Shown here piece by piece: positions 1 through 64,000 of a stretch of DNA of 64,000 nt (its first letter is position 1; each line of letters starts with the position of its first letter). Source of the stretch: Escherichia coli (lineage in GTDB: Bacteria > Pseudomonadota > Gammaproteobacteria > Enterobacterales > Enterobacteriaceae). The notes beneath the pieces were generated by a model. It saw only the letters and a list, made by a program, of their open reading frames with translations, was not told the DNA's origin and did no database searches. The position numbers and the translations under genes are program-made. The DNA is taken from NCBI RefSeq assembly GCF_016903815.1, contig NZ_CP069973.1. One strand, written 5' to 3'.

Positions 1-714
1 TGCGTAACTGTTTTTCCACTATGCTCATAAACCATACTGCCAGAAGCACGGGGAAAACCGTTCCCTGATAGCCAATCATGGCGATTTCAAAACCGAAGAA
101 GTTCATTGTCTGAAATCCCGCAGCAACGCCCCAGGCATTTGTGAGTGCCGGGTGAGTCAGAATCCCTCCTAATGTCGCGCCAAGATAAGGATTTCCACCA
201 AATTCACGAGCAGCAGTAAAGCCAATAAGGATGGGGAGAATAATAAATGCGGCTGAACTGCACATATCCAGCAGGATATAAATCGCATTATCGGTATTCA
301 CCCAGCCATATGTTTTCACCATTCCCAGAAGCCCCATTAATAAACCAGAAGCAACAATGGCTGGAATGATGGGGACAAAAATATTAGAAAGTAGCCGTGC
401 TATTCGCTGAAAAGGATTGAGTTTTTGAGCGGCGAGTCGAGCGATATCTGCTTTACTGGATTCGCTAATACCTGCAACCTGAATAAAGGCAGCATAGACT
501 TTATTAACCACGCCGGTGCCAAAGATAATTTGCATTTGCCCTGAATTACGAAAACAACCTTTCACTCCATCAATCTGGCCAATGGCATGTTGATCGGCAA
601 GTGTGTCGTCAACCAGTACCAGCCGTAGGCGAGTGGCGCAATGTGCTGCACTGGCGATGTTCTCCTTACCACCTAATAAAGGAAGCAACGATTGGGCGAT
701 TTTATCGAAATCCA
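1..714 (-). CDS. scrA: PTS sucrose-specific EIIBC component, N-terminal part (gene continues beyond window start)
   Basis: Minus-strand translation from ATG at 712-714 reads MDFDKIAQSLLPLLGGKENIASAAHCATRL..., a BglF/ScrA-type EIIB-EIIC N-terminus; sits directly downstream of scrK-scrY in the scr operon order. Confidence 0.8.
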
Positions 715-775
715 TATAACCCTCTAATTCATTGTTATTTCAGTAAAAACTTCACATCTGTGAGGTTGTCTGGTA

Positions 776-2317
<1,542 letters not shown>

Positions 2318-2460
2318 TTATAAAAATTGCTAAAATGCTAAACCGGTTTAGGTGTTGATAATAAAGCTGACTTTTTAGCCAAAGCAATTATTTTCGCTAA
2401 ACCGATTTAGTAAATGTGACAGGCACGACAAATCGGGTTACAGATACAACAGCAGGATCA

Positions 2461-3381
2461 CTATTGTGAAGGGAGATCGTGTTGTCGGGGTAAGGCGGTC
2501 ATCGCGCCTTTAGCCGTGGTCGCCAGAGCACCACAAATCTGAGCTTGTACAATGATTCGTTCAAGCTGTCTGGTATTTGTTGGTATTCCAGAATCAGCCA
2601 GACCGGCAAGTAATCCAGCGACAAAAGCATCTCCTGCCCCGGTCGTATCGACGACAGAAACAGGTTTGGCGGGATAGTGGATAAACTGCCCCTGAAAATA
2701 CACAAGTACGCCATTTTTTCCTTGTGTGATAAGCAATAAAGTCAACGAATAACGTTGTACTAATGAATATGCGCCTTGCTGAACCTGGCTTTCGCCACTG
2801 ATGAATAGCAACTCTTCTTCGGACAATTTAGCGATATTCGCCAGCGAAAGTGCGCGATCAAGGTATTTCCTTAATAGCGCTTCACTCTGCCAGAGATCGC
2901 TGCGGATATTGGGATCAAAACTGATGTTTCCGCCAGCCTGACGTATTTTCTCCATAGCCAGAAATGCGGTACTTCGGGAAGGTTCTGCACTGAGCGCAAT
3001 GGAACAAAGATGGAGCCATTCACCCGGCCCAAATGCAGGAAGGCCATCAGGTTGTAAAAAAAGATCGGCACTTGGGCGTACCATAAAGGTAAAGTTTCTT
3101 TCTCCTTGCTCATCAAGTCCTACAGCCACAATTGAGGTGCGATGTTGAGGATCAAGAGACATATAACGTGTATCAACATTTTCTGTACTCAGTGTCTGAT
3201 ACATAAAGCGACCGAAAGGATCATCGCCAACTTTGCCAATAAAGGCACTTTTCCCCCCCAGCCTTGCGATACCGACTGCAACATTAGCAGGCGCCCCGCC
3301 AGGACACTGTAGTAGTCTCCCCTGGCTTTCGGGTAATAAATCAACAACCGCATCACCAAGTACCCATACTCTTGTGCTCAT
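2461..3381 (-). CDS. scrK: Fructokinase (PfkB/ribokinase family)
   Basis: 306-aa ORF MSTRVWVLGDAVVDLLPE... with C-terminal TGAGDAF motif typical of PfkB sugar kinases; first gene of scrK-scrY-scrA. Confidence 0.88.
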   Translation of the reverse strand: MSTRVWVLGDAVVDLLPESQGRLLQCPGGAPANVAVGIARLGGKSAFIGKVGDDPFGRFMYQTLSTENVDTRYMSLDPQHRTSIVAVGLDEQGERNFTFMVRPSADLFLQPDGLPAFGPGEWLHLCSIALSAEPSRSTAFLAMEKIRQAGGNISFDPNIRSDLWQSEALLRKYLDRALSLANIAKLSEEELLFISGESQVQQGAYSLVQRYSLTLLLITQGKNGVLVYFQGQFIHYPAKPVSVVDTTGAGDAFVAGLLAGLADSGIPTNTRQLERIIVQAQICGALATTAKGAMTALPRQHDLPSQ

Positions 3382-3940
3382 AAAGGCTCCAATATACTAA
3401 TTGCTAAACTAATTAAATCGATTTAGCAATTAAAGCATAAACGCTGCTCAGGAGAGAACAATATTCATCAATAGTTACGTGGTATTTTGTTGTGAGAATA
3501 TGTCGGAAATATGGTAAGTGATGAGATAGTCTTCCCCCACCTTCACGACCGCTTTCAATTGCGCCATAGCGAATAAATTTTAACCACAAAAGTAAGAGAA
3601 AGGCCATGATTGAACAGAAAATTACCGACATCGCTCAGGCTAAAACGAACTTTTATCTTTTCAGTATCAATGCTCGTGGCAATCACGCGGGAAAGATCAA
3701 ACTTTCTCACAACCAACTGCTTAACTGGCTGGTATAACAGCCAAAATGACCGTTGCGATGAAGGCTTGCGGGACATCCCATCACTGCCCACAGGAAATAA
3801 GGGAACTCAACTATGATGTAATATTGCATCCAGCACAACATGTTAAATCTTATCAATGGCGTCAGAAAAATGATTATAACAACGCACAGCAATAGCTGAA
3901 ACCTATCAATATAGAACTATACGACTGGTACCAATAAAAA

Positions 3941-3971
3941 GTCTGGACCTACAGAACGTCCAGGCTTTTTT
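3941..3971 (+). terminator. Rho-independent terminator-like hairpin (GTCTGGAC...GTCCAGGC followed by T-run)
   Basis: Inverted repeat with 9-nt loop followed by TTTTTT, seen directly in sequence. Confidence 0.45.
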
Positions 3972-4214
3972 GAAAATGCATCGGTTGATCTCGATGGAAG
4001 GACACAACTGATAGATCATGTTCTTGGACTTCTTACTGAATACGGCATTGTGTTCAGTAAAAGCGCAACAGAATTACGCCCCAAATTACCGGCATTACTT
4101 GAGGATGCGGCGATGCTGTACCTGCGGATTGGTACATGCCGTCTGAACAATATGGCTCCAGAAAAATGGCTGTGAACCGCCCCGGGTTTCCTGGAGAGTG
4201 TTTTATCTGTGAAC

Positions 4215-5105
4215 TCAGGCTGCCAGATCATCGTTTCCGATGGAAGCATAATAAGCTTTTTCTGCTTCTGCCGGAGGAGTATGGCCCAGCCTTCCCAGCA
4301 ATCGTCGATTGTTATACCAGTCCACCCACGTTAGTGTGGCCAGTTCCACTTCTGCACGGTTTTTCCAGCTCTTACGGTGTATTACCTCCGCTTTGTAAAG
4401 ACCATTGATGCTCTCAGCCATCGCGTTGTCATACGAGTCGCCTGTACTCCCTGTTGATGCCAGTAATCCGGCTTCTTTTAGTCGCTCCGTATAGGCCAGT
4501 GACACATACTGAGAGCCTTTATCGCTGTGATGGATGGTGCCAGACGGACGACGGGCCCACAACGCCTGCTCCAGCGCATCCAGCACGAATGTCGTTTCCA
4601 TAGACGATGAGACCCGCCACCCCACGATGTATCCGGCAAACACATCAATGATAAACGCCACATAGACGAAGCCCTGCCATGTGCTGACGTAAGTAAAATC
4701 AGCCACCCACAGCTGGTCAGGTCGTTCTGCCACGAACTGACGGTTTACGCGGTCGCCTGCGGCAACGGCTTTCCGGCTGATGGTCGTACGGACCTTTTTA
4801 CCCCGGAGAACACCGGCAAGTCCCATAACCGCCATGAGACGTGCCACTGTACATCTGGCCACCCTGATTCCTTCCCGTAACAACTGACGCCAGACTTTAC
4901 GCACACCGTACACCTGATGATTTTCATCGTATACGCGCTGTATCTCTCTCTTCAGCCAGTCGTCGTGCTGCGCACGGGCACTGCGTTTATCCGGATGATG
5001 TCGCTGTTGCTGACAATGGTAATACGTTGACGGGGCAATATGCAGTTCGCTGCATACCGGTCCGACCCCGTACTGCTCACGCAGCTTATCCAGCAGTGGC
5101 ATCAT
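4215..5105 (-). CDS. IS629-type transposase OrfB (DDE integrase core)
   Basis: 296-aa ORF with IS3-family DDE catalytic core (e.g. [16 protein letters not shown]). Confidence 0.9.
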
Positions 5106-5428
5106 TTTTTCCAGAGGCGGTCGAACTCCGCCTTCGCAAAATAAGCGGAAGCCTGGCGAAGGATATCGTTACTGCGGCGCAGTTCACGATTTTCACGTTC
5201 CAGCTCTTTCAGACGCTGACGTTCAGCGCTGGTGAGCCCACCATCACCGCCCCCGGTATCCCGCTCATGCTGGCGAACCCAGACACGCAGAGTCTCCGGC
5301 GTACAGCCAATCTTTGGAGCAATGGAACAAATTGCCGCCCACTGTGAGTCATATTCATCCTGACTTTCCAGAACCATACGAATCGCCCGCTGACGGACTT
5401 CGGGGGAAAAACGAGTATTTTTAGTCAT
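5102..5428 (-). CDS. IS629-type transposase OrfA (helix-turn-helix)
   Basis: 108-aa [26 protein letters not shown]...; IS3-family orfA, overlaps orfB for programmed frameshift. Confidence 0.9.
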
Positions 5429-5453
5429 CCTGTTTACCTCTTTCTCAGGGAGT

Positions 5454-8400
5454 TTAGTCTCCAGGATTTCCGGGGCGGTTCAGCTGTTCATTAAAACGTT
5501 GTCCAGGCTGATCATAAAGTGCGCGTAATGTCTCCGCGGATGGCCGCGGTTGCATTTGCTGCATGCAGGGTTTCTGGTGGTAATCAAAATACTGTGGCAG
5601 ATGCTGGATCTCTGCTTTGTTTTCAATTACCCGTTGAAGGGCTCTTTGACGCAACTCTCTTGATGATTTGTCACGGATCGATTCCAATTGTAGCTGGCTG
5701 CCGCTACTAATTCGCTTACGAGCAGCATCAAAATCAAAGCGAATAGCCAATAGACTCGGCGTAGTCTCACTTAGCTGCAATTCCCCTAATTGCACTGATT
5801 CACGCTTATCTTTAATATAAACAATGATCTTATCATCAAGTTCAAAGCTGAGGTCAGCACCGGATTCCGTAGTATATGGGTAGAGTAAGCAACCACTCGG
5901 TGATTCCTGAAAGTCAGTAGAGTCGATGTTGACTATATCTCGTAGGTCTACTTCTGTATCAGATAATGCCTGCCATAACTCAATTGGGCTTGACTCACTA
6001 CTATCGAAGTCATCTTCATCCATCTCTTGATTAGGATTAGCTCGCTCAATGATGGCATCAATTACTGGCTCGAGGTTAAACAGTAGTTCAATAAAAGTAT
6101 TACGCTGATTAAGTGAGCCACGTTGTAATGAAAGTTGAGTATTAATTTTAGCCTGGGAATATTTACCAGCCTTTATACTTTCTTCGATCGATAATCCTTT
6201 TTCATACACTATTCTATTAATAGTGCGATTATCAGGATCTAAGTCTATCAATAGCCGCTCTCCTAGGCCAGTGATGTAACAACGCAATTCATGCGCAAAG
6301 CGTGGGTTAGATGACCAGTTACATTGAAAATAATAGATCCCATCATTTTGTTCTAGAAGCTTCACTTCTTGCGGCCAATCATCTGTGCCCCAGCAAACAG
6401 GAATTACCTTATCCTGTGACTCAGACGCCACAACTTGATTAATCTCAGCTTGTTCCGGTGCTCGAATTGACTGCAGCAAAGGATCGAGCGCGATAGGTAT
6501 ACCGTCAACGGTTTGTTTTGCGCGTTCTAGCTCAGCCTGCACCAGTACTGGCATATCTTCACTAAATAGCTCCTCCACCATACGATATACTGCAAAGCAA
6601 TCTCGCCCAAAAGCATCAGTACTTTCGGGATTCTCTGGCTGGTAGCGATTATCTGCAGTTAATTCATCACTGAATTCAAGCAATCCAATCAGAGTAATTA
6701 CTGTCTGCTCCCCGACTTGTACCAGCAGTTTCTCTGGGCAAAGATCTCCATGAGGTAACTGCTTTTCATGAAAAGCATGAATGGTGTTGATCAACTTTTC
6801 CGCAATTGTAAAACGTTGGGATTGTACTAACACGTTCTCAGCAATAAACTGTGACCACGGTAGGCCATCCACATACTCGCTCACTACATACAAGCCGCCT
6901 TGTCCTAATAGTCCATAGGACTGCACCTTAGGAGTTGGCAGATTTATATGCGTAAGCTTATCGATCCGTTGCTTAAAAGCGTGGATACGGCGGTTAACAC
7001 CAGGTTGTTGAGGGGTCAAAATAACACCATCCCACAATTTTACCTGCAGAGCTTTCCCACCTTGTTCACAGTGATAACTGATGCTGCCAGTCGTAGCAAT
7101 AGCAGCAAGAGCAGAGTAAACCATAGACAACTGTTCAGGAAGTGGAGGAAACTCAATTAACACACCAACGCTGTTCATCCCTTCGCGAAAGAATTTGTTT
7201 TGCTTTAATTCTTGATAAATCTGGTTAGCTTCATCAAATTCTTGGCTATGTTCCTTAGTAGCTGCATTAAACTCATTGAGCATTATGTCCGCACGTGGAA
7301 AGCGTTTACTTGGCTCAAGGTTAAGAGCTTGCTCAAACCAGCTATTTAGAATACCGCTAAAAGGATCAGTTAATGGAGCTCTCCATTCAGGCATCTGTCC
7401 AGGAGTCAGTAATGATTCACCTGCAAAACAAATACGATAAGCAATTACAGCCAACATGAATACATCTAGGCGATAGGGCTCAACTGCTTCTTCAAAAGCA
7501 TCTTCGGGCAAAATATATGGAGCACTTTGCAATGTCGGACGCAATGACTCTAGGCTATTATGTCCCTCCAGTGAGGCTGCGCCAAAGCCAGTAACGACAA
7601 TGCTCTTCTGATCCCCTGCGTACCATAGATTGTGCGGGTCAATATCACAATGACTGATACCCAAGCTATGTAATTCCGAGAATGGAGCTAATAATGCACG
7701 AACGCGATCAATACGCTCAGATTTACTCCATCCGTCAGCTTCGCTATCTAGAATCTCATCTAATCGGCTAAAACTACGGCGTAACTCATACAGCTCACGG
7801 GCATCATCAGTTATATCCTCCTCGGATAGTTCCCTTACAGCACGCAACATATAATCCTGCATAGTTGCGCTGCCATGACGAACTAGGCGACCGACTCGAG
7901 TCTCACGCAGAGCTATCTCAGCCCACAATGTTTGCATTGCGTTTGCTACACCCAAGGCATCAAAGTTCCACTGCCGTAGCAGACCTCTGTGTTGACTATT
8001 GTCTTTGTGGGTAGCCCTGAATTCGTTGTAGACCATGTGAGGGTGACTAAAGAATGGCTTATCGTTCGCAAGATAACCGCTTTCTTTTAGTGGCAAAGGC
8101 CTGACTTTTGGTCCTTCAAAGAAGGACTTAATTATAGGTAATGCCTCATCAGAATTTGGTCGAGGCTTTCCCCCTTCAAAAAGATGAAAAAAGTTAGTGT
8201 GTTGCACCAGCTTTTCGTAATTTTTTGGGTTACCTATAGTCAAGAATTCATCACGGGTATGAACATAGCGCCTCTCACTTAATGGCAAGTTTTCAGGACC
8301 AGCTGTGCCACACAGCACTACATGAGCCTCAACATGCAAAAAGTAACCCAGCTTACGAGATAACTCTTCCTGCAACAAATCTTTTAGTCGCAGTGCATGC

Positions 8401-8678
8401 TCACGCTTGATCTGATAGGGACTTTTGCCTCGTGACTTACCATTTTGCAGCCACTTCCCCCCTTCAAATGTGATGTTACCATTCCACTCTTTAAGCTCGA
8501 CTAATAGCAGACGGTCAGCAGTAATAATTAGCATATCGATTTCCATCGACCCTTGGCTATCAGTAACAACTAAGCCAGCATAGCCAAACCAACTATCTGG
8601 TAACTGCTTAACCATCATATCAACTGTTTTGGTTTCGCTGCGGTGCAGGCCAGCACCACCTACTATCTGATACTTCAC
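5454..8678 (-). CDS. Large uncharacterized protein: N-terminal NERD-like nuclease-related domain followed by two protein-kinase-like domains and a ~370-aa C-terminal region; native 3' end replaced by IS629 sequence
   Basis: 1074-aa ORF; NERD-like motif [22 protein letters not shown]; kinase catalytic-loop-like motifs [11 protein letters not shown]...GFG and [11 protein letters not shown]; last 9 codons (LNRPGNPGD) are encoded by the IS629 inverted repeat. Confidence 0.7.
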
Positions 8679-8888
8679 GTTTTCTCCTGCACCACTAAAT
8701 TTTTGTTGGTGGTAGTCCAGTAAAAATGGATGTAGTTATCTAAGACAGCGCATAGATTGTGCCTGCCTAACCCTAAAAAGTGTAATTATGAAAAGTAACG
8801 CTAGAAATTCTATACCGTTCGCAAAGAGAACACTTTTCAAAGATATATCATCATCTTGAACATGTCACTATAATGGTGAATCCATAAG

Positions 8889-9050
8889 ATGCGAACACCA
8901 CATCTTGTGCCACTCAGCAAACAGGCTGTAGCCATACTGATAAAACTTCAGACATGGGCAGTTGAAAATGGTCTGGTCTTTACGGGAGCACATGACCCGC
9001 GTAAACCAATCAGCGAAAACACCGTAAATAAGGCCCTTAGGTGCCCTTGA
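8889..9050 (+). pseudogene. Tyrosine-recombinase (P4-type integrase) C-terminal fragment
   Basis: Translation MRTPHLVPLSKQAVAILIKLQTWAVENGLVFTGAHDPRKPISENTVNKALRCP resembles an integrase catalytic-domain segment; only 53 codons. Confidence 0.5.
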
Positions 9051-9145
9051 ACCACTATATCCAGACAGCCGTTGAGCTTAAGTTAACGTTACCGAGTGAC
9101 GTTGATATTCCCTCGGTGAGAGATAACCAAGGCACCATGAGGATG

Positions 9146-9773
9146 CTATTCGTTATAGTGTTCGAACGCCTCCGCAAGGTTTTTTACTGCCGTTAACACG
9201 TCCGGTTTAGGTATGATACTGATGTAATCGCTCTTCATCGTTTTCACGAACCGTTCTCTCATTCCATTACTCTGAGGGCTACTGACTGCCGTCGTGCAGA
9301 GCTCCAGATTCAACTCTCTGGCGAACTGCCGTGTTTCATGAGTTGTATAAGCCGAACCGTTATCGGTCAGCCACTGGATGGGCCATCCCGGTCTATCGCC
9401 AAAGCGTTTTTCTATCGCTCCTGACATGACATCCTGCACCGTTGCTTTGCCATAACCTCCCGTGCTTGCGGCCCAGTCTATGGATTCAAGATCGCAACAG
9501 TCCAGTGCGAACGTGACACGCAGTTTTTCGTCATCATCACAACCGAACTCAAAGCCATCGGCACACCAGCGCGGGTCGCTTTCCTTCACCGATATTCGGG
9601 CCTTTATGTTCCCTCTGCGGTCGTGAAGGTTTGTCATGTAATAACAACAGGTTATTCTCGCTCATTATTCGATAAACGCGATTTGCATTCACGAACTGCA
9701 GTCCTTCGTTAAGACTGCCGTCTGAGAATAGCCCGGACACGACGATAGCCATCGAATCGCTGAACAGCGTCAT
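9146..9773 (-). pseudogene. IS3-family transposase orfB remnant (frameshifted, truncated)
   Basis: Two overlapping minus-strand ORFs (9146-9637, 9549-9773) with integrase-core-like sequence (e.g. [20 protein letters not shown]); no orfA or inverted repeats. Confidence 0.6.
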
Positions 9774-9879
9774 TCGGCAGGCGATAAAGAAGGTGTCGTT
9801 ACGGGGAAGTCATCTTCACAGAGATTTTCAGTCAGTTAGCATTACCGACATTCATTCACCAACTTACCGGAGATAATCA

Positions 9880-10209
9880 ATGTCAAAACCCCGATGGACC
9901 ATTGAACAGAAAAGGCAGCACGTTGCTGCCTGGCGCGCCAGTGGTCTTACACGTCAGCAATACTGTGAACTCAACGATATTCCCTTCACATCACTTCGCG
10001 AATGGCCGCAGGATGTCGCAAAAGCTGAACGCCGGGCAAATGAACCGACCGTTCTTCCCGTTCATATTGCGCCACCACTGCATGCTGATGTACCACAGCC
10101 CGTCACGAATGAGCCAGTCACGCTCTTCCTTCCCGGCGGAGTACGGATGTGCTGTCAGCCGTCACAACTTACCGATGTCTTCAGGGCGCTCAAATATGCT
10201 CAGTCCTGA
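9880..10209 (+). CDS. IS66-family TnpA-like small protein
   Basis: 109-aa ORF immediately upstream of and overlapping tnpB. Confidence 0.55.
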   Translation: MSKPRWTIEQKRQHVAAWRASGLTRQQYCELNDIPFTSLREWPQDVAKAERRANEPTVLPVHIAPPLHADVPQPVTNEPVTLFLPGGVRMCCQPSQLTDVFRALKYAQS

Positions 10210-10588
10210 TAATGTCTTCATCGCGATTAAACCTGTTGACATGCGCCGGGGCATCGACACACTGACGCAGTATATACAGGATGAACTCCGGTCGACATGG
10301 CATGAGGGAGCCGCCTTCGTCTTTGTTAACAAAGTCCGTTCGCGTATCAAAGTTCTCCGGTGGGATAAACACGGGGTGTGGTTGTGTACCCGCCGTCTGC
10401 ACAAAGGCAGCTTCCGCTGGCCACGTGCAAATGATGCTGCCTGGCACCTAACTCCCGACGAGTTTAACTGGCTGATTGCCGGTGTTGACTGGCAGCAGGT
10501 TAAGGGACATGACCTGACGAAATGGGGCTGGCAGAATGAACCTGAACTGCGCCCTGAAAACACGCAAAATACACTGCTAACTCAGTGA
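10196..10588 (+). CDS. IS66-family accessory protein TnpB (Orf2)
   Basis: MLSPDNVFIAIKPVDMRRGIDTLTQYIQDELR... matches the IS66 Orf2 pattern; ATG at 10196 is in frame within the longer 9902-10588 ORF. Confidence 0.8.
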   Translation: MLSPDNVFIAIKPVDMRRGIDTLTQYIQDELRSTWHEGAAFVFVNKVRSRIKVLRWDKHGVWLCTRRLHKGSFRWPRANDAAWHLTPDEFNWLIAGVDWQQVKGHDLTKWGWQNEPELRPENTQNTLLTQ

Positions 10589-10594
10589 AAAATA

Positions 10595-11472
10595 ATGAAT
10601 ATCCGTATCTGGAGTGGTATACTCCCCTGTATGGATATCTCCGCTCTCAACACCACGAATGACATCGAAAAACTGCGTGCTATGGCACTTACCATGGTAC
10701 AAAAAGTCATGTCGGAGAATGCCGAAAAAGAGCGGGAATTACTGGAGAAAAGCCGGCGCATCCAGCTTCTGGAAGAAATGCTGAAACTGGTTCGTCAACA
10801 GCGCTTCGGTAAAAAATGTGAAACGCTGGCTGGTATGCAACGCTCCCTGTTCGAAGAGGATGTTGATGTCGATATCGCCGCGCTTACCGCACATCTGGAT
10901 AAACTGCTCCCGCAATCCCCTGAAGAAGACGAAAAAGCGTCCCGTTCACGCCCGATACGCAAACCCTTACCGGCTCATCTTCCACGGGTGGAAAAAATTA
11001 TCCAGCCGGACACTGACCATTGCCCTGAATGTGACGAGCCGCTGCACTATATCCGTGATGCGGTGAGTGAAAAGCTGGAGTATATTCCCGTTCACTTCGT
11101 GGTGAACCGTTATGTCCGTCCGCAATACAGTTGTTCCTGTTGCCAGAAGGTGTTCAGCGGTGAAATGCCGGCACATATCCTCCCGAAAAGTGCCGTTGAG
11201 CCATCAGTCATCGCACAGGTGATCATCAATAAATACGGTGACCACCTGCCTCTGTATCGCCAGCAACAGGTCTTTGCCCGTTCAGTGTCGGGCTGCCCGT
11301 CAGTTCGATGGCTGACATGGTTGGCGCGGCGGGTGCCGCATTATCTCCCCTGGCGGCGTTACTCCATCGCGAGTTGATAAACCGTCCGGTGGTGCATGCA
11401 GATGAGACTACCCTGAAGATCCTGAACACTAAGAAAGGCGGTAAATCCTGCTCCGGTTATCTGTGGGCAACC
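10595..11472 (+). pseudogene. IS66-family transposase TnpC, frameshifted and truncated
   Basis: N-terminal leucine-zipper-like region and zinc-finger motif CPECDEPL...CSCC; continuation ADETTLKILNTKKGGKSCSGYLWA lies in another frame (11308 onward). Confidence 0.75.
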
Positions 11473-12274
11473 AGCCTTCCGCCTCGTCCGGATCCGCTGT
11501 TTCCAGTGTCATCAGGAGCCGGCTGCATGCTTCCCCTGCCGTTTTACCCAGCGTGGCCCGCTGCGAAAGACGGATGCGGTTTCCGGCACCCAGCCCACTG
11601 CGGTTATCGATATGGACCTTAACCGGATCGGGTTCGGTGATAAGTGCGCGGGTATCCGGTGCCAGCAGACTCACCAGAGCCCGGATGCCTTCAGCATTGC
11701 GGGTGGGTAATCGCATGGCACCCAGTAAGGCCAGGAAACGGGAAACCGGCGTTGCCACCTGTTCAGCGGTGCCGGGTATACCGAGTCCGACCAGTCCCAG
11801 CAGACACTGCGATGTGGCATCGCGCCCCCCCTCCTCGAAAGTGGCCGGATACGCATATTTTCGCCAGATCCGGTAGTACTGGGTGGTGATGCGGTGGCTG
11901 AAAATATCCAGAAATGAGGTGAGCGCCTCATGTCCTTCACGGCGCTGCGCAATATCATCCAGCCAGGACGTCGGCAGAGGTGAGTCCACCCCATACATTC
12001 CGAGAAATGTCGTGCGGATCGTTGGGGGTAATGTCGGACGGTCTTCGTCGATCTCCACCGCTTTCAGGGTGCTGACCGGGAATCCCATCCCGGGCCAGGG
12101 CCTGAATCGCACCGGGTCATCGCCCGGATGGCTGGTCGTGCCCAGTTTTGGCCCGTCCGGATTTTCCAGCTCCAGCAGCTGGCAGAAACGATAAAAACTG
12201 GCCCGCCAGATATCGTTGTTAAGGGCCAGGGCCTGCGTCAGCCCGGTACGTGCTGGCTGTGATTCTCTTTTCAT
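11429..12274 (-). CDS. tssG: Type VI secretion baseplate protein TssG, C-terminally truncated at the IS66 junction
   Basis: 281-aa ORF with TssG-like segments (FYRFCQLLELENPDGPKLGT, PVRFRPWPGMGFP, FLDIFSHRITTQYYRIWRKY); 3' end overlaps IS66-derived sequence. Confidence 0.7.
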   Translation of the reverse strand: MKRESQPARTGLTQALALNNDIWRASFYRFCQLLELENPDGPKLGTTSHPGDDPVRFRPWPGMGFPVSTLKAVEIDEDRPTLPPTIRTTFLGMYGVDSPLPTSWLDDIAQRREGHEALTSFLDIFSHRITTQYYRIWRKYAYPATFEEGGRDATSQCLLGLVGLGIPGTAEQVATPVSRFLALLGAMRLPTRNAEGIRALVSLLAPDTRALITEPDPVKVHIDNRSGLGAGNRIRLSQRATLGKTAGEACSRLLMTLETADPDEAEGWLPTDNRSRIYRLS

Positions 12275-13929
12275 CTCAGTCGTTTCCCTGTGGGTTGCAG
12301 TACCAGTGTGAGCTGGTTGAAAAGGTGAACATCAGCATAGAGCGCAAAGAAACGGTGCAGCATCTCCCCGAAGAGATTCACATCGCCCTCGCCGGCAAAA
12401 TTATCCATATTCAGCGTGACCTCAATGTCCACGCCACGGAGCATAAAGCCCTTTTCAAAACGGCGGATCAGGGTGTGCTTCACAGCAACGATGGCTTCAA
12501 GCCGGCGGCGGTTCATTTCATCGTCGGTCCAGTCATAGAGCGCCAGCGTCCCCCGCAGCACCTCCGGATTGTCCATCATGCTGAGAAAGTTTGATCCGAG
12601 GTGACTCATCACCCGCCAGTGAAACCGGTCATTTGCCGGGGGATACAGTGGCATCGTCGGTGCGGTCAGGTTCAGGACTCTGACGGGGACTTTGCCGGTT
12701 TTGACCACCCTGTCCAGGAGCGTACTTTCCAGCGCCCTGCGCGGAAGCTGCCCGTTGGTCGCGGTGATTCGCATCGAGAGGGACTCCGGTTTATCGGACA
12801 ACTGCTCCAGCTCGAACGAACGCCCCCCGAGAACTAACCATGTGTCATACAGGCCGGAGGGTCCCCGTTTCACACGGGTGTGGTAATAACGTTCAGGAGC
12901 ATCGTGGCGCATCATACCGCCCCGGTGCCGGAAGCTGGTGAACGGGACATAAGGGTGTCTGCCGTTCTTCACCGAGCCGTGAATGTTATCGACGCTGTAA
13001 ATTTCGGTGTGACCATCCTGAAGACGCAGCGGCCTGAGCAGGTACTCGTTATCCAGCGGGTTAAGGATCAGCGGGTCGGCTTCCAGGGTAAAGAGATTGA
13101 TAACCGGCGCACAGTGCAGGCGGAAGTTTTCTGTCTCAAAAGGCAAACCGGATGACCAGGCTTCACTGAGCACAATGTCGATTTCAAACCAGGTACTGGC
13201 CGCAGTGAGCCCAATGGTGTCGAGGCCGCGCAGTTCAACAAACATAAACTTCGGACGGAAGCTGAAATACTCCAGCAGCAACTGGTAACCACTGAAGGCT
13301 GTATCAGCTTTCTTCCACAGGCAGTCATTGTCGTCAAAGCCCATGGGTCTGCACCAGCCGTCAAACTGACGACGTCCGGTATATGTCCCGGCATGACGCG
13401 CATACATGGCATGTACACGCCGGGTCATTGCCAGATGTAGCGCAGCACTTACCGGCGCCTCTGCGTTAAGAAAAATGGCGACTTTGTCGATCCCGGCTTT
13501 ACTCCAGTCCACTTTTTCAGGGCATTCGAAGCGCAGACGGATAGCAGAGCGGCCATCGGATTCAGTATGGAGACGGGCATCTGCAAGGTGCAGCGGTTGT
13601 AGCAACACATCGCGGGTCGCCCGGTACTGGCAGGCGGTTTTATGCGGCCCGACAGGACGGGACAGAACGGAAAAGCCTTCAGCCAGTATTTCGGCCTGAC
13701 GCAGACTACGCCAGTCAGGCGAGAACTCAACGATGGCCAGCGACGGGATAGTCCGCATATAGTGCGGCCACAGCAGACTCACCAGACCTTCGGTGAGCTC
13801 CGGCAGGTCATCATCCAGCTTTTCACGCAAACGTCCCATCAGGAAGGCAAAGCCTTCAAACAGACGTTCCACACTGGGATCGCAGGCACCAGGCTTATCC
13901 AGATTCAGCATTGCTGACGTAATCCACAT
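12271..13929 (-). CDS. tssF: Type VI secretion baseplate protein TssF (N-terminal region possibly disrupted)
   Basis: 552-aa ORF with TssF-like N-terminal motif DPSVERLFEGFAFLMGRLREKL; a further TssF-like piece lies in another frame at 13895-14116. Confidence 0.7.
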   Translation of the reverse strand: MWITSAMLNLDKPGACDPSVERLFEGFAFLMGRLREKLDDDLPELTEGLVSLLWPHYMRTIPSLAIVEFSPDWRSLRQAEILAEGFSVLSRPVGPHKTACQYRATRDVLLQPLHLADARLHTESDGRSAIRLRFECPEKVDWSKAGIDKVAIFLNAEAPVSAALHLAMTRRVHAMYARHAGTYTGRRQFDGWCRPMGFDDNDCLWKKADTAFSGYQLLLEYFSFRPKFMFVELRGLDTIGLTAASTWFEIDIVLSEAWSSGLPFETENFRLHCAPVINLFTLEADPLILNPLDNEYLLRPLRLQDGHTEIYSVDNIHGSVKNGRHPYVPFTSFRHRGGMMRHDAPERYYHTRVKRGPSGLYDTWLVLGGRSFELEQLSDKPESLSMRITATNGQLPRRALESTLLDRVVKTGKVPVRVLNLTAPTMPLYPPANDRFHWRVMSHLGSNFLSMMDNPEVLRGTLALYDWTDDEMNRRRLEAIVAVKHTLIRRFEKGFMLRGVDIEVTLNMDNFAGEGDVNLFGEMLHRFFALYADVHLFNQLTLVLQPTGKRLR

Positions 13930-14936
13930 TCAACAGTGCAATACGCAACCGTTCTTCCGGCCCTGCCTCTGTCTGCCGGCACTCATCCAGGACATCCTGC
14001 CATTGCCGGCGAAGACGGGGCGATTCATTCAGTTCTGTAAAACAGTATTTATCCGCCAGATAATCAATTCGTGTACGCATACTGAAAAGAATTCCGTATA
14101 AAGATTCAGCAGACAAAACTTTATCAGTCTGTAAAAATTAACGGAAGAGTCGATATTTCTCCCGGTCATCACCGGATGATTGTTGCAATAACCAGTGGCA
14201 TCAGAGACTGAACAGCCGTTTTTAACGCAACGTATTGCTCTGATGTATCAGGCCGGGTAACCCGAAAACACCTTTCCACCCGACATTGTCCGCCCGTATC
14301 CATCCCCCGCCAGGTCTGCTGCAGTAAATCCACCACTTGCGAACATTGTTCATCAACTGTGACACTGGCTCGCGGGTGACAAATACTCGTCTGGCTGAGC
14401 AGCAACAGGCATCGCATTGTTGCTCCTCCATGTTGTTCCCGCAACCAGCGTAATACCACCGGCGATGATGGACTGGTCGTGTGATTACGCTCAGTAATAC
14501 GTTCATAAAAGGAAGTACAGAATGCATGAATCTGTTGCCCGTTGATGTTTCCTTCTGCCGAATGGAGCGTGAAGTGAAATGCCAGCAGACGCGGCCAGTG
14601 GTCCACCCCCTGCTGAACAAAACGCCGGATTTCCCCCGGCGCTGAAAGTAAGGCTTCGGTTATTTGCACTATTTTACCCCTGTGAATTTTGTTAAGCCGG
14701 TGCAGACACACGGAAAACGCACATCAACACCAGCACAGTACGATACAAACACCAGTGACTGACGGGACGAAAGGAATAACGAATCAGTCAGGAAAGAGCT
14801 ACAACCTGCTGGCTGACCGGAGAGGGTCAGCAGGAAAATGAACGGTAATGTCGCCAGCACCAGGGACAGAGCTGATTTCCGCAATACCAGCGCCGGCATT
14901 TTGCACATTGCCAGCGTACCGGCATCACAACTCGTT

Positions 14937-15170
14937 TCATGCTGCTCCTCGTGATTCCTCAATTCGCTGCTGCATCCACTGCTCTACTTCACTTTTGTAC
15001 CAGCGGCTGCTGCGCCCCAGTTTGATGGGTTTAGGGAAATGGCCTTCACTGATCAGCTTGTAAAACCATTTGTCGGTCATACCAGTGAAGCTGGTGATGT
15101 AGTTCATGTCGATCAGGGGATCGTCGGCACGCAGCAATACGCTGTCGTGACCTGTCATTGAGGTCAACAT
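14937..15170 (-). CDS. alpA: AlpA-family phage regulatory protein (DNA-binding)
   Basis: 77-aa ORF, ...FTGMTDKWFYKLISEGHFPKPIKLGRSSRWYKSEVEQWM matches the AlpA helix-turn-helix pattern. Confidence 0.75.
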   Translation of the reverse strand: MLTSMTGHDSVLLRADDPLIDMNYITSFTGMTDKWFYKLISEGHFPKPIKLGRSSRWYKSEVEQWMQQRIEESRGAA

Positions 15171-15238
15171 GGTCAGAATGTCCTCTGTGAGATTTATGAA
15201 TGTTGGGCAAATGCGGGTGAATCTGCTGAGCTGAGCTT

Positions 15239-15841
15239 TCAGAGCTGGCCTGCTACGGGATACCAGGGATTACCGGCGAGGTAACGGGCTTCCGGATCGC
15301 GCACACCACGACGATCGCGGGCGAAATCACTGAACGCCCATATCAGCTCTTTGAGTCTCTCTTCGCAGTCCGGTGAACAACTGTCCAGCACCACATCCCG
15401 GGTGATCTGCTTCTGGTACGGTGCTGCTTCACCCGGTGATGCGAAGCCCAGTACGTTGCTCCAGGCATCCAGAATCAGCCGATCCAGTTCAGGGCCGTCG
15501 AAATACTCCTGTCTGACGCACAGCACCACGTGGTATTCCGGTTTTTCAGGATGACGTGTCAGGAGCCAGCAGAGGTCACGTCCGGGTGTTGCATTCATCA
15601 GCGCACTGACGGTTTCGATAAAGGCCATACCGAACCAGGTTTTTCTGTCGCTGAAGATGTTGCCATGTTCCCCCGGCAGACGAAGCAGGATCCGCCGTAT
15701 TCGGGAGCAGGACTGCTCGCGCAACACACGGTTGAGAACGCCGATGATTTTGTTCTGATAAGATGGCCAGAAGGGGGCCAGGCTATAGTCGAAATAAGGG
15801 ATAGCATTCATAAGATATGCTCCGTTATGCGCAGCCCACAA
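15239..15841 (-). CDS. YagK/YfjJ-family (inovirus Gp2-like) protein
   Basis: 200-aa ORF; family assignment from recollection of E. coli cryptic-prophage YagK/YfjJ proteins. Confidence 0.55.
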   Translation of the reverse strand: MWAAHNGAYLMNAIPYFDYSLAPFWPSYQNKIIGVLNRVLREQSCSRIRRILLRLPGEHGNIFSDRKTWFGMAFIETVSALMNATPGRDLCWLLTRHPEKPEYHVVLCVRQEYFDGPELDRLILDAWSNVLGFASPGEAAPYQKQITRDVVLDSCSPDCEERLKELIWAFSDFARDRRGVRDPEARYLAGNPWYPVAGQL

Positions 15842-16068
15842 TGCGTCCTGCCCGTGAATAAGCTGACGTGTTATGGTTTGCGGATGGGGTTGATGGAATA
15901 AGTGAAGAACCGGGGCAGAACGGGAAGATCAGGTCACCGACAAGGGACAGAACACCGGATGTGGTTCAGAGTGAATGATCTCCGTTGACTTCAGTTCACA
16001 TCATTAAGCAAGGCGGTAAGGTTTTACCGACGGAATGTTTCCAGGACAGGAAGCTCAGGATTTAAGCT

Positions 16069-16635
16069 TCAGAAGTGAGGCTTACGAGGACGCCCTGCAG
16101 CAGGTCGTTCAGGAACTTCACTGCAACCGTATGCGCACAGTCCGTCTTTTTGCTCTTCTTTCGCCAGATAATGCAGGACACCGCGAATATTATCGATGCT
16201 CCCGGGATCGTTATGACGCACGGGAATGTTGATGTTGTATGTATAATGCGGCTGATATGTACAGCGGTGTGCCGAACCGCTGTTATGCGTAATAGACTGC
16301 CAGCATTCCGTAATCCGCTCCGCAAAGGGATATATTTTTTTAACCCTCTGACGATCGAGCCAGAAAACCGCATGCGCATGAAAACCATGATCAGCCGTCC
16401 ATTCAATCACCCAGAAGAAACCAACGATATTTTCAAATTGTTCCACCTGCTCCAGCAGCATACGCAACTGCAATTCAAGCCAGCGATGATCAGGTTGTAA
16501 GAAATCAGGCGTATCTTTCCTGTAGAAGAAATCCATGCGTAAGGCCCGCAGGCGGGAATAGCGTGCGACCAACTGATTGATGTGATTGTCAAGTAAAGCG
16601 GTAAAAAACCAGTTTGGTGTGTAAGATTTAGGCAT
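16069..16635 (-). CDS. YagK/YfjJ-family (inovirus Gp2-like) protein, paralog
   Basis: 188-aa ORF sharing motifs with the 15239-15841 and 19308-20039 ORFs (e.g. HAHAVFWLDRQ vs HYHVILLLNKD). Confidence 0.55.
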   Translation of the reverse strand: MPKSYTPNWFFTALLDNHINQLVARYSRLRALRMDFFYRKDTPDFLQPDHRWLELQLRMLLEQVEQFENIVGFFWVIEWTADHGFHAHAVFWLDRQRVKKIYPFAERITECWQSITHNSGSAHRCTYQPHYTYNINIPVRHNDPGSIDNIRGVLHYLAKEEQKDGLCAYGCSEVPERPAAGRPRKPHF

Positions 16636-18128
16636 GCTGATGACTCCTGAAAGTTAATGACGTTTTAAGTGCTGTAAACGAATTAATGCTTTCGCTCATA
16701 ATCAGATCTAAAACGGTAATAACTTACAGACGGTATTTATCAGGCATGCTGTAACAGAATGGATACGTCGGTTATTAACGACACACAGCGTTGTGCTGAA
16801 GGGTATGAGTTATCTGATGGCATTGTCTATAGAGATGAGATAAACGAGGTGCGAAGAAAATACAGATTCAATACAACACAGTGAAATACAGAAAAATACG
16901 AACTGTAATCCCGCTGCCAGGCGGTTAGGAAACATATTACAACTATAAGCTCATGGTTTGTAAATTTGCTCTCAGTGAGTCTGAAAAAACGTTTATAAGG
17001 TCACCACAATAAACTCACACGCGCTTATTCAATCTGTTCTCCAGGATATGAACGTTAACGACACACGATAGCATAAGACAACATACAATGGATGAATAAT
17101 TTTCACCCAGTACCTTAAACAATACAACCGGCAACAAATATAATCAGAAATTCACTCTGTTAATTCTGTTGTTTATCCTGCGCTGTTAAACATGACGGAA
17201 CCATGGATACCTTATCAAAGAGTAAGCATTCAGTTAATCAGTAATGACAGAGAAATTGATGTTCACCAGAATAGTTAAAACACTTCAGATAAACAATCAT
17301 TGTTAAGCAAATACGGTTCATAATGGATAAATTAGAATCAATTACTGTTTTACTGAAGATGAGAATAGATGAATATCAACAATAGCGTAGTAGAGAATAA
17401 CTTACCTGAACATCATATGAGTTACAGTAGTTATGATTGAGGGATGGAGTGAATACGATAACAAGAGTAATACTAATGGAATGTGTAAAGATTGAGAGTG
17501 AGTGAAGACAGGAAGTAAATAACAATAGAGATTGTATGAAAAAGGGAGTGAATAAAGAATATATAAAGAATAAATATAATTATAGTAATAAACCTAAATT
17601 AAAATCATCCTTGTTTGATGAGTAAAAATAATTCTAGAAAATGAATCTGTCTGAAAACTCTTTCTCAGAGATTAACCGATCAGATGCTCAACGGACTCAA
17701 TAAATTGGCTGAGTCAGGTTACCTCATCCACACTCTATTTGTTTCTAGAAGGATCTACCATTTTGTTCATCTACCGGAACACATCAATTTAGTAACTCGA
17801 TAATATCGGTTATGTAGATATTTATCGTTGCTACCAATGCCTAGATTATTATTCTCCAAGTATTTTCTTGACTTACAGGCTAATTTTGAAACAAATGTCA
17901 TGCTATTTTAGGAAAAGAACCTATGCAAAAGTCTGCTATGAGCGAGGAGCAGATATTCATCTGGTATACAAAGACAATATCGCTTAAGTCATCAGTGCTG
18001 CCACTTTAACCACTAGCTCTGCTCTTTTTGGACTTTTGAGCTAAAAATTAAATCTGACAGTGTGATAAGGTGCAAGTTTCTGAAAATACGCCAGTTGTTT
18101 TACACTCAAAAGCCCCCATTACTATCTG

Positions 18129-18884
18129 ATGTTAATGGCGCAGCAGTTATCTTTCAGATTATTAAGGGGAAACAAGAGTATGGCAAGATGTACAGCTCCT
18201 GTACGTGGACATAGCTCAGCAGCAGCTGCTGCTGCCTGTCCCGCATGTCGTAATCGCAGTGGTTATCGCCGCAGTAGCTACAGTTATGATAGTTACCCTT
18301 CTTACTCATCAGGCTCTAGCGGTGGCGGAAGTTATGGAGGCAGTAGCGGTGGTTCCAGCAGCAGCGCGAAGCCACGTTGGTCAAAATCAGGGTCTTCCGT
18401 TTCTTACACAACAGCCCAAGTACAATCACTCACACCAATTCGACAAGCGGTAGAGAAACTTGCCATTGAGCAACCTGATCTGCGTGATGTCTTTCTTTGC
18501 CATGCTTGGGATGACCGACAAGGTATTGCCAAAGAGTTACACGATTTGCTCGAAGCGGCAGGTGTCAAAGTATGGTTCAGCGAAAAGGATCTTGCCCTTG
18601 GTGTTCCGATGATGCGTGCCATTGATAAAGGATTAGCAAACTCTCGAATCGGCTTGGTTTTAGTGACACCTGCATTGTTAAACCGTCTTCCTAAAGAAGG
18701 CGTTGCTGATAAAGAACTTTCCGCCTTACTGGCAGGCAACCAACTCGTTCCCATCGTGCATAACACGACGTATGAAGCTCTCCGTAATGTCAGTCCTTTG
18801 CTTGCATCCCGAAGCGGCCTCGACACGGGAGAAGATACATTGGCAGTTGTTGCAACAAAAATTGCAGAGCTGATCACTGTTTAG
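18129..18884 (+). CDS. TIR-domain protein with Ser/Gly/Tyr-rich low-complexity N-terminal region
   Basis: C-terminal ~140 aa DVFLCHAWDDRQGIAKELHDLLEAAGVKVWFSEKDLALGVPMMRAIDKGLANSRIGLVLVTPALL fits the TIR pattern; start codon uncertain (18129, 18135 or 18180). Confidence 0.75.
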   Translation: MLMAQQLSFRLLRGNKSMARCTAPVRGHSSAAAAAACPACRNRSGYRRSSYSYDSYPSYSSGSSGGGSYGGSSGGSSSSAKPRWSKSGSSVSYTTAQVQSLTPIRQAVEKLAIEQPDLRDVFLCHAWDDRQGIAKELHDLLEAAGVKVWFSEKDLALGVPMMRAIDKGLANSRIGLVLVTPALLNRLPKEGVADKELSALLAGNQLVPIVHNTTYEALRNVSPLLASRSGLDTGEDTLAVVATKIAELITV

Positions 18885-19307
18885 TTTATCCAAGCCACCG
18901 TTAAATATTTCCAGCTCATGAATCTGGTCTGCTATTGCAGGCCAGATATCAGTCAATACTGAAAGGTTTGACCTGCTCCCCGTTGATTAACATAGACTGA
19001 TATAGCAACTTCCGCTTTTGGCACAAAGCAGACCATGAGAAGATAGACGCTATAACATTTGAGTCCTACCAATCGATCTGTTCATTTCCATAAATGGCAG
19101 TAAATGCAAATAACCAGAACAGCCAGGCGCTTTTCGACTTATGGTCGATGTTGCAAAGAGTGAGGAGTGGAAAGCAAGCGTGCGAACGAAAGTAGATGGC
19201 AATCCATTGCATTACTTCAGGACGACTTTTCAGAAAGCGAGCTAAGGGCGTCAGCCAACGCCCTTACCGTGGCATAAGCTCAGGCACCGGATGCCGTTTT
19301 ACAGGGC

Positions 19308-20039
19308 TCACCTGCCATCCAGTAAACGCCCCGGCCCACGACTGCAACCATAATTACGTTGACCAGAACCGTCATGCTGCTTCGTCTCATACTTCACGAG
19401 ATAACAGGCTCTCTCCATGGCTTTCTGCATCGCTTCCACATCACCACGCTTGACCCAGAGCACAGCGGATCCACCAGATTTTTTGTCAGAAGCTTTCCGG
19501 GTATCAGAACATCCACCCGACAAAGGCGTATCATCGGAAGAAGGGCGAGCATCAGATGATGCCGGTTTACGGAAAGGCGTCCGCCTGGAAAAATGAACCA
19601 GTCCATTACCCTGCCAGGGTTCAAGATGCAGAGCGCTACACCATGCCAGCTTGATCAGCGTCGCCAGCGAAGAAGGAACGGTGAAATCCCCTAGCGAGCA
19701 CCAGGTATCTTTGTTGAGCAGTAATATCACGTGATAATGTTTCCTGCCTTTTTCCTTGCCAAACTCCCGACACCAGAAATAACGCAGAGTGGTTGCACGC
19801 ACACGCTTGTTGGCACGTCGTTTATGTCGCTGGTAAGCCTGAATTTTTGCTTTCAGGGATTCGAAAAAACGAGAAATCACCGCTGAATCCGAATCGGGAT
19901 CCATGATGGTGACAGGCATATACTCAGGGAAACGTAAATCCATCCGGATTAACGAGACGACACGGTGTTGCGCCAGGGCACTGTTGAGAATACTTTCAAA
20001 ACGGGATAACCAGTAAGCATTGTGTATTGGTTGATTCAT
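19308..20039 (-). CDS. YagK/YfjJ-family (inovirus Gp2-like) protein, paralog
   Basis: 243-aa ORF MNQPIHNAYWLSRFESILNSALAQHRVVSLIRMDLRFPEY... parallel to the two other paralogs. Confidence 0.6.
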   Translation of the reverse strand: MNQPIHNAYWLSRFESILNSALAQHRVVSLIRMDLRFPEYMPVTIMDPDSDSAVISRFFESLKAKIQAYQRHKRRANKRVRATTLRYFWCREFGKEKGRKHYHVILLLNKDTWCSLGDFTVPSSLATLIKLAWCSALHLEPWQGNGLVHFSRRTPFRKPASSDARPSSDDTPLSGGCSDTRKASDKKSGGSAVLWVKRGDVEAMQKAMERACYLVKYETKQHDGSGQRNYGCSRGPGRLLDGR

Positions 20040-21682
20040 GATGAGAGATCTCCGTTGATTTGGATTGACTTCACATCATTAATCACCGCGGTAAAACTTT
20101 ACGGCATCCCGCCATTGAGCAACGCCAATGGCTCCTGATTAAAACAGAATGAATCCCCCACGAAGAAAAAATAAACCTACACGCAGAGTAAAACACACAA
20201 CAACGGCATAAATGGTTTTTAAAAACTACAAAGCCTGAAGGGAAACGGATCCACAGAACGTGCAAACAAAACACCAAAAACGCAATCAGAACGCTTTCTG
20301 CTGCTGTGAATCAACAACAATACCAAAACCTACAGCTTAACCACAAAACTCAATCACAGAGCCGAATAGCGTGTTTAAAACCTGTTTACAGATAACCCTG
20401 CCACAAGAACAAAGTTCACCAATATCAGAATCGATTTTCTCATCCTGAAAATGTTACGTTTCACTACACAGCATAAAAACGATTAACTATTGATAACGTA
20501 AACCTCATCTGAATCAAAACACCAGAACCAATCATCACGCTTTTCCTGAAAAGAGCCTTGCGCTGAGAAAAAACACCAGGGTCAGTTAATCATCTCATCA
20601 ATCTCATCGTTACAAAAACATCCATAAAACCATTTAACAAAATCATCGTAAGCACACAGTAAATCACGCCAGGTTATCTCAGCCAAATTTTCGTTTTACA
20701 TAAAGACACTTGTCTCAGGTTAACGACTAAAAACACAAAAACTCAGAAAAGGTTAAACGTAACTTCAGAAAAATAGAATATCATATTGATTGCTTAAACA
20801 GGAAAGATTGTTTTGTAGTAGCATTAAGCTGATTTTAGTTAACGTAAAAACAGGACTGACAGGTTTACTAAACTGGATGTGTATCAGACAAAGCAATGTG
20901 TATAACAATACTTAATGAAAACACTTGTAGAATTGTTTATGAAAATACGTGTATGTCTGGTAAAACACTTAGTAGAAAATACGTGTATAACACTTACTGA
21001 AATGCTTAGTAAAAATACTTAGTAAAATATGTGTAGAATTATCTATTTAAAAAGATATGTATATAACACTTAATAAAAACATGTGTATATAGTATCATAC
21101 CGACATTCTCAACATCTTCAGACTTCCATACATACTGGGTGTTGATTTCTCACTTTTACAGCCAGCATGGAGTTTTCTGTCCTAAAAACAGAGCAGATTT
21201 ACTCTGGAATTATTTTTCTACCCCCGTATTTCAGGCCCCAGAAAAGACAATCCGAAGCAAACCGTTTGTCAGCCTCCATATCATCTTTTACCCCCGGAAA
21301 GTGATCGCGTTTACAACCAGAATGACAGCCATACTGATTATGTCGTCTCCCGGCCCCCTTCACATATAACATGCATGTCTGTCATTGCTTACTGCTCCAC
21401 ATGACCGGATTTCACATACAGGATGCACATTCAGTGTTTTTATCGCTACTATAACAGACAGATTACTGTCGTCTTTACTCTTCAGATTGTTAATCTGACC
21501 ACAAGAACAGCCGAACGGCAAAACGCCCTCCACAAGGGGCACATGAACCATAGTTGATAGCATGTTTTTCCTAATCAAGGAATAGTTCAGGAATATTTTA
21601 TTGCATTAATAACTGGCGAATAATCGTTCTGTGAACACAAAATGCTTTTATTTGTAAATTTTATTGCATTGCACTCGTTTTA

Positions 21683-22522
21683 TTGATATGGGGTTTAATA
21701 ACAGATAACCCGGAAAGAAGGAGAAAACAGATGACATTACGGATTAACGATCAGGGGCGAGATAAACAGAATCAATTTTTATCGAAAAATGGAGAAAATC
21801 TGAATTCGTTAAAATCGCGTCATGTGCAGGATAGGCATTTACCTGAATGGCTTAAGGATAAAGTTGCAGCATTCTGGTTTTGTCTGGTGATAAAGGATAT
21901 GAAAGTGTCAGGGAGCAGTTACTATGAACTTACCATGCAACTTCCCACTTCTGAAGAATCTGTTTGCATCAGTAAGCTGTCATCCTCAACCCATGAGATT
22001 CGGCTGGAGATCATCAGGCGATGGATTGATAGTGTAGCGCAGATAGAAACGGAAGCTTTTACTAAAAATCTCGTTGATGCCATCTATAAAAACTGGAAGG
22101 AAATCGGGAACAAAAACCAGGCCACATGGCTTAAAAAAAATCCGGAACAACTCGAGTGGGCATGGAAATATATTAACATTCGTATTCCCGAGTCACATTT
22201 AACCTGGTTTTGCCCCGTCAATAACGAAGAGAAACGCATTGCCATCTTAGCATTGCTTAAAATACTGTATCCCGGAGATATACCATGCCAGTACAACGAC
22301 AAAGAGTTTCATGTCGGGATCTGCGCTGAAGAACATTTTTACAGAAGAATGCACGACGCTTTCAGAAAACAGTTTATCGACGGGAAAAAAGATAAACGGG
22401 TACAAATTAACGTAAAGATATCACCGTCCGCAAAAAGCGCTCTGGACAGACTGACCAGAGCGAGGAAAACAACACAGCAGGCTATTCTGGAACAACTGAT
22501 TCTGAACGGTAGACTGGATTAA
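21683..22522 (+). CDS. Hypothetical protein (no recognisable domain; possible ribbon-helix-helix-like C-terminus)
   Basis: 279-aa ORF; likely true start at MTLRINDQ (21731); function unknown. Confidence 0.5.
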   Translation: MIWGLITDNPERRRKQMTLRINDQGRDKQNQFLSKNGENLNSLKSRHVQDRHLPEWLKDKVAAFWFCLVIKDMKVSGSSYYELTMQLPTSEESVCISKLSSSTHEIRLEIIRRWIDSVAQIETEAFTKNLVDAIYKNWKEIGNKNQATWLKKNPEQLEWAWKYINIRIPESHLTWFCPVNNEEKRIAILALLKILYPGDIPCQYNDKEFHVGICAEEHFYRRMHDAFRKQFIDGKKDKRVQINVKISPSAKSALDRLTRARKTTQQAILEQLILNGRLD

Positions 22523-23520
22523 CTTTCACTACTTCCACTCCTGGCAGTTTTCCTCTTTTTGTAGTGTCTCCCGGCTGCAGGCATCAGGTACTTTTCCGTC
22601 ATTTCGTTGCAGAACTCTTCAATGTAGTTAATCAGCTTCTGGTGTGCTTTCACCTTTTCTTCCCCGGGGGACGCTTTCAGATAAATGTCCTCCTTTTCCA
22701 CAAGTGTATTTATAAACTCTCCCGGACATCCCTGGTTATAAAGCAACGTGAAAAACAACACATTCCCCAGTCTCTCCAGTAACTGCGATTTAACCCTGTA
22801 TTGTTGTTTGCTGAGGATTGATTGTTTTATAAAGCTTAGTCTTGTTAAAAGTTGTTCAAATCCCGGTTCCAGTTTAAAAACAGATTTTAATACCAGGGAC
22901 TGATACTCCTGATAAAAAAGTTCAAACGTCGGGGATGCAGACTGACGAACAGATTTGGCTACAACCCATGGACTAAATCCCATGATTGGGATTTCCTTCG
23001 CTCCCTCCAGCGCACTCAGAGGTAGTCCAGCAATCCATGCGTCCAGCTTAGCCGAATCAATATCCCCGCTCAAAACCTCATACAAACTGCCCGTGAACGG
23101 TTGAGTCGGTTTTTTTGTTGTTTTACCTTCTGATTGCCTGAATCCATCCACTTTTCTCCGGATATTACGCGGAATCAGCATAAAAGGCGGGACATTAAGT
23201 GATAAACGTTTACCCGTCATACGATACCAGTGGCCCACCTCAACCTTAATCCGTGTATCTGGCCTTGTATCTGGCCTTGTATCTGGCCTTAGCTCAAGTG
23301 CTATTATGTTAAGCAGGTACAGATAACGCACCGTATAACAGTCAAAATGTTTCTCCGGATCAAACGGCTCTGATCGTTCTCTGCACACAAGTCCGCTGCG
23401 CTTCAGTATTCGCTGGGTATCTTTCCAGGCCTTACTCTGAAGAATGGTGGTAACTCTGGCTTTATTAGCAATCTCACGCAGCGCATCACTTTGTTGTGCC
23501 GTCATCTCTTCCCTCCACAC
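22519..23520 (-). CDS. Hypothetical protein containing in-frame tandem repeat (RPDT)x3, divergent from GTPase gene
   Basis: 333-aa ORF; 12-bp tandem repeat at ~23255-23292; function unknown. Confidence 0.55.
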   Translation of the reverse strand: MWREEMTAQQSDALREIANKARVTTILQSKAWKDTQRILKRSGLVCRERSEPFDPEKHFDCYTVRYLYLLNIIALELRPDTRPDTRPDTRIKVEVGHWYRMTGKRLSLNVPPFMLIPRNIRRKVDGFRQSEGKTTKKPTQPFTGSLYEVLSGDIDSAKLDAWIAGLPLSALEGAKEIPIMGFSPWVVAKSVRQSASPTFELFYQEYQSLVLKSVFKLEPGFEQLLTRLSFIKQSILSKQQYRVKSQLLERLGNVLFFTLLYNQGCPGEFINTLVEKEDIYLKASPGEEKVKAHQKLINYIEEFCNEMTEKYLMPAAGRHYKKRKTARSGSSES

Positions 23521-23611
23521 TTTGTCACTCCAGATTTTTTCACGTCCATATTACCTGAATGATAAACCGGATTAGTGTGATCCGGTTCAGCGAAATCAAC
23601 AGGATACCGGT

Positions 23612-24496
23612 ATGTCATTCAGCCATTCTTCCCTCTCTGCACAAGTGAAATCATATCTGACGTTTCTTCCTGAAGAAATTCGCCAGAAAATCCTTGAACA
23701 TCTCCACGGTGTTATTCATTACGAGCCCGTGATTGGCATTATGGGTAAATCCGGCACAGGCAAAAGCAGCCTGTGTAATGCCATTTTTCAGTCCCGTATC
23801 TGCGCCACGCATCCCCTGAACGGCTGCACCCGCCAGGCTCATCGTCTTACCCTGCAGCTCGGTGAACGCAGAATGACGCTGGTCGATCTGCCCGGCATTG
23901 GTGAAACACCGCAGCATGATCAGGAATACCGGACACTTTATCGTCAGCTGCTACCGGAACTGGATCTGATTATCTGGATCCTACGGGCTGATGAACGTGC
24001 GTATGCTGCCGATATTGCCATGCATCAGTTTTTACTGAATGAAGGTGCAGATCCCTCGCGTTTTCTGTTTGTTCTCAGCCATGCCGATCGCGTGTTTCCT
24101 GCTGAAGAATGGAACGACACAGAAAAATGCCCGTCCCGTCAGCAGGCGCTCTCACTGGCGACGGTGACAGCCCGGGTGGCAACCCTGTTCCCTTCATCAT
24201 TTCCGGTACTCTCCGTTGCTGCACCTGTCGGCTGGAACCTTCCGGCGTTTGTGTCGCTGATGATCCACGCACTGCCACCACAGGCAACCAGCGCGGTGTA
24301 TTCACATATCCGGGGAGAAAACCGCTCTGAACAGGCCCAGAAACACGCACAACAGACTTTTGGTGACGCCATCGGGAAAAGCTTTGACGCTGCCGTTGTC
24401 CGGTTCAGTTTTCCGGCCTGGATGTTACAGCTTCTCCGTAAAGCCCGGGACCGCATTATCCACCTGCTGGTCACACTGTGGGATCGTCTGTTCTGA
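23612..24496 (+). CDS. YeeP/YkfA-family GTPase (cryptic-prophage type)
   Basis: 294-aa ORF with P-loop GIMGKSGTGKSS and G-domain motif DLPG. Confidence 0.8.
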   Translation: MSFSHSSLSAQVKSYLTFLPEEIRQKILEHLHGVIHYEPVIGIMGKSGTGKSSLCNAIFQSRICATHPLNGCTRQAHRLTLQLGERRMTLVDLPGIGETPQHDQEYRTLYRQLLPELDLIIWILRADERAYAADIAMHQFLLNEGADPSRFLFVLSHADRVFPAEEWNDTEKCPSRQQALSLATVTARVATLFPSSFPVLSVAAPVGWNLPAFVSLMIHALPPQATSAVYSHIRGENRSEQAQKHAQQTFGDAIGKSFDAAVVRFSFPAWMLQLLRKARDRIIHLLVTLWDRLF

Positions 24497-24614
24497 GCGC
24501 CCCGGAGTCCCCCGTGGCAACCGTATACCTTTACACGACAACGGATTACGGTAACCACTGCCGTATACCGTCTGTCATTATCAATAACACGCTCTTTAAT
24601 TTCAGAGGTCAGTC

Positions 24615-25292
24615 ATGAATACCAGAATTCTTTTTCCCCTGCTGTTCACTGTGGCATCCTTCTCCGCCTCCGCCGGCAACTGGGCTGTCAAAAACGGCTG
24701 GTGTCAGACCATGACGGAAGATGGTCAGGCACTGGTAATGCTGAAAAATGGCACGATTGGTATTACCGGCCTGATGCAGGAATGCCCGAATGGCGTACAG
24801 ACGCTCCTGGGCAGCCGTATCAGTATTAACGGTAACCTGATCCCCACATCACAAATGTGTAATCAGCAGACGGGATTCAGGGCTGTTGAGGTGGAAGTCG
24901 GACAGGCGCCGGAAATGGTCAAAAAAGCCGTTCACTCCATAGCAGAGCGTGATGTGTCCGTTTTACAGGCATTTGGTGTACGAATGGAATTCACCCGCGG
25001 TGATATGCTGAAGGTCTGTCCGAAATTTGTCACATCACTTGCCGGTTTTTCCCCGAAACAGACACCCGCCATTAATAAAGATTCCGTCCTGCAGGCTGCC
25101 CGGCAGGCATACGCCCGGGAATATGACGAGGAAACAACAGAAACCGCTGATTTTGGCTCTTACGAAGTAAAAGGCAATAAGGTTGAGTTTGAAGTGTTCA
25201 ATCCTGAAGACCGTGCGTACGACAAAGTGACCGTCACGGTTGGTGCTGACGGTAATGCCACCGGTGCCAGCGTTGAATTTATCGGAAAATAG
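24615..25292 (+). CDS. Secreted hypothetical protein (signal peptide)
   Basis: 225-aa ORF with N-terminal signal peptide [20 protein letters not shown]; no recognised domain. Confidence 0.5.
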
Positions 25293-25297
25293 CCGGT

Positions 25298-25531
25298 ATG
25301 TCGGACTGTCACCCTGTTTTATTGCCCGAAGGCCCTTTCTCACGCGAACAGGCGGTTGCCGTCACAACAGCTTACCGCAATGTGCTTATTGAAGATGACC
25401 AGGGAACGCATTTCCGGCTGGTTATCCGTAATGCTGAAGGTCAGTTGCGCTGGCGATACTGGAATTTTGAACCTGATGCCGGAAAACAGCTAAATCCGCA
25501 TCTCGCCAGTGAGGGAATTCTCAGGCAATAA
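25298..25531 (+). CDS. DUF905-family small protein
   Basis: 77-aa ORF in the position that DUF905 occupies in CP4-type islands. Confidence 0.5.
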
Positions 25532-25620
25532 ACGTCTTCATTTCATCCATCAGGCCGCGTCTTCTCCGGGAGACGCGGCCTTTTCATTTATACCGCTAAC
25601 TCATTCATAAGGAGCAAAGT

Positions 25621-26439
25621 ATGCAATTAGCCAGTCGTTTTGGTCATGTAAATCAGATCCGTCGGGAGCGCCCACTGACACGCGAAGAACTGATGTACCA
25701 CGTCCCGAGTATTTTTGGAGAAGACCGGCACACCTCCCGCAGTGAACGGTATGCGTACATTCCCACCATCACCGTCCTGGAAAATCTGCAGCGGGAAGGC
25801 TTTCAGCCGTTCTTCGCCTGCCAGACCCGTGTGCGCGACCAGAGCCGTCGGGAATATACCAAACACATGCTGCGTCTGCGGCGGAGCGGACAGATAACCG
25901 GCCAGCATGTGCCTGAAATTATTCTGCTCAACTCCCATGACGGTTCATCCAGCTACCAGATGTTACCCGGATATTTTCGTGCCATCTGCACCAATGGCCT
26001 GGTCTGCGGTCAGTCGCTGGGAGAAGTCCGGGTGCCACACCGGGGAAACGTGGTGGACAGGGTGATTGAAGGTGCTTACGAAGTGGTGGGCGTTTTTGAC
26101 CGGATTGAGGAAAAGCGTGATGCCATGCAGTCGCTGCTCTTACCGCCACCGGCACGTCAGGCACTGGCTCAGGCGGCACTGACTTACCGTTATGGTGACG
26201 AACATCAGCCCGTCACCACTGCCGACATTCTGACACCACGACGCCGGGAGGATTACGGTAAGGACCTGTGGAGTGCTTATCAGACCATCCAGGAGAATAT
26301 GCTGAAAGGCGGGATTTCCGGCCGCAGTGCAAAAGGAAAACGTATCCATACCCGGGCCATTCACAACATCGACACCGACATTAAGCTCAATCGCGCATTG
26401 TGGGTGATGGCGGAAACGCTGCTGGAGAACCTGCGCTGA
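25621..26439 (+). CDS. DUF932-family protein (YafZ-like)
   Basis: 272-aa ORF; size and position match yafZ-type genes of E. coli cryptic prophages. Confidence 0.6.
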   Translation: MQLASRFGHVNQIRRERPLTREELMYHVPSIFGEDRHTSRSERYAYIPTITVLENLQREGFQPFFACQTRVRDQSRREYTKHMLRLRRSGQITGQHVPEIILLNSHDGSSSYQMLPGYFRAICTNGLVCGQSLGEVRVPHRGNVVDRVIEGAYEVVGVFDRIEEKRDAMQSLLLPPPARQALAQAALTYRYGDEHQPVTTADILTPRRREDYGKDLWSAYQTIQENMLKGGISGRSAKGKRIHTRAIHNIDTDIKLNRALWVMAETLLENLR

Positions 26440-26491
26440 TGCCGTTTACCTGAATCACGTCTGTCCCTGCCCCCGAGCCTTCTTCATTCAT

Positions 26492-27001
26492 TTGCTTTTT
26501 ATAAGGAATAATATCATGACAACCTCTTCGCATAATTCCACCACACCTTCTGTTTCCGTAACTACTGCATCAGGGAATAACCAGTCTCAACTGGTTGCCA
26601 CTCCCGTCCCTGATGAACAGCGCATCAGCTTCTGGCCGCAGCACTTTGGCCTCATTCCACAGTGGGTGACCCTGGAGCCCCGCGTCTTCGGCTGGATGGA
26701 CCGTCTGTGCGAAGACTACTGCGGTGGTATCTGGAATCTGTACACCCTGAACAACGGCGGGGCATTTATGGCACCCGAACCGGATGACGATGATGACGAA
26801 ACATGGGTACTGTTCAATGCCATGAACGGTAACCGCGCTGAAATGAGCCCGGAAGCTGCCGGTATTGCCGCCTGTCTGATGACGTACAGTCATCATGCCT
26901 GTCGTACGGAGTGTTATGCCATGACGGTCCATTATTACCGGCTGCGGGATTACGCCCTGCAGCATCCGGAATGCAGCGCCATTATGCGCATCATCGACTG
27001 A
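26492..27001 (+). CDS. Antirestriction protein (KlcA/ArdB family, YfjX/YafX-like)
   Basis: 169-aa ORF (probable start MTTSSHNS at 26516); characteristic acidic stretch PEPDDDDDETW. Confidence 0.7.
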   Translation: MLFIRNNIMTTSSHNSTTPSVSVTTASGNNQSQLVATPVPDEQRISFWPQHFGLIPQWVTLEPRVFGWMDRLCEDYCGGIWNLYTLNNGGAFMAPEPDDDDDETWVLFNAMNGNRAEMSPEAAGIAACLMTYSHHACRTECYAMTVHYYRLRDYALQHPECSAIMRIID

Positions 27002-27493
27002 ATGGAGGCAGGGACAATGCAGCAGCTTTCCTTTCTGCCCGGAGAAATGACGCCCGGCGAGCGCAGTCTCATTCTGCGGGCTCTGAAAACCCTGGACCGC
27101 CATCTTCATGAACCCGGTGTGGCCTTCACCTCCACCCGTGCGGCACGGGAATGGCTGATTCTGAACATGGCGGGACTGGAGCGTGAAGAGTTCCGGGTGC
27201 TGTATCTGAATAACCAGAATCAGCTGATTGCCGGTGAAACCCTCTTCACCGGCACCATCAACCGCACGGAAGTCCATCCCCGGGAAGTGATTAAACGCGC
27301 CCTGTATCACAATGCCGCTGCCGTGGTGCTGGCACACAATCACCCGTCAGGTGAAGTCACACCCAGCAAGGCAGACCGCCTTATTACGGAACGTCTGGTA
27401 CAGGCACTGGCCCTGGTGGATATCCGGGTGCCGGACCATCTGATAATCGGTGGCAGCCAGGTTTTCTCCTTTGCGGAACACGGTCTGCTTTAA
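27002..27493 (+). CDS. RadC-like JAB-domain protein (YeeS/YkfG-like)
   Basis: 163-aa ORF with JAMM-like motif VVLAHNHPSGEVTPSKADRLIT. Confidence 0.8.
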   Translation: MEAGTMQQLSFLPGEMTPGERSLILRALKTLDRHLHEPGVAFTSTRAAREWLILNMAGLEREEFRVLYLNNQNQLIAGETLFTGTINRTEVHPREVIKRALYHNAAAVVLAHNHPSGEVTPSKADRLITERLVQALALVDIRVPDHLIIGGSQVFSFAEHGLL

Positions 27494-27561
27494 CCCGTCA
27501 CCGTCACAACCACATCACACCTGTTTTCACTTTTATCTTCTGTCTTCAGAGGTATCACACT

Positions 27562-27783
27562 ATGAAAATCATCACCCGTGGTGAAGCCATGCGTATTCAC
27601 CGTCAGCATCCTGCATCCCGTCTTTTTCCGTTCTGTACCGGCAAATACCGCTGGCATGGTGGCACTGAAGCGTATACCGGTCGTGAAGTGCAGGATATTC
27701 CCGGTGTGCTGGCTGTATTTGCAGAACGCCGTAAGGACAGTTTTGGCCCGTATGTCCGGCTGATGAGTGTCACCCTGAACTGA
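27562..27783 (+). CDS. DUF987-family protein (YeeT/YkfH-like)
   Basis: 73-aa ORF MKIITRGEAMRIHRQHPASRLFPFCTGKYRWHG..., near-identical to my recollection of YeeT. Confidence 0.8.
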   Translation: MKIITRGEAMRIHRQHPASRLFPFCTGKYRWHGGTEAYTGREVQDIPGVLAVFAERRKDSFGPYVRLMSVTLN

Positions 27784-27945
27784 TGTTCCGTCACCCGGGA
27801 AACGAGTACGACCAGATGACCTCAGACGCCGCTGTGGATGAGGCCATTCTCATCAACGAATACACCTTCACCGAAACCGGTCAGCGCGCCGGCTGACCTG
27901 TCATCATTAAACCATTCTTAACCACTTTTCAGAGAGGATTTTATC

Positions 27946-28314
27946 GTGTCAGACAAACTCTCCGGGATAACTCATCCCGACGACAATCACGACCGCCCCT
28001 GGTGGGGGCTTCCCTGCACAGTGAGGCCCTGTTTTGGCGCTCGTCTGGTGCAGGAGGGTAACCGCCTGCATTACCTTGCCGACCGCGCCGGTATCAGAGG
28101 CCGCTTCAGCGACGCAGATGCATACCATCTGGACCAGGCCTTTCCGCTGCTGATGAAACAACTGGAACTCATGCTCACCAGCGGTGAACTGAATCCCCGA
28201 CATCAGCATACCGTCACGCTGTATGCGAAAGGGCTGACCTGCGAAGCCGACACCCTCGGCTCCTGTGGTTACGTTTATCTGGCTGTTTATCCGACGCCCG
28301 AAACGAAAAAGTAA
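27946..28314 (+). CDS. cbeA: Type IV antitoxin CbeA (YeeU/YagB family)
   Basis: 122-aa ORF immediately upstream of cbtA; matches my recollection of YeeU-family antitoxins. Confidence 0.8.
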   Translation: MSDKLSGITHPDDNHDRPWWGLPCTVRPCFGARLVQEGNRLHYLADRAGIRGRFSDADAYHLDQAFPLLMKQLELMLTSGELNPRHQHTVTLYAKGLTCEADTLGSCGYVYLAVYPTPETKK

Positions 28315-28403
28315 ACCACCGGAATAACCTTCTGCTCCGGCCTGGTGCTTTCACCACGCCACTTTTCCATTTTTCATCTCTGCATATCAGGAAAACCTTC
28401 AGT

Positions 28404-28781
28404 ATGAAAACATTACCCGATACACACGTACGGGAGGCATCGAGCTGCCCGTCTCCCGTCACCATCTGGCAGACTCTGCTCTCCCGACTACTGGGCCAGC
28501 ATTACGGCCTTACACTGAATGACACACCGTTCGCCGATGAACGTGTGATTGAGCAGCATATTGAAGCTGGCATTTCACTGTGTGATGCGGTGAATTTTCT
28601 CGTGGAAAAATACGCGCTGGTGCGTACCGACCAGCCGGGATTCAGCACTTGTCCCCGCTCTCAGTTAATAAACAGTATTGATATCCTCCGGGCTCGCCGG
28701 GCGACCGGCCTGATGACCCGCGACAACTACAGAACGGTAAATAACATTACCCTGGGTAAACATCCGGGGGCGAAACAATGA
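28404..28781 (+). CDS. cbtA: Type IV toxin CbtA (YeeV family, cytoskeleton-targeting)
   Basis: 125-aa ORF MKTLPDTHVREASSCPSPVTIWQTLLSRLL..., YeeV-family pattern. Confidence 0.8.
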   Translation: MKTLPDTHVREASSCPSPVTIWQTLLSRLLGQHYGLTLNDTPFADERVIEQHIEAGISLCDAVNFLVEKYALVRTDQPGFSTCPRSQLINSIDILRARRATGLMTRDNYRTVNNITLGKHPGAKQ

Positions 28782-29200
28782 AACTGGCCCTGACGCTGGA
28801 AGCCGACAGCATTAATGCGCAGGCGCTGAACATGGGGCGCATTGTCGTTGACGTCGATGGTATTAAGCTCGCTGAACTGATTAACAAAGTCGCTGAAAAC
28901 GGTTATTCACTCCGCGTGGTGGATGAACATGACGCTACCGAAACACCGGCGACTTCTGCCAGCCCTCATCAGTTGCCGGAAGACAATACAGTGATACAGA
29001 GCGTGATGCCATTAACCACTGAAACAGCGCTGGATATCCTCATTGCGTGGCTGCAGGACAATATTGACTGCGAATCGGAAATTATCTTTGACAACGATGA
29101 GGACAAAACGGATTCGGCAGCACTGTTGCCCTGTATTGAACAGGCCAGGGAGGATATCCGTACCCTGCGCCAACTGCAGCTTCTGTACCAGAACCGGTGA
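28778..29200 (+). CDS. YeeW-like protein (DUF5983)
   Basis: 140-aa ORF overlapping the cbtA stop, as in yeeV-yeeW. Confidence 0.6.
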   Translation: MKLALTLEADSINAQALNMGRIVVDVDGIKLAELINKVAENGYSLRVVDEHDATETPATSASPHQLPEDNTVIQSVMPLTTETALDILIAWLQDNIDCESEIIFDNDEDKTDSAALLPCIEQAREDIRTLRQLQLLYQNR

Positions 29201-29284
29201 GTCTTACTCACCAGACTTCATTCCACTGACGCCAGCCTGAACAGGGCAGGCGTTTTCATTTATCTGCAAAAAGGAATATCGATT

Positions 29285-30127
29285 ATGTCTGAAATCACAG
29301 CCCCCCGTCCGGAAGTGGTCAACGGGCATACGGACGTTATCTGCTCAACCAGTATCCGCCACATTCTGGCTGTACGAAAGAGTACACTGCTGCAAATCGA
29401 CACACTTATCCGGCAACTGGCTGAAATATCAGCAATGACAGAAAGTATTGGCGGTAAAGCCGCCCCGGGCTGGGCCATGAAACAGGATTTTCGCTACGGC
29501 TGCTGGCTGATGGAGAAACCGGAAACCGCAATGAAAGCCATCACACGCAATCTCGATCGCGAAATCTGGCGTGACCTGATGCAACGTTCAGGGATGCTTT
29601 CCTTAATGGATGCACAGGCCCGTGATACATGGTACCGGTCACTGGAGTACGATAATTTTCCGGAAATCAGTGAAGCGAACATTCTGATCACATTTGAACA
29701 ACTACACCAGAATAAGGATGAGGTGTTTGAGCGAGGGGTGATCAACGTCTTCAGGGGACTGAGCTGGAATTACAAAACCAATTGCCCCTGCAAATTTGGC
29801 AGTAAAATTATCGTCAACAACCTGGTGAGGTGGGACCGGTGGGGGTTTCATCTTATCACCGGGCAACAGACTGACCGACTCGTCGACCTGGAAAGAATGC
29901 TACATCTGTTCAGCGGCAAACCGATCCCCGACAACCGGGAAAACATCACTATTCGTCTGGATGGTCACATCCAGTCCGTTCAGGGTAAAGAGCGCTATGA
30001 AGACGAGATGTTCATCATTAAATACTTTAAGAAGGGATCTGCACACATCACTTTCAAAAGGCTGGAACTGATTGACAGAATTAACGATATAATAGCCAAG
30101 TACTTTCCTTCTGTGCTCTCAGCCTGA
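29285..30127 (+). CDS. DUF4942-domain protein
   Basis: 280-aa ORF; last gene before the pheV 3'-end repeat, the usual position of DUF4942 genes. Confidence 0.6.
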   Translation: MSEITAPRPEVVNGHTDVICSTSIRHILAVRKSTLLQIDTLIRQLAEISAMTESIGGKAAPGWAMKQDFRYGCWLMEKPETAMKAITRNLDREIWRDLMQRSGMLSLMDAQARDTWYRSLEYDNFPEISEANILITFEQLHQNKDEVFERGVINVFRGLSWNYKTNCPCKFGSKIIVNNLVRWDRWGFHLITGQQTDRLVDLERMLHLFSGKPIPDNRENITIRLDGHIQSVQGKERYEDEMFIIKYFKKGSAHITFKRLELIDRINDIIAKYFPSVLSA

Positions 30128-30237
30128 TCCCGAGTGTGATTCCCTTTCGATATCAAAAGGGACTGCGGGTATAATTGAGGGTACATTTTTAATCAAACCA
30201 AATAAATTATATTAATATCAATATGATAAAAGAAATT

Positions 30238-30259
30238 TTCGATTCCGAGTCCGGCACCA
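30238..30259 (+). repeat. Partial tRNA-Phe 3' end (TTCGATTCCGAGTCCGGCACCA), island-boundary att-type direct repeat
   Basis: Matches the 3' end of E. coli tRNA-Phe (GGTTCGATTCCGAGTCCGGGCACCA) with one G missing; no complete tRNA upstream. Confidence 0.75.
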
Positions 30260-30274
30260 CTAATTCTTAAGAAC

Positions 30275-30296
30275 CCGCCCACAAGGCGGGTTTTTG
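30275..30296 (+). terminator. Rho-independent terminator hairpin (CCCGCC-ACAA-GGCGGG + T-run) downstream of the tRNA remnant
   Basis: Perfect 6-bp stem, 4-nt loop, TTTTT; seen directly. Confidence 0.7.
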
Positions 30297-30429
30297 CTTT
30301 TGGATCTTTATATAAAATAAACTTGGGAGCATAACGCCATCAGGTCTTAAACACTCCCGAATCATCAATAAACATCCCCCGTTAACAAAACACAGTTCAG
30401 TTCACATAACATCCCTGTTATCCCACACA

Positions 30430-30649
30430 TATCTGCTGGCCGAACGACGCCAGTGCGCGTACGGAGGCAAGAGCAGCCCTGCACATGGCAGCGCTTGTGG
30501 TAACCTGGTTTAATCCGGTGATAAAGGCGTTTTACATGCATCTGCCAGCAGCCGGAAAAACCAAAAAAGTGGCGCTGGTTGACTGTATGCGTAAATTGCT
30601 GACCATCCTGAACGCAATGCTCAGAAAAAACGAAGAGTGAAATGAATCG
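30430..30649 (+). pseudogene. IS110-family transposase C-terminal remnant
   Basis: Translation ...AALVVTWFNPVIKAFYMHLPAAGKTKKVALVDCMRKLLTILNAMLRKNEE* matches the conserved IS110-family C-terminus; no upstream catalytic domain. Confidence 0.6.
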
Positions 30650-30659
30650 TAGCATCATG

Positions 30660-31450
30660 TTGCTCCATAATTTTTACGTTCAAGACAGTTGATTATCGGC
30701 GCATATGACTCAAAAAGAGCCTGATGATTGCCTCTTTTCCATAGGCTCTTTCTCTGAAGTGAAGGAAGGCCCGGAAGAAAGCACTCGCTGGCATACGTGA
30801 CTCCAGCTCAACCGGAGATAATCACCATTGTTATTTTTCTATTTAATAATAATCTCCTGAAAAATAGATATAGCAAAAATACAATCCGGCCAGATTTAAT
30901 TCCGCATTCATTACCAGAAATAATCAACACCACAACTATCATATCATTCAATAGTCACCGCTAAAATTTTATTATTTTCCTCTTCTTTACATGGAAATTG
31001 TCAACCTGTTTATTATGCCGCACTTAAATAGTTAATCACAAAACAACATCACCATTATTTGCGTGTTTTATTTATTAATAACATAGTCATACGTTCTTTT
31101 TTTACAAGGAAATAATCAATTGATAAATTGTTTTTGGTCTTAATAGTCAAGTAGGAAACATTTTAATAAATGATAAAAATCCTAAATTCCTTGTTCATAA
31201 TGTAGGGGTGTGTTAAATAGGTGGGCAAAATTTGGTTCCCCTTCTCGCCTGTAATATTGCAGCATCTTCGCACCTCCATGAGACATTGCGACTTAATAAG
31301 AAGGTGATAAGTCCTGCATATAAGCATGGACTGACCATGGTTTTATATTCATTAAAAATTTTGTTACAACCCATTGATTTAGCATAAATAAATTATAGTG
31401 GGTTCGGGTTAGTTGTGACTGTGGCATTATTTCCGTGCAAAGGAGCTGAT
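30660..31450 (+). promoter_or_regulatory. AT-rich kps region 1 promoter/leader region upstream of kpsF
   Basis: ~790 bp AT-rich non-coding DNA upstream of kpsF; exact promoter elements not resolved. Confidence 0.35.
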
Positions 31451-32434
31451 ATGTCTGAAAGACATTTACCTGATGACCAGAGCAGTACTATCGATCCATA
31501 TCTAATTACCTCTGTTCGCCAGACTCTGGCAGAACAAGGCGCAGCATTACAAAACTTGTCTAAACAACTGGATTCCGGGCAGTACCAGCGTGTCCTTAAT
31601 TTGATAATGAACTGTAAAGGTCACGTTATTCTTTCGGGAATGGGTAAATCAGGGCATGTCGGTCGTAAAATGTCAGCGACGCTGGCCTCTACGGGTACGC
31701 CTAGTTTCTTTATTCATCCTGCAGAAGCTTTCCATGGCGATCTGGGCATGATTACGCCTTACGATCTTCTGATCCTTATTTCTGCCAGCGGTGAAACGGA
31801 TGAAATCCTCAAGCTAGTTCCTTCACTGAAAAATTTCGGCAACCGAATTATCGCCATTACCAATAATGGAAATTCCACGCTGGCGAAAAATGCTGATGCC
31901 GTGCTGGAACTCCACATGGCGAATGAAACCTGCCCGAATAATCTTGCACCAACAACGTCTACCACGCTGACGATGGCGATCGGCGATGCGCTGGCGATTG
32001 CCATGATCCACCAACGCAAATTTATGCCGAATGATTTTGCGCGCTATCACCCGGGCGGTTCATTAGGTCGTCGCCTGCTGACCCGCGTTGCTGATGTCAT
32101 GCAGCATGATGTTCCTGCGGTACAGCTGGATGCGTCATTTAAAACCGTGATTCAACGTATCACCAGCGGATGCCAGGGAATGGTGATGGTAGAAGACGCA
32201 GAAGGTGGGCTAGCGGGCATTATCACCGACGGTGACCTGCGTCGCTTTATGGAAAAAGAGGATTCTCTGACATCCGCCACGGCTGCGCAGATGATGACAC
32301 GTGAACCGCTGACGCTACCGGAAGACACCATGATCATTGAAGCGGAAGAAAAAATGCAAAAGCACCGCGTCTCAACGTTATTGGTGACCAACAAGGCAAA
32401 TAAAGTCACTGGCCTTGTGCGCATTTTCGACTAA
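31451..32434 (+). CDS. kpsF: Arabinose-5-phosphate isomerase KpsF (SIS + CBS domains)
   Basis: Starts MSERHLPDDQ...; SIS motif GMGKSGHVGRK; first gene of kps region 1. Confidence 0.9.
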   Translation: MSERHLPDDQSSTIDPYLITSVRQTLAEQGAALQNLSKQLDSGQYQRVLNLIMNCKGHVILSGMGKSGHVGRKMSATLASTGTPSFFIHPAEAFHGDLGMITPYDLLILISASGETDEILKLVPSLKNFGNRIIAITNNGNSTLAKNADAVLELHMANETCPNNLAPTTSTTLTMAIGDALAIAMIHQRKFMPNDFARYHPGGSLGRRLLTRVADVMQHDVPAVQLDASFKTVIQRITSGCQGMVMVEDAEGGLAGIITDGDLRRFMEKEDSLTSATAAQMMTREPLTLPEDTMIIEAEEKMQKHRVSTLLVTNKANKVTGLVRIFD

Positions 32435-32505
32435 TTAAGCAACGGGGTGCGAGAGGTTAGTCTCTCATTGAGTTTGCGCCCCACTGAAACTTTGATAATC
32501 GTTAC

Positions 32506-33654
32506 ATGTTGATAAAAGTGAAGTCTGCCGTATCCTGGATGCGTGCTCGTCTGTCTGCCATCTCACTGGCAGATATCCAAAAACACCTGGCGAAAATCAT
32601 CATTCTGGCACCGATGGCGGTGCTGCTGATCTATCTGGCTATCTTCAGCCAGCCTCGCTATATGAGCGAGTCGAAAGTCGCCATTAAACGCTCGGATGAT
32701 TTAAACAGCGGCAGCCTGAATTTTGGTCTGCTTCTGGGTGCCTCTAACCCCAGTTCCGCAGAAGATGCGTTGTATCTGAAAGAGTACATCAACTCGCCGG
32801 ATATGCTGGCGGCGCTGGATAAGCAACTAAATTTTCGTGAAGCGTTTAGCCACAGCGGGCTCGATTTTCTTAATCATCTTAGCAAGGATGAAACCGCAGA
32901 AGGCTTCCTGAAGTACTACAAGGACCGTATCAACGTCTCGTATGACGATAAAACCGGATTACTGAATATTCAGACGCAGGGCTTTAGCCCGGAATTTGCG
33001 CTTAAGTTTAACCAGACCGTGCTGAAAGAGTCAGAGCGCTTTATCAATGAGATGTCACATCGCATCGCGCGTGACCAGCTTGCCTTTGCAGAAACGGAGA
33101 TGGAAAAGGCACGCCAGCGTCTGGACGCCAGCAAAGCGGAATTGCTCTCTTATCAAGACAACAACAACGTTCTGGATCCACAGGCACAGGCACAGGCGGC
33201 GAGCACGTTAGTGAATACGCTGATGGGCCAGAAGATCCAGATGGAAGCGGATCTGCGTAACTTGCTGACGTATCTGCGTGAGGACGCCCCGCAAGTAGTG
33301 AGTGCGCGTAATGCGATTCAGTCATTGCAGGCACAAATCGATGAAGAACAAAGCAAAATCACAGCGCCGCAGGGTGACAAGCTAAACCGTATGGCGGTGG
33401 ATTTTGAAGAAATCAAATCAAAAGTAGAGTTCAACACCGAGCTGTACAAACTGACCCTGACCTCCATTGAAAAGACCCGTGTAGAAGCGGCTCGTAAGCT
33501 CAAGGTGCTGTCAGTGATCAGTTCGCCACAGTTGCCGCAGGAATCGTCTTTTCCAAATATCCCTTATTTGATCGCCTGCTGGTTACTGGTGTGCTGCCTG
33601 CTGTTCGGCACCCTGAAACTGTTGCTGGCTGTTATTGAAGATCACCGAGACTAA
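32506..33654 (+). CDS. kpsE: Capsule export inner-membrane protein KpsE
   Basis: 382-aa ORF with coiled-coil and terminal transmembrane segments; region 1 position. Confidence 0.9.
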   Translation: MLIKVKSAVSWMRARLSAISLADIQKHLAKIIILAPMAVLLIYLAIFSQPRYMSESKVAIKRSDDLNSGSLNFGLLLGASNPSSAEDALYLKEYINSPDMLAALDKQLNFREAFSHSGLDFLNHLSKDETAEGFLKYYKDRINVSYDDKTGLLNIQTQGFSPEFALKFNQTVLKESERFINEMSHRIARDQLAFAETEMEKARQRLDASKAELLSYQDNNNVLDPQAQAQAASTLVNTLMGQKIQMEADLRNLLTYLREDAPQVVSARNAIQSLQAQIDEEQSKITAPQGDKLNRMAVDFEEIKSKVEFNTELYKLTLTSIEKTRVEAARKLKVLSVISSPQLPQESSFPNIPYLIACWLLVCCLLFGTLKLLLAVIEDHRD

Positions 33655-33674
33655 CGCTGTCGCTGAATGAGTTT

Positions 33675-35354
33675 GTGATGAAATTATTTAAATCAATTTT
33701 ACTGATTGCCGCCTGTCACGCGGCGCAGGCCAGCGCGGCCATTGATATTAACGCTGACCCAAACCTTACAGGAGCCGCGCCGCTTACCGGTATTCTGAAC
33801 GGGCAACAGTCGGATACGCAAAACATGAGCGGCTTCGACAATACCCCGCCGCCCGCACCGCCGGTGGTAATGAGCCGTATGTTTGGTGCTCAACTTTTCA
33901 ACGGCACCAGCGCGGATAGCGGTGCGACGGTAGGATTCAACCCTGACTATATTCTGAATCCGGGTGATAGCATTCAGGTTCGCTTGTGGGGTGCGTTCAC
34001 CTTTGATGGTGCGTTACAGGTTGATCCCAAAGGTAATATTTTCCTGCCGAACGTTGGTCCGGTGAAAGTTGCTGGCGTCAGTAATAGTCAGCTAAATGCC
34101 CTGGTCACATCCAAAGTGAAGGAAGTATACCAGTCCAACGTCAACGTCTACGCCTCCTTATTACAGGCGCAGCCAGTAAAAGTGTACGTGACCGGATTTG
34201 TGCGTAATCCTGGTCTGTATGGCGGTGTGACGTCTGATTCGTTACTCAATTATCTGATCAAGGCTGGCGGCGTTGATCCAGAGCGCGGAAGTTACGTTGA
34301 TATTGTGGTCAAGCGCGGTAACCGCGTGCGCTCCAACGTCAACCTGTACGACTTCCTGCTGAACGGCAAACTGGGGCTTTCGCAGTTCGCCGATGGTGAC
34401 ACCATCATCGTCGGGCCGCGTCAGCATACTTTCAGCGTTCAGGGCGATGTCTTTAACAGCTACGACTTTGAGTTCCGCGAAAGCAGCATTCCCGTAACGG
34501 AAGCTTTGAGCTGGGCGCGCCCTAAGCCTGGCGCGACTCACATTACGATTATGCGTAAACAGGGGCTACAAAAACGCAGCGAATACTATCCGATCAGTTC
34601 TGCGCCAGGCCGTATGTTGCAAAATGGCGATACCTTAATCGTGAGCACTGACCGCTATGCCGGCACCATTCAGGTGCGGGTTGAAGGCGCACACTCCGGT
34701 GAACATGCCATGGTACTGCCTTATGGTTCCACTATGCGTGCGGTTCTGGAAAAAGTCCGCCCGAACAGCATGTCGCAGATGAACGCGGTTCAGCTTTATC
34801 GCCCATCAGTGGCTCAGCGTCAGAAAGAGATGCTGAATCTCTCGCTGCAAAAGCTGGAGGAAGCCTCACTTTCTGCCCAGTCATCCACCAAAGAAGAAGC
34901 CAGCCTGCGAATGCAGGAAGCACAACTGATCAGCCGCTTTGTGGCGAAAGCACGCACCGTGGTTCCGAAAGGTGAAGTGATCCTCAACGAATCCAATATT
35001 GATTCTGTTCTGCTTGAAGATGGCGACGTCATCAATATTCCGGAGAAAACATCGCTGGTTATGGTTCATGGCGAAGTGCTGTTCCCGAACGCGGTGAGCT
35101 GGCAGAAGGGTATGACCACCGAGGATTACATCGAGAAATGTGGTGGCCTGACGCAAAAATCGGGTAACGCCAGAATTATCGTCATTCGTCAGAACGGTGC
35201 TGCCGTCAACGCGGAAGACGTGGATTCACTCAAGCCGGGCGATGAGATTATGGTTCTACCGAAATATGAATCGAAAAATATTGAAGTTACCCGTGGTATT
35301 TCCACCATCCTCTATCAGCTGGCGGTGGGTGCAAAAGTGATTCTGTCTTTGTAA
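33675..35354 (+). CDS. kpsD: Capsule export periplasmic/outer-membrane protein KpsD
   Basis: 559-aa ORF with signal peptide; region 1 position. Confidence 0.9.
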   Translation: MMKLFKSILLIAACHAAQASAAIDINADPNLTGAAPLTGILNGQQSDTQNMSGFDNTPPPAPPVVMSRMFGAQLFNGTSADSGATVGFNPDYILNPGDSIQVRLWGAFTFDGALQVDPKGNIFLPNVGPVKVAGVSNSQLNALVTSKVKEVYQSNVNVYASLLQAQPVKVYVTGFVRNPGLYGGVTSDSLLNYLIKAGGVDPERGSYVDIVVKRGNRVRSNVNLYDFLLNGKLGLSQFADGDTIIVGPRQHTFSVQGDVFNSYDFEFRESSIPVTEALSWARPKPGATHITIMRKQGLQKRSEYYPISSAPGRMLQNGDTLIVSTDRYAGTIQVRVEGAHSGEHAMVLPYGSTMRAVLEKVRPNSMSQMNAVQLYRPSVAQRQKEMLNLSLQKLEEASLSAQSSTKEEASLRMQEAQLISRFVAKARTVVPKGEVILNESNIDSVLLEDGDVINIPEKTSLVMVHGEVLFPNAVSWQKGMTTEDYIEKCGGLTQKSGNARIIVIRQNGAAVNAEDVDSLKPGDEIMVLPKYESKNIEVTRGISTILYQLAVGAKVILSL

Positions 35355-35363
35355 GGAGTTGAA

Positions 35364-36104
35364 ATGAGCAAAGCTGTTATTGTCATCCCGGCTCGTTATG
35401 GCTCATCGCGTCTGCCGGGTAAGCCGCTACTCGATATTGTCGGCAAACCGATGATCCAGCATGTTTACGAGCGTGCGTTACAGGTGGCGGGCGTCGCAGA
35501 AGTTTGGGTGGCAACAGACGATCAGCGTGTTGAAAAGGCCGTGCAGGCATTTGGCGGGAAAGCCATTATGACGCGCAACGATCATGAATCCGGCACCGAT
35601 CGGCTGGTCGAGGTGATGCATAAAGTCGAGGCAGATATCTACATTAACCTGCAGGGCGACGAACCAATGATTCGCCCGCGGGATGTAGAAACGCTGCTAC
35701 AAGGAATGCGTGATGATCCTGCGTTGCCAGTGGCAACGCTATGCCACGCGATTTCTGCCGAAGAAGCGGCTGAGCCAAGCACGGTAAAAGTGGTGGTAAA
35801 TACCCGCCAGGATGCGCTTTATTTCAGCCGTTCGCCTATTCCGTATCCGCGTAATGCTGAAAAAGCGCGCTACCTGAAACACGTTGGTATTTACGCTTAT
35901 CGTCGCGATGTGCTGCAAAACTACAGCCAGTTACCGGAGTCCATGCCGGAGCAGGCGGAATCACTGGAGCAGCTGCGGTTGATGAGCGCGGGGATCAACA
36001 TCCGCACATTTGAGGTTGCCGCAACCGGTCCGGGCGTCGACACCCCAGCATGCCTGGAAAAAGTGCGCGCCCTGATGGCACAGGAACTGGCTGAAAACGC
36101 ATGA
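35364..36104 (+). CDS. kpsU: CMP-Kdo synthetase KpsU (KdsB paralog)
   Basis: 246-aa [41 protein letters not shown]..., CMP-Kdo synthetase pattern. Confidence 0.92.
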
Positions 36105-38128
36105 TTGGCATTTACTCGCCTGGCATCTGGCGTATTCCGCATCTGGAGAAATTTCTGGCGCAACCGTGCCAGAAACTTTCTCTGCTGCGCCCTGTTCCGC
36201 AAGAAGTTGATGCTATCGCCGTGTGGGGACATCGTCCCAGCGCGGCGAAACCAGTCGCCATCGCCAAAGCAGCGGGAAAACCCGTCATTCGTCTGGAAGA
36301 TGGATTTGTGCGTTCGCTGGATCTTGGCGTCAATGGCGAGCCGCCGCTTTCTCTGGTGGTGGATGATTGTGGCATTTACTACGATGCCAGCAAGCCTTCA
36401 GCACTGGAGAAACTGGTACAGGATAAAGCCGGAAATACAGCTCTGATAAGCCAGGCCAGAGAAGCGATGCACACCATCGTGACCGGGGATTTGTCGAAAT
36501 ATAACCTGGCACCTGCGTTTGTGGCTGATGAGTCAGAACGTTCAGACATCGTTCTGGTTGTCGATCAGACATTTAATGATATGTCAGTGACGTATGGCAA
36601 TGCTGGCCCGCATGAGTTTGCTGCCATGCTGGAAGCCGCGATGGCGGAAAATCCTCAAGCCGAAATTTGGGTGAAGGTGCATCCGGATGTCCTGGAAGGA
36701 AAGAAAACAGGTTATTTCGCTGATCTGTGCGCCACGCAACGAGTACGTTTGATTGCCGAGAATGTCAGCCCGCAGTCGCTGTTGCGACACGTTTCCCGGG
36801 TTTACGTCGTGACCTCCCAATATGGCTTTGAAGCCTTGCTGGCAGGAAAACCAGTAACATGCTTCGGCCAGCCCTGGTATGCAGGTTGGGGCTTAACCGA
36901 CGATCGTCATCCACAGTCCGCTTTGTTATCTGCCCGACGCGGTTCTGCCACGCTGGAGGAACTTTTTGCCGCTGCATACCTGCGTTACTGTCGCTATATC
37001 GATCTGCAAACGGGAGAAGTAAGCGATCTATTTACCGTGCTGCAATGGCTGCAATTACAACGTCGACATCTGCAACAGCGTAATGGTTATTTATGGGCGC
37101 CAGGCTTAACGCTGTGGAAGTCAGCGATCCTGAAACCTTTCTTGCAAACGGCAACAAACCGGCTGAGTTTTTCACGTCGTTGTACTGCGGCGAGCGCCTG
37201 CGTGGTATGGGGTGTAAAGGGAGAACAGCAATGGCGAGCCGAAGCGCAACGAAAATCACTGCCGTTATGGCGAATGGAAGATGGTTTTCTGCGTTCATCC
37301 GGACTTGGCTCTGACCTTTTGCCGCCGCTATCGTTGGTCCTGGATAAACGCGGGATCTACTATGACGCCACGCGCCCCAGCGACCTGGAAGTGCTGCTTA
37401 ATCACAGCCAGTTAACACTGGCGCAGCAGATGCGAGCTGAGAAGTTGCGGCAACGGGTGGTTGAAAGCAAACTGAGCAAATACAACCTGGGGGCCGATTT
37501 CTCTCTGCCTGCCGAAGCCCAAGATAAAAAAATCATCCTGGTGCCGGGTCAGGTAGAAGACGATGCCTCTATTAAAACAGGCACTGTCTCGATTAAGAGC
37601 AACCTTGAGTTATTACGCACAGTACGCGAGCGTAATCCGCACGCCTACATTGTTTATAAACCGCACCCGGATGTACTGGTGGGGAATCGCAAGGGCGATA
37701 TTCCGGCAGAACAGATTGCTGAACTTGCTGATTATCAGGCACTGGACGCCGATATTATTCAATGCATTCAGCGCGCAGATGAAGTGCATACCATGACGTC
37801 GCTGTCGGGGTTTGAAGCGTTATTACATGGCAAGCACGTACATTGTTACGGCCTGCCCTTCTATGCCGGTTGGGGTTTAACCGCTGATGAACATCGCTGC
37901 CCGCGTCGCGAGCGAAAATTAACGTTAGCGGATTTGATCTATCAGGCGCTGATTGTTTATCCAACCTATATCCACCCAACACGGCTACAACCTATTACGG
38001 TAGAAGAAGCTGCGGAATATTTAATCAAGACGCCGCGCAAGCCGATGTTTATTACCCGAAAAAAAGCGGGGCGAGTCATACGCTATTACCGCAAATTAAT
38101 TATGTTCTGCAAGGTCAGATTTGGCTAA
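36101..38128 (+). CDS. kpsC: Capsule Kdo-linker transferase KpsC
   Basis: 675-aa ORF with internal duplication (two similar halves); region 1 position. Confidence 0.9.
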
Positions 38129-38162
38129 ACAATTTCATGGTTGACTATTACGCAAATTATTT

Positions 38163-39395
38163 ATGCAAGACAACGCACTAACCATTTTATTATCGGGTAA
38201 AAAATATCTGCTATTGCAGGGACCGATGGGACCTTTTTTCAATGACGTCGCCGAATGGTTAGAGTCATTAGGCCGTAACGCTGTGAATGTTGTCTTCAAC
38301 GGCGGGGATCGTTTTTACTGCCGCCATCGACAATACCTGGCTTACTACCAAACGCCGAAAGAGTTTCCCGGTTGGCTGCGAGATCTCCAACGACAATATG
38401 ACTTTGATACCATCCTCTGTTTTGGTGACTGCCGCCCATTGCACAAAGAAGCAAAACGCTGGGCAAAGTCGAAAGGGATCCGCTTTCTGGCATTTGAAGA
38501 AGGATATTTACGCCCGCAATTTATAACCGTTGAAGAAGGCGGAGTGAACGCATATTCATCGCTACCGCGCGATCCGGATTTTTATCGTAAGTTGCCAGAT
38601 ATGCCTGCGCCGCACGTTGAGAACTTAAAACCTTCAACGATGAAACGTATAGGTCATGCGATGTGGTATTACCTGATGGGCTGGCATTACCGTCATGAGT
38701 TCCCTCGCTACCGCCACCACAAATCATTTTCCCCCTGGTATGAGGCTCGTTGCTGGGTTCGTGCATACTGGCGCAAACAACTTTACAAGGTAACACAGCG
38801 TAAGGTATTACCGAGGTTAATGAACGAGTTGGATCAACGTTATTATCTTGCCGTTTTGCAGGTATATAACGATAGCCAGATTCGTAACCACAGCAGTTAT
38901 AACGATGTACGTGACTATATTAATGAAGTCATGTACTCATTTTCGCGTAAAGCGCCGAAAGAAAGTTATTTGGTGATCAAACATCATCCGATGGATCGTG
39001 GTCACAGACTCTATCGACCATTAATTAAGCGGTTAAGTAAGGAATATGGCTTAGGTGAGCGAGTCATATACGTGCACGATCTCCCAATGCCGGAATTATT
39101 ACGCCACGCAAAAGCAGTAGTGACAATTAACAGTACGGCAGGGATCTCTGCGCTGATTCATAACAAACCACTCAAAGTGATGGGCAATGCCCTGTACGAC
39201 ATCAAGGGATTGACGTATCAAGGGCATTTGCACCAGTTCTGGCAGGCCGATTTTAAACCGGATATGAAACTGTTTAAGAAGTTTCGGGGGTATTTATTGG
39301 TGAAGACGCAGGTTAATGGGGTTTATTATGGGGAGATGGTTTTTAACAAGATAAAACTGGATGAATATTTTCAGAGCGTGTCGTGTCAAGTATGA
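38163..39395 (+). CDS. kpsS: Capsule Kdo-linker transferase KpsS
   Basis: 410-aa ORF following kpsC. Confidence 0.9.
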   Translation: MQDNALTILLSGKKYLLLQGPMGPFFNDVAEWLESLGRNAVNVVFNGGDRFYCRHRQYLAYYQTPKEFPGWLRDLQRQYDFDTILCFGDCRPLHKEAKRWAKSKGIRFLAFEEGYLRPQFITVEEGGVNAYSSLPRDPDFYRKLPDMPAPHVENLKPSTMKRIGHAMWYYLMGWHYRHEFPRYRHHKSFSPWYEARCWVRAYWRKQLYKVTQRKVLPRLMNELDQRYYLAVLQVYNDSQIRNHSSYNDVRDYINEVMYSFSRKAPKESYLVIKHHPMDRGHRLYRPLIKRLSKEYGLGERVIYVHDLPMPELLRHAKAVVTINSTAGISALIHNKPLKVMGNALYDIKGLTYQGHLHQFWQADFKPDMKLFKKFRGYLLVKTQVNGVYYGEMVFNKIKLDEYFQSVSCQV

Positions 39396-39656
39396 AATAT
39401 AATAATAAACAACACAAAACAATTATTAAAATGATGCCATTTTAATGTTACAAATATAAACAACACCCATCCACAAGCCAAGTTAAAAATCCAAGATATA
39501 ATTTTGTTATTATCTATAAATAATACAAGTATAATCTATACGCTAATCAATTATTTTTGTAGAAAATTTATTTTATTAGTATTTACACGAAAATATGACG
39601 AAGTTATTAGCATTACACATTTATAATCATCAAATATGAAAATATTGTTACTATCA

Positions 39657-40655
39657 TCACTCCTCAATAAGTTTATCTAAAGGAATATAATATAATTGAG
39701 CAAATCTTTTTTTATGATCCCCAAGAGCAAACATGATAACCAATGATTTTGATTTGCGATCAATAGCTAAACCTTCAGGTTCCCAATGTTTTTCTTTGCC
39801 ACTGTTAAGAGAATCTTTTTTCCCTACTGTTACATTATTAAACTTTCTTACAAGCTCTCCTTTTAACGTGTAAATATAGATTCTTTTGTTTTCTCTATTC
39901 CCTCCCCCACTCAACAAATATATATATTTATTATCAGCGGTAATGGCTTGCAATACATAATTATCATTGGTTAAACCTGCATCGATAAACCATTCTATAT
40001 TTTGTTCTGATGAAATATCACTCTCGATTCGAAAGTTAACTTCTTCACTATTATAGACTCTTAATAAGTCTCTACCATTCAACTTACTTCTTACTATTAA
40101 ATATTTAGCATCTAAGGTTAAAACAGGCATTGTACTAACACGAGTATTATATGGTCTATCGAATATTTTTATAATTTTCATCTCATAAGGAAAAGAAAAA
40201 TCATTGTATTTAAAATATGTAACAAACCATCCTTTGTTAGCAAAGGCATTTCCCGCAGACGTTATTACCCCCCCCTCAAAAGGATCAAACCCAATTCCTT
40301 GATGCCCAATAAATTCAGTGGGTTTTTGAAATGACAATGCTACAGCTTTTCTTTTTTTTGTTGTTAATGAGAATCTATTTATAACTCCTTTTTCGGGTTT
40401 CCCTGTGGTATGTAAAGTATAAATATCAGAACTAAATCTATCAATCACGACTCCTTGAACAATATTATTTTTACCCTCGCCATCCCTATATAATCTCACT
40501 TTTCTCGTAACAATATCATCATTTAAATGAGAAATAAAATTAGCCAAAGGTATATTTGTTGCAGATGATGAATTATGCAACAACATTAATATCAAAAAAA
40601 ATAAATTTATATACTTCAAACACATTGAAAATTTTTCATATGAACCGATTAGCAT
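39657..40655 (-). CDS. kps region 2 hypothetical protein (AT-rich, function unknown)
   Basis: 332-aa ORF in low-GC serotype-specific region. Confidence 0.5.
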   Translation of the reverse strand: MLIGSYEKFSMCLKYINLFFLILMLLHNSSSATNIPLANFISHLNDDIVTRKVRLYRDGEGKNNIVQGVVIDRFSSDIYTLHTTGKPEKGVINRFSLTTKKRKAVALSFQKPTEFIGHQGIGFDPFEGGVITSAGNAFANKGWFVTYFKYNDFSFPYEMKIIKIFDRPYNTRVSTMPVLTLDAKYLIVRSKLNGRDLLRVYNSEEVNFRIESDISSEQNIEWFIDAGLTNDNYVLQAITADNKYIYLLSGGGNRENKRIYIYTLKGELVRKFNNVTVGKKDSLNSGKEKHWEPEGLAIDRKSKSLVIMFALGDHKKRFAQLYYIPLDKLIEE

Positions 40656-41037
40656 AATATTAGATTATACCAAATAAACGCACTAACCAAACTTGAATTT
40701 AAAAACACAGTTCACAACTTAAGAAGCACTATTTTAAACACATTGATAAAACAATGAAAATCCCGCAAACACTCTAATTATTAAAATACATAAAAATAAA
40801 AATCGTTATAAAAAAAGTTATAATCCATCAAAAACAAAAAAATGCACATAAAATATTTCTGTTTAAGAAGATGTTATAAATACAATATTTAATTCATCAA
40901 ATGTTTTTCTATTGGCAATTTACTAAACTGTATTTACAGTATAAAAAATACTAAATACATTTCCACATCAGAGGTGATCACAAAACAACCACCTCTTGCA
41001 GTCATATTTTTTACATCTGCATGGTTTTTAATATTAA

Positions 41038-42204
41038 TTATGAAAAATAAGTTTCATACCTTTTTTTATATGTTTCACTTTCAGGGGATAGACTATATGC
41101 CATTTGGGCCATTTTTTTTGCATCTTCCAATAACCCTTTCCTTTCATATATTAGAGATAGATTATAATACGAGCCAGCAGATGAAGGCATTAAAGATATA
41201 TATTCATAGAAATGCTGTATTGCCTGATCATATTTTTTTGACATCCTTAATGACTTTGCCAAATTATATTTAGCTGTTGTAAAATGTGGCGAAATACCGG
41301 CAACAAAAGCAAACTGCTCTACAGCTAAAGTATAGTTCTTGAGCTCCATATTTACTAAAGCAGAAATAAATATAGCAGGTTCGAGTAAAGGTTCAGCCAA
41401 CAAAGCTTCCCTGATTAAAGATTGAGCAGTGGAAAAATCTTTGTTGACAAATGCCTGGTAAGACAGGAATATATTTTTTGATAAGATTTTATTATGGCAA
41501 AGATTATTAATCTCTTTAATTTCGGGAAGTGTGTTATTTTCCACAAAAAAGGTTATTATATTAGGCATTCCATATCTTTTATCTATAAACCGCCCCACAC
41601 CATGTGTTACTCCTCGAACGGAATACGCTTTAACATTTTTAAGATCTGAAATCCTACTCAATGAAAGTAAATCAGGAAAATCCATTTCCCCACTTAATGC
41701 TGTGATTCTACATTTAGAGTTTTTTATAATTGGGCGTAGATTCTTATATATAATTTTTGTCTTTTTAGGAATTCTTTTAGCACTACGGCTCAAGGGATAT
41801 TTTAGTACCGTGTCAAAGCTAAAGGCTAACACACGACAATCCAGAAGAGCGCCAAATAATGAAGCTGCATATCCTCCCATACTGACGCCTATTGTTATAA
41901 TCTCGTCACAACCTAGTTGTTCAGAAATATATTTTATTTTTTCTATTGTTTCTGATATTGAAGAACTAAACCCTGGAATACTATCTTGGTACCATTCATT
42001 TTTACCATTGTTAATTAACAAAATATTATATGGCAGTTCATCTGCTGATTTCCAAAAATCAAAGCGGCCATCTTTTTTATCTGTACCAGAAAAAAAGACG
42101 AGCAATTTATTAGACGTTTTTTTAATCAGTCTATGAGAAACCCCATGCTCATTTATATTTAATTGTAAATTCATATTTTTATTATCTAAAGTCATGATAT
42201 ACAT
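41038..42204 (-). CDS. kps region 2 protein: alpha/beta-hydrolase-like N-terminal part with C-terminal TPR-like repeats
   Basis: 388-aa ORF; GVSMGGYAAS nucleophile-elbow-like motif; helical repeats at C-terminus. Confidence 0.5.
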   Translation of the reverse strand: MYIMTLDNKNMNLQLNINEHGVSHRLIKKTSNKLLVFFSGTDKKDGRFDFWKSADELPYNILLINNGKNEWYQDSIPGFSSSISETIEKIKYISEQLGCDEIITIGVSMGGYAASLFGALLDCRVLAFSFDTVLKYPLSRSAKRIPKKTKIIYKNLRPIIKNSKCRITALSGEMDFPDLLSLSRISDLKNVKAYSVRGVTHGVGRFIDKRYGMPNIITFFVENNTLPEIKEINNLCHNKILSKNIFLSYQAFVNKDFSTAQSLIREALLAEPLLEPAIFISALVNMELKNYTLAVEQFAFVAGISPHFTTAKYNLAKSLRMSKKYDQAIQHFYEYISLMPSSAGSYYNLSLIYERKGLLEDAKKMAQMAYSLSPESETYKKRYETYFS

Positions 42205-42232
42205 CCATTTTTTTAAAAATTGATAAGTAACT

Positions 42233-43423
42233 TTACACTTTTAACTTTCTAGAAAATAAATTTTTCGCTTTTCTGTAAAATGGTAGTTTTTTATTCTTAA
42301 TGGATTTTTCAAGTTTATTCAGCTTTGGCTTACATGTTCGAAGCTCTTGCACAGTCTCTCTAACATAGAGCTGCGTTTGTGTTAGTGGCGGAATTAACCC
42401 ATTATATAGTTTTTTTATATAGTTAATACATAGCTGTGAAGCATTTACCTCTTTATCTACGTAAAAAAGACTTTCACGAAGATTTGATGCTCTTAATACA
42501 ATATCTTGACAGTTATTGAGACAGTGAATTATGGATGGTTCAAAATCAGAAAGACTAGTGCAAACATAACCTATCTCGTCTCTATGTTTAAACTCTAAAG
42601 ATGTAAGATCAAATTTTTGAATACCTATTTTGTTTTTCAATCCAGCTTGATATAGAAGAATAGGTTTTTCTGCATACATACCGTCAAATATAGCCCCAGA
42701 AAAATCACTTATAATCAAATCTGCCGCACAAAGCAATTTTAATTGGTCCGCAGAACCATCGTAAACATGTTTTAAGTTTGCTTTATTTGCAGAATCTACC
42801 CATTCAGGTATTTTTGCATCATTATTGTGATGCATCTTTAATATAAGATTATATTTTGATTGTAACCGAGATATTGTATCCAGAAGTTCAAAATATGAAC
42901 CCAACTCCCCCCAAGTAGGCATGTAAAGCAATGTCTTTTTGGTTATATCTAATTTTAATTCTTTATAAAGCTCTTCTCTATTTGAGTACTTTTGTTTGTA
43001 CTCTAACCAATTATCAAACTTTGGATTTCCAACAGGATAGGATGGCGCATAGTGAGAAACAATATTAGATGAATAGTCACCATACATTAAATTCATGTCA
43101 GCAAGAGAACGCCATTCACCATAATTATGGCGCTCCTTTGCTAAACCATATTGTATTGAAACTAATTTACTATTTTTAATTTTCTCAATACCAGGAAAAG
43201 CCGACTGAAAAAGTAAGATATCATGAGTCCCATCAATAACGGGAACATCATGGGGCTCAATATACACTACATTCCATGATTTGTTATTAATTAACTTCTT
43301 GGGAAACAAGGCAAGGTTATTGTTTTTCCTAATAATAAAAATAGTTGGTTTTTCTAATTTTAATGCAATAGATTTGAATTGAATCAACTGGAATGGATTC
43401 CAGATTATAAATCCTACTTTCAT
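42233..43423 (-). CDS. CDP-glycerol glycerophosphotransferase (TagF/TagB-like), capsule polymerase candidate
   Basis: 396-aa ORF with TagF-like C-terminal region (LLYMPTWGE..., ISDFSGAIFDG). Confidence 0.65.
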   Translation of the reverse strand: MKVGFIIWNPFQLIQFKSIALKLEKPTIFIIRKNNNLALFPKKLINNKSWNVVYIEPHDVPVIDGTHDILLFQSAFPGIEKIKNSKLVSIQYGLAKERHNYGEWRSLADMNLMYGDYSSNIVSHYAPSYPVGNPKFDNWLEYKQKYSNREELYKELKLDITKKTLLYMPTWGELGSYFELLDTISRLQSKYNLILKMHHNNDAKIPEWVDSANKANLKHVYDGSADQLKLLCAADLIISDFSGAIFDGMYAEKPILLYQAGLKNKIGIQKFDLTSLEFKHRDEIGYVCTSLSDFEPSIIHCLNNCQDIVLRASNLRESLFYVDKEVNASQLCINYIKKLYNGLIPPLTQTQLYVRETVQELRTCKPKLNKLEKSIKNKKLPFYRKAKNLFSRKLKV

Positions 43424-43429
43424 ATTTAT

Positions 43430-44689
43430 TCACTTTGTAATTTGTTCAAAAATTATTCTTTCTTTATCCCATTCATGCAGGTGGGTTCCCACTTCATTCT
43501 CATCAACAAAATAATGAGTATGAAAATCTTTATTGTTATGGAAATGAGTAAAACCGAACAAACATTCTTTGGGTATTTTACCAACTATAGAGTAAACCCA
43601 ATAGGCAACTGCTAGTCCTGTACTTGGTAGACCATCTAGTTTTTTTATAAGTGATTTGTACACATGATTTGGTATAACCGTATATTCCATTTCCATTAAT
43701 TGTGGAGCAAGAAAATATTTGTTTGCATCTCTTCTTTTTATTGTGAAATTATTCGCCGCAAAAATAACAAGTCTATTGTTTTTGAGATTATTATTGCTTA
43801 CTTCTTTATTTGCCACTCTAACCCATATATCCTGCTTTGTACCATAATCATCCGGATAGTCCAGGGTATAATTGTTTATTCTAATCACTGTTTTTTTAGA
43901 ATCAATCAACGCTCCATGACCGGTATTTATTTCTGTTGGTGCATTCCCAACAATACAAAAACTACCAGCGGAATTTCTAATTGATTTTATAAACTCATTT
44001 CGTGATTTTAAGATGTGAGAATATTGTTCACTTCCTCTTTGTATATATGGATCATTAAAAATCTTATTCTTTTTAATCTTGTTAAAAACATAAGGACTGC
44101 TTGTATATTTCAACAGAAACTTTTTCCCTATTTGCTTAATAATTTCATTAGCTTTAGCATCCTTATCATTTTGATATAACATTATTGCCAAGCGTAATTT
44201 TTGACTTTTATTTAAATTTCTCAATGATACATCAGAGCAAAGTCGTGATATTATTCTTTTAAGCCTGTCTGATTTATAGCCATATTTTTGTGAAATAAAA
44301 TCAGAATACCTAAGATTAATAGTTATTTCTTTATTTCTGTAATGCGCTGAAATAAAATGTTTTTCTGTAATATCGCTATAGTTACGATATCTTAGTAACC
44401 AATCAGCAATTGAGTAATGAATGTAACGTGATTTTACTTTATTGAATAAGTAAAAAGGTACTATCCCTACATTATCATGCGTTTTTTTTATCTTTATAAA
44501 CAGCAAAGAATTAATAAAATGAAAAAAATGAACTTTACGTATAAACCAAGAACCTTGTAACTTCACCACATTATCTTCACCTATAAAAATGAGTAATCTC
44601 ATTATTAGCTTGTCATAAATACTATATCTAGAAAAATAAACATCTTGCGCTTTTTTTATGAGTATTTTCTTTATTGACATATTATGCAA
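43430..44689 (-). CDS. Putative capsule glycosyltransferase
   Basis: 419-aa ORF in region 2 between the TagF-like and TagD-like genes; family not resolved. Confidence 0.45.
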   Translation of the reverse strand: MHNMSIKKILIKKAQDVYFSRYSIYDKLIMRLLIFIGEDNVVKLQGSWFIRKVHFFHFINSLLFIKIKKTHDNVGIVPFYLFNKVKSRYIHYSIADWLLRYRNYSDITEKHFISAHYRNKEITINLRYSDFISQKYGYKSDRLKRIISRLCSDVSLRNLNKSQKLRLAIMLYQNDKDAKANEIIKQIGKKFLLKYTSSPYVFNKIKKNKIFNDPYIQRGSEQYSHILKSRNEFIKSIRNSAGSFCIVGNAPTEINTGHGALIDSKKTVIRINNYTLDYPDDYGTKQDIWVRVANKEVSNNNLKNNRLVIFAANNFTIKRRDANKYFLAPQLMEMEYTVIPNHVYKSLIKKLDGLPSTGLAVAYWVYSIVGKIPKECLFGFTHFHNNKDFHTHYFVDENEVGTHLHEWDKERIIFEQITK

Positions 44690-44782
44690 GTTTCTTTTGT
44701 TAGTTCGCTCTAAGCCTCAACAGACATAGGTGTTCATTCCCTTTTCAAGGGGATGAACACCTACCTGAACATAAACATTAAT

Positions 44783-45190
44783 TTAACTGTATTTTTTAAT
44801 CTCCGTAATAAGTTTTGTAGTAGAAATGCCTTCCGTCCTTGGTAAATAAATAACCTCGCATAACTTTTTAAACATATCAAACTTTCCTTCCCAATCATTA
44901 CCCATAATAAGAATGTTAGCTTTATATTTTTTTATATACTCACCTTTTAATTCAAGTGACTCCTCAAGAAATACGTCATCAACATATTGTAGAGAACGAA
45001 TAATTTCACATCGCTCATTTTCTGGGTAAACTGGGTATCTTTGCTTTTTAGAGAAACTTAATGCATCGGATGACACGCCAACAATTAATCGATCACCATA
45101 TTTCTTTGCTCTTTCTAAAATTTTAATGTGGCCAATATGTAAAACATCAAATGTTCCAAAGGTTATGACTGTACGCATTGTATATTCCAA
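44783..45190 (-). CDS. Glycerol-3-phosphate cytidylyltransferase (TagD-like)
   Basis: 135-aa ORF with nucleotidyltransferase motif FGTFDVLHIGH. Confidence 0.85.
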   Translation of the reverse strand: MEYTMRTVITFGTFDVLHIGHIKILERAKKYGDRLIVGVSSDALSFSKKQRYPVYPENERCEIIRSLQYVDDVFLEESLELKGEYIKKYKANILIMGNDWEGKFDMFKKLCEVIYLPRTEGISTTKLITEIKKYS

Positions 45191-45347
45191 TTTATATAAA
45201 GAGAGATTTTTTGATAACGGAAATCAAGATTTAGCAAAATAAATACCATCGCCATCAACCTCACCTCATAAAGTCAGTAAATACAAATGAGAACAAGGTG
45301 ATTTCGTGATAATAATTGCATGAATTACACAACTTGAATGAAGATAA

Positions 45348-46022
45348 TCAATATGTATTAATTGTTATGTTGTTTTTATACTCCTCTATCCCCTCCTGAA
45401 CATCCTCATGAAAACTAACCGCATTATCATCCATAAACACAATGGCCACATCGCAAAACTCTTTCAATGAATTCAAACTATGTGAAACCATTAAAAAACT
45501 AGATTCTTTATGCCTTTCTTTAAACAATTGAGCGCACTTTTCTTTAAACCTGGCATCACCGACCGCCGTTACTTCATCGACGATATAATAATCAAACTTA
45601 AATGCCATGCTTAAACCAAAGCCCAGGCGAGATCGCATACCTGATGAGTAAGTTTTAATCGGCATATCAAAGTACTTACCGAGTTCGGCAAATTCTTCGA
45701 CAAACTCAATTTTCTCTTTCAGTTCTTCTTGCTTCGCGTATAACCGCGCAACAAATTTTACGTTTTCGCGTCCGGTTAAACTTCCCTGAAATCCACCTGC
45801 GAGGCCGACTGGCCATGATATTGTTTTATTAGTGATGATCTTTCCACTGTCGGGGCGGTCAATGCCGCCAATCATTCTCAGTAACGTTGATTTACCCGCT
45901 CCGTTGCGACCAATAAAGGCAACACTTTTTCCTGAAGGGATTTCAATATTTAAATCCTTAAAGACATAGTGTCGACCCGTTGGCGTGCGATAGGACTTCG
46001 TCAAATTCTCAATCTTAATCAT
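45348..46022 (-). CDS. kpsT: Capsule export ABC transporter ATP-binding protein KpsT
   Basis: 224-aa ORF MIKIENLTKSYRTPTGRHYVFK... with Walker A GRNGAGKST. Confidence 0.92.
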   Translation of the reverse strand: MIKIENLTKSYRTPTGRHYVFKDLNIEIPSGKSVAFIGRNGAGKSTLLRMIGGIDRPDSGKIITNKTISWPVGLAGGFQGSLTGRENVKFVARLYAKQEELKEKIEFVEEFAELGKYFDMPIKTYSSGMRSRLGFGLSMAFKFDYYIVDEVTAVGDARFKEKCAQLFKERHKESSFLMVSHSLNSLKEFCDVAIVFMDDNAVSFHEDVQEGIEEYKNNITINTY

Positions 46023-46795
46023 GATGTCAGCATTGCCTCTTCACGCGTTCGGTATAACGCCAGACCGATGAACAGGGTGACCAGAGTGAACATTGCCAGG
46101 TAGTTCAGACTTACGCCTTCGCTGATATAGCCAGGCATAACAGCCTCGCGGCTTAGCTCCACCACATGTACTAATGGGTTCCAGAGTAGATATGACCAGT
46201 ATTGCTTTGGAATCGAGTGTAGAGGGAACATGATGCAGGAGATGAAATACAGCGGCTTAAGCAGTATCGGCAGAACCTTTTGCATTTCGGGGAAGGTTTT
46301 ACCAACGACCATGAATATTAAGCCGACGCCACATGAAAGAATGATCAGCAGGCTCCAGGTAGCCACAAGTTGTAAAAAATTTGTTATCTCGAAATATTCG
46401 CCTGCCATCCAGACAATGAGCATAAGCAGAATATAAACAGCAACGTAAATCAGTGTCTCAAGCAGTGCGCGTGCAATGATCGTATCGATGGGTTTTACTG
46501 GTCGATAATTAAACAACCCCTGATTCGCTTCAATAGCACCTACAGAACGATTGCTGATACTGCTAAAGATAAAAAAGGGAATCAGGCCATTAAGTAAAAA
46601 CACCGGGAATGAGATGTCTGGCATCGTGCGGTGCATAATGTAACCAAAAATGCCCAACAGTATCAGCAAATGCGCAGAGGGTTCGAGAATCGCCCACAAA
46701 TATCCCAGACGGAACTTACCAAAGCGTGTTCGTATTTCTCGTAGAAATAATGCCTCTACGGTGACTTTCTGGACTTCAAATCCACTTCTTGCCAT
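46019..46795 (-). CDS. kpsM: Capsule export ABC transporter permease KpsM
   Basis: KpsM sequence begins MARSGFEVQKVT at codon 48 of the 305-aa ORF; upstream in-frame part is leader. Confidence 0.88.
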   Translation of the reverse strand: MARSGFEVQKVTVEALFLREIRTRFGKFRLGYLWAILEPSAHLLILLGIFGYIMHRTMPDISFPVFLLNGLIPFFIFSSISNRSVGAIEANQGLFNYRPVKPIDTIIARALLETLIYVAVYILLMLIVWMAGEYFEITNFLQLVATWSLLIILSCGVGLIFMVVGKTFPEMQKVLPILLKPLYFISCIMFPLHSIPKQYWSYLLWNPLVHVVELSREAVMPGYISEGVSLNYLAMFTLVTLFIGLALYRTREEAMLTS

Positions 46796-46823
46796 TTGAT
46801 GATGTGATCCTAATCTCTTCAGG

Positions 46824-46835
46824 TACGCTACCGCC
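46824..46835 (-). promoter_or_regulatory. ops (operon polarity suppressor) element GGCGGTAGCGTA in kpsM leader (RfaH-dependent antitermination)
   Basis: Minus-strand GGCGGTAGCGTA is the reverse complement of plus-strand tacgctaccgcc, just upstream of the kpsM start. Confidence 0.7.
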
Positions 46836-47855
46836 CCTGGCTTAACAGCTACCAATACACTGGAGGTAATACTTGACTTGTTTGTAACTGGATAAAATTC
46901 ATTCGGACGGCTTGACCTTTTAATAGCCAAAAACAATTTCAGCAGAAATTATTTCCGCAGGGATAAATAGATCTATTTCCGTCTCGTTTCTTCTAATCCA
47001 TTCTTCAGGCATGAATGTATTCGGTCTTCTGGTAATTTCAGAAAACTGGCCGTTTTAGAATGCAGAGTTAATTTCTCAGGAAATTATTTTTTGTGATTAC
47101 TGTTAACTACTTGATTATAATATCCCCTATGGATTTTATGCGTAACAATACCTACAATCTGTTTCAAACCAGAACGCACGCGATTGATTACCAATAAATT
47201 GTTCACCGAGAAACTATTTCCCTATTTAAAATTCACTCGTGTACTTCTTATTTATATCTACAGCCCCCTCTTTACAGCCATATTTGTGATTCATATCACA
47301 TTTAAATGGTGTTATTTAAGTCGCATCAATAATCCCGAAGGTAATTATTTTCGTCGATTAAAATATACATCTTGATTATTTTGTGTGTTTATTTTAACCA
47401 GTGTTACAACCAACACCATCCCTCAGTAGATATACCTGAGCAGACATTTCTTAAAATCAACGAATAGTTTCACTGGAAATTATTATGCTTATTTGAAATT
47501 CCCTTTCTGATTATCTCCAGGAATTTTACTAATTTCCAAGCTACACAAAATACAGATCACACAAGAATTATCCTATATGTTTTGGCCTATCAATTGTTAC
47601 TCAATGATTTATTGCAACTATTAATAATCATAATGTGTCAAAACACTTAAGCAACTTTACAGTCTGAGAAAGGTGTCGATTAACGAAGGCTACATGGTGA
47701 AAAACAGGTTCCTTCAGTGTTACCGAATATTCCGTGGTGGTCTGGAGGGAGATAATTCTTGCTACATCGAAACTCAGCCCGGTAAGCGGGTTTGACAGTT
47801 CCGCACTCACCATTGGGCTAAGGGTTATCAGGTGGGGTTAAGGAAATGGCAATAC

Positions 47856-48392
47856 CTACCCCCGTCCAAATTCCAGTCGCTGCACATTCACCATCCCAGG
47901 CTTCTCACCCGCACTGACATCAATTTGTGTCACCCGCAGCGCATATTTTTCATCCAGTGCGTTTAACCATTTCAGCAGGTCATTAAACACCACAGGTTCT
48001 ATCCAGACCTGAATATTCTCCCCACGCTCGGCTATTCGCTTGATGACCACAGAGTGCACGGAAGCACTATCGCTGATGACCCGCGATACCTGCGCAGGCG
48101 TTGTTGTGGCAGATTTTCGCGCTGCAATAATATCCGGCGCGGCGCTCTTCAGTCGCGCGTTCATCGCCACCAGCTGCTGCAACATCGTCTCCTGTTGCTC
48201 AATCCGTTCGCTCAACGGCTGCCAGATGAGAACGTAATATCCGGCGCTAAACAGGAACACTACCGCTGCCAGTAACATGCCTTTTTCACGCGGAGAACGC
48301 CCCGCCAGGTGTTGTGTCAGCCAGTGTTCGCCACGGCTTAACTGGCGTTCACGCCATTGCTGAAAATAGTGAATAAATTTATCGCGTAACAT
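47856..48392 (-). CDS. gspM: Type II secretion protein GspM (YghD)
   Basis: 178-aa ORF, last gene of gsp operon. Confidence 0.85.
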   Translation of the reverse strand: MLRDKFIHYFQQWRERQLSRGEHWLTQHLAGRSPREKGMLLAAVVFLFSAGYYVLIWQPLSERIEQQETMLQQLVAMNARLKSAAPDIIAARKSATTTPAQVSRVISDSASVHSVVIKRIAERGENIQVWIEPVVFNDLLKWLNALDEKYALRVTQIDVSAGEKPGMVNVQRLEFGRG

Positions 48393-48393
48393 G

Positions 48394-49572
48394 TTATTTC
48401 CTCCGCAACGTTACGCCGCCGGAAACCGCATCACCATCTTTCTGTAACGCGTCCTGTTGCACAACATAATCTGCCGCCAGTGCGCTACGCAGTTTGTCGA
48501 AGCTGGCAAAGTTCGCAGCCCGTAGCTGGAGGTGAAGCGTCTGGCGTTTTTGATCAAAGGTGAAACCACGCATTTCGATGTCGGTAAGTGACGCTGATTT
48601 CAGGGTACTGGCGATCGCTGACAATTCTGCGAGCAGCCGGGTATCGTCGGCCTGTGGGCGATATTTTTTCAGCGCCATCGTCACCTGAGAGCGTAAATTC
48701 ACAATCCGCTTCTGCTCCGGGAATAGCGTTAAGAACTGTTTCTCCGCCTGGGTGCGGCTTTGCGCCACCTGTTCGCTGACGCTCCATAACGTCACGCCCC
48801 GTTCCACTACCAGCGCAACCAGAATCAGCAATATCGGCAGAATCATCACCCGCCAGCGCGCCCACTGTTTTCGGTAGCTGACACGAGGCTGCCACGGCCC
48901 TGTTAGCAGGTTCCCTTCCGGTTCGCCATAAGTGGTAATGGCTGGCAGAGCCGTAACGGTCAGGCGTTCGGCGTCCGCACCAGCCCATGCAGATAGTTCT
49001 TCCGGTGCAATGCCGACCACGGTTAGCGAAAGCGGTAAATTCTGCTCATTGAGCTGTGCGCGGAACATGACCGGAGCCAGCGCCCGCCCGGCGCTCCATC
49101 CCCGGCATTCATCGATGCGGCAGATAACCCGTTGCGCATCGCCAGCCATAAACCCACAAGGAATGGACATCCAGTCCGGCGCGACGGTAGCGTGGGTGAT
49201 GCCGTTTGCCTGCAACCATTGCGCAATGTTGCGCATATGCTGCTGGTGAATCACAGCTACGGTTGCCAGTTGCTGGTCGATTTTCAACGGGGCGAAATGC
49301 AGTTCATCGATATCCTGGTTCAGCTCTTCTTCCAGCAAGGCGGGCAGAATCGTCGGTATCTGCTTACGGGGCACATCAGGCAGTTCAACCTGCCAGACGC
49401 TGATCCATTCGCCGGGAATATAGAGTCGAATCGCATCAGTTTGCAGCCATTGCTGGAGACATTCATCAGCAACGTCAGGCCAGATGCCGCACTCCACGTC
49501 GGCGGTACGACGCTGCCAACGGATGGGAGCGGAAGCGCAAAGCGGGAAAAAAATCTCAAGGATGGAACTCAC
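48394..49572 (-). CDS. gspL: Type II secretion protein GspL
   Basis: 392-aa ORF, operon position. Confidence 0.85.
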   Translation of the reverse strand: MSSILEIFFPLCASAPIRWQRRTADVECGIWPDVADECLQQWLQTDAIRLYIPGEWISVWQVELPDVPRKQIPTILPALLEEELNQDIDELHFAPLKIDQQLATVAVIHQQHMRNIAQWLQANGITHATVAPDWMSIPCGFMAGDAQRVICRIDECRGWSAGRALAPVMFRAQLNEQNLPLSLTVVGIAPEELSAWAGADAERLTVTALPAITTYGEPEGNLLTGPWQPRVSYRKQWARWRVMILPILLILVALVVERGVTLWSVSEQVAQSRTQAEKQFLTLFPEQKRIVNLRSQVTMALKKYRPQADDTRLLAELSAIASTLKSASLTDIEMRGFTFDQKRQTLHLQLRAANFASFDKLRSALAADYVVQQDALQKDGDAVSGGVTLRRK

Positions 49573-50546
49573 TCACTTTCTCCTGTCTGATGCCAGAGAA
49601 CAGAAAAGTGTTGTGGGCCCATGCGGACAATTAACGAATTCATCGTCAGTTCAATCTCATTCACGGTGATATCTGAACGCAGCCAGAAGTAATTGCTGTC
49701 CACGCTCAGGACGGTTTTTAGCTGTTTTTTAGTACGCTCATCGACGTCAGCGAGTAGCGGCTGTGCAAGAAACTGATCGACATCTTCCCAGCCCTTCGCC
49801 GGACGTTGTTGTAATAACACCCGCGCCTGAACAGGGCTTAACCACGGGTCAAACAGCGCCTCAAGAATCACACTTTGCGTGACGTCTAAGGTATTGATGT
49901 TGATTTGCTGGCGGGTCATCGGCAGCGCACAGACCAGCGGTTTCAGTTTTTGATAAAGCCCGGCGTCCATTCCCTGTACCACGCGCATCTCACTGATATC
50001 GGCCAGCGGTTGATTGGCGGCGTAGAACGGCACCGAGCGGGCGAGATACTCGCTGTCTTCACGCCCCAGACGCGTCTGCACGCTGCGGTCTTCGTCAATA
50101 AACTCCCACAGGCTTTCGGCTATCAGTTCGGCCCGATAAGCAGGCACATCCAGGCGCGTGATCAGGGCAATCAGTTGTTGTACCGCGATAGGACGCGACG
50201 CCGTCGTCGGCTGAGCGAGAGCATTCAGGTTAAAGCAGGCCTGTGCGTCACGCAGAGTGACGGCGATTTGCCCCTGCGGCAGTGGGAAAAAACGAGGGCC
50301 GGAAGCCCACGGCTGCGCCAGATGCACGCGCTTTTCATTTTTCAGGCTCAGACTGAGTGCGCTCAACGCCAGGCTTTCCGCACTGGCGCTGTACCACAGC
50401 GCCTGCTGGTACTCCTGCTGGCTGCGCGTTCGCCCAAGTTGTTGCTGCATTCGCCCGGAAAGCGTGATGGTCACCAGCATCATAACCGCCAGCAATACCA
50501 GCACCACGACCAGTGCCATTCCGCGTTTTGGTGGTGAGGTGATCAT
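49569..50546 (-). CDS. gspK: Type II secretion minor pseudopilin GspK
   Basis: 325-aa ORF, operon position. Confidence 0.85.
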   Translation of the reverse strand: MITSPPKRGMALVVVLVLLAVMMLVTITLSGRMQQQLGRTRSQQEYQQALWYSASAESLALSALSLSLKNEKRVHLAQPWASGPRFFPLPQGQIAVTLRDAQACFNLNALAQPTTASRPIAVQQLIALITRLDVPAYRAELIAESLWEFIDEDRSVQTRLGREDSEYLARSVPFYAANQPLADISEMRVVQGMDAGLYQKLKPLVCALPMTRQQININTLDVTQSVILEALFDPWLSPVQARVLLQQRPAKGWEDVDQFLAQPLLADVDERTKKQLKTVLSVDSNYFWLRSDITVNEIELTMNSLIVRMGPQHFSVLWHQTGESE

Positions 50547-51148
50547 GATAATTGCGGCCCGCGTAACAACCAGATGCGTTCAATTTCGCCCCATTGCGGC
50601 GAATGCAGGGTTATGCGTACCGCCACAGGGATCGCCTGTACTGACGACCAGCTCTCCTGCCAGCGCGTGCCGTCGTAGAACTGCAAACGGAGCGAATCCG
50701 CCGGAATCAACTTTTGCATTGTCGGCTTCACGCTGCCTGCTGCGTCGGTCAGCGGCCAGGCTAACCGTTCGAGATAGCCGTCATGAATGCGGTAACCGAC
50801 GGTGAGCAGATTACTGCGTGGCAGACGCATCAACGGGTTAACCACACCGCCGCGCACAAAGCGCATCCCTTCACTCTCAGACGCCAGCACGCCAGCGCCA
50901 GCCAGTAACGCTGGTTCACGCTGGCCCTGATCGTCTCTTACCGGACGCGGCATCATTTGTGTCAGATCGTGGGTCAGAAAACTCATCGTTTGCTGCATGA
51001 GGTTTAGTTTTTGATCGTGTCCGGCGACGGCGCTATTCACGCGCGTGACGCCGTTAGTCACCTGCTGCGCCATCAGTGCCAGCGAGGCAAAAATGGCAAT
51101 TGCCACCAGCATTTCCAGTAACGTGAAACCAGCGCGAGCCCTTCTCAC
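50543..51148 (-). CDS. gspJ: Type II secretion minor pseudopilin GspJ
   Basis: Prepilin leader MRRARAGFTLLEM. Confidence 0.88.
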   Translation of the reverse strand: MRRARAGFTLLEMLVAIAIFASLALMAQQVTNGVTRVNSAVAGHDQKLNLMQQTMSFLTHDLTQMMPRPVRDDQGQREPALLAGAGVLASESEGMRFVRGGVVNPLMRLPRSNLLTVGYRIHDGYLERLAWPLTDAAGSVKPTMQKLIPADSLRLQFYDGTRWQESWSSVQAIPVAVRITLHSPQWGEIERIWLLRGPQLS

Positions 51149-51516
51149 TGTTGGCCTCCCACGGCGCTAAACCAGGCGCGTCGTGACTGAATCACCGGCG
51201 AAAAGTCTTCGTGAAGGCTGACTTCAATATCCACCGCCTGGAGCAGCGCGTTGCCTGTACTCAGCGGTGTGGTTCGCCAGTACCAGCGGCTTCCTGCCAT
51301 ATCGCTCTCGCCCTGATGCCTGACCGCCCGCTGCTCGCGGGTCATCAGGTAGAGCAGCGCGGTCTGGTTTTCAGCCACCCACCCCGCTACCGTTTTTTCC
51401 TCAAGAACGTGCTGATTACTCAGCGCGCCGCTGGCAATCTGTAACACCGCCGTGGCAGCCAGCGCAAAAATCGCCAGCGCGAGCATCACTTCCAGCAAGG
51501 TAAATCCGCGCTTCAT
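51145..51516 (-). CDS. gspI: Type II secretion minor pseudopilin GspI
   Basis: Prepilin leader MKRGFTLLEV. Confidence 0.88.
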   Translation of the reverse strand: MKRGFTLLEVMLALAIFALAATAVLQIASGALSNQHVLEEKTVAGWVAENQTALLYLMTREQRAVRHQGESDMAGSRWYWRTTPLSTGNALLQAVDIEVSLHEDFSPVIQSRRAWFSAVGGQQ

Positions 51517-52076
51517 CGCATCCTCTCATCACATTGATTGAGGGATAACGCGCCATCGTGTGCCAGTTTTACCGCCCAACATGCGTTTTGCGCCGCCGAG
51601 TAGAAGCGCAGCGTAAACGGCGTGGCGGGTTCAAAAGGCGAAAAACGGATCTGCGGCGTCTTCTTTTTCGCCTCTTTTTGCAGCTCCAGTTCAATATCGT
51701 GCAGCGTCAGGCGACGACGCTGCAGCTCCAGCGCATATTCCTTCTGCCAGATATCACTTCCGGGTTGTAACAGCATCTGCACCTGTTTCGGCACCGTAAC
51801 CTGTGCCGATAACCGGGTCGCAGAAACGGGCAACCACTGCCCCTGACGACGCTGCATAAACTGGTATCCCGGCGGGTCGATTAGTACACCGAGTGTCTGC
51901 CCTTCGATCACTGCCCTGTCTTTAAACTGCGCAAAGCGAGTCAGAAAATCCTGCGCCGCTTTTTTCGCGGGCGATTCAGAATCGGTCGCAAAAGTCTGCA
52001 CCACGCCCGCACTGGCAAGGCCGATAAGGAAAATCACCAGCATGATTTCCAGAAGTGTGAATCCGCGTTCAGGCAC
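51513..52076 (-). CDS. gspH: Type II secretion minor pseudopilin GspH
   Basis: Prepilin leader MPERGFTLLEI. Confidence 0.88.
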   Translation of the reverse strand: MPERGFTLLEIMLVIFLIGLASAGVVQTFATDSESPAKKAAQDFLTRFAQFKDRAVIEGQTLGVLIDPPGYQFMQRRQGQWLPVSATRLSAQVTVPKQVQMLLQPGSDIWQKEYALELQRRRLTLHDIELELQKEAKKKTPQIRFSPFEPATPFTLRFYSAAQNACWAVKLAHDGALSLNQCDERMR

Positions 52077-52079
52077 TGA

Positions 52080-52562
52080 TTACTGAAACTCCTGCAAATT
52101 CCAGTTACCGATATCTGCGCCAGCGCCCTCCCCGTTTTCCTGACCATCTGCCCCCAGGGTATAAACATCAAACAGTCCTTTTTCACCCGGGCTGAGATAC
52201 TGATAATCATTGCCCCACGGATCTTTTGGCAGTCGTTTAATGTATCCACCGGTACGGTAGTTGCGGGAGTCCGCCATATTGGCCGGTTGCTGGATCAGCG
52301 CCTCAAGCCCCTGCTCGGTAGTCGGATAACGCCCGTTATCCAGTCGGTACATATCCAGCGCATTCTCCAGCGCCACGATATCGCTGATGGCTTTTTGCCG
52401 ATCGGCTTTCTCTTTGTTGCCCAGCAGGTTAGGCACCACCAGACTTGCCAGGACGCCAAGAATAACAATCACCACCATCACTTCCAGCAGGGTAAAACCT
52501 GCCCGTGGTTTTTGTGTGCGGGATAACGAATTCATGTGATAACTCCGTAAATTACATTCCAA
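52080..52562 (-). CDS. gspG: Type II secretion major pseudopilin GspG (start probably at internal Met, ~52535)
   Basis: Prepilin leader ...QKPRAGFTLLEVMVV. Confidence 0.88.
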   Translation of the reverse strand: MECNLRSYHMNSLSRTQKPRAGFTLLEVMVVIVILGVLASLVVPNLLGNKEKADRQKAISDIVALENALDMYRLDNGRYPTTEQGLEALIQQPANMADSRNYRTGGYIKRLPKDPWGNDYQYLSPGEKGLFDVYTLGADGQENGEGAGADIGNWNLQEFQ

Positions 52563-53775
52563 CCATATTGTTCAGTTGCAGCATCGGCTCGAGGATGGCG
52601 ATGACGATAAACAGCACCACGCCCGCCATCATCACCACCAGCGCCGGTTCAAACAGCCCTAACGCCAGCCCCACCTGGGTATCAAATTCCCGTTCCTGGT
52701 TGACTGCGGCCTGCTCAAGCATGGTTTCCAGTTCGCCGCTCTGTTCGCCGGAGGCGATCATGTACAGCATCATCGGCGGGAACAGGCGCAACTCCGCCAG
52801 CGCAGCGCGCAGACTGCTTCCTTCGCGGACGCGATCTGCCGCCAGCAGCAGTTGTTGTTCGACATAACGATTTGCCGACACGGCGGCGGCGGTCTGAATG
52901 CCTTCCAGCAGCGGAACACTGCTGGCGGTGAGGATGCTTAATGTGCGGGAAAAACGCGCCGTATTCAGTCCGCGCGCAACACGCCCCGTCACGGGCAAAC
53001 GCAGCAAGGTTTTATCCCAGCGCAGGCGCATCGCAGGATTTTTGAGTAGCCGTTGCCCCAGCACCAGAAGCCCCAGCAAACCCGCCAGCCAGTACACGCC
53101 GCTGGCCTGTAACGCGTCGCTCATGGCGATGAGCGTGCGGGTGGAGGCAGGCAGCGCGTGTCCGAGATGATCAAACTGTTCGATGATTTTCGGCACCACT
53201 GACGTCAGCAAAATAGTGACTACGCCCGTTGCCACCACCAGCAATACCAGCGGATAAAGCATGGCCTGCAGCAGGCGAGATTTCAGGCGCTGTCGCTGTT
53301 CGGTGTAATCCGCCAGGCGATTGAGCACCACGTCGAGATGCCCGGATTTTTCACCGGCAGCAACCATCGAACAAAACAGAGAATCAAAGACGCGGGGATG
53401 TTCGCGCAGGCTGTCCGACAGGGTGTAACCTTCCTGAATCCGGCTGCGCAGCGCCATTCCGAGGCTTTTTACATGCAGTTTTTCACTTTGCTCACTGACC
53501 GCCTGTAAGCAGGTTTCCAGCGGCATTGCTGCCTGTACTAATGTTGCCAGTTGGCGTGTGAACAGCGCCAGATCTGCCGCCGCCACGCGACGATGTGCGT
53601 GCCGCCGACGCTGCAACATCCCCCCTGCCGATGCATTCATCCGGGCTTCAATGTGCACGGGAATGAGGTCTTTACCACGCAACAATTGACGGGCATGACG
53701 CGCGGAATCCGCCTCAATCATGCCTTTGGTTTTGCGACCATTACGCTCCAGCGCCTGATAGTAAAACAGTGCCAT
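52552..53775 (-). CDS. gspF: Type II secretion inner-membrane platform protein GspF
   Basis: 407-aa polytopic membrane protein, operon position. Confidence 0.88.
   Translation of the reverse strand: MALFYYQALERNGRKTKGMIEADSARHARQLLRGKDLIPVHIEARMNASAGGMLQRRRHAHRRVAAADLALFTRQLATLVQAAMPLETCLQAVSEQSEKLHVKSLGMALRSRIQEGYTLSDSLREHPRVFDSLFCSMVAAGEKSGHLDVVLNRLADYTEQRQRLKSRLLQAMLYPLVLLVVATGVVTILLTSVVPKIIEQFDHLGHALPASTRTLIAMSDALQASGVYWLAGLLGLLVLGQRLLKNPAMRLRWDKTLLRLPVTGRVARGLNTARFSRTLSILTASSVPLLEGIQTAAAVSANRYVEQQLLLAADRVREGSSLRAALAELRLFPPMMLYMIASGEQSGELETMLEQAAVNQEREFDTQVGLALGLFEPALVVMMAGVVLFIVIAILEPMLQLNNMVGM

Positions 53776-64000: not shown

Follow-up and report, generated by a model that had tools for sequence, protein, structure and literature searches.

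The anti-phage system Mokosh was defined by Millman et al. 2022 (bioRxiv 10.1101/2022.05.11.491447), who described type I as an RNA-helicase (COG1112) gene with a Ser/Thr kinase domain accompanied by a second gene. Only two type I systems, from E. coli SEC470 and E. coli ETEC H10407, and one type II system were reported as verified (Millman et al. 2022). The SEC470 system encodes an MkoA of 1652 aa labelled 'Kinase-Helicase' and an MkoB of 478 aa labelled 'HTH' (Millman et al. 2022, supplementary tables), and the H10407 system encodes an MkoA of 1215 aa and an MkoB of 602 aa labelled 'HTH-PLD' (Millman et al. 2022). Mokosh defence was lost both in helicase ATP-site mutants and in PLD active-site mutants, none of which are mutants of the allele considered here (10.1101/2022.05.11.491447). 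The NERD domain has already been tabulated as a Mokosh type I domain (review, PMC10952713). A literature search for studies of the Mokosh mechanism returned nothing beyond Millman et al. 2022, a paper on eukaryotic homologues, and reviews, and a sequence search for a solved Mokosh structure matched only Upf1-like helicases and ordinary kinases.

Here, we compare these systems with an open reading frame (ORF) at positions 5454..8678 of a 64,000-nucleotide stretch of Escherichia coli DNA (contig NZ_CP069973.1), hereafter referred to as the window. We conclude with high confidence that this ORF arose when IS1203 truncated mkoA, the gene for the Mokosh type I large subunit, in a recent event. In the window, mkoA runs into the end of IS1203 beside the scr genes, and everything after codon 1065, including the helicase core and mkoB, is gone.

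The reading frame and the intact mkoA of strain 222

The ORF lies on the minus strand, starts with GTG, and encodes 1074 aa (ORF list and translation), and as a reading frame it is exactly what the initial annotation had proposed. The same GTG is the start chosen by RefSeq in strains 222 and 2779. The features on which the comparison with the intact gene depends are as follows.

8684..8688, minus strand: Shine-Dalgarno-like AGGAG, 5 nt 5' of the GTG start (direct sequence reading)
5483..8678, minus strand: mkoA 5' fragment, codons 1-1065 of 1652, with 100% nucleotide identity to L001 9001-12196 (WP_000877066.1, strain 222)
5454..5482, minus strand: IS-derived tail of the ORF, encoding LNRPGNPGD and a stop when read from position 5483, the final base of mkoA

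Among the PADLOC models, the ORF product is best matched by MkoA (PDLC03921, E 2.2e-188), with a match confined to profile positions 2-1030 of 1607, and this partial coverage pointed to a truncated gene. The gene is intact in approximately 70 complete E. coli genomes. One of them is that of strain 222 (4959 bp, 1652 aa, WP_000877066.1), in which the product covers positions 2-1598 of the 1607 in the same model with a score of 1305 bits. Over codons 1-1065, the ORF and the strain 222 gene show 100% identity. Likewise, a tblastn search of the window with full-length MkoA matches residues 1-1065 to positions 8678-5484 at 100%, and the 3196 bp of mkoA that remain show zero further mutations relative to the intact allele.

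In strain 222, the last base of mkoA overlaps the start of mkoB, a 515-aa gene that matches the PADLOC model for MkoB (PDLC03923, E 1.1e-61). The C-terminal third of the intact MkoA matches Upf1/NAM7, Sen1, DNA2, and IGHMBP2 over residues 1311-1625 (E 1e-18 to 1e-28, with 1e-23 to 1e-28 for the first three), and the protein carries a Walker A motif at residue 1084 and a Walker B motif at approximately residue 1347. The intact protein begins with a NERD domain, continues with a pair of kinase-fold domains and a pair of beta-rich domains, and ends in a 587-aa SF1 helicase of the Upf1-like type. The strain 222 gene pair is a Mokosh type I anti-phage system. No Pfam match of any kind, and no PLD, was found for strain 222 MkoB, even at E <= 10. 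Since PLD is absent from this protein and SEC470 MkoB is labelled only 'HTH', a PLD nuclease in the partner protein is not shared by all long-form Mokosh type I systems.

The initial annotation linked the ORF to phage defence, which was right, as the ORF encodes part of an MkoA belonging to Mokosh type I (PDLC03921). It also proposed a candidate undescribed gene whose architecture matched no named system, a view that could not be upheld: the long form of MkoA is modelled in PADLOC, and a 1652-aa example was verified by Millman et al. 2022. The architecture is already known as Mokosh type I to both PADLOC and DefenseFinder, and the exact truncated protein is itself in RefSeq on 3 contigs (WP_251301667.1, 'NERD domain-containing protein kinase family protein').

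The IS1203 junction and the missing 15.9 kb

The 3' end of the ORF abuts an insertion sequence, on the other side of which lie genes for sucrose utilization (scr).

4173..5482, minus strand: complete IS1203 (IS3 family, 1310 bp), identified from RefSeq, which annotates an identical stretch in strain 2779, and from its terminal repeats as read
5102..5428 and 4215..5105, minus strand: two-frame transposase of IS1203
2461-3381: scr sucrose kinase, other side of IS1203
776-2293: scr sucrose porin, other side of IS1203
from 715 downward: scr PTS IIBC, other side of IS1203

At the junction in the window, AATGAACAGC is followed directly by TGAACCGCCCCGGAAATCCTGGAGACTAA, whereas AATGAACAGCAGCTAATGG stands at this place in the intact gene. 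TGAACCGCCCCGG forms the end of the complete 1310-bp IS1203, and therefore codons 1066-1074 and the stop codon of the ORF are IS sequence, derived from the IS1203 terminal inverted repeat. The frameshift pseudoknot of the element is also recognized (Rfam ALIL, 5031-5147, 121.5 bits). The break falls 19 codons ahead of the helicase Walker A motif, and the entire helicase core is removed. Searches of the whole 64-kb window by blastn and tblastn gave no match either to mkoA residues 1066-1652 or to mkoB (tblastn with strain 222 MkoB). Consequently, what had been taken for a complete 1074-aa gene is a gene of 1652 codons that IS1203 has cut short, with the helicase and mkoB missing from the window. 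The IS-free allele that the initial annotation suggested reconstructing cannot be rebuilt from the window, because the 3' 1763 bp of mkoA have been deleted and not displaced.

Comparison with strain 222 indicates the extent of the loss. Window positions 5483-16000 match strain 222 at 100% identity along 10.5 kb (from 846722 backwards), with the edge of the match exactly at mkoA nt 3196, and window positions 1-5486 are 100% identical to strain 222 862623-868108, which lies approximately 15.9 kb downstream of mkoA nt 3196 in the same orientation. The four bases CAGC are common to both partners at the breakpoint, and the exact break is thus ambiguous by 4 bp. In strain 222, the stretch of approximately 15.9 kb that is missing from the window contains the 3' 1763 bp of mkoA, mkoB, and then transposase fragments and a group II intron. 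The window looks like a strain-222-type island from which approximately 15.9 kb was deleted beside the scr-side IS1203, and we infer that this deletion was mediated by IS1203.

Strain 2779, which is 99.996% identical to the window over positions 14943-64000, carries a near-identical truncation (WP_259409795.1), with its junction at mkoA nt 3193, 3 bp earlier than the nt 3196 of the window. Derivation of the window from the strain 2779 arrangement through recombination of its two IS1203 copies was considered and rejected because the mkoA/IS junctions differ by these 3 bp (3196 vs 3193). Direct deletion from an arrangement like that of strain 222 is the better fit.

The setting of the ORF in an accessory island with mobile elements was judged correctly at the outset. 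Elsewhere in the window, a ThsB-like TIR gene is located at 18129-18884, and no ThsA partner for it was found within approximately 1.5 kb on either side.

Domain anatomy of the remaining fragment

The domains that remain in the fragment were delimited with profile searches, an alignment of 35 homologues, and an AlphaFold model.

8313..8639, minus strand: NERD domain (PD-(D/E)xK-type nuclease-related), residues 14-122 (Pfam PF08378, E 6.7e-14)
7254..8081, minus strand: kinase-fold domain 1, residues ~200-475 (Pfam Pkinase, alignment, AlphaFold pLDDT mostly 80-95, Foldseek)
6459..7232, minus strand: kinase-fold domain 2, small and Bud32/Kdo-like, residues ~483-740 (PADLOC/NCBIfam models, alignment, AlphaFold)
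6039..6410, minus strand: beta-rich domain, residues ~757-880 (AlphaFold pLDDT 80-94)
5619..5987, minus strand: beta-barrel and long helix, residues ~898-1020

The motifs quoted in the initial annotation could all be located: the 22-letter NERD-like motif at residues 46-67, the first 11-letter kinase-like motif at 343-353 with GFG at 364-366, and the second 11-letter motif at 643-653. Both the NERD-like motif and the two kinase-like regions proved to be genuine, the second of these regions through PADLOC models together with AlphaFold and Foldseek, and the first through a significant Pfam match. The profile-HMM check that had been proposed (Pfam and defence models) thus returned significant NERD and kinase matches, with MkoA as the best PADLOC model. 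The proposed structure prediction and structural search returned two consecutive kinase folds, for which all Foldseek matches in the PDB were kinases. The NERD match spans model positions 5-110 of 111, and residues D48, E61, and K63 are invariant in the 35-homologue alignment, which extends down to 27% identity. The AlphaFold model, which was built on the 35 homologues, has a mean pLDDT of 84.9, and Foldseek matched it to kinases with E values of 1e-8 to 1e-10. The top match is a duplicated-kinase-domain EGFR entry with 602 aligned columns, followed by CaMKII, AMPK, and PknB.

Kinase-fold domain 1 matches Pfam Pkinase with E 1.1e-4 over residues 317-418. According to the 35-sequence alignment, it retains H343-x-D345 (HRD-type), N350, the APE-like PE at 391-392, D405, and R459. 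Throughout the family, R235 occupies the place of the VAIK Lys and S/T-G-F the place of DFG, and neither a Gly-rich loop nor a DFG Asp was found in the alignment. The domain has the appearance of either a pseudokinase that has been conserved or an atypical enzyme. Kinase-fold domain 2 gives only a weak match to Pfam Pkinase (E 0.061, residues 595-657), but over residues ~570-673 it is matched by PADLOC kinase models (PD-T4-6 at approximately 1e-12, and Stk2) and by NCBIfam Bud32 at 2.8e-7, all within a range of approximately 1e-7 to 1e-12. The family consensus for this domain is VK...HGDLHPxN...LDxG (35-sequence alignment). The ORF protein retains Lys547 and HGD645, while the Asn of the catalytic loop is exchanged for Lys650 and the Asp of DxG for Glu. 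These two replacements (Asn to Lys, Asp to Glu) belong to a clade of proteins at least 62% identical to the ORF protein, from E. coli, Shewanella, Pantoea, and Vibrio. The set of residues of an active eukaryotic kinase (Gly-rich loop, VAIK Lys, HRD Asp, catalytic-loop Asn, DFG Asp) is incomplete in both domains, which, as judged from their alignments, are best termed kinase-fold or pseudokinase-like.

The initial annotation recognized no motif in the C-terminal ~370 residues. This holds for the domain at residues 757-880, which has no Pfam match and no family assignment, but the AlphaFold model resolves the region into two beta-rich domains. The domain at residues 898-1020 weakly resembles the accessory barrel of Upf1-like helicases and may tentatively be equated with this barrel and the stalk, which lie ahead of RecA1 in those proteins. 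No Pfam helicase match was obtained in the ORF product.

Fate of the fragment and its relation to known systems

The 5' part of mkoA is present in 72 of 5426 complete E. coli genomes (megablast), and the 3' part and mkoB are present in 70, a difference that fits with loss in some genomes. In most of the 72, the match ends at query base 3196 inside a longer gene annotated as 'AAA domain-containing protein'. Among 113 homologues, with identities down to 27%, nearly all of the complete ones have lengths of 1615-1681 aa and contain AAA_11/AAA_12 helicase domains; the shorter entries either bear a partial label or belong to short contigs. The search for a natural stand-alone protein of ~1070 aa gave no convincing candidate, as the short matches are partial or located at contig ends. 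They include a 1064-aa 'partial' RefSeq form, which stops where draft assemblies break at the IS. As far as these homologues indicate, the 1074-aa form is not a natural architecture.

Because Mokosh defence needs the helicase ATP-binding site (Millman et al. 2022), the fragment is likely to be without Mokosh protection. We consider it most likely to be a pseudogene that has so far acquired no point mutations and that would confer no Mokosh protection. In the intact protein, the kinase-fold domains would probably act as regulatory or sensing modules, and NERD may be the nuclease effector of the long form. With no detectable PLD in the partner MkoB and an invariant NERD site, the latter is a candidate effector nuclease in the strain 222-type subfamily.

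Several other readings of the ORF have to be weighed against truncation of mkoA. We assign almost no probability to a complete, undescribed 1074-aa defence or signalling gene: the ORF on its own does show a start, a ribosome-binding site, and a stop, and it sits in an accessory island, but its last 9 codons and stop belong to IS1203, the rest is 100% identical to codons 1-1065 of a gene encoding 1652 aa, and PADLOC covers the family with its MkoA model, a member having been experimentally verified in 2022. It is also very unlikely that the truncated NERD and tandem kinase-fold protein is expressed and retains or gains a function of its own, either as a stand-alone defence or regulatory protein similar to MAD6 or to the N-terminus of PglW, or as an unregulated nuclease or toxin. 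Although similarity to MAD6 (E 4.1e-39) and to PglW (E 2.8e-23) extends over the first ~490 residues, both scores lie far below the curated cut-offs, and the spot-checked neighbours of the ORF included no partner gene of MADS or BREX. An intact frame with a ribosome-binding site, a clean stop, and no decay means that a stable 1074-aa product could still be made, and the catalytic-type NERD residues D48/E61/K63 are present; however, no natural full-length homologue stops near residue 1070, and all complete ones have the helicase. The truncated allele occurs in more than one assembly, yet it is rare (2 of the 72 complete genomes that carry the 5' part, from totals of 72 vs 70, and the exact protein on 3 contigs). 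Its zero divergence from the intact allele implies that the event is recent, and its persistence is therefore uninformative with regard to selection. More broadly, we regard it as very unlikely that the fragment is made and acts alone, for example as a deregulated nuclease, a decoy, or a dominant-negative partner of another defence protein. As a separate matter, long-form Mokosh type I may rely on its invariant NERD site and not on PLD as the effector nuclease.

Interpreted as a truncated mkoA, the locus should be counted as Mokosh-negative in strain-level inventories of defence systems, and the RefSeq-style label 'NERD domain-containing protein kinase family protein' hides a broken defence gene. 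Work on the Mokosh mechanism could possibly be aided by the invariant D/E-K site of NERD, the DFG-Asp-less kinase-fold domain 1, the PLD-less partner, and the clade-specific change in kinase-fold domain 2. If NERD were the effector of the long form, the natural truncation would provide a ready-made separation-of-function allele.

In relation to the described systems, BREX PglW and MADS MAD6 share with the ORF product an N-terminal NERD domain followed by a kinase-fold domain, and the similarity is significant over residues ~10-487, but the architectures diverge beyond residue 490. Membership in either family was rejected, with scores of 81.6 bits against a curated cut-off of 990 for PglW (NF033442) and 134.6 bits against a curated cut-off of 460 for MAD6 (NF047741). 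Compared with the Upf1-like SF1B helicases (Upf1/NAM7, Sen1/SETX, DNA2, IGHMBP2), the ORF product lacks both RecA-like domains and hence cannot be a helicase. The short form of Mokosh type I (PDLC03920, H10407) likewise consists of a subunit with a kinase and an Upf1-like helicase and of a separate partner gene. The short-form model matches the intact allele over its helicase part (E 1.4e-120) and the fragment in the window only weakly, over the kinase region (2.9e-16). Whereas H10407 MkoB is an 'HTH-PLD' protein, the strain 222 partner is without a Pfam PLD.

The closest relative is the long form of Mokosh type I (PDLC03921, SEC470), in which a NERD-like domain is similarly followed by a kinase-fold domain that has HRD without the DFG Asp and then by further domains. 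The SEC470 and intact strain 222 alleles agree in a total MkoA length of 1652 aa and in a two-gene operon with an MkoB homologue, but their sequences are divergent. The ORF protein shows 28% identity with the available N-terminal 399 residues of SEC470 MkoA over residues 30-368 (E 7e-42), in an alignment that takes in both the HRD loop and the NERD-type motif, and SEC470 MkoB is 23% identical to the strain 222 partner (E 5e-15). The Lys and Glu replacements in kinase-fold domain 2 are a further difference, particular to the E. coli/Shewanella/Vibrio clade. Of the features of Mokosh type I, the ORF in the window has the kinase-type domain; a helicase, a full-length MkoA match, and an adjacent mkoB are absent, residues 1066-1652 having been lost together with the partner gene, while the intact strain 222 allele does have the Mokosh helicase. 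Judged by sequence, the intact locus is a divergent member of the Mokosh type I long form, and the copy in the window is a broken one.

Junctions of IS1203 with mkoA

The break between mkoA and IS1203 lies at mkoA nucleotide 3196 in the window (window 5483-5492), as opposed to nucleotide 3193 in strain 2779 (positions 12190-12200 of locus L002, which carries a near-identical truncation), and at the junction mkoA contains AATGAAC, which resembles the IS1203 terminus TGAACC. These two junctions could represent either a preferred site of insertion or a pair of rearrangements that are related to each other. IS1203 is flanked on both sides by an identical tetranucleotide (plus-strand GCTG; window 4169-4172 and 5483-5486), and GCTG is also the target duplication of the scr-side IS1203 copy in strains 222 and 2779. 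CAGC is also present by chance in mkoA at the break, and this leaves a 4-bp ambiguity in where the deletion ends. Among the homologues, a 686-aa fragment labelled 'nuclease, partial' (P0017) is 97% identical and occurs in several assemblies of Salmonella enterica serovar Kentucky, where the gene may also be truncated in the lineage, or may be split at contig ends.

Neighboring loci in the window

Remnants of other mobile and accessory genes lie 5' of mkoA, and several further loci are found across the remainder of the window, as follows.

11429-13929, minus strand: tssG and tssF remnants (type VI secretion), from annotation of identical sequence in strains 222 and 2779
18129-18884, plus strand: TIR-domain protein, 251 aa, matching PADLOC ThsB1 (Thoeris; E 3.6e-128)
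About 26.5-31 kb: CP4-44-like module, from annotation of the 99.996%-identical strain 2779
About 32.5-47.7 kb: kps capsule cluster (kpsF/E/D-type export genes, kdsB)
46824-46862, minus strand: JUMPstart element (Rfam, 57.1 bits)
About 59784-64000: sslE (lipoprotein metalloprotease), 5' of the gsp type II secretion operon

In both strains, where the sequence is identical, the tssG and tssF remnants are classed as partial pseudogenes; they are adjoined by IS66 fragments and an integrase fragment located 5' of mkoA at about 8886-9750. The TIR-domain protein has an N-terminal segment rich in Gly and Ser. Inspection of approximately 1.5 kb on each side of its gene revealed no ThsA-like ORF, and the approximately 1.5 kb lying 5' of it (16.6-18.1 kb, GC ~33%) contains no ORF of at least 50 aa. 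This TIR gene could be an orphan ThsB or a component of another TIR system. The serotype-specific middle of the kps cluster (about 39-46 kb) has a very low GC content (28-33%), and one gene in this region is annotated as 'phage baseplate protein' in strain 2779. Annotation of the same strain lists a CbtA toxin, a YeeU antitoxin, RadC, an antirestriction protein and DUF932 in the CP4-44-like module, and flags the strain 2779 copy of sslE as a pseudogene on account of a stop codon within the gene.

The second kinase-fold domain and the MkoB partner

Two features bear on the long-form Mokosh subfamily.

About 6675-6752, minus strand (ORF residues 643-668): clade-specific change in kinase-fold domain 2 of MkoA, from the homologue alignment
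Strain 222 locus L001, 13959-15506: MkoB partner of long-form Mokosh, missing from the window

In the alignment, the family consensus HGDLHPxN...LDxG is replaced by HGDLCPEK...LLEFS in the clade comprising E. coli, Shewanella, Pantoea and Vibrio, such that both metal-binding positions of the domain are substituted. A Pfam search of strain 222 MkoB returned no match, to PLD or to any other domain. In this respect it resembles the verified MkoB of E. coli SEC470, which is labelled only 'HTH'. Mokosh as published, with a helicase and a PLD, does not match the long-form subfamily of strain 222.

Follow-up and report, generated by a model that had tools for sequence, protein, structure and literature searches.

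The integrase and transposase pieces that lie between a gene with NERD and kinase domains and an IS66-family remnant raise the question of whether they once belonged to the element that brought in the neighboring gene, or have another history. In the window (the whole stretch of Escherichia coli DNA analyzed here, 64,000 nucleotides of NZ_CP069973.1), these pieces occupy positions 8886–9792, and the stretch is ordinary genetic wreckage within an E. coli genomic island at the tRNA-Phe gene pheV. We consider it probable (roughly 0.72) that the block is debris without function, lying at the fossil border of two genomic islands in tandem at pheV, the site most likely marking the former start of a second island with a type VI secretion system (T6SS). 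The features on which the argument draws are the following:

4173–5482, minus strand: complete IS629/IS1203 copy of 1310 bp with OrfA and OrfB ORFs, abutting the truncated mkoA
5454–8678, minus strand: truncated mkoA (Pfam NERD and Pkinase), preliminarily described as a NERD/kinase gene
8679–8885, no strand: mkoA upstream region of 207 bp, ending at the putative deletion junction J1
8886–9041, plus strand: internal fragment (codons 277–328 of 421) of a P4-type tyrosine integrase gene of the pheV/pheU class, a pseudogene
9042–9752, minus strand: 3' 711 bp of an IS2-group element of the IS3 family (IS positions 613–1329)
9753–9792, plus strand: internal fragment of the transposase gene of ISEc39 (IS256 family), with homology from 9737
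9793–11469, plus strand: 5' 1677 bp of ISEc49 (IS66 family), 98.3% identical to complete ISEc49
11465–13916, minus strand: tssG'-tssF' remnant, with both sides truncated, from a T6SS cluster (Pfam TssG and TssF)
30238–30262, plus strand: attR-like direct repeat of the tRNA-Phe 3' end, TTCGATTCCGAGTCCGG-CACCA (found by BLAST and reading)

The block is shared, in identical form, by about 70 of 5,426 complete E. coli genomes, and a 1.2-kb segment around it (8680–9880) showed 100% identity in about 60 complete genomes and at least 80% coverage in 68. Its integrase and IS pieces are already known, as RefSeq flags both as pseudogenes: the PGAP labels in the identical copies are a partial "tyrosine-type recombinase/integrase" and a frameshifted "DDE-type integrase/transposase", followed by an IS66-family tnpA. 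When compared to the chromosome of strain 2779 (NZ_CP103521.1), the window was found to be 99.99–100% identical, save for 6.9 kb missing from the window. Strain 2779 carries tRNA-Phe and an intact 420-aa integrase, oriented like the window fragment, ~21 kb upstream, and because of this near-identical strain the window, in which no tRNA gene was found, can be placed in a pheV island. Three ORFs are present in the block (8889–9050, plus strand, 53 aa; 9146–9637, minus strand, 163 aa; 9549–9773, minus strand, 74 aa). An Rfam scan of 4000–12500 returned the ALIL frameshift pseudoknot of the IS629 copy (5031–5147, 121 bits) and no other structured RNA, and consensus scans for promoters and terminators gave a few weak matches, with five promoter-like hexamer pairs against 1.9 expected.

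Integrase and insertion-sequence fragments in the block

At the DNA level, integrase homology is confined to 8886–9041 (156 nt). The best intact relative is the pheV integrase of TL012, which adjoins tRNA-Phe and shares 148 of the 156 nucleotides (94.9%, E = 7e-67); the fragment is in frame with the 421-codon gene, with 48 of 52 amino acids identical and four differing. About 3,200 complete E. coli genomes have a counterpart of 90–95% nucleotide identity, which is annotated beside tRNA-Phe as a tyrosine recombinase. The 53-aa ORF was too short for a Pfam match, and DNA comparison and NCBIfam were needed to classify it; it aligned to positions 275–326 of 413 of the NCBIfam profile PRK09692 (E = 7.7e-6), with a score far under the 434-bit full-length cut-off, as expected for 52 amino acids. 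The preliminary description had presented this piece as a 53-codon C-terminal integrase fragment. The integrase homology stands, but the fragment is internal, the last 93 codons of the gene (its 3' end) being absent; the ATG of the ORF corresponds to Met278, and its closing two codons and stop (CP*) are supplied by the adjacent IS.

In a full-length relative, the Arm-DNA-bind_3 domain spans residues 3–88, Phage_int_M 98–192 and Phage_integrase 209–383. The motif positions R238 (FIR238), H341-x-x-R344, H368 and Y378, which from motif inspection and general knowledge of tyrosine recombinases we take to be the catalytic set, all lie outside the fragment. The fragment is homologous to the P4-type island integrases (CP4-57 and pheV/pheU) and shares with them 92–95% nucleotide identity, the reading frame and the orientation relative to pheV. 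It differs from them in having neither the arm- and core-binding domains nor the R-H-x-x-R-H/W-Y active-site positions of a complete three-domain enzyme, and in lying away from any tDNA or att site at an island edge. Only 144 of 156 nucleotides are shared with the intact pheV integrase resident in strain 2779, and the fragment is therefore a distinct allele, not a recent duplicate of the resident gene. This allele, recognizable by the peptides ...AILIKLQTWAVENGLVF... and AILIKLQTWAVENGLVFTGAHDPRK, was not found intact in any sampled genome, the best intact match remaining at 94.9%.

Directly against the integrase sequence, and tail to tail with it (back to back, as already noted for the two pieces), lies the IS2-group remnant. 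It is 88% identical to the 717 bp at the 3' end of an intact IS of 1329 bp carried by plasmid NZ_CP027324.1, 84% identical to ISEc48 and ~71% identical to IS2 itself. Among annotated elements, the remnant comes closest to one labeled only "IS3 family transposase", without a name of its own (88%), and to ISEc48 (84%), and it was assigned to neither since both identities fall below 90%. The 163-aa ORF matched Pfam rve (4.3e-15) and rve_3 (7.5e-8) as well as the NCBIfam family "IS2 transposase TnpB" (2.2e-69), scoring 234 bits against a 597-bit cut-off there because it is a partial protein; in a by-eye alignment to intact orfB, it retains the three rve-fold positions D, D and E. The rve core of a DDE transposase is accordingly present. 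Absent are IS positions 1–612, comprising orfA, the site of the −1 programmed frameshift that joins orfA and orfB, and the 5' part of orfB. Alignment to the intact IS revealed four small deletions, of 1 bp after 9074, 1 bp after 9128, 3 bp after 9393 and 2 bp after 9711, as well as one extra base (+1) at 9598 and a stop codon at 9146–9148. The damage to orfB amounts to three frameshifting indels, an in-frame loss of 3 bp and this stop. The earlier assignment as a frameshifted IS3-family orfB remnant is borne out by the rve (4e-15) and IS2 TnpB (2e-69) matches together with the indels and stop.

The absence of inverted repeats, also part of the preliminary description, held in that no pair was found around the debris beyond short chance-level pairs. 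It failed in that the orfB-proximal terminal inverted repeat is kept, from 9042 to ~9082, beginning with TGCCC. This repeat, TGCCCTTGAACCACTATATCCAGACAG...CTTAAG, is similar to the two ends of the plasmid IS and to those of ISEc48; its partner was not found, and in place of two terminal repeats (TG...CA) with a target-site duplication the remnant has a single one. Like ISEc48 and the IS of NZ_CP027324.1 (an IncK2/Z plasmid), the remnant has a TnpB-type rve domain and a terminal repeat of the form TGCCC...CCAGACAG...CTTAAG, and it differs from them in comprising only the 3' 53%, with one end and a broken orfB. The intact plasmid IS is itself flanked by a 16–17 bp direct repeat, ATTATTCATATCAGTG[T] (2484–2500 and 3830–3846 of the plasmid locus L005), which is much longer than the target duplications of 3–5 bp expected for the IS3 family.

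To the right, 9737–9792 matches ISEc39 in 54 of 56 positions, at 2501–2556 inside its transposase CDS (1516–2712 of locus L007). This piece of 40–56 bp, bordered by the IS2-group remnant on one side and by the left end of ISEc49 on the other, has no RefSeq annotation and comprises neither a whole IS256-family transposase gene nor terminal repeats. The right end of the interval had been counted with the IS3-family debris, which needs correction, as 9753–9773 belongs to the ISEc39 transposase gene. The adjoining ISEc49 remnant has an intact left end, tnpA and tnpB ORFs, and a tnpC that is truncated and frameshifted, stopping at IS position 1681 of ~2.5 kb. Only N-terminal domains of the IS66 transposase were found (Pfam), and with the right end absent, the full set of tnpA, tnpB, tnpC and both terminal repeats of an IS66-family element is lacking. 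For the integrase piece and the orfB piece alike, similarity to integrases and transposases is far beyond chance.

Flanking genes and the distal att repeat

The left neighbor proved to be a broken defense gene. In the Mokosh type I system, MkoA combines a serine/threonine kinase with an Upf1-like helicase, and helicase ATP-binding mutants are reported to be without defense (Millman et al. 2022, preprint, 10.1101/2022.05.11.491447). Strain 222 encodes a full-length gene of 1652 codons followed by a 515-codon gene (region 5494–11999 of locus L001), which PADLOC identified as MkoA (E = 0, profile positions 2–1598 of 1607) and MkoB (1e-61), respectively; the full MkoA carries AAA_11/AAA_12 (Upf1-like helicase) at residues 1062–1609. 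In comparison, the window ORF of 1074 codons corresponds to approximately the first 1065 of the 1652 codons plus ~9 read from the IS629 end, and covers MkoA profile positions 2–1030 of 1607 only. Identity between the window and strain 222 is 100% from 5483 onward. At this point strain 222 has an extra 3.47 kb that the window lacks; this DNA, adjoining IS629 in the window, comprises mkoB and the helicase part of mkoA. The pairs of strains 222 and AW1.7 match MkoA and MkoB, share the kinase and Upf1-like helicase architecture, and represent complete Mokosh type I systems. The window copy differs in that the helicase domain and MkoB are deleted, so that the type I combination of MkoA kinase and helicase with the MkoB nuclease is not present there.

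This mkoA is carried by 71 of the 5,426 genomes, most of which have kept the full pair of 1652 and 515 aa, and in 70 of the 71 it is fused to the integrase fragment. The exception is AW1.7, where an intact mkoA-mkoB pair (95% nucleotide identity) lies in the variable cargo region of a CP4-57-like island at ssrA, next to a Qat defense system and just upstream of the GTPase-through-CbtA distal module, which is conserved. Positions 8600–8888 of the window are 91% identical to the DNA upstream of mkoA in AW1.7. The suggestion that the NERD/kinase gene was once cargo of an integrative element is supported by this location of mkoA, the homology to which stops at 8888. The integrase of the AW1.7 ssrA island (7002–9579 of locus L011) is itself split by IS2, which parallels the IS2-group insertion in the window integrase.

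For the IS629 copy beside mkoA, the annotation in the identical strain 2779 reads "IS3-like element IS1203 family transposase", and the copy has the ends TGAACCGCCCCGGG...CCCGGGGCGGTTCA. Alignment to strain 2779 (11777–21310 of locus L004) placed the missing 6.9 kb between two IS1203 copies; in strain 2779, this segment holds a regulator, a sugar isomerase, RidA, an MFS transporter and IS66/IS1203 fragments. The comparison is consistent with the window IS629 being the one copy that would remain after homologous recombination between two IS1203 copies. The window also has one additional codon relative to strain 2779 somewhere in 4173–8886. In strain 222 (1819–5279 of locus L001), an IS3-family element beside mkoB is ~90–93% identical to the window IS629 and has a group II intron (ltrA) inside.

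To the right of the debris follow the tssG'-tssF' remnant, a CP4-like module and the pheV 3'-end repeat. The tssGF sequence is 97.7–97.9% identical at the nucleotide level to an intact cluster in the E. coli draft genome GCA_050049215.1. Outside the complete genomes that share the block, the best tssFG match among those listed was ~71%, and a protein search found full-length TssF at 99% in E. coli draft assemblies, with the intact cluster in a few drafts. The gene order in GCA_050049215.1 is nupG-speC-yqgA-(pheV)-integrase-MkoC-like protein-sulfatase-OMP-H-NS-...-T6SS (including tssG and tssF). In the orientation of the window, this reads integrase on the plus strand followed by tssG and tssF on the minus strand, identical in order and orientation to the window. 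The distance from integrase codon 329 to the retained part of tssG is 19.7 kb in GCA_050049215.1, and the window instead has 2.43 kb of IS debris. The T6SS-island integrase of this draft genome was considered as the fragment's own allele and rejected at 92.3% identity. Likewise, the OMP/H-NS genes in the pheV-proximal module of strain 2779 were rejected as those of the T6SS island, the two modules being only 82% identical (against 97.7% for tssGF), and the strain 2779 module therefore comes from a different island.

Further right, 13904–16054 is 92% identical to a set of genes in CP057031.1 (207 aa, UCP030791, AlpA, 190 aa and YfjJ) that directly flank the tssB end of such a T6SS cluster, and a second internal deletion of ~27 kb would therefore join tssF to these flank genes. 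The array is closed by the repeat at 30238–30262, ~21 kb right of the fragment, which matches the pheV 3' end in 22 of 23 positions with one G missing and lies directly ahead of the IS110 remnant and the kps capsule genes. It is the distal att boundary of the composite pheV island. Among the pathogenicity islands of E. coli, those at pheV that carry kps capsule genes are classic examples (PMC7545054). A mismatch-only scan with substrings of the tRNA 3' end returned nothing; such a scan is blind to indels and missed the repeat at 30238. Att-like repeats flanking 5454–9050, proposed earlier as a sign of a separate element, were not found in the window with BLAST at word size 7 (tRNA-Phe/integrase region), the sole pheV-type repeat being that at 30238–30262.

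Junctions and the tandem-island model

Seven junctions were found between 5482 and 13916, in agreement with the repeated insertion and deletion proposed at the outset. Two of them, 9041|9042 and 9792|9793, are clean IS ends. Judged from the joined sequences, the former is shown to be a simple IS insertion into the integrase gene at codon 328/329, and the latter an insertion of ISEc49 into a copy of ISEc39, since the left end of ISEc49 starts cleanly at 9793. Others have overlaps: J1, between the mkoA upstream region and the integrase, has a 3-bp overlap (AAG, 8886–8888); J3, between the IS2-group remnant and ISEc39, has a 16-nt overlap (ACACGACGATAGCCAT, 9737–9752, with 14 of 16 positions in ISEc39); the junction of ISEc49 and tssG has a 5-bp overlap (GGGCA, 11465–11469); and the right edge of tssF' has an overlap of TG at ~13915–13916. 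Such overlap junctions, three in the block and one at 13916 with 2–16 bp of microhomology, are typical of illegitimate deletion, which they would appear to record.

The most suitable reading of the fragment at 8886–9041 is that it was the integrase, now dead, of a T6SS island located downstream and joined in tandem to an upstream one. In this reconstruction, two pheV islands would have stood in tandem, A proximal and B distal. Island A would have comprised the intact integrase ~21 kb left of the window, sucrose (scr) genes and Mokosh type I, and island B would have resembled the ~65-kb T6SS-bearing island and would end at the att repeat at 30238. The integrase gene of island B was struck by the IS2-group element, and ISEc49 entered a copy of ISEc39. 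Microhomology-mediated deletion may then have joined the IS2-group orfB to ISEc39. Another deletion would have joined ISEc49 to tssG, at a loss of ~19.7 kb from the 3' end of the integrase through half of the T6SS cluster, and a further one would have taken ~27 kb more of that cluster. The deletion joining the mkoA upstream region to integrase codon 277 would have removed the distal module of island A, together with the internal att site and integrase codons 1–276. We infer these four deletions, in no set order, from the junction sequences and the intact relatives, and the former distal module of island A and the internal att repeat are likewise presumed. With its own integrase and left att site lost, island B would have become one fused, degraded island with A.

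This reconstruction is well supported but not proven. Because neither the internal att repeat nor the greater part of the second integrase survives, the tandem origin is deduced from collinearity with the intact relative, and because the fragment shares only 92.3% identity with the integrase of the intact island, the link between the fragment and the T6SS is drawn from order and orientation, not from allele identity. None of the sampled genomes showed an intermediate, be it an unbroken copy of the allele, a copy with the complete IS2-group element still in it, or a pheV repeat in the interior; in all ~70 carriers, the junctions are already in their final form. That islands accumulate in tandem at tDNAs, with later deletion, has been described (PMC4891358, citing Pavlovic et al. 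2004). With that process, as in the asn tDNA islands of Klebsiella pneumoniae, the present case shares two integrase alleles of the same class in the same orientation at one tDNA, a terminal att repeat, and IS elements at module borders, and it differs in having lost the internal att repeat and the bulk of the second integrase.

Truncated integrases and IS fragments are routine in tDNA-associated islands of E. coli, and the locus matters little beyond annotation, where three corrections were gained: the integrase fragment is internal, the interval contains a third IS fragment, and the NERD/kinase gene is a broken Mokosh defense gene. Together with the intact relative, the debris permits a reconstruction in which ~47 kb of a T6SS island would have been erased by a few microhomology-mediated deletions, a worked example of island accretion and decay with no new mechanism. 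It is conceivable, if rather doubtful, that the resident integrase could excise or move the fused unit of A and B by recombining pheV with the degenerate repeat at 30238–30262. Were the fused unit mobile, the debris would represent a step toward a larger composite mobile island, beyond mere decay.

Alternative origins of the debris

The main rival to the tandem model is that the integrase and IS debris was imported already scrambled from another island or replicon, through homologous or IS-mediated recombination into a single pheV island. Islands at pheV are mosaics that exchange modules (PMC7545054), and abundant IS copies nearby could mediate such exchange; the lack of intermediates among the sampled genomes and a fragment allele that matches intact integrases at 94.9% at best would also fit. 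We nevertheless regard an import as unlikely, given that the order and orientation equal the integrase-...-tssG-tssF arrangement of the intact pheV T6SS island, that the fragment is of the pheV class and oriented as the resident integrase, and that a pheV att repeat closes the array downstream. Furthermore, the integrase–IS junction was seen only together with the mkoA junction, and plasmids carried nothing beyond the IS part.

A second reading, already disfavored and in our judgment improbable, holds that the fragment is what remains of the integrase that brought mkoA, with mkoA as cargo of its element, as the preliminary description would have tied them. The two are adjacent, 207 bp apart, and mkoAB of AW1.7 is island cargo beside the backbone of an island with a P4-type integrase. 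In all pheV and ssrA islands examined, however, the integrase is transcribed from the tRNA side into the island. With the fragment on the plus strand, its att site and 5' end would therefore lie to the left and the island body to the right; mkoA, on the left, is on the wrong side to be its cargo, and the fragment points away from it. The homology of the mkoA region to AW1.7 moreover stops at a 3-bp microhomology junction and not at an att site, no att-like repeat was found left of 8886 in the window, and the upstream neighbor of mkoA in AW1.7 is the GTPase/distal module and not an integrase.

Weakest is the idea that part of the debris is functional, be it as the 53-aa peptide, as a domesticated 163-aa DDE protein, or as a promoter or regulatory element acting on mkoA or on the IS66 genes. 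In its favor are the rve residues D, D and E kept, by eye, in the 163-aa ORF, the excess of promoter-like hexamer pairs (5 vs 1.9 expected) and the 100% conservation among ~60 genomes. Against it, the integrase piece is without its Arg, His-x-x-Arg, His and Tyr motif positions; the IS remnant is ~12% diverged from the nearest intact IS and, besides its three frameshifting indels and stop, has lost all of orfA together with the frameshift site, the N-terminus of orfB and one of its ends; no Rfam family matched within the block; and the flanks are as identical among the carriers as the block itself, by which the identity reflects recent common descent and not selection. Such a role is highly improbable. 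A working protein from anything in 8886–9792, with a function for any part, is very unlikely.

Some further observations concern the genes of the composite island and its relatives. Outside E. coli, TssF relatives at 93–95% amino acid identity were found in Enterobacter and Klebsiella. The contexts of the distal genes in FEX669 and Br_54_kylling are mosaics that neither back nor contradict the tandem model. Within the window, a TIR-domain gene (18129–18884) matches the Thoeris ThsB profile (PADLOC, 3.6e-128) and represents an orphan or partner-less defense gene: by eye, no ORF of at least 40 aa in 16640–18130 resembled thsA, and the 1.5 kb upstream of the gene held no ORF of at least 50 aa. 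In GCA_050049215.1, the gene adjacent to the integrase (11609–15124 of locus L020) encodes a 1171-aa protein with AAA_11/AAA_12 and PLDc_2 domains, the architecture of Mokosh type II (MkoC-like), and different Mokosh types therefore sit in the pheV islands of different strains.

What the first reader, a model, noticed from the sequence alone, without database searches (positions are those of the whole stretch)
11429..14116. Type VI secretion remnant (tssF-tssG only) fused to a truncated IS66 element
Only two T6SS baseplate genes are present. tssG's last ~15 codons read into IS66-derived sequence, and the IS66 tnpC is itself truncated at ~11470, so a deletion with one endpoint inside the IS removed the rest of both. 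The TssF N-terminus appears split between two frames (13895-14116 and 12271-13929). No tssB/C, hcp, vgrG or other core genes are in the window.
Basis: partly seen in the sequence, partly recalled or inferred. Interest (0 to 1): 0.45.

Follow-up and report, generated by a model that had tools for sequence, protein, structure and literature searches.

The report
Decayed type VI secretion gene remnant
This is a dead 2.45-kb leftover of a roughly 38-kb E. coli type VI secretion gene cluster, cut down by two deletions inside a pheV genomic island; it is ordinary genome decay and RefSeq already annotates it as pseudogenes.

Summary
The observation mostly holds. Window 11465-13916 is T6SS DNA that carries only tssG (codons 1-270 of 362) and tssF (codons 31-578 of 589). 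On the left it is joined to an IS66-family element, ISEc49. That element's tnpC is cut at codon 280 of 521 and has a 1-bp frameshift. The junction shows 5 bp of microhomology (GGGCA).

One claim is wrong: the TssF N-terminus is not split by a frameshift. The 73-aa ORF at 13895-14116 is the first 55 codons of an unrelated island gene ("ECs1377 family", 92% identical). It is fused to tssF at 13916|13917. This is a second deletion junction.

E. coli STEC367 and NY1601 carry the complete cluster (tssFG 97-98% identical) in the order ECs1377 gene – tssBCKL – hcp – tssH – vgrG – tssM – tssA – tssF – tssG – tssJ – tssE. The right junction is therefore a single in-place deletion of about 24-26 kb.

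Among 5426 complete E. coli genomes, 58 carry both junctions and 24 carry the intact form of this cluster. None was found with only one junction. The window's sublineage has also gained a nonsense mutation in tssF (W579*).

No other T6SS gene lies in the window. The finding is known and of low interest.

The parts
9790..11469 (+). Truncated ISEc49 (IS66 family). It comprises the left end, tnpA (9880-10209), tnpB (10196-10588) and the first 280 of 521 codons of tnpC (10631-11469). The right part of tnpC and the right end of the element are missing.
   Evidence: Pfam finds TnpB_IS66, LZ_Tnp_IS66, zf-IS66 and DDE_Tnp_IS66. It is 98.3-98.6% identical to annotated intact ISEc49 copies, with the match starting at window 9790-9793. 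Alignment to the intact copy L009 shows where similarity ends.
11285..11286 (+). 1-bp deletion in tnpC, between these two bases. Intact copies have an extra A here, near codon 219. The deletion causes the frameshift between ORFs 10595-11377 and 11308-11622.
   Evidence: Alignment of the window to intact ISEc49. PGAP flags the gene as 'frameshifted'.
11465..11469 (.). Left deletion junction. The 5 bp GGGCA are shared by ISEc49 tnpC and tssG at the crossover point (microhomology).
   Evidence: Three-way alignment of the window, intact ISEc49 and intact tssG.
11465..12274 (-). tssG pseudogene, codons 1-270 of 362, lacking 92 C-terminal codons. The ORF continues for 11 codons plus a stop through IS-derived sequence (11464 down to 11429).
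   Evidence: Pfam T6SS_TssG covers profile positions 2-255 of 304. Alignment to the intact 362-aa tssG of STEC367 and NY1601. PGAP labels it 'missing C-terminus'.
12271..13916 (-). tssF pseudogene, codons 31-578 of 589, lacking 30 N-terminal codons. The listed ORF starts at an ATG at 13929 that lies in the neighbouring gene fragment, which adds 4 foreign codons (MWIT).
   Evidence: Pfam T6SS_TssF starts at profile position 32. BLASTP shows 99% identity to residues 31-578 of intact TssF. Alignments.
12271..12273 (-). Nonsense mutation W579* in tssF (TGG>TGA, the changed base at window 12271). The same base change makes tssG E2K. It is absent from another remnant copy, so it arose after the deletions.
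   Evidence: Codon-level comparison with the intact copies. Alignment with the remnant in APEC E18005, which still has TGG.
13915..13916 (.). Right deletion junction (13916|13917). The 2 bp TG are shared by tssF and the ECs1377-family gene.
   Evidence: Three-way alignment of the window, the intact ECs1377-family gene (L005) and intact tssF (L003).
13917..14080 (-). The first 164 nt (about 55 codons) of a 207-aa 'ECs1377 family / DNA-binding' island backbone gene.
   Evidence: BLASTP shows 92% identity to the N-terminus of the intact protein from CFSAN064036 and nothing to TssF. The intact gene is shown. PGAP labels it 'hypothetical, missing C-terminus'.
14169..16635 (-). Island backbone genes lying in the same order as next to the intact T6SS cluster: a 166-aa hypothetical protein, an HTH regulator (14937-15170), a hypothetical protein and YagK/YfjJ.
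   Evidence: The same gene order lies beside tssB in STEC367, and a partly similar backbone in NY1601, compared with the window annotation.

Best explanation
This is the non-functional leftover of a complete T6SS cluster that once sat at this position in a tRNA-Phe (pheV) genomic island. The cluster had the T6SS-1-type gene order.

Two illegitimate, microhomology-associated deletions removed almost all of it.

1. Right deletion (about 24-26 kb). It ran from codon 55 of the island's ECs1377-family gene to codon 31 of tssF. It removed tssB, tssC, tssK, tssL, the OmpA-family (TagL-like) gene, hcp, tssH, vgrG with its effectors, PAAR, tssM and tssA.

2. Left deletion. It ran from codon 270 of tssG to codon 280 of the tnpC gene of an ISEc49 (IS66-family) copy lying on the integrase side. 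It removed the tssG 3' end, tssJ, the second vgrG with its effectors, tssE, the end of the cluster, and the right half of the IS.

What remains is 2452 bp (11465-13916) carrying two truncated baseplate genes and no sheath, tube, spike, membrane complex or ATPase. It cannot build or fire a T6SS. Decay is continuing: tnpC has a 1-bp frameshift, and the window's sublineage gained a nonsense codon in tssF.

Shown: both junction positions, the microhomologies, collinearity on the right side, and the population counts. Inferred: that the left junction is one simple deletion, the order of the two events, and the lack of function.
For: - Family identity and truncation: Pfam and PGAP pseudogene calls.
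- Exact limits of T6SS similarity, 11465-13916, against intact clusters that are 97.3-98.2% identical.
- STEC367 and NY1601 have the ECs1377-family gene – hypothetical – DUF4222 – tssB...tssA – tssF – tssG – tssJ...tssE on the same strand and in the same order as the window's flanks; A19 shows the same cluster order over the stretch fetched, which stopped short of tssB. One deletion therefore explains the right junction: 26,337 bp in STEC367 coordinates and 23,742 bp in NY1601 coordinates.
- The 73-aa ORF is the ECs1377-family N-terminus, not TssF.
- Microhomology: GGGCA on the left, TG on the right.
- Both junctions occur in 58 of 5426 complete genomes. The intact tssG 3' end with tssJ occurs in 24. 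No genome was found with one junction only.
- The island is GI-pheV: tRNA-Phe and the integrase lie upstream in strain 222.
- A later W579* is restricted to the window's sublineage.
- No other tssF-like DNA was found in the strain 222 chromosome at blastn sensitivity.
- T6SS-bearing GI-pheV islands and T6SS loss by deletion are both described in the literature (PMC11537424, PMC10711316).
Against: - No genome was found with ISEc49 intact at the expected position and orientation next to a complete cluster. The ancestral state of the left side, and the size of that deletion, are therefore inferred.
- No intermediate with only one deletion was found, so the order of the events, or whether they formed in one complex rearrangement, is unknown.
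- The tssF ORF is still open for 548 codons. Substitutions specific to the window's branch (15 synonymous, 8 non-synonymous) do not differ from those on the intact branches (44 and 17). Sequence alone therefore does not prove loss of constraint; the pattern fits a recent event.
- Expression was not tested.
Confidence: 0.9

Rival explanations
1. tssF is complete at its 5' end but disrupted by a frameshift or sequencing error near 13900-14100, so the 73-aa ORF is the TssF N-terminus.
For: Two ORFs on the same strand overlap at 13895-13929. From raw sequence alone this looks like a frameshift.
Against: The 73-aa ORF has no similarity to intact TssF (E=35) and is 92% identical to an unrelated island protein. 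DNA similarity to intact tssF ends abruptly at 13916, and 91 nt of the tssF 5' end are absent. The identical junction occurs in 58 complete genomes.
Confidence: 0.01
2. The tssF-tssG fragment was brought in from elsewhere and did not decay in place. Possible routes are IS66-associated mobilisation of flanking DNA or recombination with a T6SS island in a donor.
For: An IS66-family element abuts the fragment. No ancestor with ISEc49 beside a complete cluster was found. No single-deletion intermediates were found.
Against: The IS junction is internal to tnpC and not at an IS end, so it is not a transposition product. The right flank is collinear, in order and strand, with the backbone that lies beside tssB in intact islands. 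Import would produce this only by coincidence.
Confidence: 0.06
3. The truncated TssF and/or TssG are still made and have a use, for example feeding or interfering with another T6SS baseplate in the cell.
For: The tssF ORF is open for 548 codons with an in-frame ATG at 13929. The remnant is nearly identical across 58 genomes. The window branch shows no excess of non-synonymous changes.
Against: Both proteins lack terminal segments. The window's sublineage has gained a stop codon in tssF. The strain 222 chromosome has no other tssF-like DNA at blastn level. Near-identity among the copies is what a recent origin would give. PGAP calls both pseudogenes.
Confidence: 0.03
4. Assembly artefact: a chimeric join of IS, T6SS and island sequences.
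For: Repeated IS elements often cause misassemblies.
Against: Both junctions are found at full length in 58 independently sequenced complete genomes from different hosts and countries.
Confidence: 0.005

Closest known systems
Complete T6SS cluster on tRNA-Phe-type genomic islands of E. coli STEC367 (NZ_CP041429), NY1601 (NZ_CM135959) and A19 (NZ_CP028756)
   Same: The tssF-tssG DNA is 97.3-98.2% identical. The island backbone beside tssB is the same in STEC367 (ECs1377-family gene, 166-aa hypothetical, HTH regulator, inovirus Gp2-family gene, GTPase and the yee module); NY1601 shares part of it.
   Different: Those clusters are complete, about 38 kb from tssB to the VasL end in STEC367. The window keeps 2.45 kb with both genes truncated.
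E. coli T6SS-1 organisation (the 'Ec536' type at the argA/tRNA-Met site; classification as used in PMC8715443)
   Same: The IHE3034 cluster has the order VasL-tssE-tssJ-tssG-tssF...tssA-tssM...PAAR...vgrG-tssH. Its tssFG is about 71% identical in DNA to the window.
   Different: It sits at a different chromosomal site and is a different, much more common variant (about 300 genomes). The assignment of the remnant's parent cluster to T6SS-1 is inferred from gene order and was not tested by phylogeny.
T6SS loss by internal deletion in E. coli ST410 and ST131 (PMC10711316)
   Same: [quoted passage not shown]
   Different: That case involves a T6SS-2 cluster at another locus with no mobile element at the deletion site. 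Here there are two deletions, and one of them ends inside an IS.
ISEc49 (IS66 family)
   Same: The shared 1.68 kb is 98.3-98.6% identical, with the same tnpA/tnpB/tnpC order. The TnpA protein is the same RefSeq entry (WP_000042910.1).
   Different: The window copy lacks tnpC codons 281-521 and the right end, and it has a 1-bp frameshift. It cannot transpose on its own.

Membership tests
Type VI secretion system (functional cluster) | A full set of core genes: tssA-C, tssE-G, tssJ-M, hcp, vgrG and tssH | tested here: not met
   Only tssF and tssG fragments are present in the 64-kb window (annotation; Pfam). It is a remnant, not a system.
TssF (Pfam PF05947) | Significant full-length match to the family profile | tested here: met
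   E=7e-149, 497 bits. The match starts at profile position 32. The protein corresponds to residues 31-578 of the 589-aa intact protein. It is homologous but truncated at both ends.
TssG (Pfam PF06996) | Significant match to the family profile | tested here: met
   E=2e-56, covering profile positions 2-255 of 304. It corresponds to codons 1-270 of 362. It is homologous but lacks the C-terminal quarter.
IS66 family insertion sequence | tnpA, tnpB and tnpC in that order | tested here: met
   Pfam hits and the PGAP annotation. It is 98% identical to ISEc49.
IS66 family insertion sequence | Complete DDE transposase TnpC | tested here: not met
   Cut at codon 280 of 521, plus a 1-bp deletion near codon 219.
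IS66 family insertion sequence | Both terminal inverted repeats with a target-site duplication | tested here: inconclusive
   The left end is present, since similarity to ISEc49 begins at 9790-9793. The right end must be missing because the element is cut within tnpC. A repeat search on the intact copy did not delimit the terminal repeats.
GI-pheV (pheV-tRNA integrated genomic island of E. coli) | Located between pheV with its P4-type integrase and the kps / yghD-gsp region | tested here: met
   In strain 222 the tRNA-Phe gene and the integrase lie about 29 kb beyond window position 1, and the kps and gsp genes lie inside the window. The same site holds the module in APEC E18005. The window itself contains no tRNA.

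The most novel reading that the evidence does not exclude
The N-terminally clipped TssF (an open ORF of 548 TssF codons behind a new ATG and the promoter region of the ECs1377-family gene) is expressed. It would be kept because it does something on its own, for example as an orphan baseplate-like protein that interferes with incoming or resident contractile systems. That could explain why the remnant (58 genomes) outnumbers the intact cluster (24 genomes).
Probability: 0.03. Interest if true: 0.5.

Novelty: already known. Interest (0 to 1): 0.1.

Why it matters
It matters little beyond annotation. The result fixes the exact anatomy of a decayed T6SS in the pheV island of some E. coli lineages that include urinary and avian isolates: two deletion junctions with microhomology, and one later nonsense mutation.

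It corrects a misreading (a supposed frameshift that is really a second deletion junction). It shows that these strains should be scored T6SS-negative for this cluster even though tssF and tssG give hits.

The two junction sequences are specific markers for this island lineage. They occur in 58 of 5426 complete genomes, which is more often than the intact cluster (24 genomes).

Tried and rejected
- Frameshift in tssF. Rejected by alignment to intact clusters and by BLASTP of the 73-aa ORF.
- Single-deletion intermediates. I searched with 160-nt probes across each junction. Exactly 58 genomes carry each junction and none was found with only one.
- An ancestor with ISEc49 beside a complete cluster. 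The three intact-cluster islands inspected (STEC367, NY1601, A19) have other content on that side. NY1601 has only IS66-family fragments in the opposite orientation. This remains unresolved.
- A second T6SS in the same chromosome. A blastn search with tssF found one place only in strain 222. Very divergent T6SS types would escape this search.
- Relaxed selection on the remnant. The counts on the window's branch (15 synonymous, 8 non-synonymous) against the intact branches (44 and 17) are too small to separate.
- Terminal inverted repeats of ISEc49. The repeat search did not find them.
- Assuming the window equals strain 222 throughout. It does not to the left of position 5483, so that part was checked separately.
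Full report
**What is in the sequence**

ORFs on the minus strand at 11429-12274 and 12271-13929 match Pfam TssG (E=2e-56, profile positions 2-255 of 304) and TssF (E=7e-149, profile positions 32-597 of 608). The small ORF at 13895-14116 matches no family. On the plus strand, IS66-family tnpA (9880-10209), tnpB (10196-10588) and a broken tnpC lie immediately to the left. The T6SS stretch has 56-60% GC, compared with 48-52% in the flanks.

**Where the window comes from**

The region 9000-16000 is 100% identical to the chromosome of E. coli strain 222 (NZ_CP020516) and several other strains. By blastn the window matches strain 222 at 100% over 5483-28000 and at 99.995% over 26205-64000. It differs to the left of 5483.

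RefSeq/PGAP already annotates the locus as follows:
- an IS66-family transposase, frameshifted and missing its C-terminus;
- tssG, missing its C-terminus;
- tssF, missing its N-terminus;
- a separate hypothetical protein, missing its C-terminus (window 13904-14080).

The window lies in the pheV island. In strain 222, tRNA-Phe and a P4-type integrase lie about 29 kb beyond window position 1. The kps capsule genes, the gsp type II secretion genes and sslE fill the right part of the window. The window itself holds no tRNA.

**The intact relative**

In 24 of 5426 complete E. coli genomes, tssF-tssG that is 95-99% identical sits in a complete T6SS cluster. In STEC367, NY1601 and A19 the order, read in the window's orientation, is:

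... VasL-domain gene – tssE – effector/immunity genes – vgrG – tssJ – tssG – tssF – tssA – tssM – PAAR – effectors – vgrG – tssH – hcp – OmpA-family gene – tssL – tssK – tssC – tssB – DUF4222 gene – hypothetical – 'ECs1377 family / DNA-binding' gene.

In STEC367 the backbone then continues with a 166-aa hypothetical protein, an HTH regulator, a hypothetical protein, an inovirus Gp2-family gene, a GTPase and the yee module. The backbone part of this order is what lies to the right of the remnant in the window.

The gene order resembles the T6SS-1 organisation. The IHE3034 cluster near argA has about 71% identical tssFG DNA, and PMC8715443 assigns that 'Ec536' type to T6SS-1. I infer this class assignment from gene order only.

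**Right junction**

Alignment with the intact clusters shows that similarity ends exactly at window 13916, which corresponds to tssF codon 31.

From 13917 onward the window matches the 5' 164 nt of the ECs1377-family gene. That gene is intact (207 aa) in strain CFSAN064036.

The 73-aa ORF is 92% identical to the N-terminus of that protein (E=1e-39) and has no similarity to TssF (E=35). The supposed split N-terminus of TssF is therefore a fusion point between two unrelated genes. Two base pairs (TG) are shared at the crossover.

Both genes are on the same strand and in the same order as in intact islands, so one deletion explains the junction. It measures 26,337 bp in STEC367 coordinates and 23,742 bp in NY1601 coordinates. 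It removed tssB through tssA.

**Left junction**

The IS is ISEc49. It is 98.3-98.6% identical to annotated intact copies whose tnpC encodes 521 aa. The match starts at window 9790-9793.

Compared with an intact copy, the window has a 1-bp deletion between 11285 and 11286 (near codon 219). It loses similarity after 11469, which is codon 280.

Similarity to intact tssG begins at 11465, corresponding to codon 270 of 362. The 5 bp GGGCA (11465-11469) are therefore common to both parents.

The break is internal to both genes and not at an IS end. It is thus an illegitimate-recombination deletion, not a transposition product.

None of the three intact islands inspected has ISEc49 in the required place and orientation. 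What exactly was lost on this side is therefore inferred: at least the tssG 3' end, tssJ, vgrG with its effectors, tssE, and more than 10 kb in STEC367.

**Further decay**

Relative to both intact copies, the window's tssF has TGG>TGA at codon 579 (window 12271). This ends the protein 11 codons early and changes tssG codon 2. The remnant in APEC E18005 still has TGG, so this nonsense mutation arose after the deletions, in the window's sublineage.

Substitutions private to the window's branch number 15 synonymous and 8 non-synonymous. The two intact branches together have 44 and 17. The counts are too small to show relaxed constraint, and they fit a recent loss.

**Distribution**

Probes of 160 nt across each junction each match at full length in exactly 58 complete genomes. 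The 7-kb configuration also occurs in 58. The tssG 3' end with tssJ, which is absent from the remnant, occurs in 24. No genome with only one junction was seen.

The remnant copies are at least 99% identical to each other over tssFG; the copies listed differ from the window by about one base. In APEC E18005 the same module sits at the same chromosomal site, but without kps.

The strain 222 chromosome has no second place similar to this tssF at blastn sensitivity.

**Other T6SS genes in the window**

There are none. This rests on the PGAP annotation of the identical sequence for 5483-64000 and on Pfam scans of the ORFs of at least 150 aa in 1-5482, which are a sucrose porin, a PfkB kinase and an IS3 transposase.

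**Interpretation**

The locus is the in-place wreck of a T6SS cluster carried by a pheV island. Two microhomology-associated deletions cut it down, and point mutations have damaged it further. With two truncated baseplate genes and no sheath, tube, spike, membrane complex or ATPase, it cannot function as a T6SS. This last step follows from established knowledge of T6SS composition and was not tested experimentally.

T6SS-bearing GI-pheV islands (PMC11537424) and T6SS loss through large deletions in E. coli lineages (PMC10711316) are both described in the literature.

**Verdict**

The frameshift idea is wrong and is replaced by a second deletion junction. The feature is real, ordinary and already annotated as pseudogenes. 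Interest is low.

Noticed in passing
window 5454-8678 (-): A large gene with a NERD nuclease-related domain and a protein-kinase domain, annotated 'AAA domain-containing protein' (1652 aa) in strain 222. In the window it is cut to 1074 aa next to an IS3-family element. It looks like a candidate phage-defence gene. A PADLOC scan was attempted but failed on wrong coordinates and was not repeated.
   Followed up: partly
window 1-5482: The window differs from strain 222 here. A sucrose porin (776-2293, -), a PfkB sugar kinase (2461-3381, -) and an IS3-family transposase (4215-5105, -) abut the truncated NERD-kinase gene. In strain 222 the sucrose module lies about 12 kb further out, so the window's strain probably has an extra IS3-associated deletion.
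   Followed up: partly
window 18180-18884 (+), inside a low-GC patch at about 17000-18250: A TIR-domain protein (Pfam TIR_2, E=3e-15) sits alone in a stretch of 30-39% GC between the YagK/YfjJ gene and an inovirus Gp2-family gene. It may be a defence gene cassette.
   Followed up: partly
window 9760-9792: 33 nt directly abutting the ISEc49 left end are 100% identical to sequence annotated as ISEc39 (IS256-like) in many genomes. ISEc49 appears to sit against an ISEc39 fragment.
   Followed up: no
window 8886-9750: A fragment of a tyrosine recombinase/integrase (8886-9041, +) and a frameshifted IS3-type DDE (rve-domain) pseudogene (9078-9750, -). These are further debris, possibly the remains of the integrase end of the T6SS-bearing island.
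   Followed up: no
window about 26200-31000: The island's 'yee' module: DUF932, an antirestriction protein, RadC, DUF987, the YeeU/CbtA type IV toxin-antitoxin pair, DUF5983 (truncated), DUF957 and DUF4942. It is followed by an IS110 fragment and the kps capsule locus.
   Followed up: no
window about 36100-47000: A group 2 capsule (kps) locus. Its central region encodes a family 29 glycosyltransferase, a CDP-glycerol glycerophosphotransferase and a TPR protein. The K type was not determined.
   Followed up: no
L014 (APEC E18005) 19887-27621: The same remnant module occurs in an avian O78:H51 strain at the pheV/yghD site without kps. PGAP annotates tssF there with its normal 3' end (no W579*).
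   Followed up: yes

Follow-up and report, generated by a model that had tools for sequence, protein, structure and literature searches.

The locus

The stretch of Escherichia coli DNA analysed here, called the window throughout, is 64 kb in length, and the features that matter to the argument are collected in Table 1. The original prediction had placed three minus-strand ORFs of 200, 188 and 243 aa within 15239–20039, and all three are present, at 15239–15841, 16069–16635 and 19308–20039; the 200-aa form of ORF1 is a longer reading from a TTG start at 15841. The TIR gene is bracketed as had been claimed, with ORF2 1.5 kb to its left and ORF3 0.42 kb to its right. The three copies are therefore real, but the count was incomplete, as a fourth, degenerate paralog encoding a UCP030791-family protein had been missed. 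ORF1 is annotated as hypothetical in every record examined, and the UCP030791 gene as hypothetical or putative phage-derived.

Table 1. Features of the locus, in order of position in the window
Feature	Position	Strand	Description
UCP030791-family protein	14169–14669	-	166 aa; fourth Gp2/YagK-like paralog, degenerate; name from PGAP
alpA	14937–15170	-	AlpA-family regulator/excisionase-like HTH gene; PF05930, E 1.9e-10
ORF1	15239–15811	-	190 aa (PGAP, ATG at 15811); remote, degenerate YagK/YfjJ paralog
Direct repeat copy A	15962–16027		Between the ORF2 stop and the ORF1 start
ORF2	16069–16635	-	188 aa; inovirus-type Gp2/YagK-YfjJ protein
Backbone DNA upstream of ORF2	16636–17435		AT-rich; no ORF of at least 50 aa
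TIR-specific cargo segment	17436–19009		About 1.5 kb; left edge fuzzy (17436–17720)
TIR cassette	18055–18884	+	830 bp; solo ThsB-like TIR gene plus 125 bp upstream
TIR CDS	18180–18884	+	234 aa; PF13676, E 3.7e-15
ORF3	19308–20039	-	243 aa; inovirus Gp2 family protein of the K-12 YfjJ type
Direct repeat copy B	20032–20102		Immediately upstream of the ORF3 start codon
ORF3 leader/promoter region	20040–20309		Highly conserved; 95–99% identical to UTI89
YfjP/YeeP-type GTPase	23612–24496	+	PF01926, E 7.5e-15

Family relationships

All three ORFs had been assigned to the YagK/YfjJ family, and this is clear for ORF3, which matches PF11726 (YagK_YfjJ_C; E 1.1e-35, 123.5 bits) and is 31% identical to YfjJ of K-12 (E 6e-28). 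ORF2 is a marginal member: its PF11726 score of 27.9 bits (E 2.6e-6) lies just over the Pfam gathering cut-off of 25.8 bits that was used as the membership threshold, and it also matches PHROG 7120 (E 8e-10). ORF1 has no Pfam match at E ≤ 0.01, and a relaxed scan returns PF11726 at only 11.7 bits (E 0.26), below the cut-off. The UCP030791 protein is likewise below the curated cut-off, with no match to PF11726 in the Pfam scan.

The remaining links were obtained by profile–profile comparison (hhalign). Here, the ORF3 family aligns with the ORF1 family (probability 97.5%, E 8.4e-12), with the UCP030791 family (96.7%, E 3.6e-10) and, over the full length, with the ORF2 family (94%, E 1.2e-7); the UCP030791 family also aligns with the merged superfamily alignment (97.2%, E 4.5e-11). 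Mutual alignment of the three predicted copies thus holds for ORF1 with ORF3 and for ORF2 with ORF3, but not for ORF1 with ORF2 (E 0.033, not significant). Bridging homologues are also found: P0077, which is 36% identical to ORF1, matches PF11726 at 1.4e-10; P0081, another intermediate, matches PF11726 (precomputed match); and a Serratia homologue of the UCP030791 protein (180 aa) matches both PF27752 and PF11726. By sequence comparison, ORF1 and the UCP030791 protein are classed as remote relatives lying beneath the curated PF11726 threshold.

The conserved segments that the ORFs had been said to share exist at the level of motifs only, as pairwise BLASTP gives E values of 0.003, 0.12 and 0.32. 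ORF2 and ORF3 have the three-motif layout (RxDL, HUH, YxxK) of inovirus gpII and the HUH Rep proteins (parvovirus NS1/Rep, SIRV1 ORF119, RepB), a likeness also seen in matches to PF23343 (REP_ORF2-G2P; E 6.9e-9 for ORF3). The HUH and tyrosine motifs are intact in both proteins (H-A-H and Y-L-A-K in ORF2, H-Y-H and Y-L-V-K in ORF3) and are kept within each family. In ORF1, the family alignment places E-Y-H at the HUH position and D-F-A-R at the YxxK position, while the UCP030791 protein reads M-R-C in place of HUH and lacks a YxxK motif. The island proteins differ from the known Reps in being small (188–243 aa) and single-domain, and in that two of the four copies are without catalytic residues.

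The structural models have an HUH-like fold. The ORF3 model resembles Rep proteins, TnpA-REP and the HUH domain found in the Helraiser transposase; an insertion at residues ~153–190 is of low confidence and is missing from other genera. For the ORF1 model, Foldseek ranks MVM NS1 (probability 0.99) and AAV Rep (TM 0.45) highest, with TnpA-REP and IS200 next. The ORF2 and ORF3 families were, however, part of the alignment behind this model, so the fold does not count as independent support. Motifs and fold together point to a putative nicking or replication role for ORF2 and ORF3. Since ORF1 and the UCP030791 protein are without the HUH and YxxK motifs, they are probably non-catalytic and would serve as DNA-binding or regulatory partners.

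The presence of Gp2-like genes raises the question of an integrated inovirus prophage. This was rejected, as the neighbours are AlpA, TIR, hypothetical proteins and a GTPase, and neither the PGAP annotation nor a PHROG scan places inovirus morphogenesis, coat or ssDNA-binding genes nearby.

The island backbone and its relatives

The gene set of a CP4-57-type island is complete and in order: AlpA, a YfjJ-type protein, the YfjP/YeeP GTPase and then DUF932, antirestriction, RadC and CbeA/CbtA. The GTPase opens this downstream conserved module, which is known from the annotation of identical strains. CP4-57 of K-12 is arranged as intA-yfjH-alpA-yfjI-yfjJ-[abpAB, yfjM, rnlAB]-yfjP, and shares with the window, as do CP4-6/CP4-44-type elements, the order AlpA, YfjJ-type Gp2-like protein and variable anti-phage cargo; in both the window and CP4-57 the cargo is followed by the same GTPase-to-CbeA/CbtA series. 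The differences are that the window island has four Gp2-superfamily genes, whereas only yfjJ is annotated in CP4-57, that it has no YfjI (DUF3987) gene, and that a TIR gene on its own takes the place of AbpAB/RnlAB as cargo. The backbone also recurs in pathogenicity islands of ExPEC strains and Shigella. Among these are the CFT073 island and the UTI89 island, in the latter of which alpA, ORF1-type, ORF2-type, cargo, ORF3-type and GTPase genes follow in identical order at 86–91% DNA identity.

Similar sets have been described elsewhere. In the Shigella SRL PAI, three ORFs are annotated as inovirus Gp2 family, together with AlpA and YfjP/YeeP homologues (PMC6980539). In Pseudomonas, AlpA, an inovirus Gp2-like protein and RadC are described as the likely core of the intY islands, whose variable cargo is mostly defensive, and the intY/alpA islands I23, I44 and I55 are transduced by a jumbo phage (PMC12595487). 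Likened here by their published description, these islands differ in genus, in integration system and in having one Gp2-like gene per element.

We therefore consider it likely that the stretch is the regulatory and replication-like backbone of an E. coli genomic island of the CP4-57 type, with the TIR gene as slot cargo, and that the four Gp2-superfamily genes, all in the same orientation, are anciently diverged and arranged around alpA. Four superfamily members in 6 kb is far above chance, yet it is the normal state for this island family.

The element looks immobilised in the window, because the 64-kb window contains no tRNA or tmRNA, the only annotated recombinase is fragmentary, and the island is bordered by remnants of IS (IS66/IS3) and of a T6SS (truncated tssF/tssG). 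Over the ~14 kb to the left, this recombinase is a 156-nt piece at ~8.9 kb, a reading taken from the record of strain 222 that may differ from the window at this place. Judged by the window and this part of the record, no complete tyrosine integrase sits beside a tRNA/tmRNA attachment site.

Conservation and selection

Immobility of this kind would fit with the copies being decaying relics of a defunct element, without present function and clustered by historical accident. Consistent with decay, ORF1 and the UCP030791 protein have lost their catalytic motifs, ORF2 is frameshifted in CFT073, and frameshifted variants of ORF1 and ORF3 occur in other strains, so that each of the three ORFs is dispensable in some strains. 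Nevertheless, the reading frames of all four paralogs are intact among islands that differ by 9–14% in DNA, and dN/dS is below 1 throughout (0.175–0.48), being 0.175 for ORF2, 0.19–0.27 for ORF1 and 0.42–0.48 for the UCP030791 gene, against 0.03–0.09 for alpA, all estimates from a small number of pairwise comparisons. The genes are thus under purifying selection. Each subfamily, the degenerate ones included, is kept in other genera with the same synteny at 25–60% identity, and AlpA, a catalytic Gp2, an ORF1-type and a UCP030791-type protein occur together in distant metagenomic elements and in Serratia. The ORF3 leader is also strongly conserved, its identity to UTI89 equalling or exceeding that of most of the ORF3 coding sequence (89–99% per 100 nt). 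In light of this, the relic explanation is very improbable.

The cargo slot and the TIR cassette

The description of the TIR gene as cargo is borne out. The ORF2 and ORF3 blocks bound a variable slot with many exchangeable cargo genes, of which the TIR gene is one; the flanks of the slot are common and its TIR segment is rare. The alpA-ORF1-ORF2 block is found at ≥80% coverage in 1,536 of 5,426 genomes and the ORF3 region in 1,886, and the TIR-specific segment in 91–93. The backbone DNA upstream of ORF2 is shared with islands that carry other cargo, being matched, unannotated, in ~1,676 genomes; against UTI89 it is 86–94% identical over the first ~180 bp and 71–90% beyond. The arrangement of paralogs around the TIR gene is, then, ordinary for a very common E. 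coli island.

What occupies the slot varies widely. Between the same flanks, UTI89 has 25 kb of dsd/cut-BMC metabolic genes, IS and a restriction endonuclease, in contrast to 1.5 kb with the TIR gene in the window, and CFT073 has IS3 and pgt genes after its frameshifted ORF2. On the left side of ORF3, SMODS+SLATT are found in strain 1435 and a restriction endonuclease in GN05652. In E89 the slot is empty: the order is alpA-ORF1-ORF3, and the DNA corresponding to 16055–19200 of the window (ORF2 plus cargo) is absent. In other genera, Jinshanibacter has the order AlpA-Gp2-TIR-...-Cap4 nuclease, and in Xenorhabdus the Gp2 gene is followed by DUF6361 and a helicase.

The TIR protein matches the PADLOC ThsB1 model PDLC00424 end to end (E 3.6e-128) and is of the ThsB type found in Thoeris. 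The locus differs from Thoeris in that the gene is solo, and a Thoeris system was rejected as its identity: no ThsA-type gene (SIR2/SLOG or Macro) is annotated from ~14–20 kb to the left to ~20 kb to the right of the TIR gene in identical strains, or, in the two Klebsiella plasmids inspected, within 6 kb of it. Over the 1.5 kb that precede the TIR gene, no ORF reaches 50 aa. The solo gene is found on ~140 Klebsiella plasmids, beside IS elements, and there the homology to the window (85% nt, 95% aa identity) is confined to the cassette.

Origin of the arrangement

The three copies had been proposed to reflect serial recombination or module shuffling that may have delivered the TIR gene. In such an explanation, recombination between paralogous copies or adjacent short repeats would exchange modules and bring in cargo. 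A search for flanking repeats did find a direct repeat (families D3/D4 of the repeat search) that flanks ORF2-TIR-ORF3. Its copies A and B are 56–70 nt long and 75–77% identical (blastn 75% over 56 nt, E 2.5e-6), and copy A resembles an ORF3-type 5' leader with a Shine-Dalgarno sequence and a small palindrome (CGGTAAaaccTTACCG). The loss of exactly ORF2 plus cargo in E89 and the differing cargo between identical flanks are also in keeping with recombination. However, the two copies of this short repeat have diverged, the E89 junction (16054/19201) lies off the repeat with no clear duplicated sequence, and the edges of the TIR-specific DNA (~17436–17720 and 19009), set by homology breaks against UTI89 and others, are non-coding and outside both paralogs and repeat.

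As a source of the copies themselves, recombination is not supported, given their divergence. Identity between the ORF1, ORF2 and ORF3 clades is 11–19%, the three clades have bootstraps of 100/100, and each groups with orthologues from other genera. Beyond the leader repeat, blastn detects no DNA homology among the three ORFs on which recombination could act, and the same set keeps its synteny in distant elements. There is no sign that the TIR gene was brought in by the paralogs; its cassette stands alone next to IS elements on the Klebsiella plasmids. Recombination is therefore an unlikely explanation.

A second alternative is that ORF2, ORF3 or both are functional HUH nucleases and themselves pick up or mobilise neighbouring DNA in the manner of IS91/ISCR/Helitrons, the slot being due to their activity. 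Intact motifs kept across genera, the resemblance of the ORF3 model to transposase domains as well as to Reps, the conserved, palindrome-containing ORF3 leader and the position of defence cargo at the 3' end of a Gp2-like gene in several genera would all fit. Against this, terminal hairpins or ori/ter-like ends were not found at the cargo borders, a helicase domain is neither fused nor adjacent, and the geometry is inconsistent, with cargo upstream of ORF2 but downstream of ORF3. Furthermore, the genes occupy a fixed backbone position in every locus examined and are not scattered as IS are. We regard this alternative as distinctly improbable. Thus, an island backbone of anciently diverged paralogs with exchangeable cargo is the preferred reading.

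A possible role for the paralogs

Functional characterisation of a YagK/YfjJ family member was not found in the literature searched, where YfjJ and YagK are mentioned only in lists of genes, in tables and in a y-ome paper. Similarly, repeat, promoter and Rfam scans recognised no origin, iterons or nick-site hairpin. A more far-reaching and doubtful proposal is that the four Gp2-superfamily genes are a conserved module for replication or mobilisation, associated with AlpA, in a very large class of enterobacterial islands. Here, the inactive paralogs would partner the active nickases, either by binding the origin or as regulators, and the module may create or maintain a hotspot for cargo and defence genes.

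A sequence of events can be envisaged for the preferred island reading. AlpA-triggered excision is established for CP4-57, and AlpA would likewise trigger excision here. In Ff phage, gpII nicks and primes rolling-circle replication; by analogy, the intact HUH proteins could nick the excised circle and prime its rolling-circle replication, and the replicated circle might possibly feed packaging by a helper phage. The TIR protein would act independently of these steps, as an NADase-type anti-phage protein.

Relationship of the YagK/YfjJ-family proteins

Three YagK/YfjJ-family ORFs (ORF1, ORF2 and ORF3) lie on the minus strand, as originally predicted (feature table). ORF3 is an unambiguous family member, matching both PF11726 (E = 1.1e-35) and PF23343, REP_ORF2-G2P (E = 6.9e-9). 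ORF2 passes narrowly, scoring 27.9 bits against PF11726, where the cut-off is 25.8. For ORF1, none of Pfam, NCBIfam, PHROG and PADLOC gave a match, and a relaxed scan gave PF11726 at E = 0.26. Its family is nearly confined to E. coli in a word-indexed search, and an exhaustive HMMER search yielded no more than two relatives, both distant and full-length: P0077 (36% identity), which matches PF11726 (E = 1.4e-10), and P0081 (32%).

The three proteins were thought to share conserved segments. This does not hold at the level of ordinary sequence comparison, where pairwise BLASTP gave nothing significant (E = 0.003, 0.12 and 0.32), but it does hold when family profiles are compared using hhalign. 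Here, the ORF1 family aligned with the ORF3 family over 114 columns (probability 97.5%, E = 8.4e-12) and the ORF2 family with the ORF3 family over 174 columns (94%, E = 1.2e-7); the ORF1 to ORF2 comparison, over 76 columns, was not significant (1.5%, E = 0.033). These matches place all three proteins in a single superfamily, with the ORF3/YfjJ type at its center.

While those three belong, the count of three was short by one, the fourth being the UCP030791 protein encoded next to a 79-aa hypothetical protein. As a single sequence its hhalign matches were insignificant (E = 0.05-0.72). An alignment was then built with distant homologues, which are neighboring genes at four other loci (L011, L013, L003 and L005), and this family alignment matched the ORF3 family (96.7%, E = 3.6e-10) and the merged superfamily alignment (97.2%, E = 4.5e-11). 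Independent evidence came from a Serratia family member, which has precomputed matches to both PF27752 (UCP030791) and PF11726. The profile matches and this double hit bring the total to four superfamily members within 6 kb, all co-oriented with alpA; the UCP030791 protein is a remote relative that lacks the motifs of the YagK/YfjJ/Gp2 HUH family.

Features of the island. Gene names are from the PGAP annotation of identical strains, placed in window coordinates; dN/dS values are pairwise, window versus UTI89, E89, CFT073 and other islands.
Feature	Position	Strand	Annotation	dN/dS
1,074-aa NERD/kinase-like ORF	5454-8678	-		
Truncated tssG/tssF (IS66 debris further left)	11429-13929	-	PGAP pseudogenes	
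UCP030791 protein	14169-14669	-	PGAP, 'UCP030791 family putative phage-derived protein'	0.42-0.48
79-aa hypothetical protein	14669-14908	-	PGAP	
AlpA-family regulator	14937-15170	-	PGAP	0.03-0.09
ORF1	15239-15811	-	PGAP, 'hypothetical protein'	0.19-0.27
Direct repeat, second copy	15962-16027			
ORF2	16069-16635	-	PGAP, 'YagK/YfjJ domain-containing protein'	0.175
ORF-less AT-rich DNA, 1.5 kb	16636-18128			
Weak AT-rich 11-13 nt arrays	17551-17576, 20962-21027			
Homology to plasmid TIR copies	18055-18884			
TIR-domain protein	18180-18884	+	PGAP	
Short plasmid matches	18923-18949, 18969-18990			
ORF3	19308-20039	-	PGAP, 'inovirus Gp2 family protein'	0.31-0.43
Direct repeat, ORF3 5' leader	20032-20102			
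ORF-less DNA, 1.6 kb	20040-21682			
Loose 27-28 nt repeat family	20918-21078			
Two hypothetical genes	21683-23520	+/-	PGAP	
YeeP/YfjP-type GTPase	23612-24496	+	PGAP	0.16-0.22

Motifs and predicted fold

The merged and family alignments display the classical HUH Rep layout (motif table). Both HUH and YxxK are intact in ORF2 and ORF3 and are conserved among their orthologues in the family alignments; the first metal-binding histidine and the tyrosine are lost in ORF1 and UCP030791. On inspection by eye, the UCP030791 protein had looked motif-compatible with the superfamily.

Motifs at the HUH Rep positions.
Motif	ORF3	ORF2	ORF1	UCP030791
I	R-x-D-L-R-F-P	R-M-D-F	R-I-L-L-R-L-P	F-H-F-T-L-H (Serratia homologue R-V-L-L-R-L-P)
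II (HUH)	H-Y-H-V-I-L-L-L-N	H-A-H-A-V-F-W-L-D	E-Y-H (relatives C-Y-H, F-Y-H)	M-R-C (relatives C-G-M, L-H-G, L-P-M)
'AW' helix	present	present (C-W)	present	T-W (relatives A-W)
III (YxxK)	Y-L-V-K	Y-L-A-K	S-D-F-A-R (Tyr to Asp)	absent

AlphaFold models of ORF3 (pLDDT 76.5, pTM 0.76) and ORF1 (pLDDT 78.2, pTM 0.78) are of moderate confidence. A Foldseek search agrees weakly with the HUH reading, and the ORF1 model finds the same class of matches, namely MVM NS1 (probability 0.99), AAV Rep (TM 0.45), TnpA-REP and IS200. The ORF1 fold is not independent evidence, because its input alignment contained ORF2 and ORF3 relatives. ORF3 also carries a Ser/Asp/Pro-rich insertion of ~40 residues (~153-190), which is predicted to be disordered, occurs in E. 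coli only and is missing from the orthologues of other genera. Several E. coli ORF3 alleles (214 aa) are frameshifted inside it.

The copies are ancient and recur together

The paralogs had been proposed to be traces of serial recombination, and this reading fails. In a neighbor-joining tree of 26 sequences, each copy clusters with its own orthologues from other genera, forming three clades with 100/100 bootstrap support each, and identity is 11-19% between clades versus 47-59% within them. Proteins of the ORF2 type are found in Citrobacter, Enterobacter, Salmonella, Serratia and Xenorhabdus, and those of the ORF3 type in Providencia and Jinshanibacter; YfjJ of K-12 is also of the ORF3 type (31% identity). 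The only nucleotide similarity among the paralog genes is a direct repeat of 56-70 nt (75-77% identical, E = 2.5e-6). Clades that span genera, together with the lack of shared DNA save this short repeat, mark the Gp2-like copies as ancient paralogs and not the products of recent serial duplication. One copy of the repeat is the 5' leader of ORF3, which includes the Shine-Dalgarno sequence and a small palindrome. The other lies between the ORF2 stop and the ORF1 start and ends in CTG where ORF3 has ATG, which suggests either that it is left over from the start of a further ORF3-type gene or that the two copies have a regulatory site in common.

The same genes are found together elsewhere. One metagenomic element carries AlpA with ORF2-type (58% identical), ORF1-type (P0077) and UCP030791-type genes, and a second has AlpA with ORF3-type (37%), ORF1-type (P0081) and UCP030791-type genes. 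In Serratia, AlpA is accompanied by an ORF2-type gene, small zinc-ribbon genes and a UCP030791-type gene, and the annotation of the Shigella SRL PAI lists three ORFs of the Gp2 family (PMC6980539). Islands of K-12 (CP4-57), Providencia, Xenorhabdus and Jinshanibacter have a single copy. This repeated synteny shows that having several copies per island is a recurring, conserved state. All four paralogs are under purifying selection in the pairwise comparisons (feature table), and frameshifted alleles exist in other strains.

Upstream of ORF2 and ORF3 are two unusually long, AT-rich stretches (1.5-1.6 kb, GC about 0.33-0.38), which have no ORFs of at least 50-76 aa. Only their proximal 180-270 bp are well conserved: over the 270-nt ORF3 leader, the window and UTI89 share 95-99% identity, and identity upstream of ORF2 falls to 71-82% past about 180 bp. 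H-NS-silenced DNA and an origin are both possibilities. A scan for tandem repeats and iterons found only weak AT-rich arrays and a loose repeat family, and a promoter and terminator scan gave fewer promoter-like sites than in shuffled sequence and no informative terminators. The sole Rfam match in 14000-24000, PhotoRC-I, is sub-threshold (24 bits versus 45), lies within the ORF3 coding sequence and was taken as chance. A decayed thsA in the 1.5-kb stretch upstream of TIR found no support, as the left ~800 bp are backbone common to TIR-less islands.

The TIR gene occupies a variable cargo slot

The 7 kb from 14000 to 21000 are 100% identical in several human E. coli isolates, and at least 80% of this DNA is present in 93 of 5,426 complete E. 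coli genomes. In that same set, alpA-ORF1-ORF2 is found in 1,536 genomes (at least 80% coverage), the ~800-1,080 bp upstream of ORF2 in ~1,676, and ORF3 with its upstream DNA in 1,886 (any match) or 518 (at least 80% coverage); the TIR-carrying DNA is found in 91-93. Relative to TIR-less islands, homology ends at about 17436-17720 and restarts at 19010. Between the same flanks, UTI89 has 25 kb comprising dsdCXA, a choline-TMA lyase microcompartment, IS elements and a restriction endonuclease. On the ORF3 side, the one examined, GN05652 has a restriction endonuclease directly left of ORF3, and strain 1435 has SMODS and SLATT with IS100. CFT073 has a frameshifted ORF2, followed by an IS3 element and pgt genes. 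With common flanks, rare TIR DNA and other cargo in other strains, the proposal that shuffling of cargo placed TIR in its conserved surroundings is borne out.

A natural variant, E89 (L005 8152-9839), has ORF1 directly followed by ORF3 and lacks window positions 16055-19200, a span that covers TIR and ORF2 with the DNA upstream of ORF2. The junction contains about 20 nt of unrelated sequence, and neither a duplicated target site nor shared sequence was found there. Related cargo is seen further afield: K-12 has AbpAB and RnlAB after yfjJ, and Xenorhabdus has DUF6361 and a helicase after its Gp2-like gene. In Jinshanibacter (L021 5923-11030), AlpA and an ORF3-type Gp2 gene come directly before the gene of a 322-aa TIR-domain protein, different from the one here, and that of a Cap4 nuclease, which is an independent case of TIR cargo next to a Gp2-like gene. 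Published work on Pseudomonas intY/alpA islands likewise counts AlpA, RadC and a Gp2-like protein among the core genes and describes the defence cargo as variable (PMC12595487).

The further suggestion that the paralogs delivered TIR finds no support; instead, TIR behaves as an autonomous cassette whose movement does not depend on the Gp2-like genes. The protein matches PADLOC ThsB1 (PDLC00424) end to end (E = 3.6e-128) and is found at 95% amino acid identity on ~140 plasmids of Klebsiella and other enterobacteria, where nucleotide homology is limited to the gene and the 125 bp that precede it. The neighbors of TIR in those plasmid copies that were examined are IS elements and a GNAT/DUF1778 pair. 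The annotation of identical strains, from ~14-20 kb left to ~20 kb right of TIR, contains no ThsA-type gene, and none was found near the two Klebsiella plasmid copies inspected. To the right of TIR, two matches of 22-27 nt (E ~1e-4) to plasmid DNA beside IS3-family elements hint at IS scars; they are too short to rely on. The N-terminal 100 residues of the TIR protein are low-complexity, Cys-containing and Ser/Gly/Tyr-rich.

A model for the Gp2-like proteins

Most likely, ORF2 and ORF3 would act as nickase/initiator proteins of the excised island, with ORF1 and UCP030791 as their non-catalytic partners. The model draws on the motifs, the predicted fold, linkage to AlpA, excision of CP4-57 and analogy to Ff gpII. 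The literature searched contained no functional work on either YagK/YfjJ or this solo TIR. The arrangement is a fresh instance of a known island architecture, with no new mechanism shown: an island family that is very common in E. coli normally has this backbone, and here its known variable slot contains a rare cargo gene.

Two 'hypothetical' families, the ORF1 type and UCP030791/PF27752, prove to be related, in degenerate form, to the HUH Rep-like YagK/YfjJ proteins, and they travel with catalytically intact copies beside AlpA in several genera. Degenerate paralogs beside intact ones provide a testable hypothesis on how uncharacterised islands replicate or are mobilised. In addition, the gap beside the YfjJ-type gene is a recurrent anti-phage cargo site (TIR, restriction enzyme, SMODS/SLATT, AbpAB/RnlAB, Cap4 nuclease) that could serve as a source of new defence genes. 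The solo ThsB-like TIR, which spreads on Klebsiella plasmids as well and has no ThsA partner there, is one candidate.

Island surroundings

Downstream of the GTPase are DUF932, antirestriction, RadC, DUF987 and CbeA/CbtA genes, followed by those of the kps capsule. In K-12, the cryptic prophage CP4-57 has the same gene order: alpA-yfjI-yfjJ-[abpAB, yfjM, rnlAB]-yfjP-yfjQ...lfgA-lfgB-ypjJ-yfjZ-ypjF. The island copy in the window looks immobilised, because no tRNA or tmRNA was found in the 64 kb and the strain 222 record shows just one annotated recombinase in the ~14 kb on the left, a fragment. At the left end, tssG and tssF, which encode T6SS baseplate components, are truncated and fused to the island beside IS66 remnants, indicating a rearranged, mosaic edge.

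Further left, between IS fragments, is an ORF with an N-terminal NERD nuclease-related domain and protein-kinase-like domains, which may be a defence gene. In its place, strain 222 has a 1,652-aa AAA-domain protein and a 515-aa partner, and therefore this region varies between otherwise identical islands.

Follow-up and report, generated by a model that had tools for sequence, protein, structure and literature searches.

A non-coding backbone block upstream of yfjJ-like genes in Escherichia coli genomic islands as a possible promoter and silencing leader

In Escherichia coli rho and tnaCAB and Salmonella mgtA/corA, Rho acts at rut sites in a long untranslated 5' leader to attenuate expression. 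Rho loading requires RNA that is G-poor, C-rich, unstructured and untranslated. AT-rich leaders in islands are typical H-NS substrates, and RBS-sequestering hairpins occur in the mRNAs of mobile-element genes under tight control, for example those of the IS10 and IS200 transposases and plasmid rep genes. In K-12, a paralogue of the gene considered here, yagK, has a 'constitutive' promoter, TTTAGA-16-TATAAT, which was found bound by RNAP holoenzyme in genomic SELEX and was flagged as overlapping H-NS (PMC3946193).

The locus described here is a kilobase-sized non-coding block upstream of a yfjJ-like gene. Like the Rho-attenuated leaders, it has a C-rich, G-poor stretch of 70–190 nt upstream of a gene, predicted to be unstructured and conserved in composition over sequence. 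Unlike them, the putative leader is far longer, at ~950 nt, and the stretch is made of a recognisable repeat motif. The locus resembles yagK in encoding a YagK/YfjJ paralogue and in having a TATAAT-type −10 sequence in AT-rich, horizontally acquired DNA, whereas the spacer is 1.5 kb here and 150–270 nt in K-12, with no DNA homology detected beyond short motifs. As in IS10/IS200 and plasmid rep mRNAs, the Shine-Dalgarno sequence (SD) and AUG of the yfjJ-like gene lie within a stable, near-invariant hairpin, here of 41 predicted pairs; here, however, the hairpin is without covariation, and neither an antisense RNA nor a leader peptide was identified as its partner.

The window is the whole stretch of E. 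coli DNA analysed, 64 kb long. It covers a PAI/CP4-type genomic island with IS66 and other IS remnants, which also carries type VI secretion gene fragments, an integrase fragment and a GTPase, antirestriction, RadC and YeeU/CbtA block. The original prediction placed a non-coding gap at 16640–18128. The non-coding part of this claim stands, with no ORF longer than 50 aa on either strand of that interval, and the 1.5-kb gap is real non-coding DNA. Its ends had to be moved: the true gap spans 16636–18179 (1544 nt), from the minus-strand ATG of the yfjJ-like gene at 16635 to the start of the TIR gene, which is at 18180 and not at 18129 (RefSeq annotation; identical sequence in strain 222). The gap has a GC content of 34.8%, compared with 47.7% for the window, and is best explained as a divergent control region between two modules. 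The features of the region are collected in Table 1.

Table 1. Features of the gap and its neighbourhood, in window coordinates
Feature	Position	Strand	Description
yfjJ-like gene, 188 aa	16069–16635	−	YagK/YfjJ ('inovirus Gp2') family; Pfam YagK_YfjJ_C and REP_ORF2-G2P
Module leftwards from the gap		−	yfjJ-like gene (188 aa); hypothetical gene (~190 aa); AlpA-family HTH gene (77 aa)
Proximal upstream region	16636–16760	−	Most constrained part; predicted to fold with the first codons, burying the SD and AUG
Body of backbone block, putative long leader	16761–17435	−	Approximately neutral rate; recombination mosaic
Conserved imperfect palindrome, TAACTnA...TnAGTTA	17396–17427	.	Inner edge of the tract
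C-depleted purine tract	17436–17576	−	G-poor, pyrimidine-rich degenerate T(C/T)ACT(C/T) array on the gene-sense strand
AT block with promoter-like core	17577–17625	−	TATAAT at 17584→17579, preceded by TTTTAATTTAGGTTTATTAC at 17604→17585
Cargo-side non-coding DNA upstream of the TIR gene	17633–18179	.	Mosaic; ~550 nt
Orphan ThsB-like TIR gene, 234 aa	18180–18884	+	Variable cargo; replaces yfjI in this island
Second Gp2-family gene, 243 aa	Right of the TIR gene	−	

The two genes flanking the gap belong to different modules. By its fold and its conserved HxH and YxxK motifs, the yfjJ-like product is HUH-Rep-like. The TIR product matches the PADLOC model ThsB PDLC00424 over residues 1–233 of 234 (E 2.7e-128) and Pfam TIR_2. 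Of the Thoeris pair, ThsB with an adjacent ThsA, only ThsB was found; the gap and the five neighbouring ORFs scanned gave no signal for ThsA. ThsB normally stands beside ThsA, and in other islands the cargo position is held by yfjI, so the gap might be the remnant of a decayed coding gene, for instance a lost thsA partner or a former yfjI. Several observations make this reading highly improbable. Pfam and PADLOC scans of the six-frame translations of the gap gave no match. A blastx comparison with 2205 ORF fragments (at least 70 aa) of related island loci returned only the homologous non-coding region elsewhere. Each of the six frames contains 29–45 stop codons per 514 codons, and the indels that separate variants are mostly of lengths not divisible by three.

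Homology searches point in the same direction. The gap recurs as non-coding DNA in other strains, and no decayed coding sequence was seen; among the matches listed (1570 genomes for the gap and 219 for its cargo-side part), none lies under an annotated intact gene, IS insertions apart. The degraded gene offered in the original prediction is thus not borne out. Nor does the leader appear to encode a short peptide. Across variants, no coding-like substitutions were found in its conserved small ORFs. One candidate, a 27-aa ORF on the gene-sense strand (17321–17238), is intact in 12 of 14 variants, and its substitutions are mostly non-synonymous as judged by eye; it was rejected as non-coding.

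By megablast, the gap is matched in 1570 of 5426 complete E. coli genomes, about 29%, and only 138 of the matching genomes contain it whole. Most matches comprise the first 800–1000 nt adjoining the yfjJ-like gene, at 78–96% identity. Specifically, the left ~1 kb (16636–17632), upstream of the minus-strand yfjJ-like gene, is island backbone, and some genomes carry several copies of it. It recurs beside yfjJ-like genes whatever the far side holds: a YfjI-family (DUF3987) gene in ATCC 8739, EC12 and SCAID, dsdCXA in strain 536, sugar kinase and pseudouridine genes in strain 164, H-NS paralogue fragments in IMT16316 and AR_0374, and the TIR gene here. The junction between backbone and cargo lies at ~17632, a few bases past the conserved AT block. 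Beyond the junction, the non-coding DNA consists of mosaic segments (~17633–17711, 17712–17960 and 17928–18179), whose combinations differ between genomes; this part is matched in 219 genomes, 89 of which have at least 80% of its length, and is without annotation among the matches listed.

The left block is therefore a conserved part of the backbone in E. coli islands of the PAI/CP4 type. The same island module is present on 12 E. coli plasmids, with the gap region unannotated in all of them, and a phage collection searched with the gap gave no match. The K-12 spacers yfjI–yfjJ and yagL–yagK are only 150–270 nt long, and the kilobase gap is therefore particular to this island type. The block appears to be a widespread cis-region of a known general kind, so far unannotated where examined. 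Upstream of the neighbouring Gp2-family gene there is another block of this kind; no repeats are common to the gap and this second gap, or to the gap and the rest of the window.

The anatomy of the backbone block was defined from alignments of 8 and 15 variants. In the AT block, the 20-mer TTTTAATTTAGGTTTATTAC is identical in 14 of the 15 E. coli variants, with one substitution in strain 536, and is followed by TATAAT or TATTAT. The purine tract begins a few bases downstream of TATAAT on the gene-sense strand. As a σ70 promoter, the sequence is not outstanding: its TATAAT has a moderate PWM score of 5.8, which is not the best of the region, and lacks an acceptable −35 element, and scans of the gap by consensus or by PWM revealed no convincing σ70 promoter. 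A 17-nt pattern derived from the AT block has more than 100 matches in viral contigs, which we take to be chance in AT-rich phage DNA and uninformative.

The purine tract is the most extreme stretch of the window, which bears out the strand asymmetry for which the region was singled out. The plus strand of 17436–17600 contains 80 A, 7 C, 38 G and 40 T in 165 nt; the depletion first described holds, the exact count being 7 C and not about 6. The lowest C count of any 165-nt segment in the 64 kb is 5, at 17426, and no other 165-nt segment on either strand is equally depleted in C or G (lowest G count, 9). Purine content likewise reaches its peak for the whole window at the tract, with a fraction of 0.73. 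In 1000 shuffles of the gap that preserved dinucleotides, the minimum never fell as low as 5 C (mean 17, lowest 10), and the binomial probability of 7 C or fewer at the gap's own C content is 1e-6. In 80-nt segments scored by C minus G, the tract (25 C, 2 G) is in the top 0.04% of the window, and similar values are found in several other regions of it.

Comparison of the variants indicates that the sequence and length of the tract turn over rapidly and that its composition stays constant. Across the 15 variants, the tract is 68–186 nt long, has many indels and is the least conserved part of the backbone block. On the gene-sense strand, it contains 4–8 G, with a C/G ratio of 4.3–8.7 and a pyrimidine fraction of 0.73–0.78 in all 15, compared with a C/G ratio of 1.07 in the rest of the leader. 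Matches to the repeat motif T[TCA]ACT[CT] are enriched; the listed variants have 3–8 of them per tract, all in one orientation and irregularly spaced at 4–46 nt. Growth and shrinkage of one repeat unit alone could keep the composition constant. The strand bias always follows the sense of the yfjJ-like gene. The tract, which had been presented as lying upstream of the TIR gene and tied to it, instead forms part of the backbone module of the yfjJ-like gene on the opposite side.

The purine-rich plus strand could in principle be transcribed as a ncRNA, for example a CsrB-type GGA protein sponge or an R-loop-forming primer RNA. GGA/GGAG motifs recur on the plus strand within the tract (partly by eye), and a promoter-like TAAACA-17-TATAAT lies on the same strand at 17116–17144. 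The GGA motifs are, however, expected from composition alone, and the promoter-like site is not conserved, several variants having a 4-nt spacer insertion and changes in the −10 element. No plus-strand terminator was seen by eye after the tract, and neither an Rfam match nor a conserved plus-strand structure was obtained. We consider a plus-strand RNA very unlikely, and the CsrB-like sponge, for which conserved promoter, terminator and structure are all missing, was rejected.

Structure predictions for the gap as a whole are equally unremarkable. A scan with Rfam 15 at E ≤ 10 gave four matches (E 1.8–8.2), far below gathering scores and to implausible families, so that covariance models, including those for retron msr-msd, returned noise only. 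In RNAalifold, the covariation term contributes −4.7 of −87 kcal/mol, compensatory pairs number 11 of 191, and no pairs are predicted inside the tract. On both strands, most column-shuffle z-scores exceed −2, indicating no conserved RNA structure. One of the few segments with z of about −2 on both strands, alignment columns 226–375, contains the palindrome at the inner edge of the tract, a repeat pair with a column conservation of 0.93. The structured ncRNA of the original prediction is not supported by these scans, with one exception, the RBS hairpin.

This hairpin lies in the proximal upstream region, where mean pairwise identity is 95.2%, compared with 88.8% at 4-fold sites of the adjacent gene. 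The minus-strand fold of 16621–16765 has a predicted energy of −33.2 kcal/mol (z −3.46), matched by 1 of 200 shuffles. In 10 distinct variants, 95.8% of the cells of its 41 predicted pairs are paired, with 0 compensatory changes. The hairpin is too invariant for compensatory changes to be seen, and the alignment is therefore only suggestive of an RBS-sequestering cis element. The body of the block behaves differently, with a mean identity of 85.7% vs the same 88.8%, that is, a slightly faster divergence than at 4-fold sites. There are recombination breakpoints between block and gene; against DETEC-S560, the gene is 100% and the block 85.5% identical.

Relatives outside this island type were sought by a protein-guided scan with one genome per species. 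Genes of the yfjJ-like type, at 39–54% identity, were found in Citrobacter, Enterobacter, Salmonella diarizonae, Mixta and Budvicia. Over 26 nt, the AT block is 88–92% identical in the Citrobacter, Enterobacter and Mixta loci and in a contig labelled Bacillota, and in most of these relatives this stretch is the only DNA similarity to the window. It is located ~140 nt upstream of the yfjJ-like ATG, straight after the yfjI stop codon. Salmonella diarizonae has a diverged copy of the AT block, seen by eye, and Budvicia has none. A core, TATAAT-TAA-N2-3-(C/T)ACTC(C)-T-run, is also present in Serratia, Xenorhabdus, other E. coli relatives and 22 distinct metagenomic variants. In Citrobacter, Enterobacter, Mixta, Salmonella, Serratia and Xenorhabdus, the TATAAT core lies 130–210 nt upstream of the yfjJ-like gene. 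From TATAAT to ATG, these short-gap leaders have a C/G ratio of 2.1–2.9, even where their sequence is unrelated and non-repetitive.

The comparison with other genera bears on whether the gap has a sequence-specific function at all. It could mostly be an AT-rich acquired spacer, probably coated by H-NS, with the tract a low-complexity slippage repeat. In keeping with this, the body of the block accumulates changes a little faster than 4-fold sites do, the tract contains tandem duplications (in strain 164, CCACCTTCT is present in ~3 copies), one relative (L019) has a ~320-nt internal deletion, and the gap yields neither a high-scoring promoter nor an RNA structure signal. Against it, the AT block and the TATAAT-(C/T)ACTC core persist in genera whose non-coding DNA has nothing else in common, constraint acts on the proximal 125 nt, and the excess of C over G extends to relatives with unrelated, non-repetitive leaders. 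On balance, we hold a largely function-free spacer to be unlikely, while retaining it as a serious alternative.

The AT block of the short-gap relatives lies between the arms of an inverted repeat, GGGGAGTG...CACTCCC, which is followed by a T-run. Serratia has a compensatory form of the repeat, GGAGTAA...TTACTC. The predicted hairpin has an energy of −17.2 kcal/mol (z −2.65), and together with the T-run it could be the intrinsic terminator of yfjI. The window and all long-gap variants of E. coli have lost its left arm, and the folds there are weak (−8.8 and −5.5 kcal/mol; z −1.4 and −1.1). Among the 22 distinct short-gap variants, the changes in the repeat comprise wobble, one compensatory and several disruptive changes.

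An inverted repeat upstream of a gene for an HUH-like nuclease raises a further reading, namely that the AT block and the tract are a present or former rolling-circle origin. Here the nick would be placed in or beside the AT block, the T(C/T)ACT(C/T) repeats would be binding iterons, and the strand asymmetry would reflect one-sided sites. The gene context agrees with such an origin. The adjoining gene has an HUH-type fold with conserved HxH and YxxK motifs, and some of its relatives are named 'rolling circle replication-associated protein' in the sources. Upstream of the block, most islands carry YfjI (DUF3987); a PriCT-DUF3987 protein has been shown to be a 5'-3' helicase for mobile-element replication, with DUF3987 assigned to Superfamily 6 (PMC11724360). 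YfjI is of this helicase type and the yfjJ-like gene is HUH-like, and the backbone thus carries a replication-like module.

The layout also recalls the filamentous phages. In M13/f1, as here, a non-coding region lies directly upstream of a Gp2-type/HUH-like nuclease gene, with the M13 origin hairpin ~220 nt upstream of gene II; a further likeness is that, in relatives, an AT-rich segment sits within an inverted repeat and ACTC-containing repeats come after it. The enriched, unidirectional repeat motif of the tract also speaks for an origin. The likeness does not extend to the variant in the window, from which the hairpin is absent, and neither a packaging signal nor minus-strand origin hairpins are found. 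The tract with the AT block aligns to the M13 origin no better than expected by chance (z 0.2; 134 of 300 shuffles align as well), and a resemblance picked out by eye (ACTCTTGTT, TTAATAG-G-ACTC) did not rise above shuffles and was rejected.

Other evidence also counts against an origin. The spacing of the repeats is irregular, several metagenomic variants break the stem without compensation, and the short-gap hairpin with its T-run reads equally well as a yfjI terminator. We know of no evidence that these islands replicate. What speaks for an origin is its gene context, and we regard the model as improbable. A fuller version, in which the AT block and array form a double-strand origin (nick region plus Rep-binding repeats) of a chromosomal module pairing an HUH nuclease with an SF6 helicase, PAI/CP4-type islands replicate or mobilise by rolling circle after excision, and turnover of the array sets Rep–origin specificity between co-resident islands, seems to us decidedly improbable.

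Our preferred reading, which is tentative and which we would call possible short of probable, is that the left block is the promoter and the long untranslated silencing leader, of Rho/H-NS type, of the yfjJ-like operon. Transcription would begin at the AT block, as suggested by the conserved TATAAT. The tract would then form the 5' end of a long leader, giving a G-poor, C/U-rich, unstructured and untranslated RNA. Its sequence has the features on which Rho loading depends, being C-rich and G-poor over ~80 nt or more with little structure, and Rho may load on this C>G leader RNA. H-NS may coat the 35%-GC DNA of the gap, and the hairpin over the SD and AUG would block translation of the yfjJ-like gene. 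The operon would be kept silent by the G-poor 5' stretch together with the AT-rich leader of ~800 nt behind it.

A promoter followed by a silencing leader would explain why composition, not sequence, is conserved in the tract, why the tract bias follows the sense of the gene, and why a bias is also found in relatives with unrelated leaders. The body of the leader evolves at an approximately neutral rate, and most of the leader may thus lack function. The H-NS-bound silencing region of the original prediction is plausible by analogy, the gap being AT-rich and in horizontally acquired DNA, the sequence character of H-NS targets. Antitermination of the AlpA type, with an invariant spacer as the AlpA-binding element, was also considered and downgraded, the AlpA-like protein of the island being only a 77-aa HTH protein; in the Pseudomonas aeruginosa antiterminator, contact residues extend up to position 142 and there are additional helices (PMC9371919).

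As a genetic element, the block is ordinary to mildly interesting, through its size, its prevalence and its HUH-Rep context. Its assignment to the backbone removes a false lead, that of the tract as a regulator of the TIR gene or as a retron-like RNA. If the block were an origin after all, it would bear on how pathogenicity islands move. Its membership in the backbone fixes the boundary of a cargo slot in which defence and metabolic genes (TIR/ThsB, YfjI, dsdCXA and others) are exchanged, and the block is a concrete cis-element candidate for the silencing of replication-like genes in cryptic islands.

The TIR gene gives a full-length match to the PADLOC ThsB model, with E value of 2.7e-128. 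Because no ThsA adjoins it, and neither ThsA nor any other PADLOC match was found in the first gap and five neighbouring ORFs, the TIR gene looks like an orphan ThsB, carried as island cargo and flanked by two Gp2-family genes.

The window has a second unannotated gap, which is conserved in 1878 of the 5426 E. coli genomes and is mostly unannotated among the matches listed. A segment of this gap is C-poor and G+T-rich on the gene-sense strand, a skew opposite to that of the C-depleted tract in the first gap. The two gaps have no DNA similarity to each other.

The start of the yfjJ-like gene lies in a predicted extended hairpin (41 pairs, −33.2 kcal/mol, z −3.46), which contains both the Shine-Dalgarno sequence and the start codon. 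The segment is 95% conserved, above the level of 4-fold sites, and no compensatory changes are seen in the predicted hairpin.

In the yfjI-bearing islands L003, L006 and L008, a region of ~500 nt, ~80% conserved and likewise unannotated, connects the yfjI stop codon to the AT block. A hairpin directly 3' of the stop codon opens this region, which also has a CGGTAGC motif similar to the ops-element core of RfaH. The window lacks the region, yfjI being replaced there by the TIR cargo. In L184 (metagenome contig OMGQ01000003.1), TATAATTAA is tandemly expanded within the AT block: the matched core is followed by three extra copies, while other variants have one there. Therefore, the spacing of the inverted-repeat arms flanking the AT block is not fixed.

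Coordinates of the features described
Feature	Locus	Position	Strand
TIR gene	window	18180-18884	+
243-aa Gp2-family gene	window	19308-20039	−
Second gap (~1.6 kb), upstream of 243-aa gene	window	20040-21682	
C-poor, G+T-rich segment	window	~20100-20700	
Hairpin over yfjJ-like gene start	window	16621-16765	−
yfjI stop codon to AT block	L003	5997-6538	
	L006	6040-6592	
	L008	5972-6519	
TATAATTAA expansion	L184	~4582-4609	
H-NS paralogue / ProQ/FinO-family genes	L004	822-1256, 6414-6512	
	L020	5220-5660	
	L004/L006/L008	~1925-2493	

Two contigs labelled 'MAG: Bacillota bacterium', L013 and L019, carry yfjJ-like loci of enterobacterial type. L019 is 87–95% identical to the E. coli leader and has an internal deletion of ~320 nt. 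Contamination of the bins is probable, and these contigs are no indication that the loci occur in Firmicutes.

Related islands often encode their own H-NS paralogue at most a few kb from the yfjJ-like module; a ProQ/FinO-family gene, usually frameshifted, is also often found within a few kb. These nearby genes hint at island-encoded nucleoid and RNA-chaperone control.

Follow-up and report, generated by a model that had tools for sequence, protein, structure and literature searches.

Stand-alone TIR proteins of bacteria have been caught between two bodies of literature: older work presents them as mimics that block Toll-like-receptor signalling in animals, and recent surveys of defence systems omit them as partnerless. 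A recent systematic survey of Thoeris explicitly left them out. Among those for which experiments have been published is TcpYI of Yersinia pseudotuberculosis IP 31758 (UniProt A0A0U1QVR5), whose source paper is Nörenberg et al. (2013, Int J Med Microbiol 303:583). Its gene lies in a phe-tRNA island and the protein is reported to aid survival both in macrophages of mice and in the mouse spleen. This virulence phenotype is what the only published experiments known for the TcpYI family report (cited in PMC4810146). The accounts of TcpYI given there and in PMC7646307 make no mention of a Cys/His motif, of carriage on integrons or plasmids, or of spread across phyla. More is known about the enzymology of other TIR proteins. 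AbTir and TcpC have been shown experimentally to be NADases that rely on the αC glutamate; S140, R151, D167 and V193 (AbTir numbering) are required in both, and mutation of S140 or D167 abolishes the activity of either (PMC11374754). In plants and animals, activation of TIR domains by condensation or assembly is established: in plant TIR-only proteins and in SARM1/TIR-1, concentration-dependent self-assembly turns on the activity, with condensation brought about by substrate or by other domains, without a dedicated low-complexity tract (PMC10972746, PMC8923663).

The locus examined here belongs to a 64,000-nt stretch of Escherichia coli DNA (hereafter, the window) and consists of an uninterrupted open reading frame of 251 aa on the + strand, at positions 18129-18884. 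The preliminary description of this DNA had read it as an orphan TIR gene, and the TIR assignment is supported by Pfam TIR_2 (PF13676; E = 5.5e-15, residues 121-214 of the 251-aa frame), by Pfam TIR (E = 0.0035) and by a full-length match to the PADLOC model PDLC00424 'ThsB1|ThsB' (E = 3.6e-128). The start at 18129 had to be corrected. PDLC00424 aligns residues 18-250 of the frame with its positions 1-233, and the conserved ATG, chosen by RefSeq (WP_001389195.1, 234 aa) and by all homologs, is at 18180, 51 bases downstream, so that the first 17 codons of the frame lie outside the TIR protein. The complete coding sequence, 234 codons plus stop, occupies 18180-18884 (+ strand) and its product is identical to WP_001389195.1, as indicated by the RefSeq annotation, the PADLOC match, family alignments and identity to TcpYI; a Shine-Dalgarno-like AAGGGG can be read at 18164-18169 (+ strand), 10 nt before the ATG. 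Compared with its family, the gene is full length and is therefore not a piece of a larger disrupted gene, an eventuality that had been raised earlier. Its product has four parts: a Cys/His motif (residues 1-27), a disordered tract (28-62), a helix segment (63-99) and the TIR domain (100-234). Our preferred reading, held tentatively and at a little less than even confidence, is that this one gene, carried in a pheV island, constitutes a self-contained, assembly-gated, NAD-cleaving conflict module.

Comparison with TcpYI gave 81% identity at 100% coverage and the same four-part architecture, and both genes lie in a phe-tRNA island; judged by sequence, the E. coli protein is the TcpYI ortholog. 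The two differ in host species and in the sequence and length of the S/G/Y tract. The sequence used as TcpYI (P0058) was identified through its residues 1-92, whose ProtParam values agree exactly with all those published (A 10, R 8, N 5, D 0; 9.46 kDa; pI 10.15; extinction coefficient 14565/14440; instability index 79.08; aliphatic index 31.96; GRAVY -0.695). YpTdp of Yersinia pestis and TcpAh of Aeromonas were also weighed as published relatives, but neither the lengths nor the N-terminal regions described for them agree with this family, and TcpYI was preferred. TcpC of uropathogenic E. coli CFT073, named earlier as a possible model, is not the nearest published relative. It, too, is a TIR protein of extraintestinal E. 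coli whose gene lies in a tRNA-associated island, but that gene occupies the serU island and is found only in phylogroup B2 (PMC4810146), whereas the gene studied here is in the pheV island, and its 170-aa N-terminal region (PMC7646307), compared by description only, is unrelated to the 27-aa Cys/His motif and S/G/Y tract.

The TIR domain itself corresponds to residues 100-234 (18477-18881, + strand), in keeping with the earlier assignment of the C-terminal ~140 residues, and the AF2 model shows a flavodoxin-like TIR fold in this region (pLDDT 70-92). Pfam, PDB, Foldseek and hhalign searches place it in the BtpA/TcpB-PdTIR-AbTir clade. PDB sequence matches (3h16, 4lzp, 4lqc, 4c7m, 7uxr, 7uwg and 8g83) had E-values of 3e-15 to 4e-13, Foldseek matched 21 bacterial TIR chains, among which the closest clade structures reached target-normalised TM-scores of 0.78-0.86 with an rmsd of 2.0-2.5 Å, and hhalign against the AbTir-type family gave a probability of 99.5%. 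The closest solved structures and sequences are BtpA/TcpB (Brucella), PdTIR/PdTLP (Paracoccus), AbTir (Acinetobacter) and BtTir, several of which are NADases; BtpA/TcpB came closest in both the PDB sequence and the fold searches. All of them are stand-alone proteins with a non-TIR N-terminal region, have the βA motif D-x-F-x-x-H-A in common with the E. coli protein, and align with it by hhalign at the αC' G-x-x-x-x-E-L. However, identity to them is only 26-29%, their N-terminus is a coiled coil or DUF1883 instead of a Cys/His knuckle and a disordered tract, and relative to AbTir the E. coli protein has four extra residues in αC and lacks four after αC'.

The preliminary description had proposed to look for the catalytic glutamate, and here the outcome is divided. 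The most likely candidate is E179 (E196 in the numbering of the 251-aa frame), encoded by the GAA codon at 18714-18716 (+ strand). It is invariant in 78/78 family sequences, hhalign sets G174-V-A-D-K-E179-L opposite AbTir G203-W-T-N-Y-E208-L, and an AF2 helix at residues 177-185 agrees with this register. In gapless alignments made with MAFFT and HMMER, the Glu position is taken by V175 or G174 instead; a replacement of the catalytic Glu by V175 was entertained on that basis and dropped after hhalign. Since the register depends on the alignment method, E179 is probably, but not certainly, the catalytic residue. Other positions needed for NADase activity are altered: S140 and D167 of AbTir correspond to C107 and S134 in all 78 family sequences, and R151 to K118 in 76 of the 78, so the residue set required in AbTir and TcpC is not fully kept. 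V193 is retained as V160, Y238 is replaced by V204, the position of R215 is deleted in the TcpYI family, and W204, the Trp of the WxxxE motif, is V175 in the hhalign register. TcpC, by comparison, keeps S176, D203, W240 and E244 (PMC11374754). The two invariant replacements, V175 in place of Trp and the method-dependent Glu register all count against an NAD-cleaving conflict module, as does the virulence phenotype found in the published TcpYI experiments. We nevertheless infer NAD+ cleavage from the NADase activity of the clade members AbTir and TcpC and from the alignment of invariant E179 with AbTir E208.

The same substitutions could instead point to a catalytically altered TIR that acts by TIR-TIR binding, for example a mobile-element decoy blocking host Thoeris ThsB or TIR effectors, an explanation we judge distinctly unlikely. 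It would account for the invariant C107 and S134, the lost Trp and the deleted R215 position; carriage on integrons, plasmids and islands is also compatible with it, and the strong conservation would fit the targeting of a conserved TIR interface. It fits poorly with the invariance of E179 and its hhalign alignment to the catalytic Glu, the change from Ser to Cys is nearly isosteric, and E135, next to S134, is conserved in both the TcpYI and the AbTir-type families. A decoy would also leave the Cys/His knuckle and the S/G/Y tract unexplained, and our literature search found no anti-defence TIR decoy described.

The region that precedes the TIR domain had been taken as ~90 residues of low complexity, which holds for residues 28-62, where the S/G/Y-rich tract is real, and does not hold for residues 1-27 and 63-99; the conserved Cys/His motif at the N-terminus had been overlooked. 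This motif (residues 1-27; 18180-18260, + strand) is near-invariant in the family and follows the pattern M-x-x-C4-T-A-P-x-x-G-H11-x8-C20-P-x-C23. C4 and H11 were present in 77/78 family sequences and CxxC in 78/78, and C4, H11, C20 and C23 were invariant in three alignments. AF2 modelled residues 1-27 with a pLDDT of 62-73, and their sole similarity in the PDB is to CPxC zinc-knuckle half-sites; the motif can be regarded as a putative metal-binding knuckle. When a profile of it was searched against 1.84 billion representatives, 243 clusters were recovered and the motif was nearly confined to TIR proteins, the intact clusters being TIR proteins of two subfamilies and the rest fragments or frameshifted reads. 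On AbTir-type proteins the Cys/His module stands in place of DUF1883. The alternative of a promiscuous module carried by many effector types was rejected except for these two TIR subfamilies, and an apparent fusion of the motif with TamB (P0253) is probably a chimera. The kind of TIR was already known; the N-terminal module of the TcpYI family is not known to have been described before.

Residues 28-62 (18261-18365, + strand) form the S/G/Y/R-rich low-complexity tract, predicted to be disordered from an AF2 pLDDT <50 over residues 28-64. Among 76 family members the tract measured 30-48 aa, contained 3-8 aromatic residues and was composed of S (39%), G (24%), Y (14%) and R (9%). Its pairwise identity was 51%, as against 42% after shuffling, and it is conserved in composition only. 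No tandem repeat was present in the DNA encoding it, and phase variation by slippage was rejected; arguing against it as well, the gene copies in 30 sampled complete E. coli genomes were all annotated as TIR protein-coding genes. The tract is followed by a conserved segment and a helix that leads into the TIR domain (residues 63-99; 18366-18476, + strand; defined by alignments and AF2). The segment reads KPRWSKSGSSVSYTxAQVQSLTPIRQ, with W67, S68, Y76, T77, S83, L84, P86 and R88 invariant or near-invariant, the AF2 helix spans residues 78-97 (pLDDT 73-79), and the whole segment is missing from the AbTir-type proteins that have the same N-terminal module.

For an NAD-cleaving conflict module, this architecture suggests how activity might be gated. 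The TIR domain would be an NAD+-cleaving enzyme with E179 as its probable catalytic residue and, by analogy with characterised TIR enzymes of the clade, of plants and of animals, it would cleave NAD+ only once several TIR copies associate. The N-terminal knuckle and the S/G/Y/R tract would control this self-association, the composition of the tract being suggestive of condensation. The resemblance to plant TIR-only proteins and SARM1/TIR-1 lies in the sticker-spacer-like tract placed beside the TIR domain; it is a comparison of how the proteins may work, with no close homology past the TIR fold. A more specific version, to which we assign a low probability, is that a metal- or redox-sensitive knuckle restrains a FUS-like S/G/Y/R tract, and that its release leads to condensation, TIR assembly and the switching on of a remodelled active site containing Cys107 and Ser134. 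If this were correct, the protein would be a one-gene immune or conflict switch and would provide the first case of a bacterial TIR switched on by a low-complexity, phase-separating module of its own, the exchange of DUF1883 and Cys/His modules on AbTir-type TIRs would point to a general logic of N-terminal assembly controllers in stand-alone TIRs, and the classical Tcp virulence factors would be due for re-examination.

We next consider the distribution of the gene. The TcpYI family, among the most widespread and best conserved of stand-alone bacterial TIRs, was found in 198 species-representative genomes that range from E. coli to Acidobacteria, as well as on ~140 plasmids, and the gene is present in 2% of complete E. 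coli genomes. Its context was surveyed at 80 loci from 80 species of at least five phyla by clustering every ORF of 90 aa or more that lay within ±10 kb. No neighbour family recurred at these loci; only the TIR gene itself and ORFs overlapping it did, which agrees with its earlier classification as an orphan. Neighbours of 312/334 aa, 189-209 aa and 242 aa from the first contexts were considered as a conserved partner and proved mutually unrelated, and the plasmid, Pseudomonas, Vogesella, Yersinia, Aeromonas, Pectobacterium and Gallionella contexts all differed. Across the 80 species conservation was limited to the ORF and its ribosome-binding site, a purine-rich stretch that is the sole flanking sequence to accompany the gene in other hosts: identity was 75% inside the ORF and 34-36% in the flanks. 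Six relatives (L039, L059, L071, L073, L087 and L088) were integron cassettes near IntI (TIGR02249, 473 bits), bounded on both sides by attC sites of the type GCCTAAC...GTTAGGC and carrying the TIR ORF alone. The copy in the window is not integron-borne, with no attC seen after its stop codon and no integron integrase annotated nearby. GC3 ranged from 0.24 to 0.74 and followed host GC (r = 0.65), while protein identity stayed at 65-87%. The gene thus travels from one bacterium to another as a bare ORF, carried by integron cassettes, plasmids and islands and without a conserved partner, and its product is under strong purifying selection in hosts of several phyla. The lack of recurrent neighbours, the divergent flanks, the attC cassettes and the differing contexts together indicate that the TIR module is autonomous. 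Carriage by phages was rejected, as only three distant TIR matches occurred in 50,697 phage records. Such high conservation across phyla would be unusual for a sensor of fast-evolving phages, and this weighs against a conflict module.

These data also bear on the possibility that the protein is a virulence factor like TcpYI or TcpC, one that enters host cells and either dampens Toll-like-receptor/MyD88 signalling or depletes host NAD+. The benefit would be the survival of extraintestinal E. coli in macrophages and tissues. We consider this unlikely, although not negligible, given the identity and shared architecture with TcpYI, the reported effects of the latter in murine macrophages and mouse spleen and its phe-tRNA island (PMC4810146), a TIR domain nearest to BtpA/TcpB, and the fact that, in isolates from urine, avian and canine sources, the gene lies in the pheV island with the kps capsule genes alongside. 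Yet the sequence contains no signal peptide or recognisable secretion signal, nor any lipobox that would justify the 'lipoprotein' name used in Yersinia, and only the 2% of complete E. coli genomes mentioned above carry the gene. Proteins 65-87% identical also come from integron cassettes and from environmental, free-living bacteria belonging to several phyla, which argues against subversion of an animal host as the primary role; there is no animal host to subvert for carriers such as Nitrosospira, Methylobacter, Gallionella, Chitinophaga, Acidobacteria and Myxococcota. Moreover, PdTLP from the non-pathogen Paracoccus also binds MyD88 in vitro (PMC4810146), so that such binding is no proof of a virulence function. 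A purely animal-host function is unlikely, and the lone spread of the gene on integrons, plasmids and islands across phyla suggests that its product probably works inside bacteria, with animal immunity not its main target. As a conflict module, it would act inside the carrier bacterium, as a single-gene abortive-infection or mobile-element conflict system whose output would be NAD+ depletion or a product of the cyclic ADP-ribose type, and the effects of TcpYI in mice would be a secondary consequence or a later co-option.

As for defence, the preliminary description had listed Thoeris, CBASS and retron-type effectors, and none of the three finds support in the neighbourhood. The E. coli protein has in common with ThsB, the Thoeris sensor, a TIR domain and the match to the ThsB-labelled PADLOC model. 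TcpYI matches the same model at 411 bits, indicating that PDLC00424 simply describes the TcpYI family. In contrast to ThsB, there is no adjacent gene for ThsA or another effector: no Thoeris effector (ThsA SIR2-SLOG, Macro-TM or other) appeared in the RefSeq annotation within ±12 kb, PADLOC matched none of the neighbouring genes, and no effector was found within ±10 kb in the 80 species. The protein also lacks similarity, at the thresholds used, to solved ThsB structures, none of which was among the PDB sequence matches or the top 50 fold matches, and NCBIfam Thoeris_type3_ThcB4 scored 14.1 bits against a cut-off of 220. With no partner gene in the window or in 80 other species, Thoeris membership fails. 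The retron-TIR model NF042941 reached 44 bits against a cut-off of 600, on the TIR part only, and no reverse transcriptase, CD-NTase or SAVED domain was fused to the TIR or encoded next to it, PADLOC matches being confined to the TIR region.

An orphan ThsB could still convert phage infection into a nucleotide signal for an effector whose gene lies elsewhere in the genome, a reading that we regard as very unlikely. The full-length PADLOC match can be cited for it. According to Manik et al. 2022, TIRs of the AbTir clade reportedly make cyclic ADPR isomers, which would also be in its favour. Thoeris TIRs alone still make their signal on infection (preprint 10.64898/2025.12.03.692087). However, a lone integron cassette cannot rely on every new host to supply a matching effector, and the TcpYI score on the PADLOC model, the ThcB4 score, the absence of an effector from the window and the surveyed loci and that of ThsB from the structural matches all stand against it. 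If, instead, the gene is a self-contained NAD-based switch, TcpYI and similar 'virulence' TIRs would need re-interpretation, a compact single-gene system would join the bacterial immune and conflict repertoire, and a simple bacterial model would become available for the activation of TIRs by assembly or condensation, a question for which plants and neurons now serve as the systems of study. Should the product prove to be no more than a catalytically altered TIR whose role is directed at the host, the gene would be an ordinary accessory gene of 2% of E. coli genomes.

Finally, we examined the surroundings of the gene. The borders of the island, as seen in the colinear strain 222, are an integrase and tRNA-Phe next to yqgA and speC, that is, the pheV site. 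The gene had been described as lying between YagK-family genes in AT-rich DNA, and indeed Pfam YagK_YfjJ_C is matched by the genes on either side (E = 3.5e-35 and 5.3e-06) and the DNA upstream has 29-38% GC. An AT-rich upstream stretch of 1.5 kb (16636-18179) contains no ORF >50 aa and no Rfam match, shows no excess of promoter or terminator matches and is not conserved in other hosts; a degraded ThsA or other partner within it was rejected on the lack of such an ORF, of an Rfam match and of conservation. In favour of a conflict module, toxin-antitoxin, restriction and other defence-type genes were seen near the TIR gene in the neighbourhoods sampled, and within the window a truncated Mokosh MkoA lies 10 kb from it.

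The open reading frame (ORF) first described at 18129-18884 on the + strand runs without interruption, and the C-terminal part of its product matches Pfam TIR_2 (E = 5.5e-15). A PADLOC TIR model of 234 positions is covered end to end from ORF residue 18 on (E = 3.6e-128), so that both the proposed C-terminal TIR domain and the reading of an intact gene rather than a fragment hold. The proposed start codon does not. The Met at 18180 is the start in all homologs, the same gene in strain 222, an E. coli strain colinear with the window, is annotated in RefSeq (WP_001389195.1) from the equivalent ATG, and an AAGGGG ribosome-binding stretch read from the sequence lies 10 nt upstream of this ATG on the + strand. 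Therefore, the real product has 234 aa (18180-18884) and excludes the first 17 codons; our residue numbers follow this protein and are 17 lower than those counted from 18129. The gene lies between YagK-family genes in AT-rich DNA, as originally noted: both flanking genes (16069-16635 and 19308-20039) match Pfam YagK_YfjJ_C, and the upstream DNA has 29-38% GC and contains no ORF >50 aa. Two stretches of 1.5-1.7 kb with 29-40% GC (16636-18179 and about 20040-21680) bracket the block formed by the YagK-family genes and the TIR gene. They contain no ORF >76 aa and no Rfam match, are not kept in other hosts, and are possibly H-NS-silenced spacer DNA or decayed genes.

A close ortholog has already been named in the literature. 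The relative ABS46609.1 (P0058), annotated as 'putative lipoprotein' in Y. pseudotuberculosis IP 31758, is 81% identical to the E. coli protein. Its residues 1-92 give every value published for N-TcpYI, amino-acid counts included (9.46 kDa, pI 10.15, extinction coefficient 14565/14440, instability index 79.08, aliphatic index 31.96, GRAVY -0.695; PMC7646307), which identifies it as TcpYI. According to PMC4810146, TcpYI was reported to aid survival in macrophages and mouse spleen and to be encoded in a phe-tRNA island. The E. coli island ends with an integrase and tRNA-Phe beside yqgA and speC, that is, at the pheV site. On the other side lie genes of the kps capsule and gsp/sslE. Judged from its colinearity with strain 222, the stretch at about 31400-64000 comprises the kps capsule cluster, gsp type II secretion and sslE, with a JUMPstart RNA element at 46824-46862 (- strand). 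The pheV island that holds the TIR gene therefore belongs to an E. coli of extraintestinal type that bears a capsule. Matching TcpYI in identity, architecture and island type, the E. coli protein is its ortholog and a member of the same family. TcpC differs, being encoded in a serU island and having an unrelated N-terminus.

A virulence factor of the TcpYI/TcpC type would agree with the macrophage and spleen findings, but a primary role directed at animals is unlikely given the host range, and we consider this explanation improbable. The family is very large: more than 8000 clusters at 90% identity were scored, the best 120 all being at least 76% identical. Relatives turned up in 198 species when one genome per species was scanned; among the best 80 of these, 65-100% identical, are Bacteroidota (Chitinophaga), Acidobacteria, Myxococcota, Desulfobacterota and alpha-, beta- and gamma-proteobacteria, and many of these hosts are free-living environmental organisms. 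At third codon positions, the GC of the gene varies between 0.24 and 0.74 and tracks host-flank GC (r = 0.65), which argues that conservation reflects purifying selection after long residence and not just recent transfer. The protein is thus strongly constrained; conservation this high is unusual for a phage sensor. Within E. coli, 109 of 5426 complete genomes carry the gene, annotated as a TIR protein-coding gene in all 30 genomes sampled. About one third of the 50%-identity cluster representatives with the N-terminal motif (P0135-P0284) change reading frame right after the S/G/Y tract. Since the DNA of the tract has no tandem-repeat structure and the gene is annotated as a TIR coding sequence in the sampled complete E. 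coli genomes, these are probably assembly or sequencing artefacts rather than phase variants.

Alignments of 20 and then 111 relatives, a second AlphaFold model (mean pLDDT 72) and composition statistics divide the protein into four parts. The preliminary description had treated the N-terminal ~90 residues as low complexity, which is correct for residues 28-62 but not for the conserved segments on either side. Residues 1-27 carry the motif M-x-x-C4-T-A-P-x-x-G-H11-x8-C20-P-x-C23, in which C4 and H11 occur in 77 of 78 sequences and the CxxC in all 78. In the PDB they resemble only generic CPxC zinc-knuckle half-sites (RING, C2H2, rubredoxin and Nop10 proteins), and metal binding by this putative knuckle is plausible. 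Residues 28-62 form a tract predicted to be disordered (pLDDT <50). Across the family it measures 30-48 aa, contains S (39%), G (24%), Y (14%) and R (9%), and includes 3-8 aromatic residues; its positional identity of 51% barely exceeds the 42% seen after shuffling. Selection on the tract, as read from these statistics, keeps composition and not sequence. A conserved KPRWSK..SSVSYT.AQVQSLTPIR segment with a helix at its end (residues 63-99) leads into the TIR domain (residues 100-234).

When 1.84 billion representative proteins were searched with a profile of residues 1-32, 243 clusters were retrieved. The intact matches were TIR proteins, and most others were fragments of the same gene or frameshifted reads of it; a single fusion of the motif to TamB is probably a chimera. 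The same Cys/His motif and an S/G-rich tract were found in a second, mostly Pseudomonas, TIR family (P0223, P0291, P0293, P0298, P0305, P0311 and P0315), whose AbTir-type TIR domain is 70-77% identical to that of DUF1883-TIR proteins ('molecular chaperone Tir'). There, the module occupies the exact position of DUF1883, a clean domain swap. Occurring only on TIR proteins and in the same place as DUF1883, the module is therefore TIR-specific and interchangeable with DUF1883, which suggests a role of the module in regulating the TIR domain itself.

PdTIR, BtpA/TcpB, BtTir and AbTir are the closest solved proteins by sequence (E = 3e-15 to 4e-13) and are also the top matches by fold (target-normalised TM-score 0.78-0.86, rmsd 2.0-2.5 Å), while neither the PDB sequence list nor the fold-search list contains a ThsB structure. 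The TIR domain thus belongs to the BtpA/PdTIR/AbTir clade by sequence and fold, yet it departs from it at positions that NADase activity needs. Regarding the catalytic glutamate, MAFFT and HMMER, aligning without gaps, assign its position to V175 or G174, between the invariant E173 and E179. Profile-profile alignment with the AbTir-type family (hhalign, 99.5% probability) gave a different register, with a 4-residue insertion (L170-E173) and G174-V-A-D-K-E179-L opposite AbTir G203-W-T-N-Y-E208-L. The AF2 helices 164-173 and 177-185 agree with this register, and for these two reasons we take E179 as the probable catalytic residue, V175 probably replacing the motif Trp. S140 and D167 of AbTir, positions at which mutation eliminates the activity of AbTir and of TcpC alike (PMC11374754), correspond to C107 and S134, each in 78 of 78 sequences and in unambiguously aligned strands; R151 and Y238 are likewise changed, to K118 and V204, and V193 is retained as V160. 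To judge from these alignments, the active site is remodelled; NADase competence is plausible. A TIR acting as non-catalytic decoy or scaffold would fit the altered positions better than the invariant E179, and seems to us quite unlikely.

Within ±12 kb, RefSeq annotates no gene of the SIR2, Macro or SLOG kind, nor any other that resembles an effector. Among ten neighbouring ORFs, PADLOC matched only a truncated Mokosh MkoA (5454-8678, - strand) and, weakly, LeoBC in a GTPase-family ORF (23612-24496; 1.6e-06, no individually significant stretch). All ORFs of 90 aa or longer in the ±10 kb around 80 loci, each from a different species, were clustered, and no family was common to more than 7 loci except the TIR gene and ORFs overlapping it. 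The latter, an antisense ORF of 157 aa (18404-18877, - strand in the window; 57 of the 80 loci, L009-L088) and an alternate sense-frame ORF (40 of 80), were treated as shadow ORFs within a gene of high conservation. The next family, in 6 of 80 loci, was an integron integrase (TIGR02249, 473 bits); at these loci attC sites of the GCCTAAC...GTTAGGC type bracket the TIR ORF in an otherwise empty cassette. Identity across hosts is 75% inside the ORF versus 34-36% in the flanks, and only a short ribosome-binding stretch moves with the gene. About 141 plasmids carry it, mostly conjugative Klebsiella plasmids; phage genomes yielded only three distant TIRs. Hence, the gene is rightly termed an orphan, real and intact, and is mobile as a single ORF. 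A possible link to defence islands was judged from sampled loci, whose contexts all differ (Pseudomonas, Vogesella, Yersinia, Gallionella, Aeromonas, Pectobacterium, a Klebsiella IncFIB plasmid) and include integrases, IS elements, toxin-antitoxin pairs, type IV restriction genes, AAA_15/21 ATPases, NERD and DUF4238.

The Thoeris affiliation raised earlier is not borne out. The adjacent effector that defines Thoeris is missing, and the PADLOC 'ThsB' model PDLC00424 is matched full length by TcpYI at 411 bits, so that it describes the TcpYI family itself. An orphan Thoeris-type signal generator with its effector in trans appears very improbable. Retron-TIR, CBASS and SAVED-TIR models matched the TIR part alone with scores far under their cut-offs, which speaks against the retron and CBASS alternatives. 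The single-gene defence candidate PDC-S66 (PDLC05062) matches AbTir-type TIR domains at ~235 bits. Together with the TcpYI/'ThsB' match, this indicates that the same stand-alone TIRs are labelled 'virulence' in one literature and 'defence' in another; a recent systematic Thoeris survey left out stand-alone TIRs by design.

We tentatively propose, at somewhat below even confidence, that the TIR domain is an NAD-cleaving enzyme whose activity would be gated by assembly, with the knuckle and the S/G/Y/R tract governing self-association. Such a protein would act in the cell of its own bacterial host, serving as a one-gene module for abortive infection or mobile-element conflict. This proposal draws on the enzymology established for clade members (PMC11374754), the general need of TIR enzymes for oligomerisation or condensation (PMC10972746, PMC8923663), the TIR-exclusive module and the host range; the altered active-site positions and the high conservation, unusual in a phage sensor, speak against it. 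If true, an assembly switch would make this TIR family of greater interest. In the literature searched, which lay outside the original 2013 TcpYI paper, we found neither the conserved Cys/His knuckle, nor the compositionally conserved tract as a TIR-specific DUF1883-swapping module, nor the cross-phylum integron-cassette and plasmid carriage of the TcpYI family, nor its remodelled active site.

In the surroundings, type VI secretion pseudogenes tssG and tssF (11429-13929, - strand) lie 4-6 kb from the E. coli TIR gene, and in Yersinia TssG, TssF, SciN and IcmF are encoded ~3.5 kb away from the gene of the TcpYI type (L006 and L008, 12277-16684); the phe-tRNA islands of the two genera may share a common ancestry. 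The MkoA ORF (with 4215-5147) encodes 1074 aa and matches PADLOC PDLC03921 at 626 bits over model positions 7-1030 of 1607. It seems to have been truncated by insertion of an IS3-family element, since an element of this kind, which has an ALIL frameshift pseudoknot at 5031-5147, lies directly against it and the strain 222 copy is longer (1652 aa).
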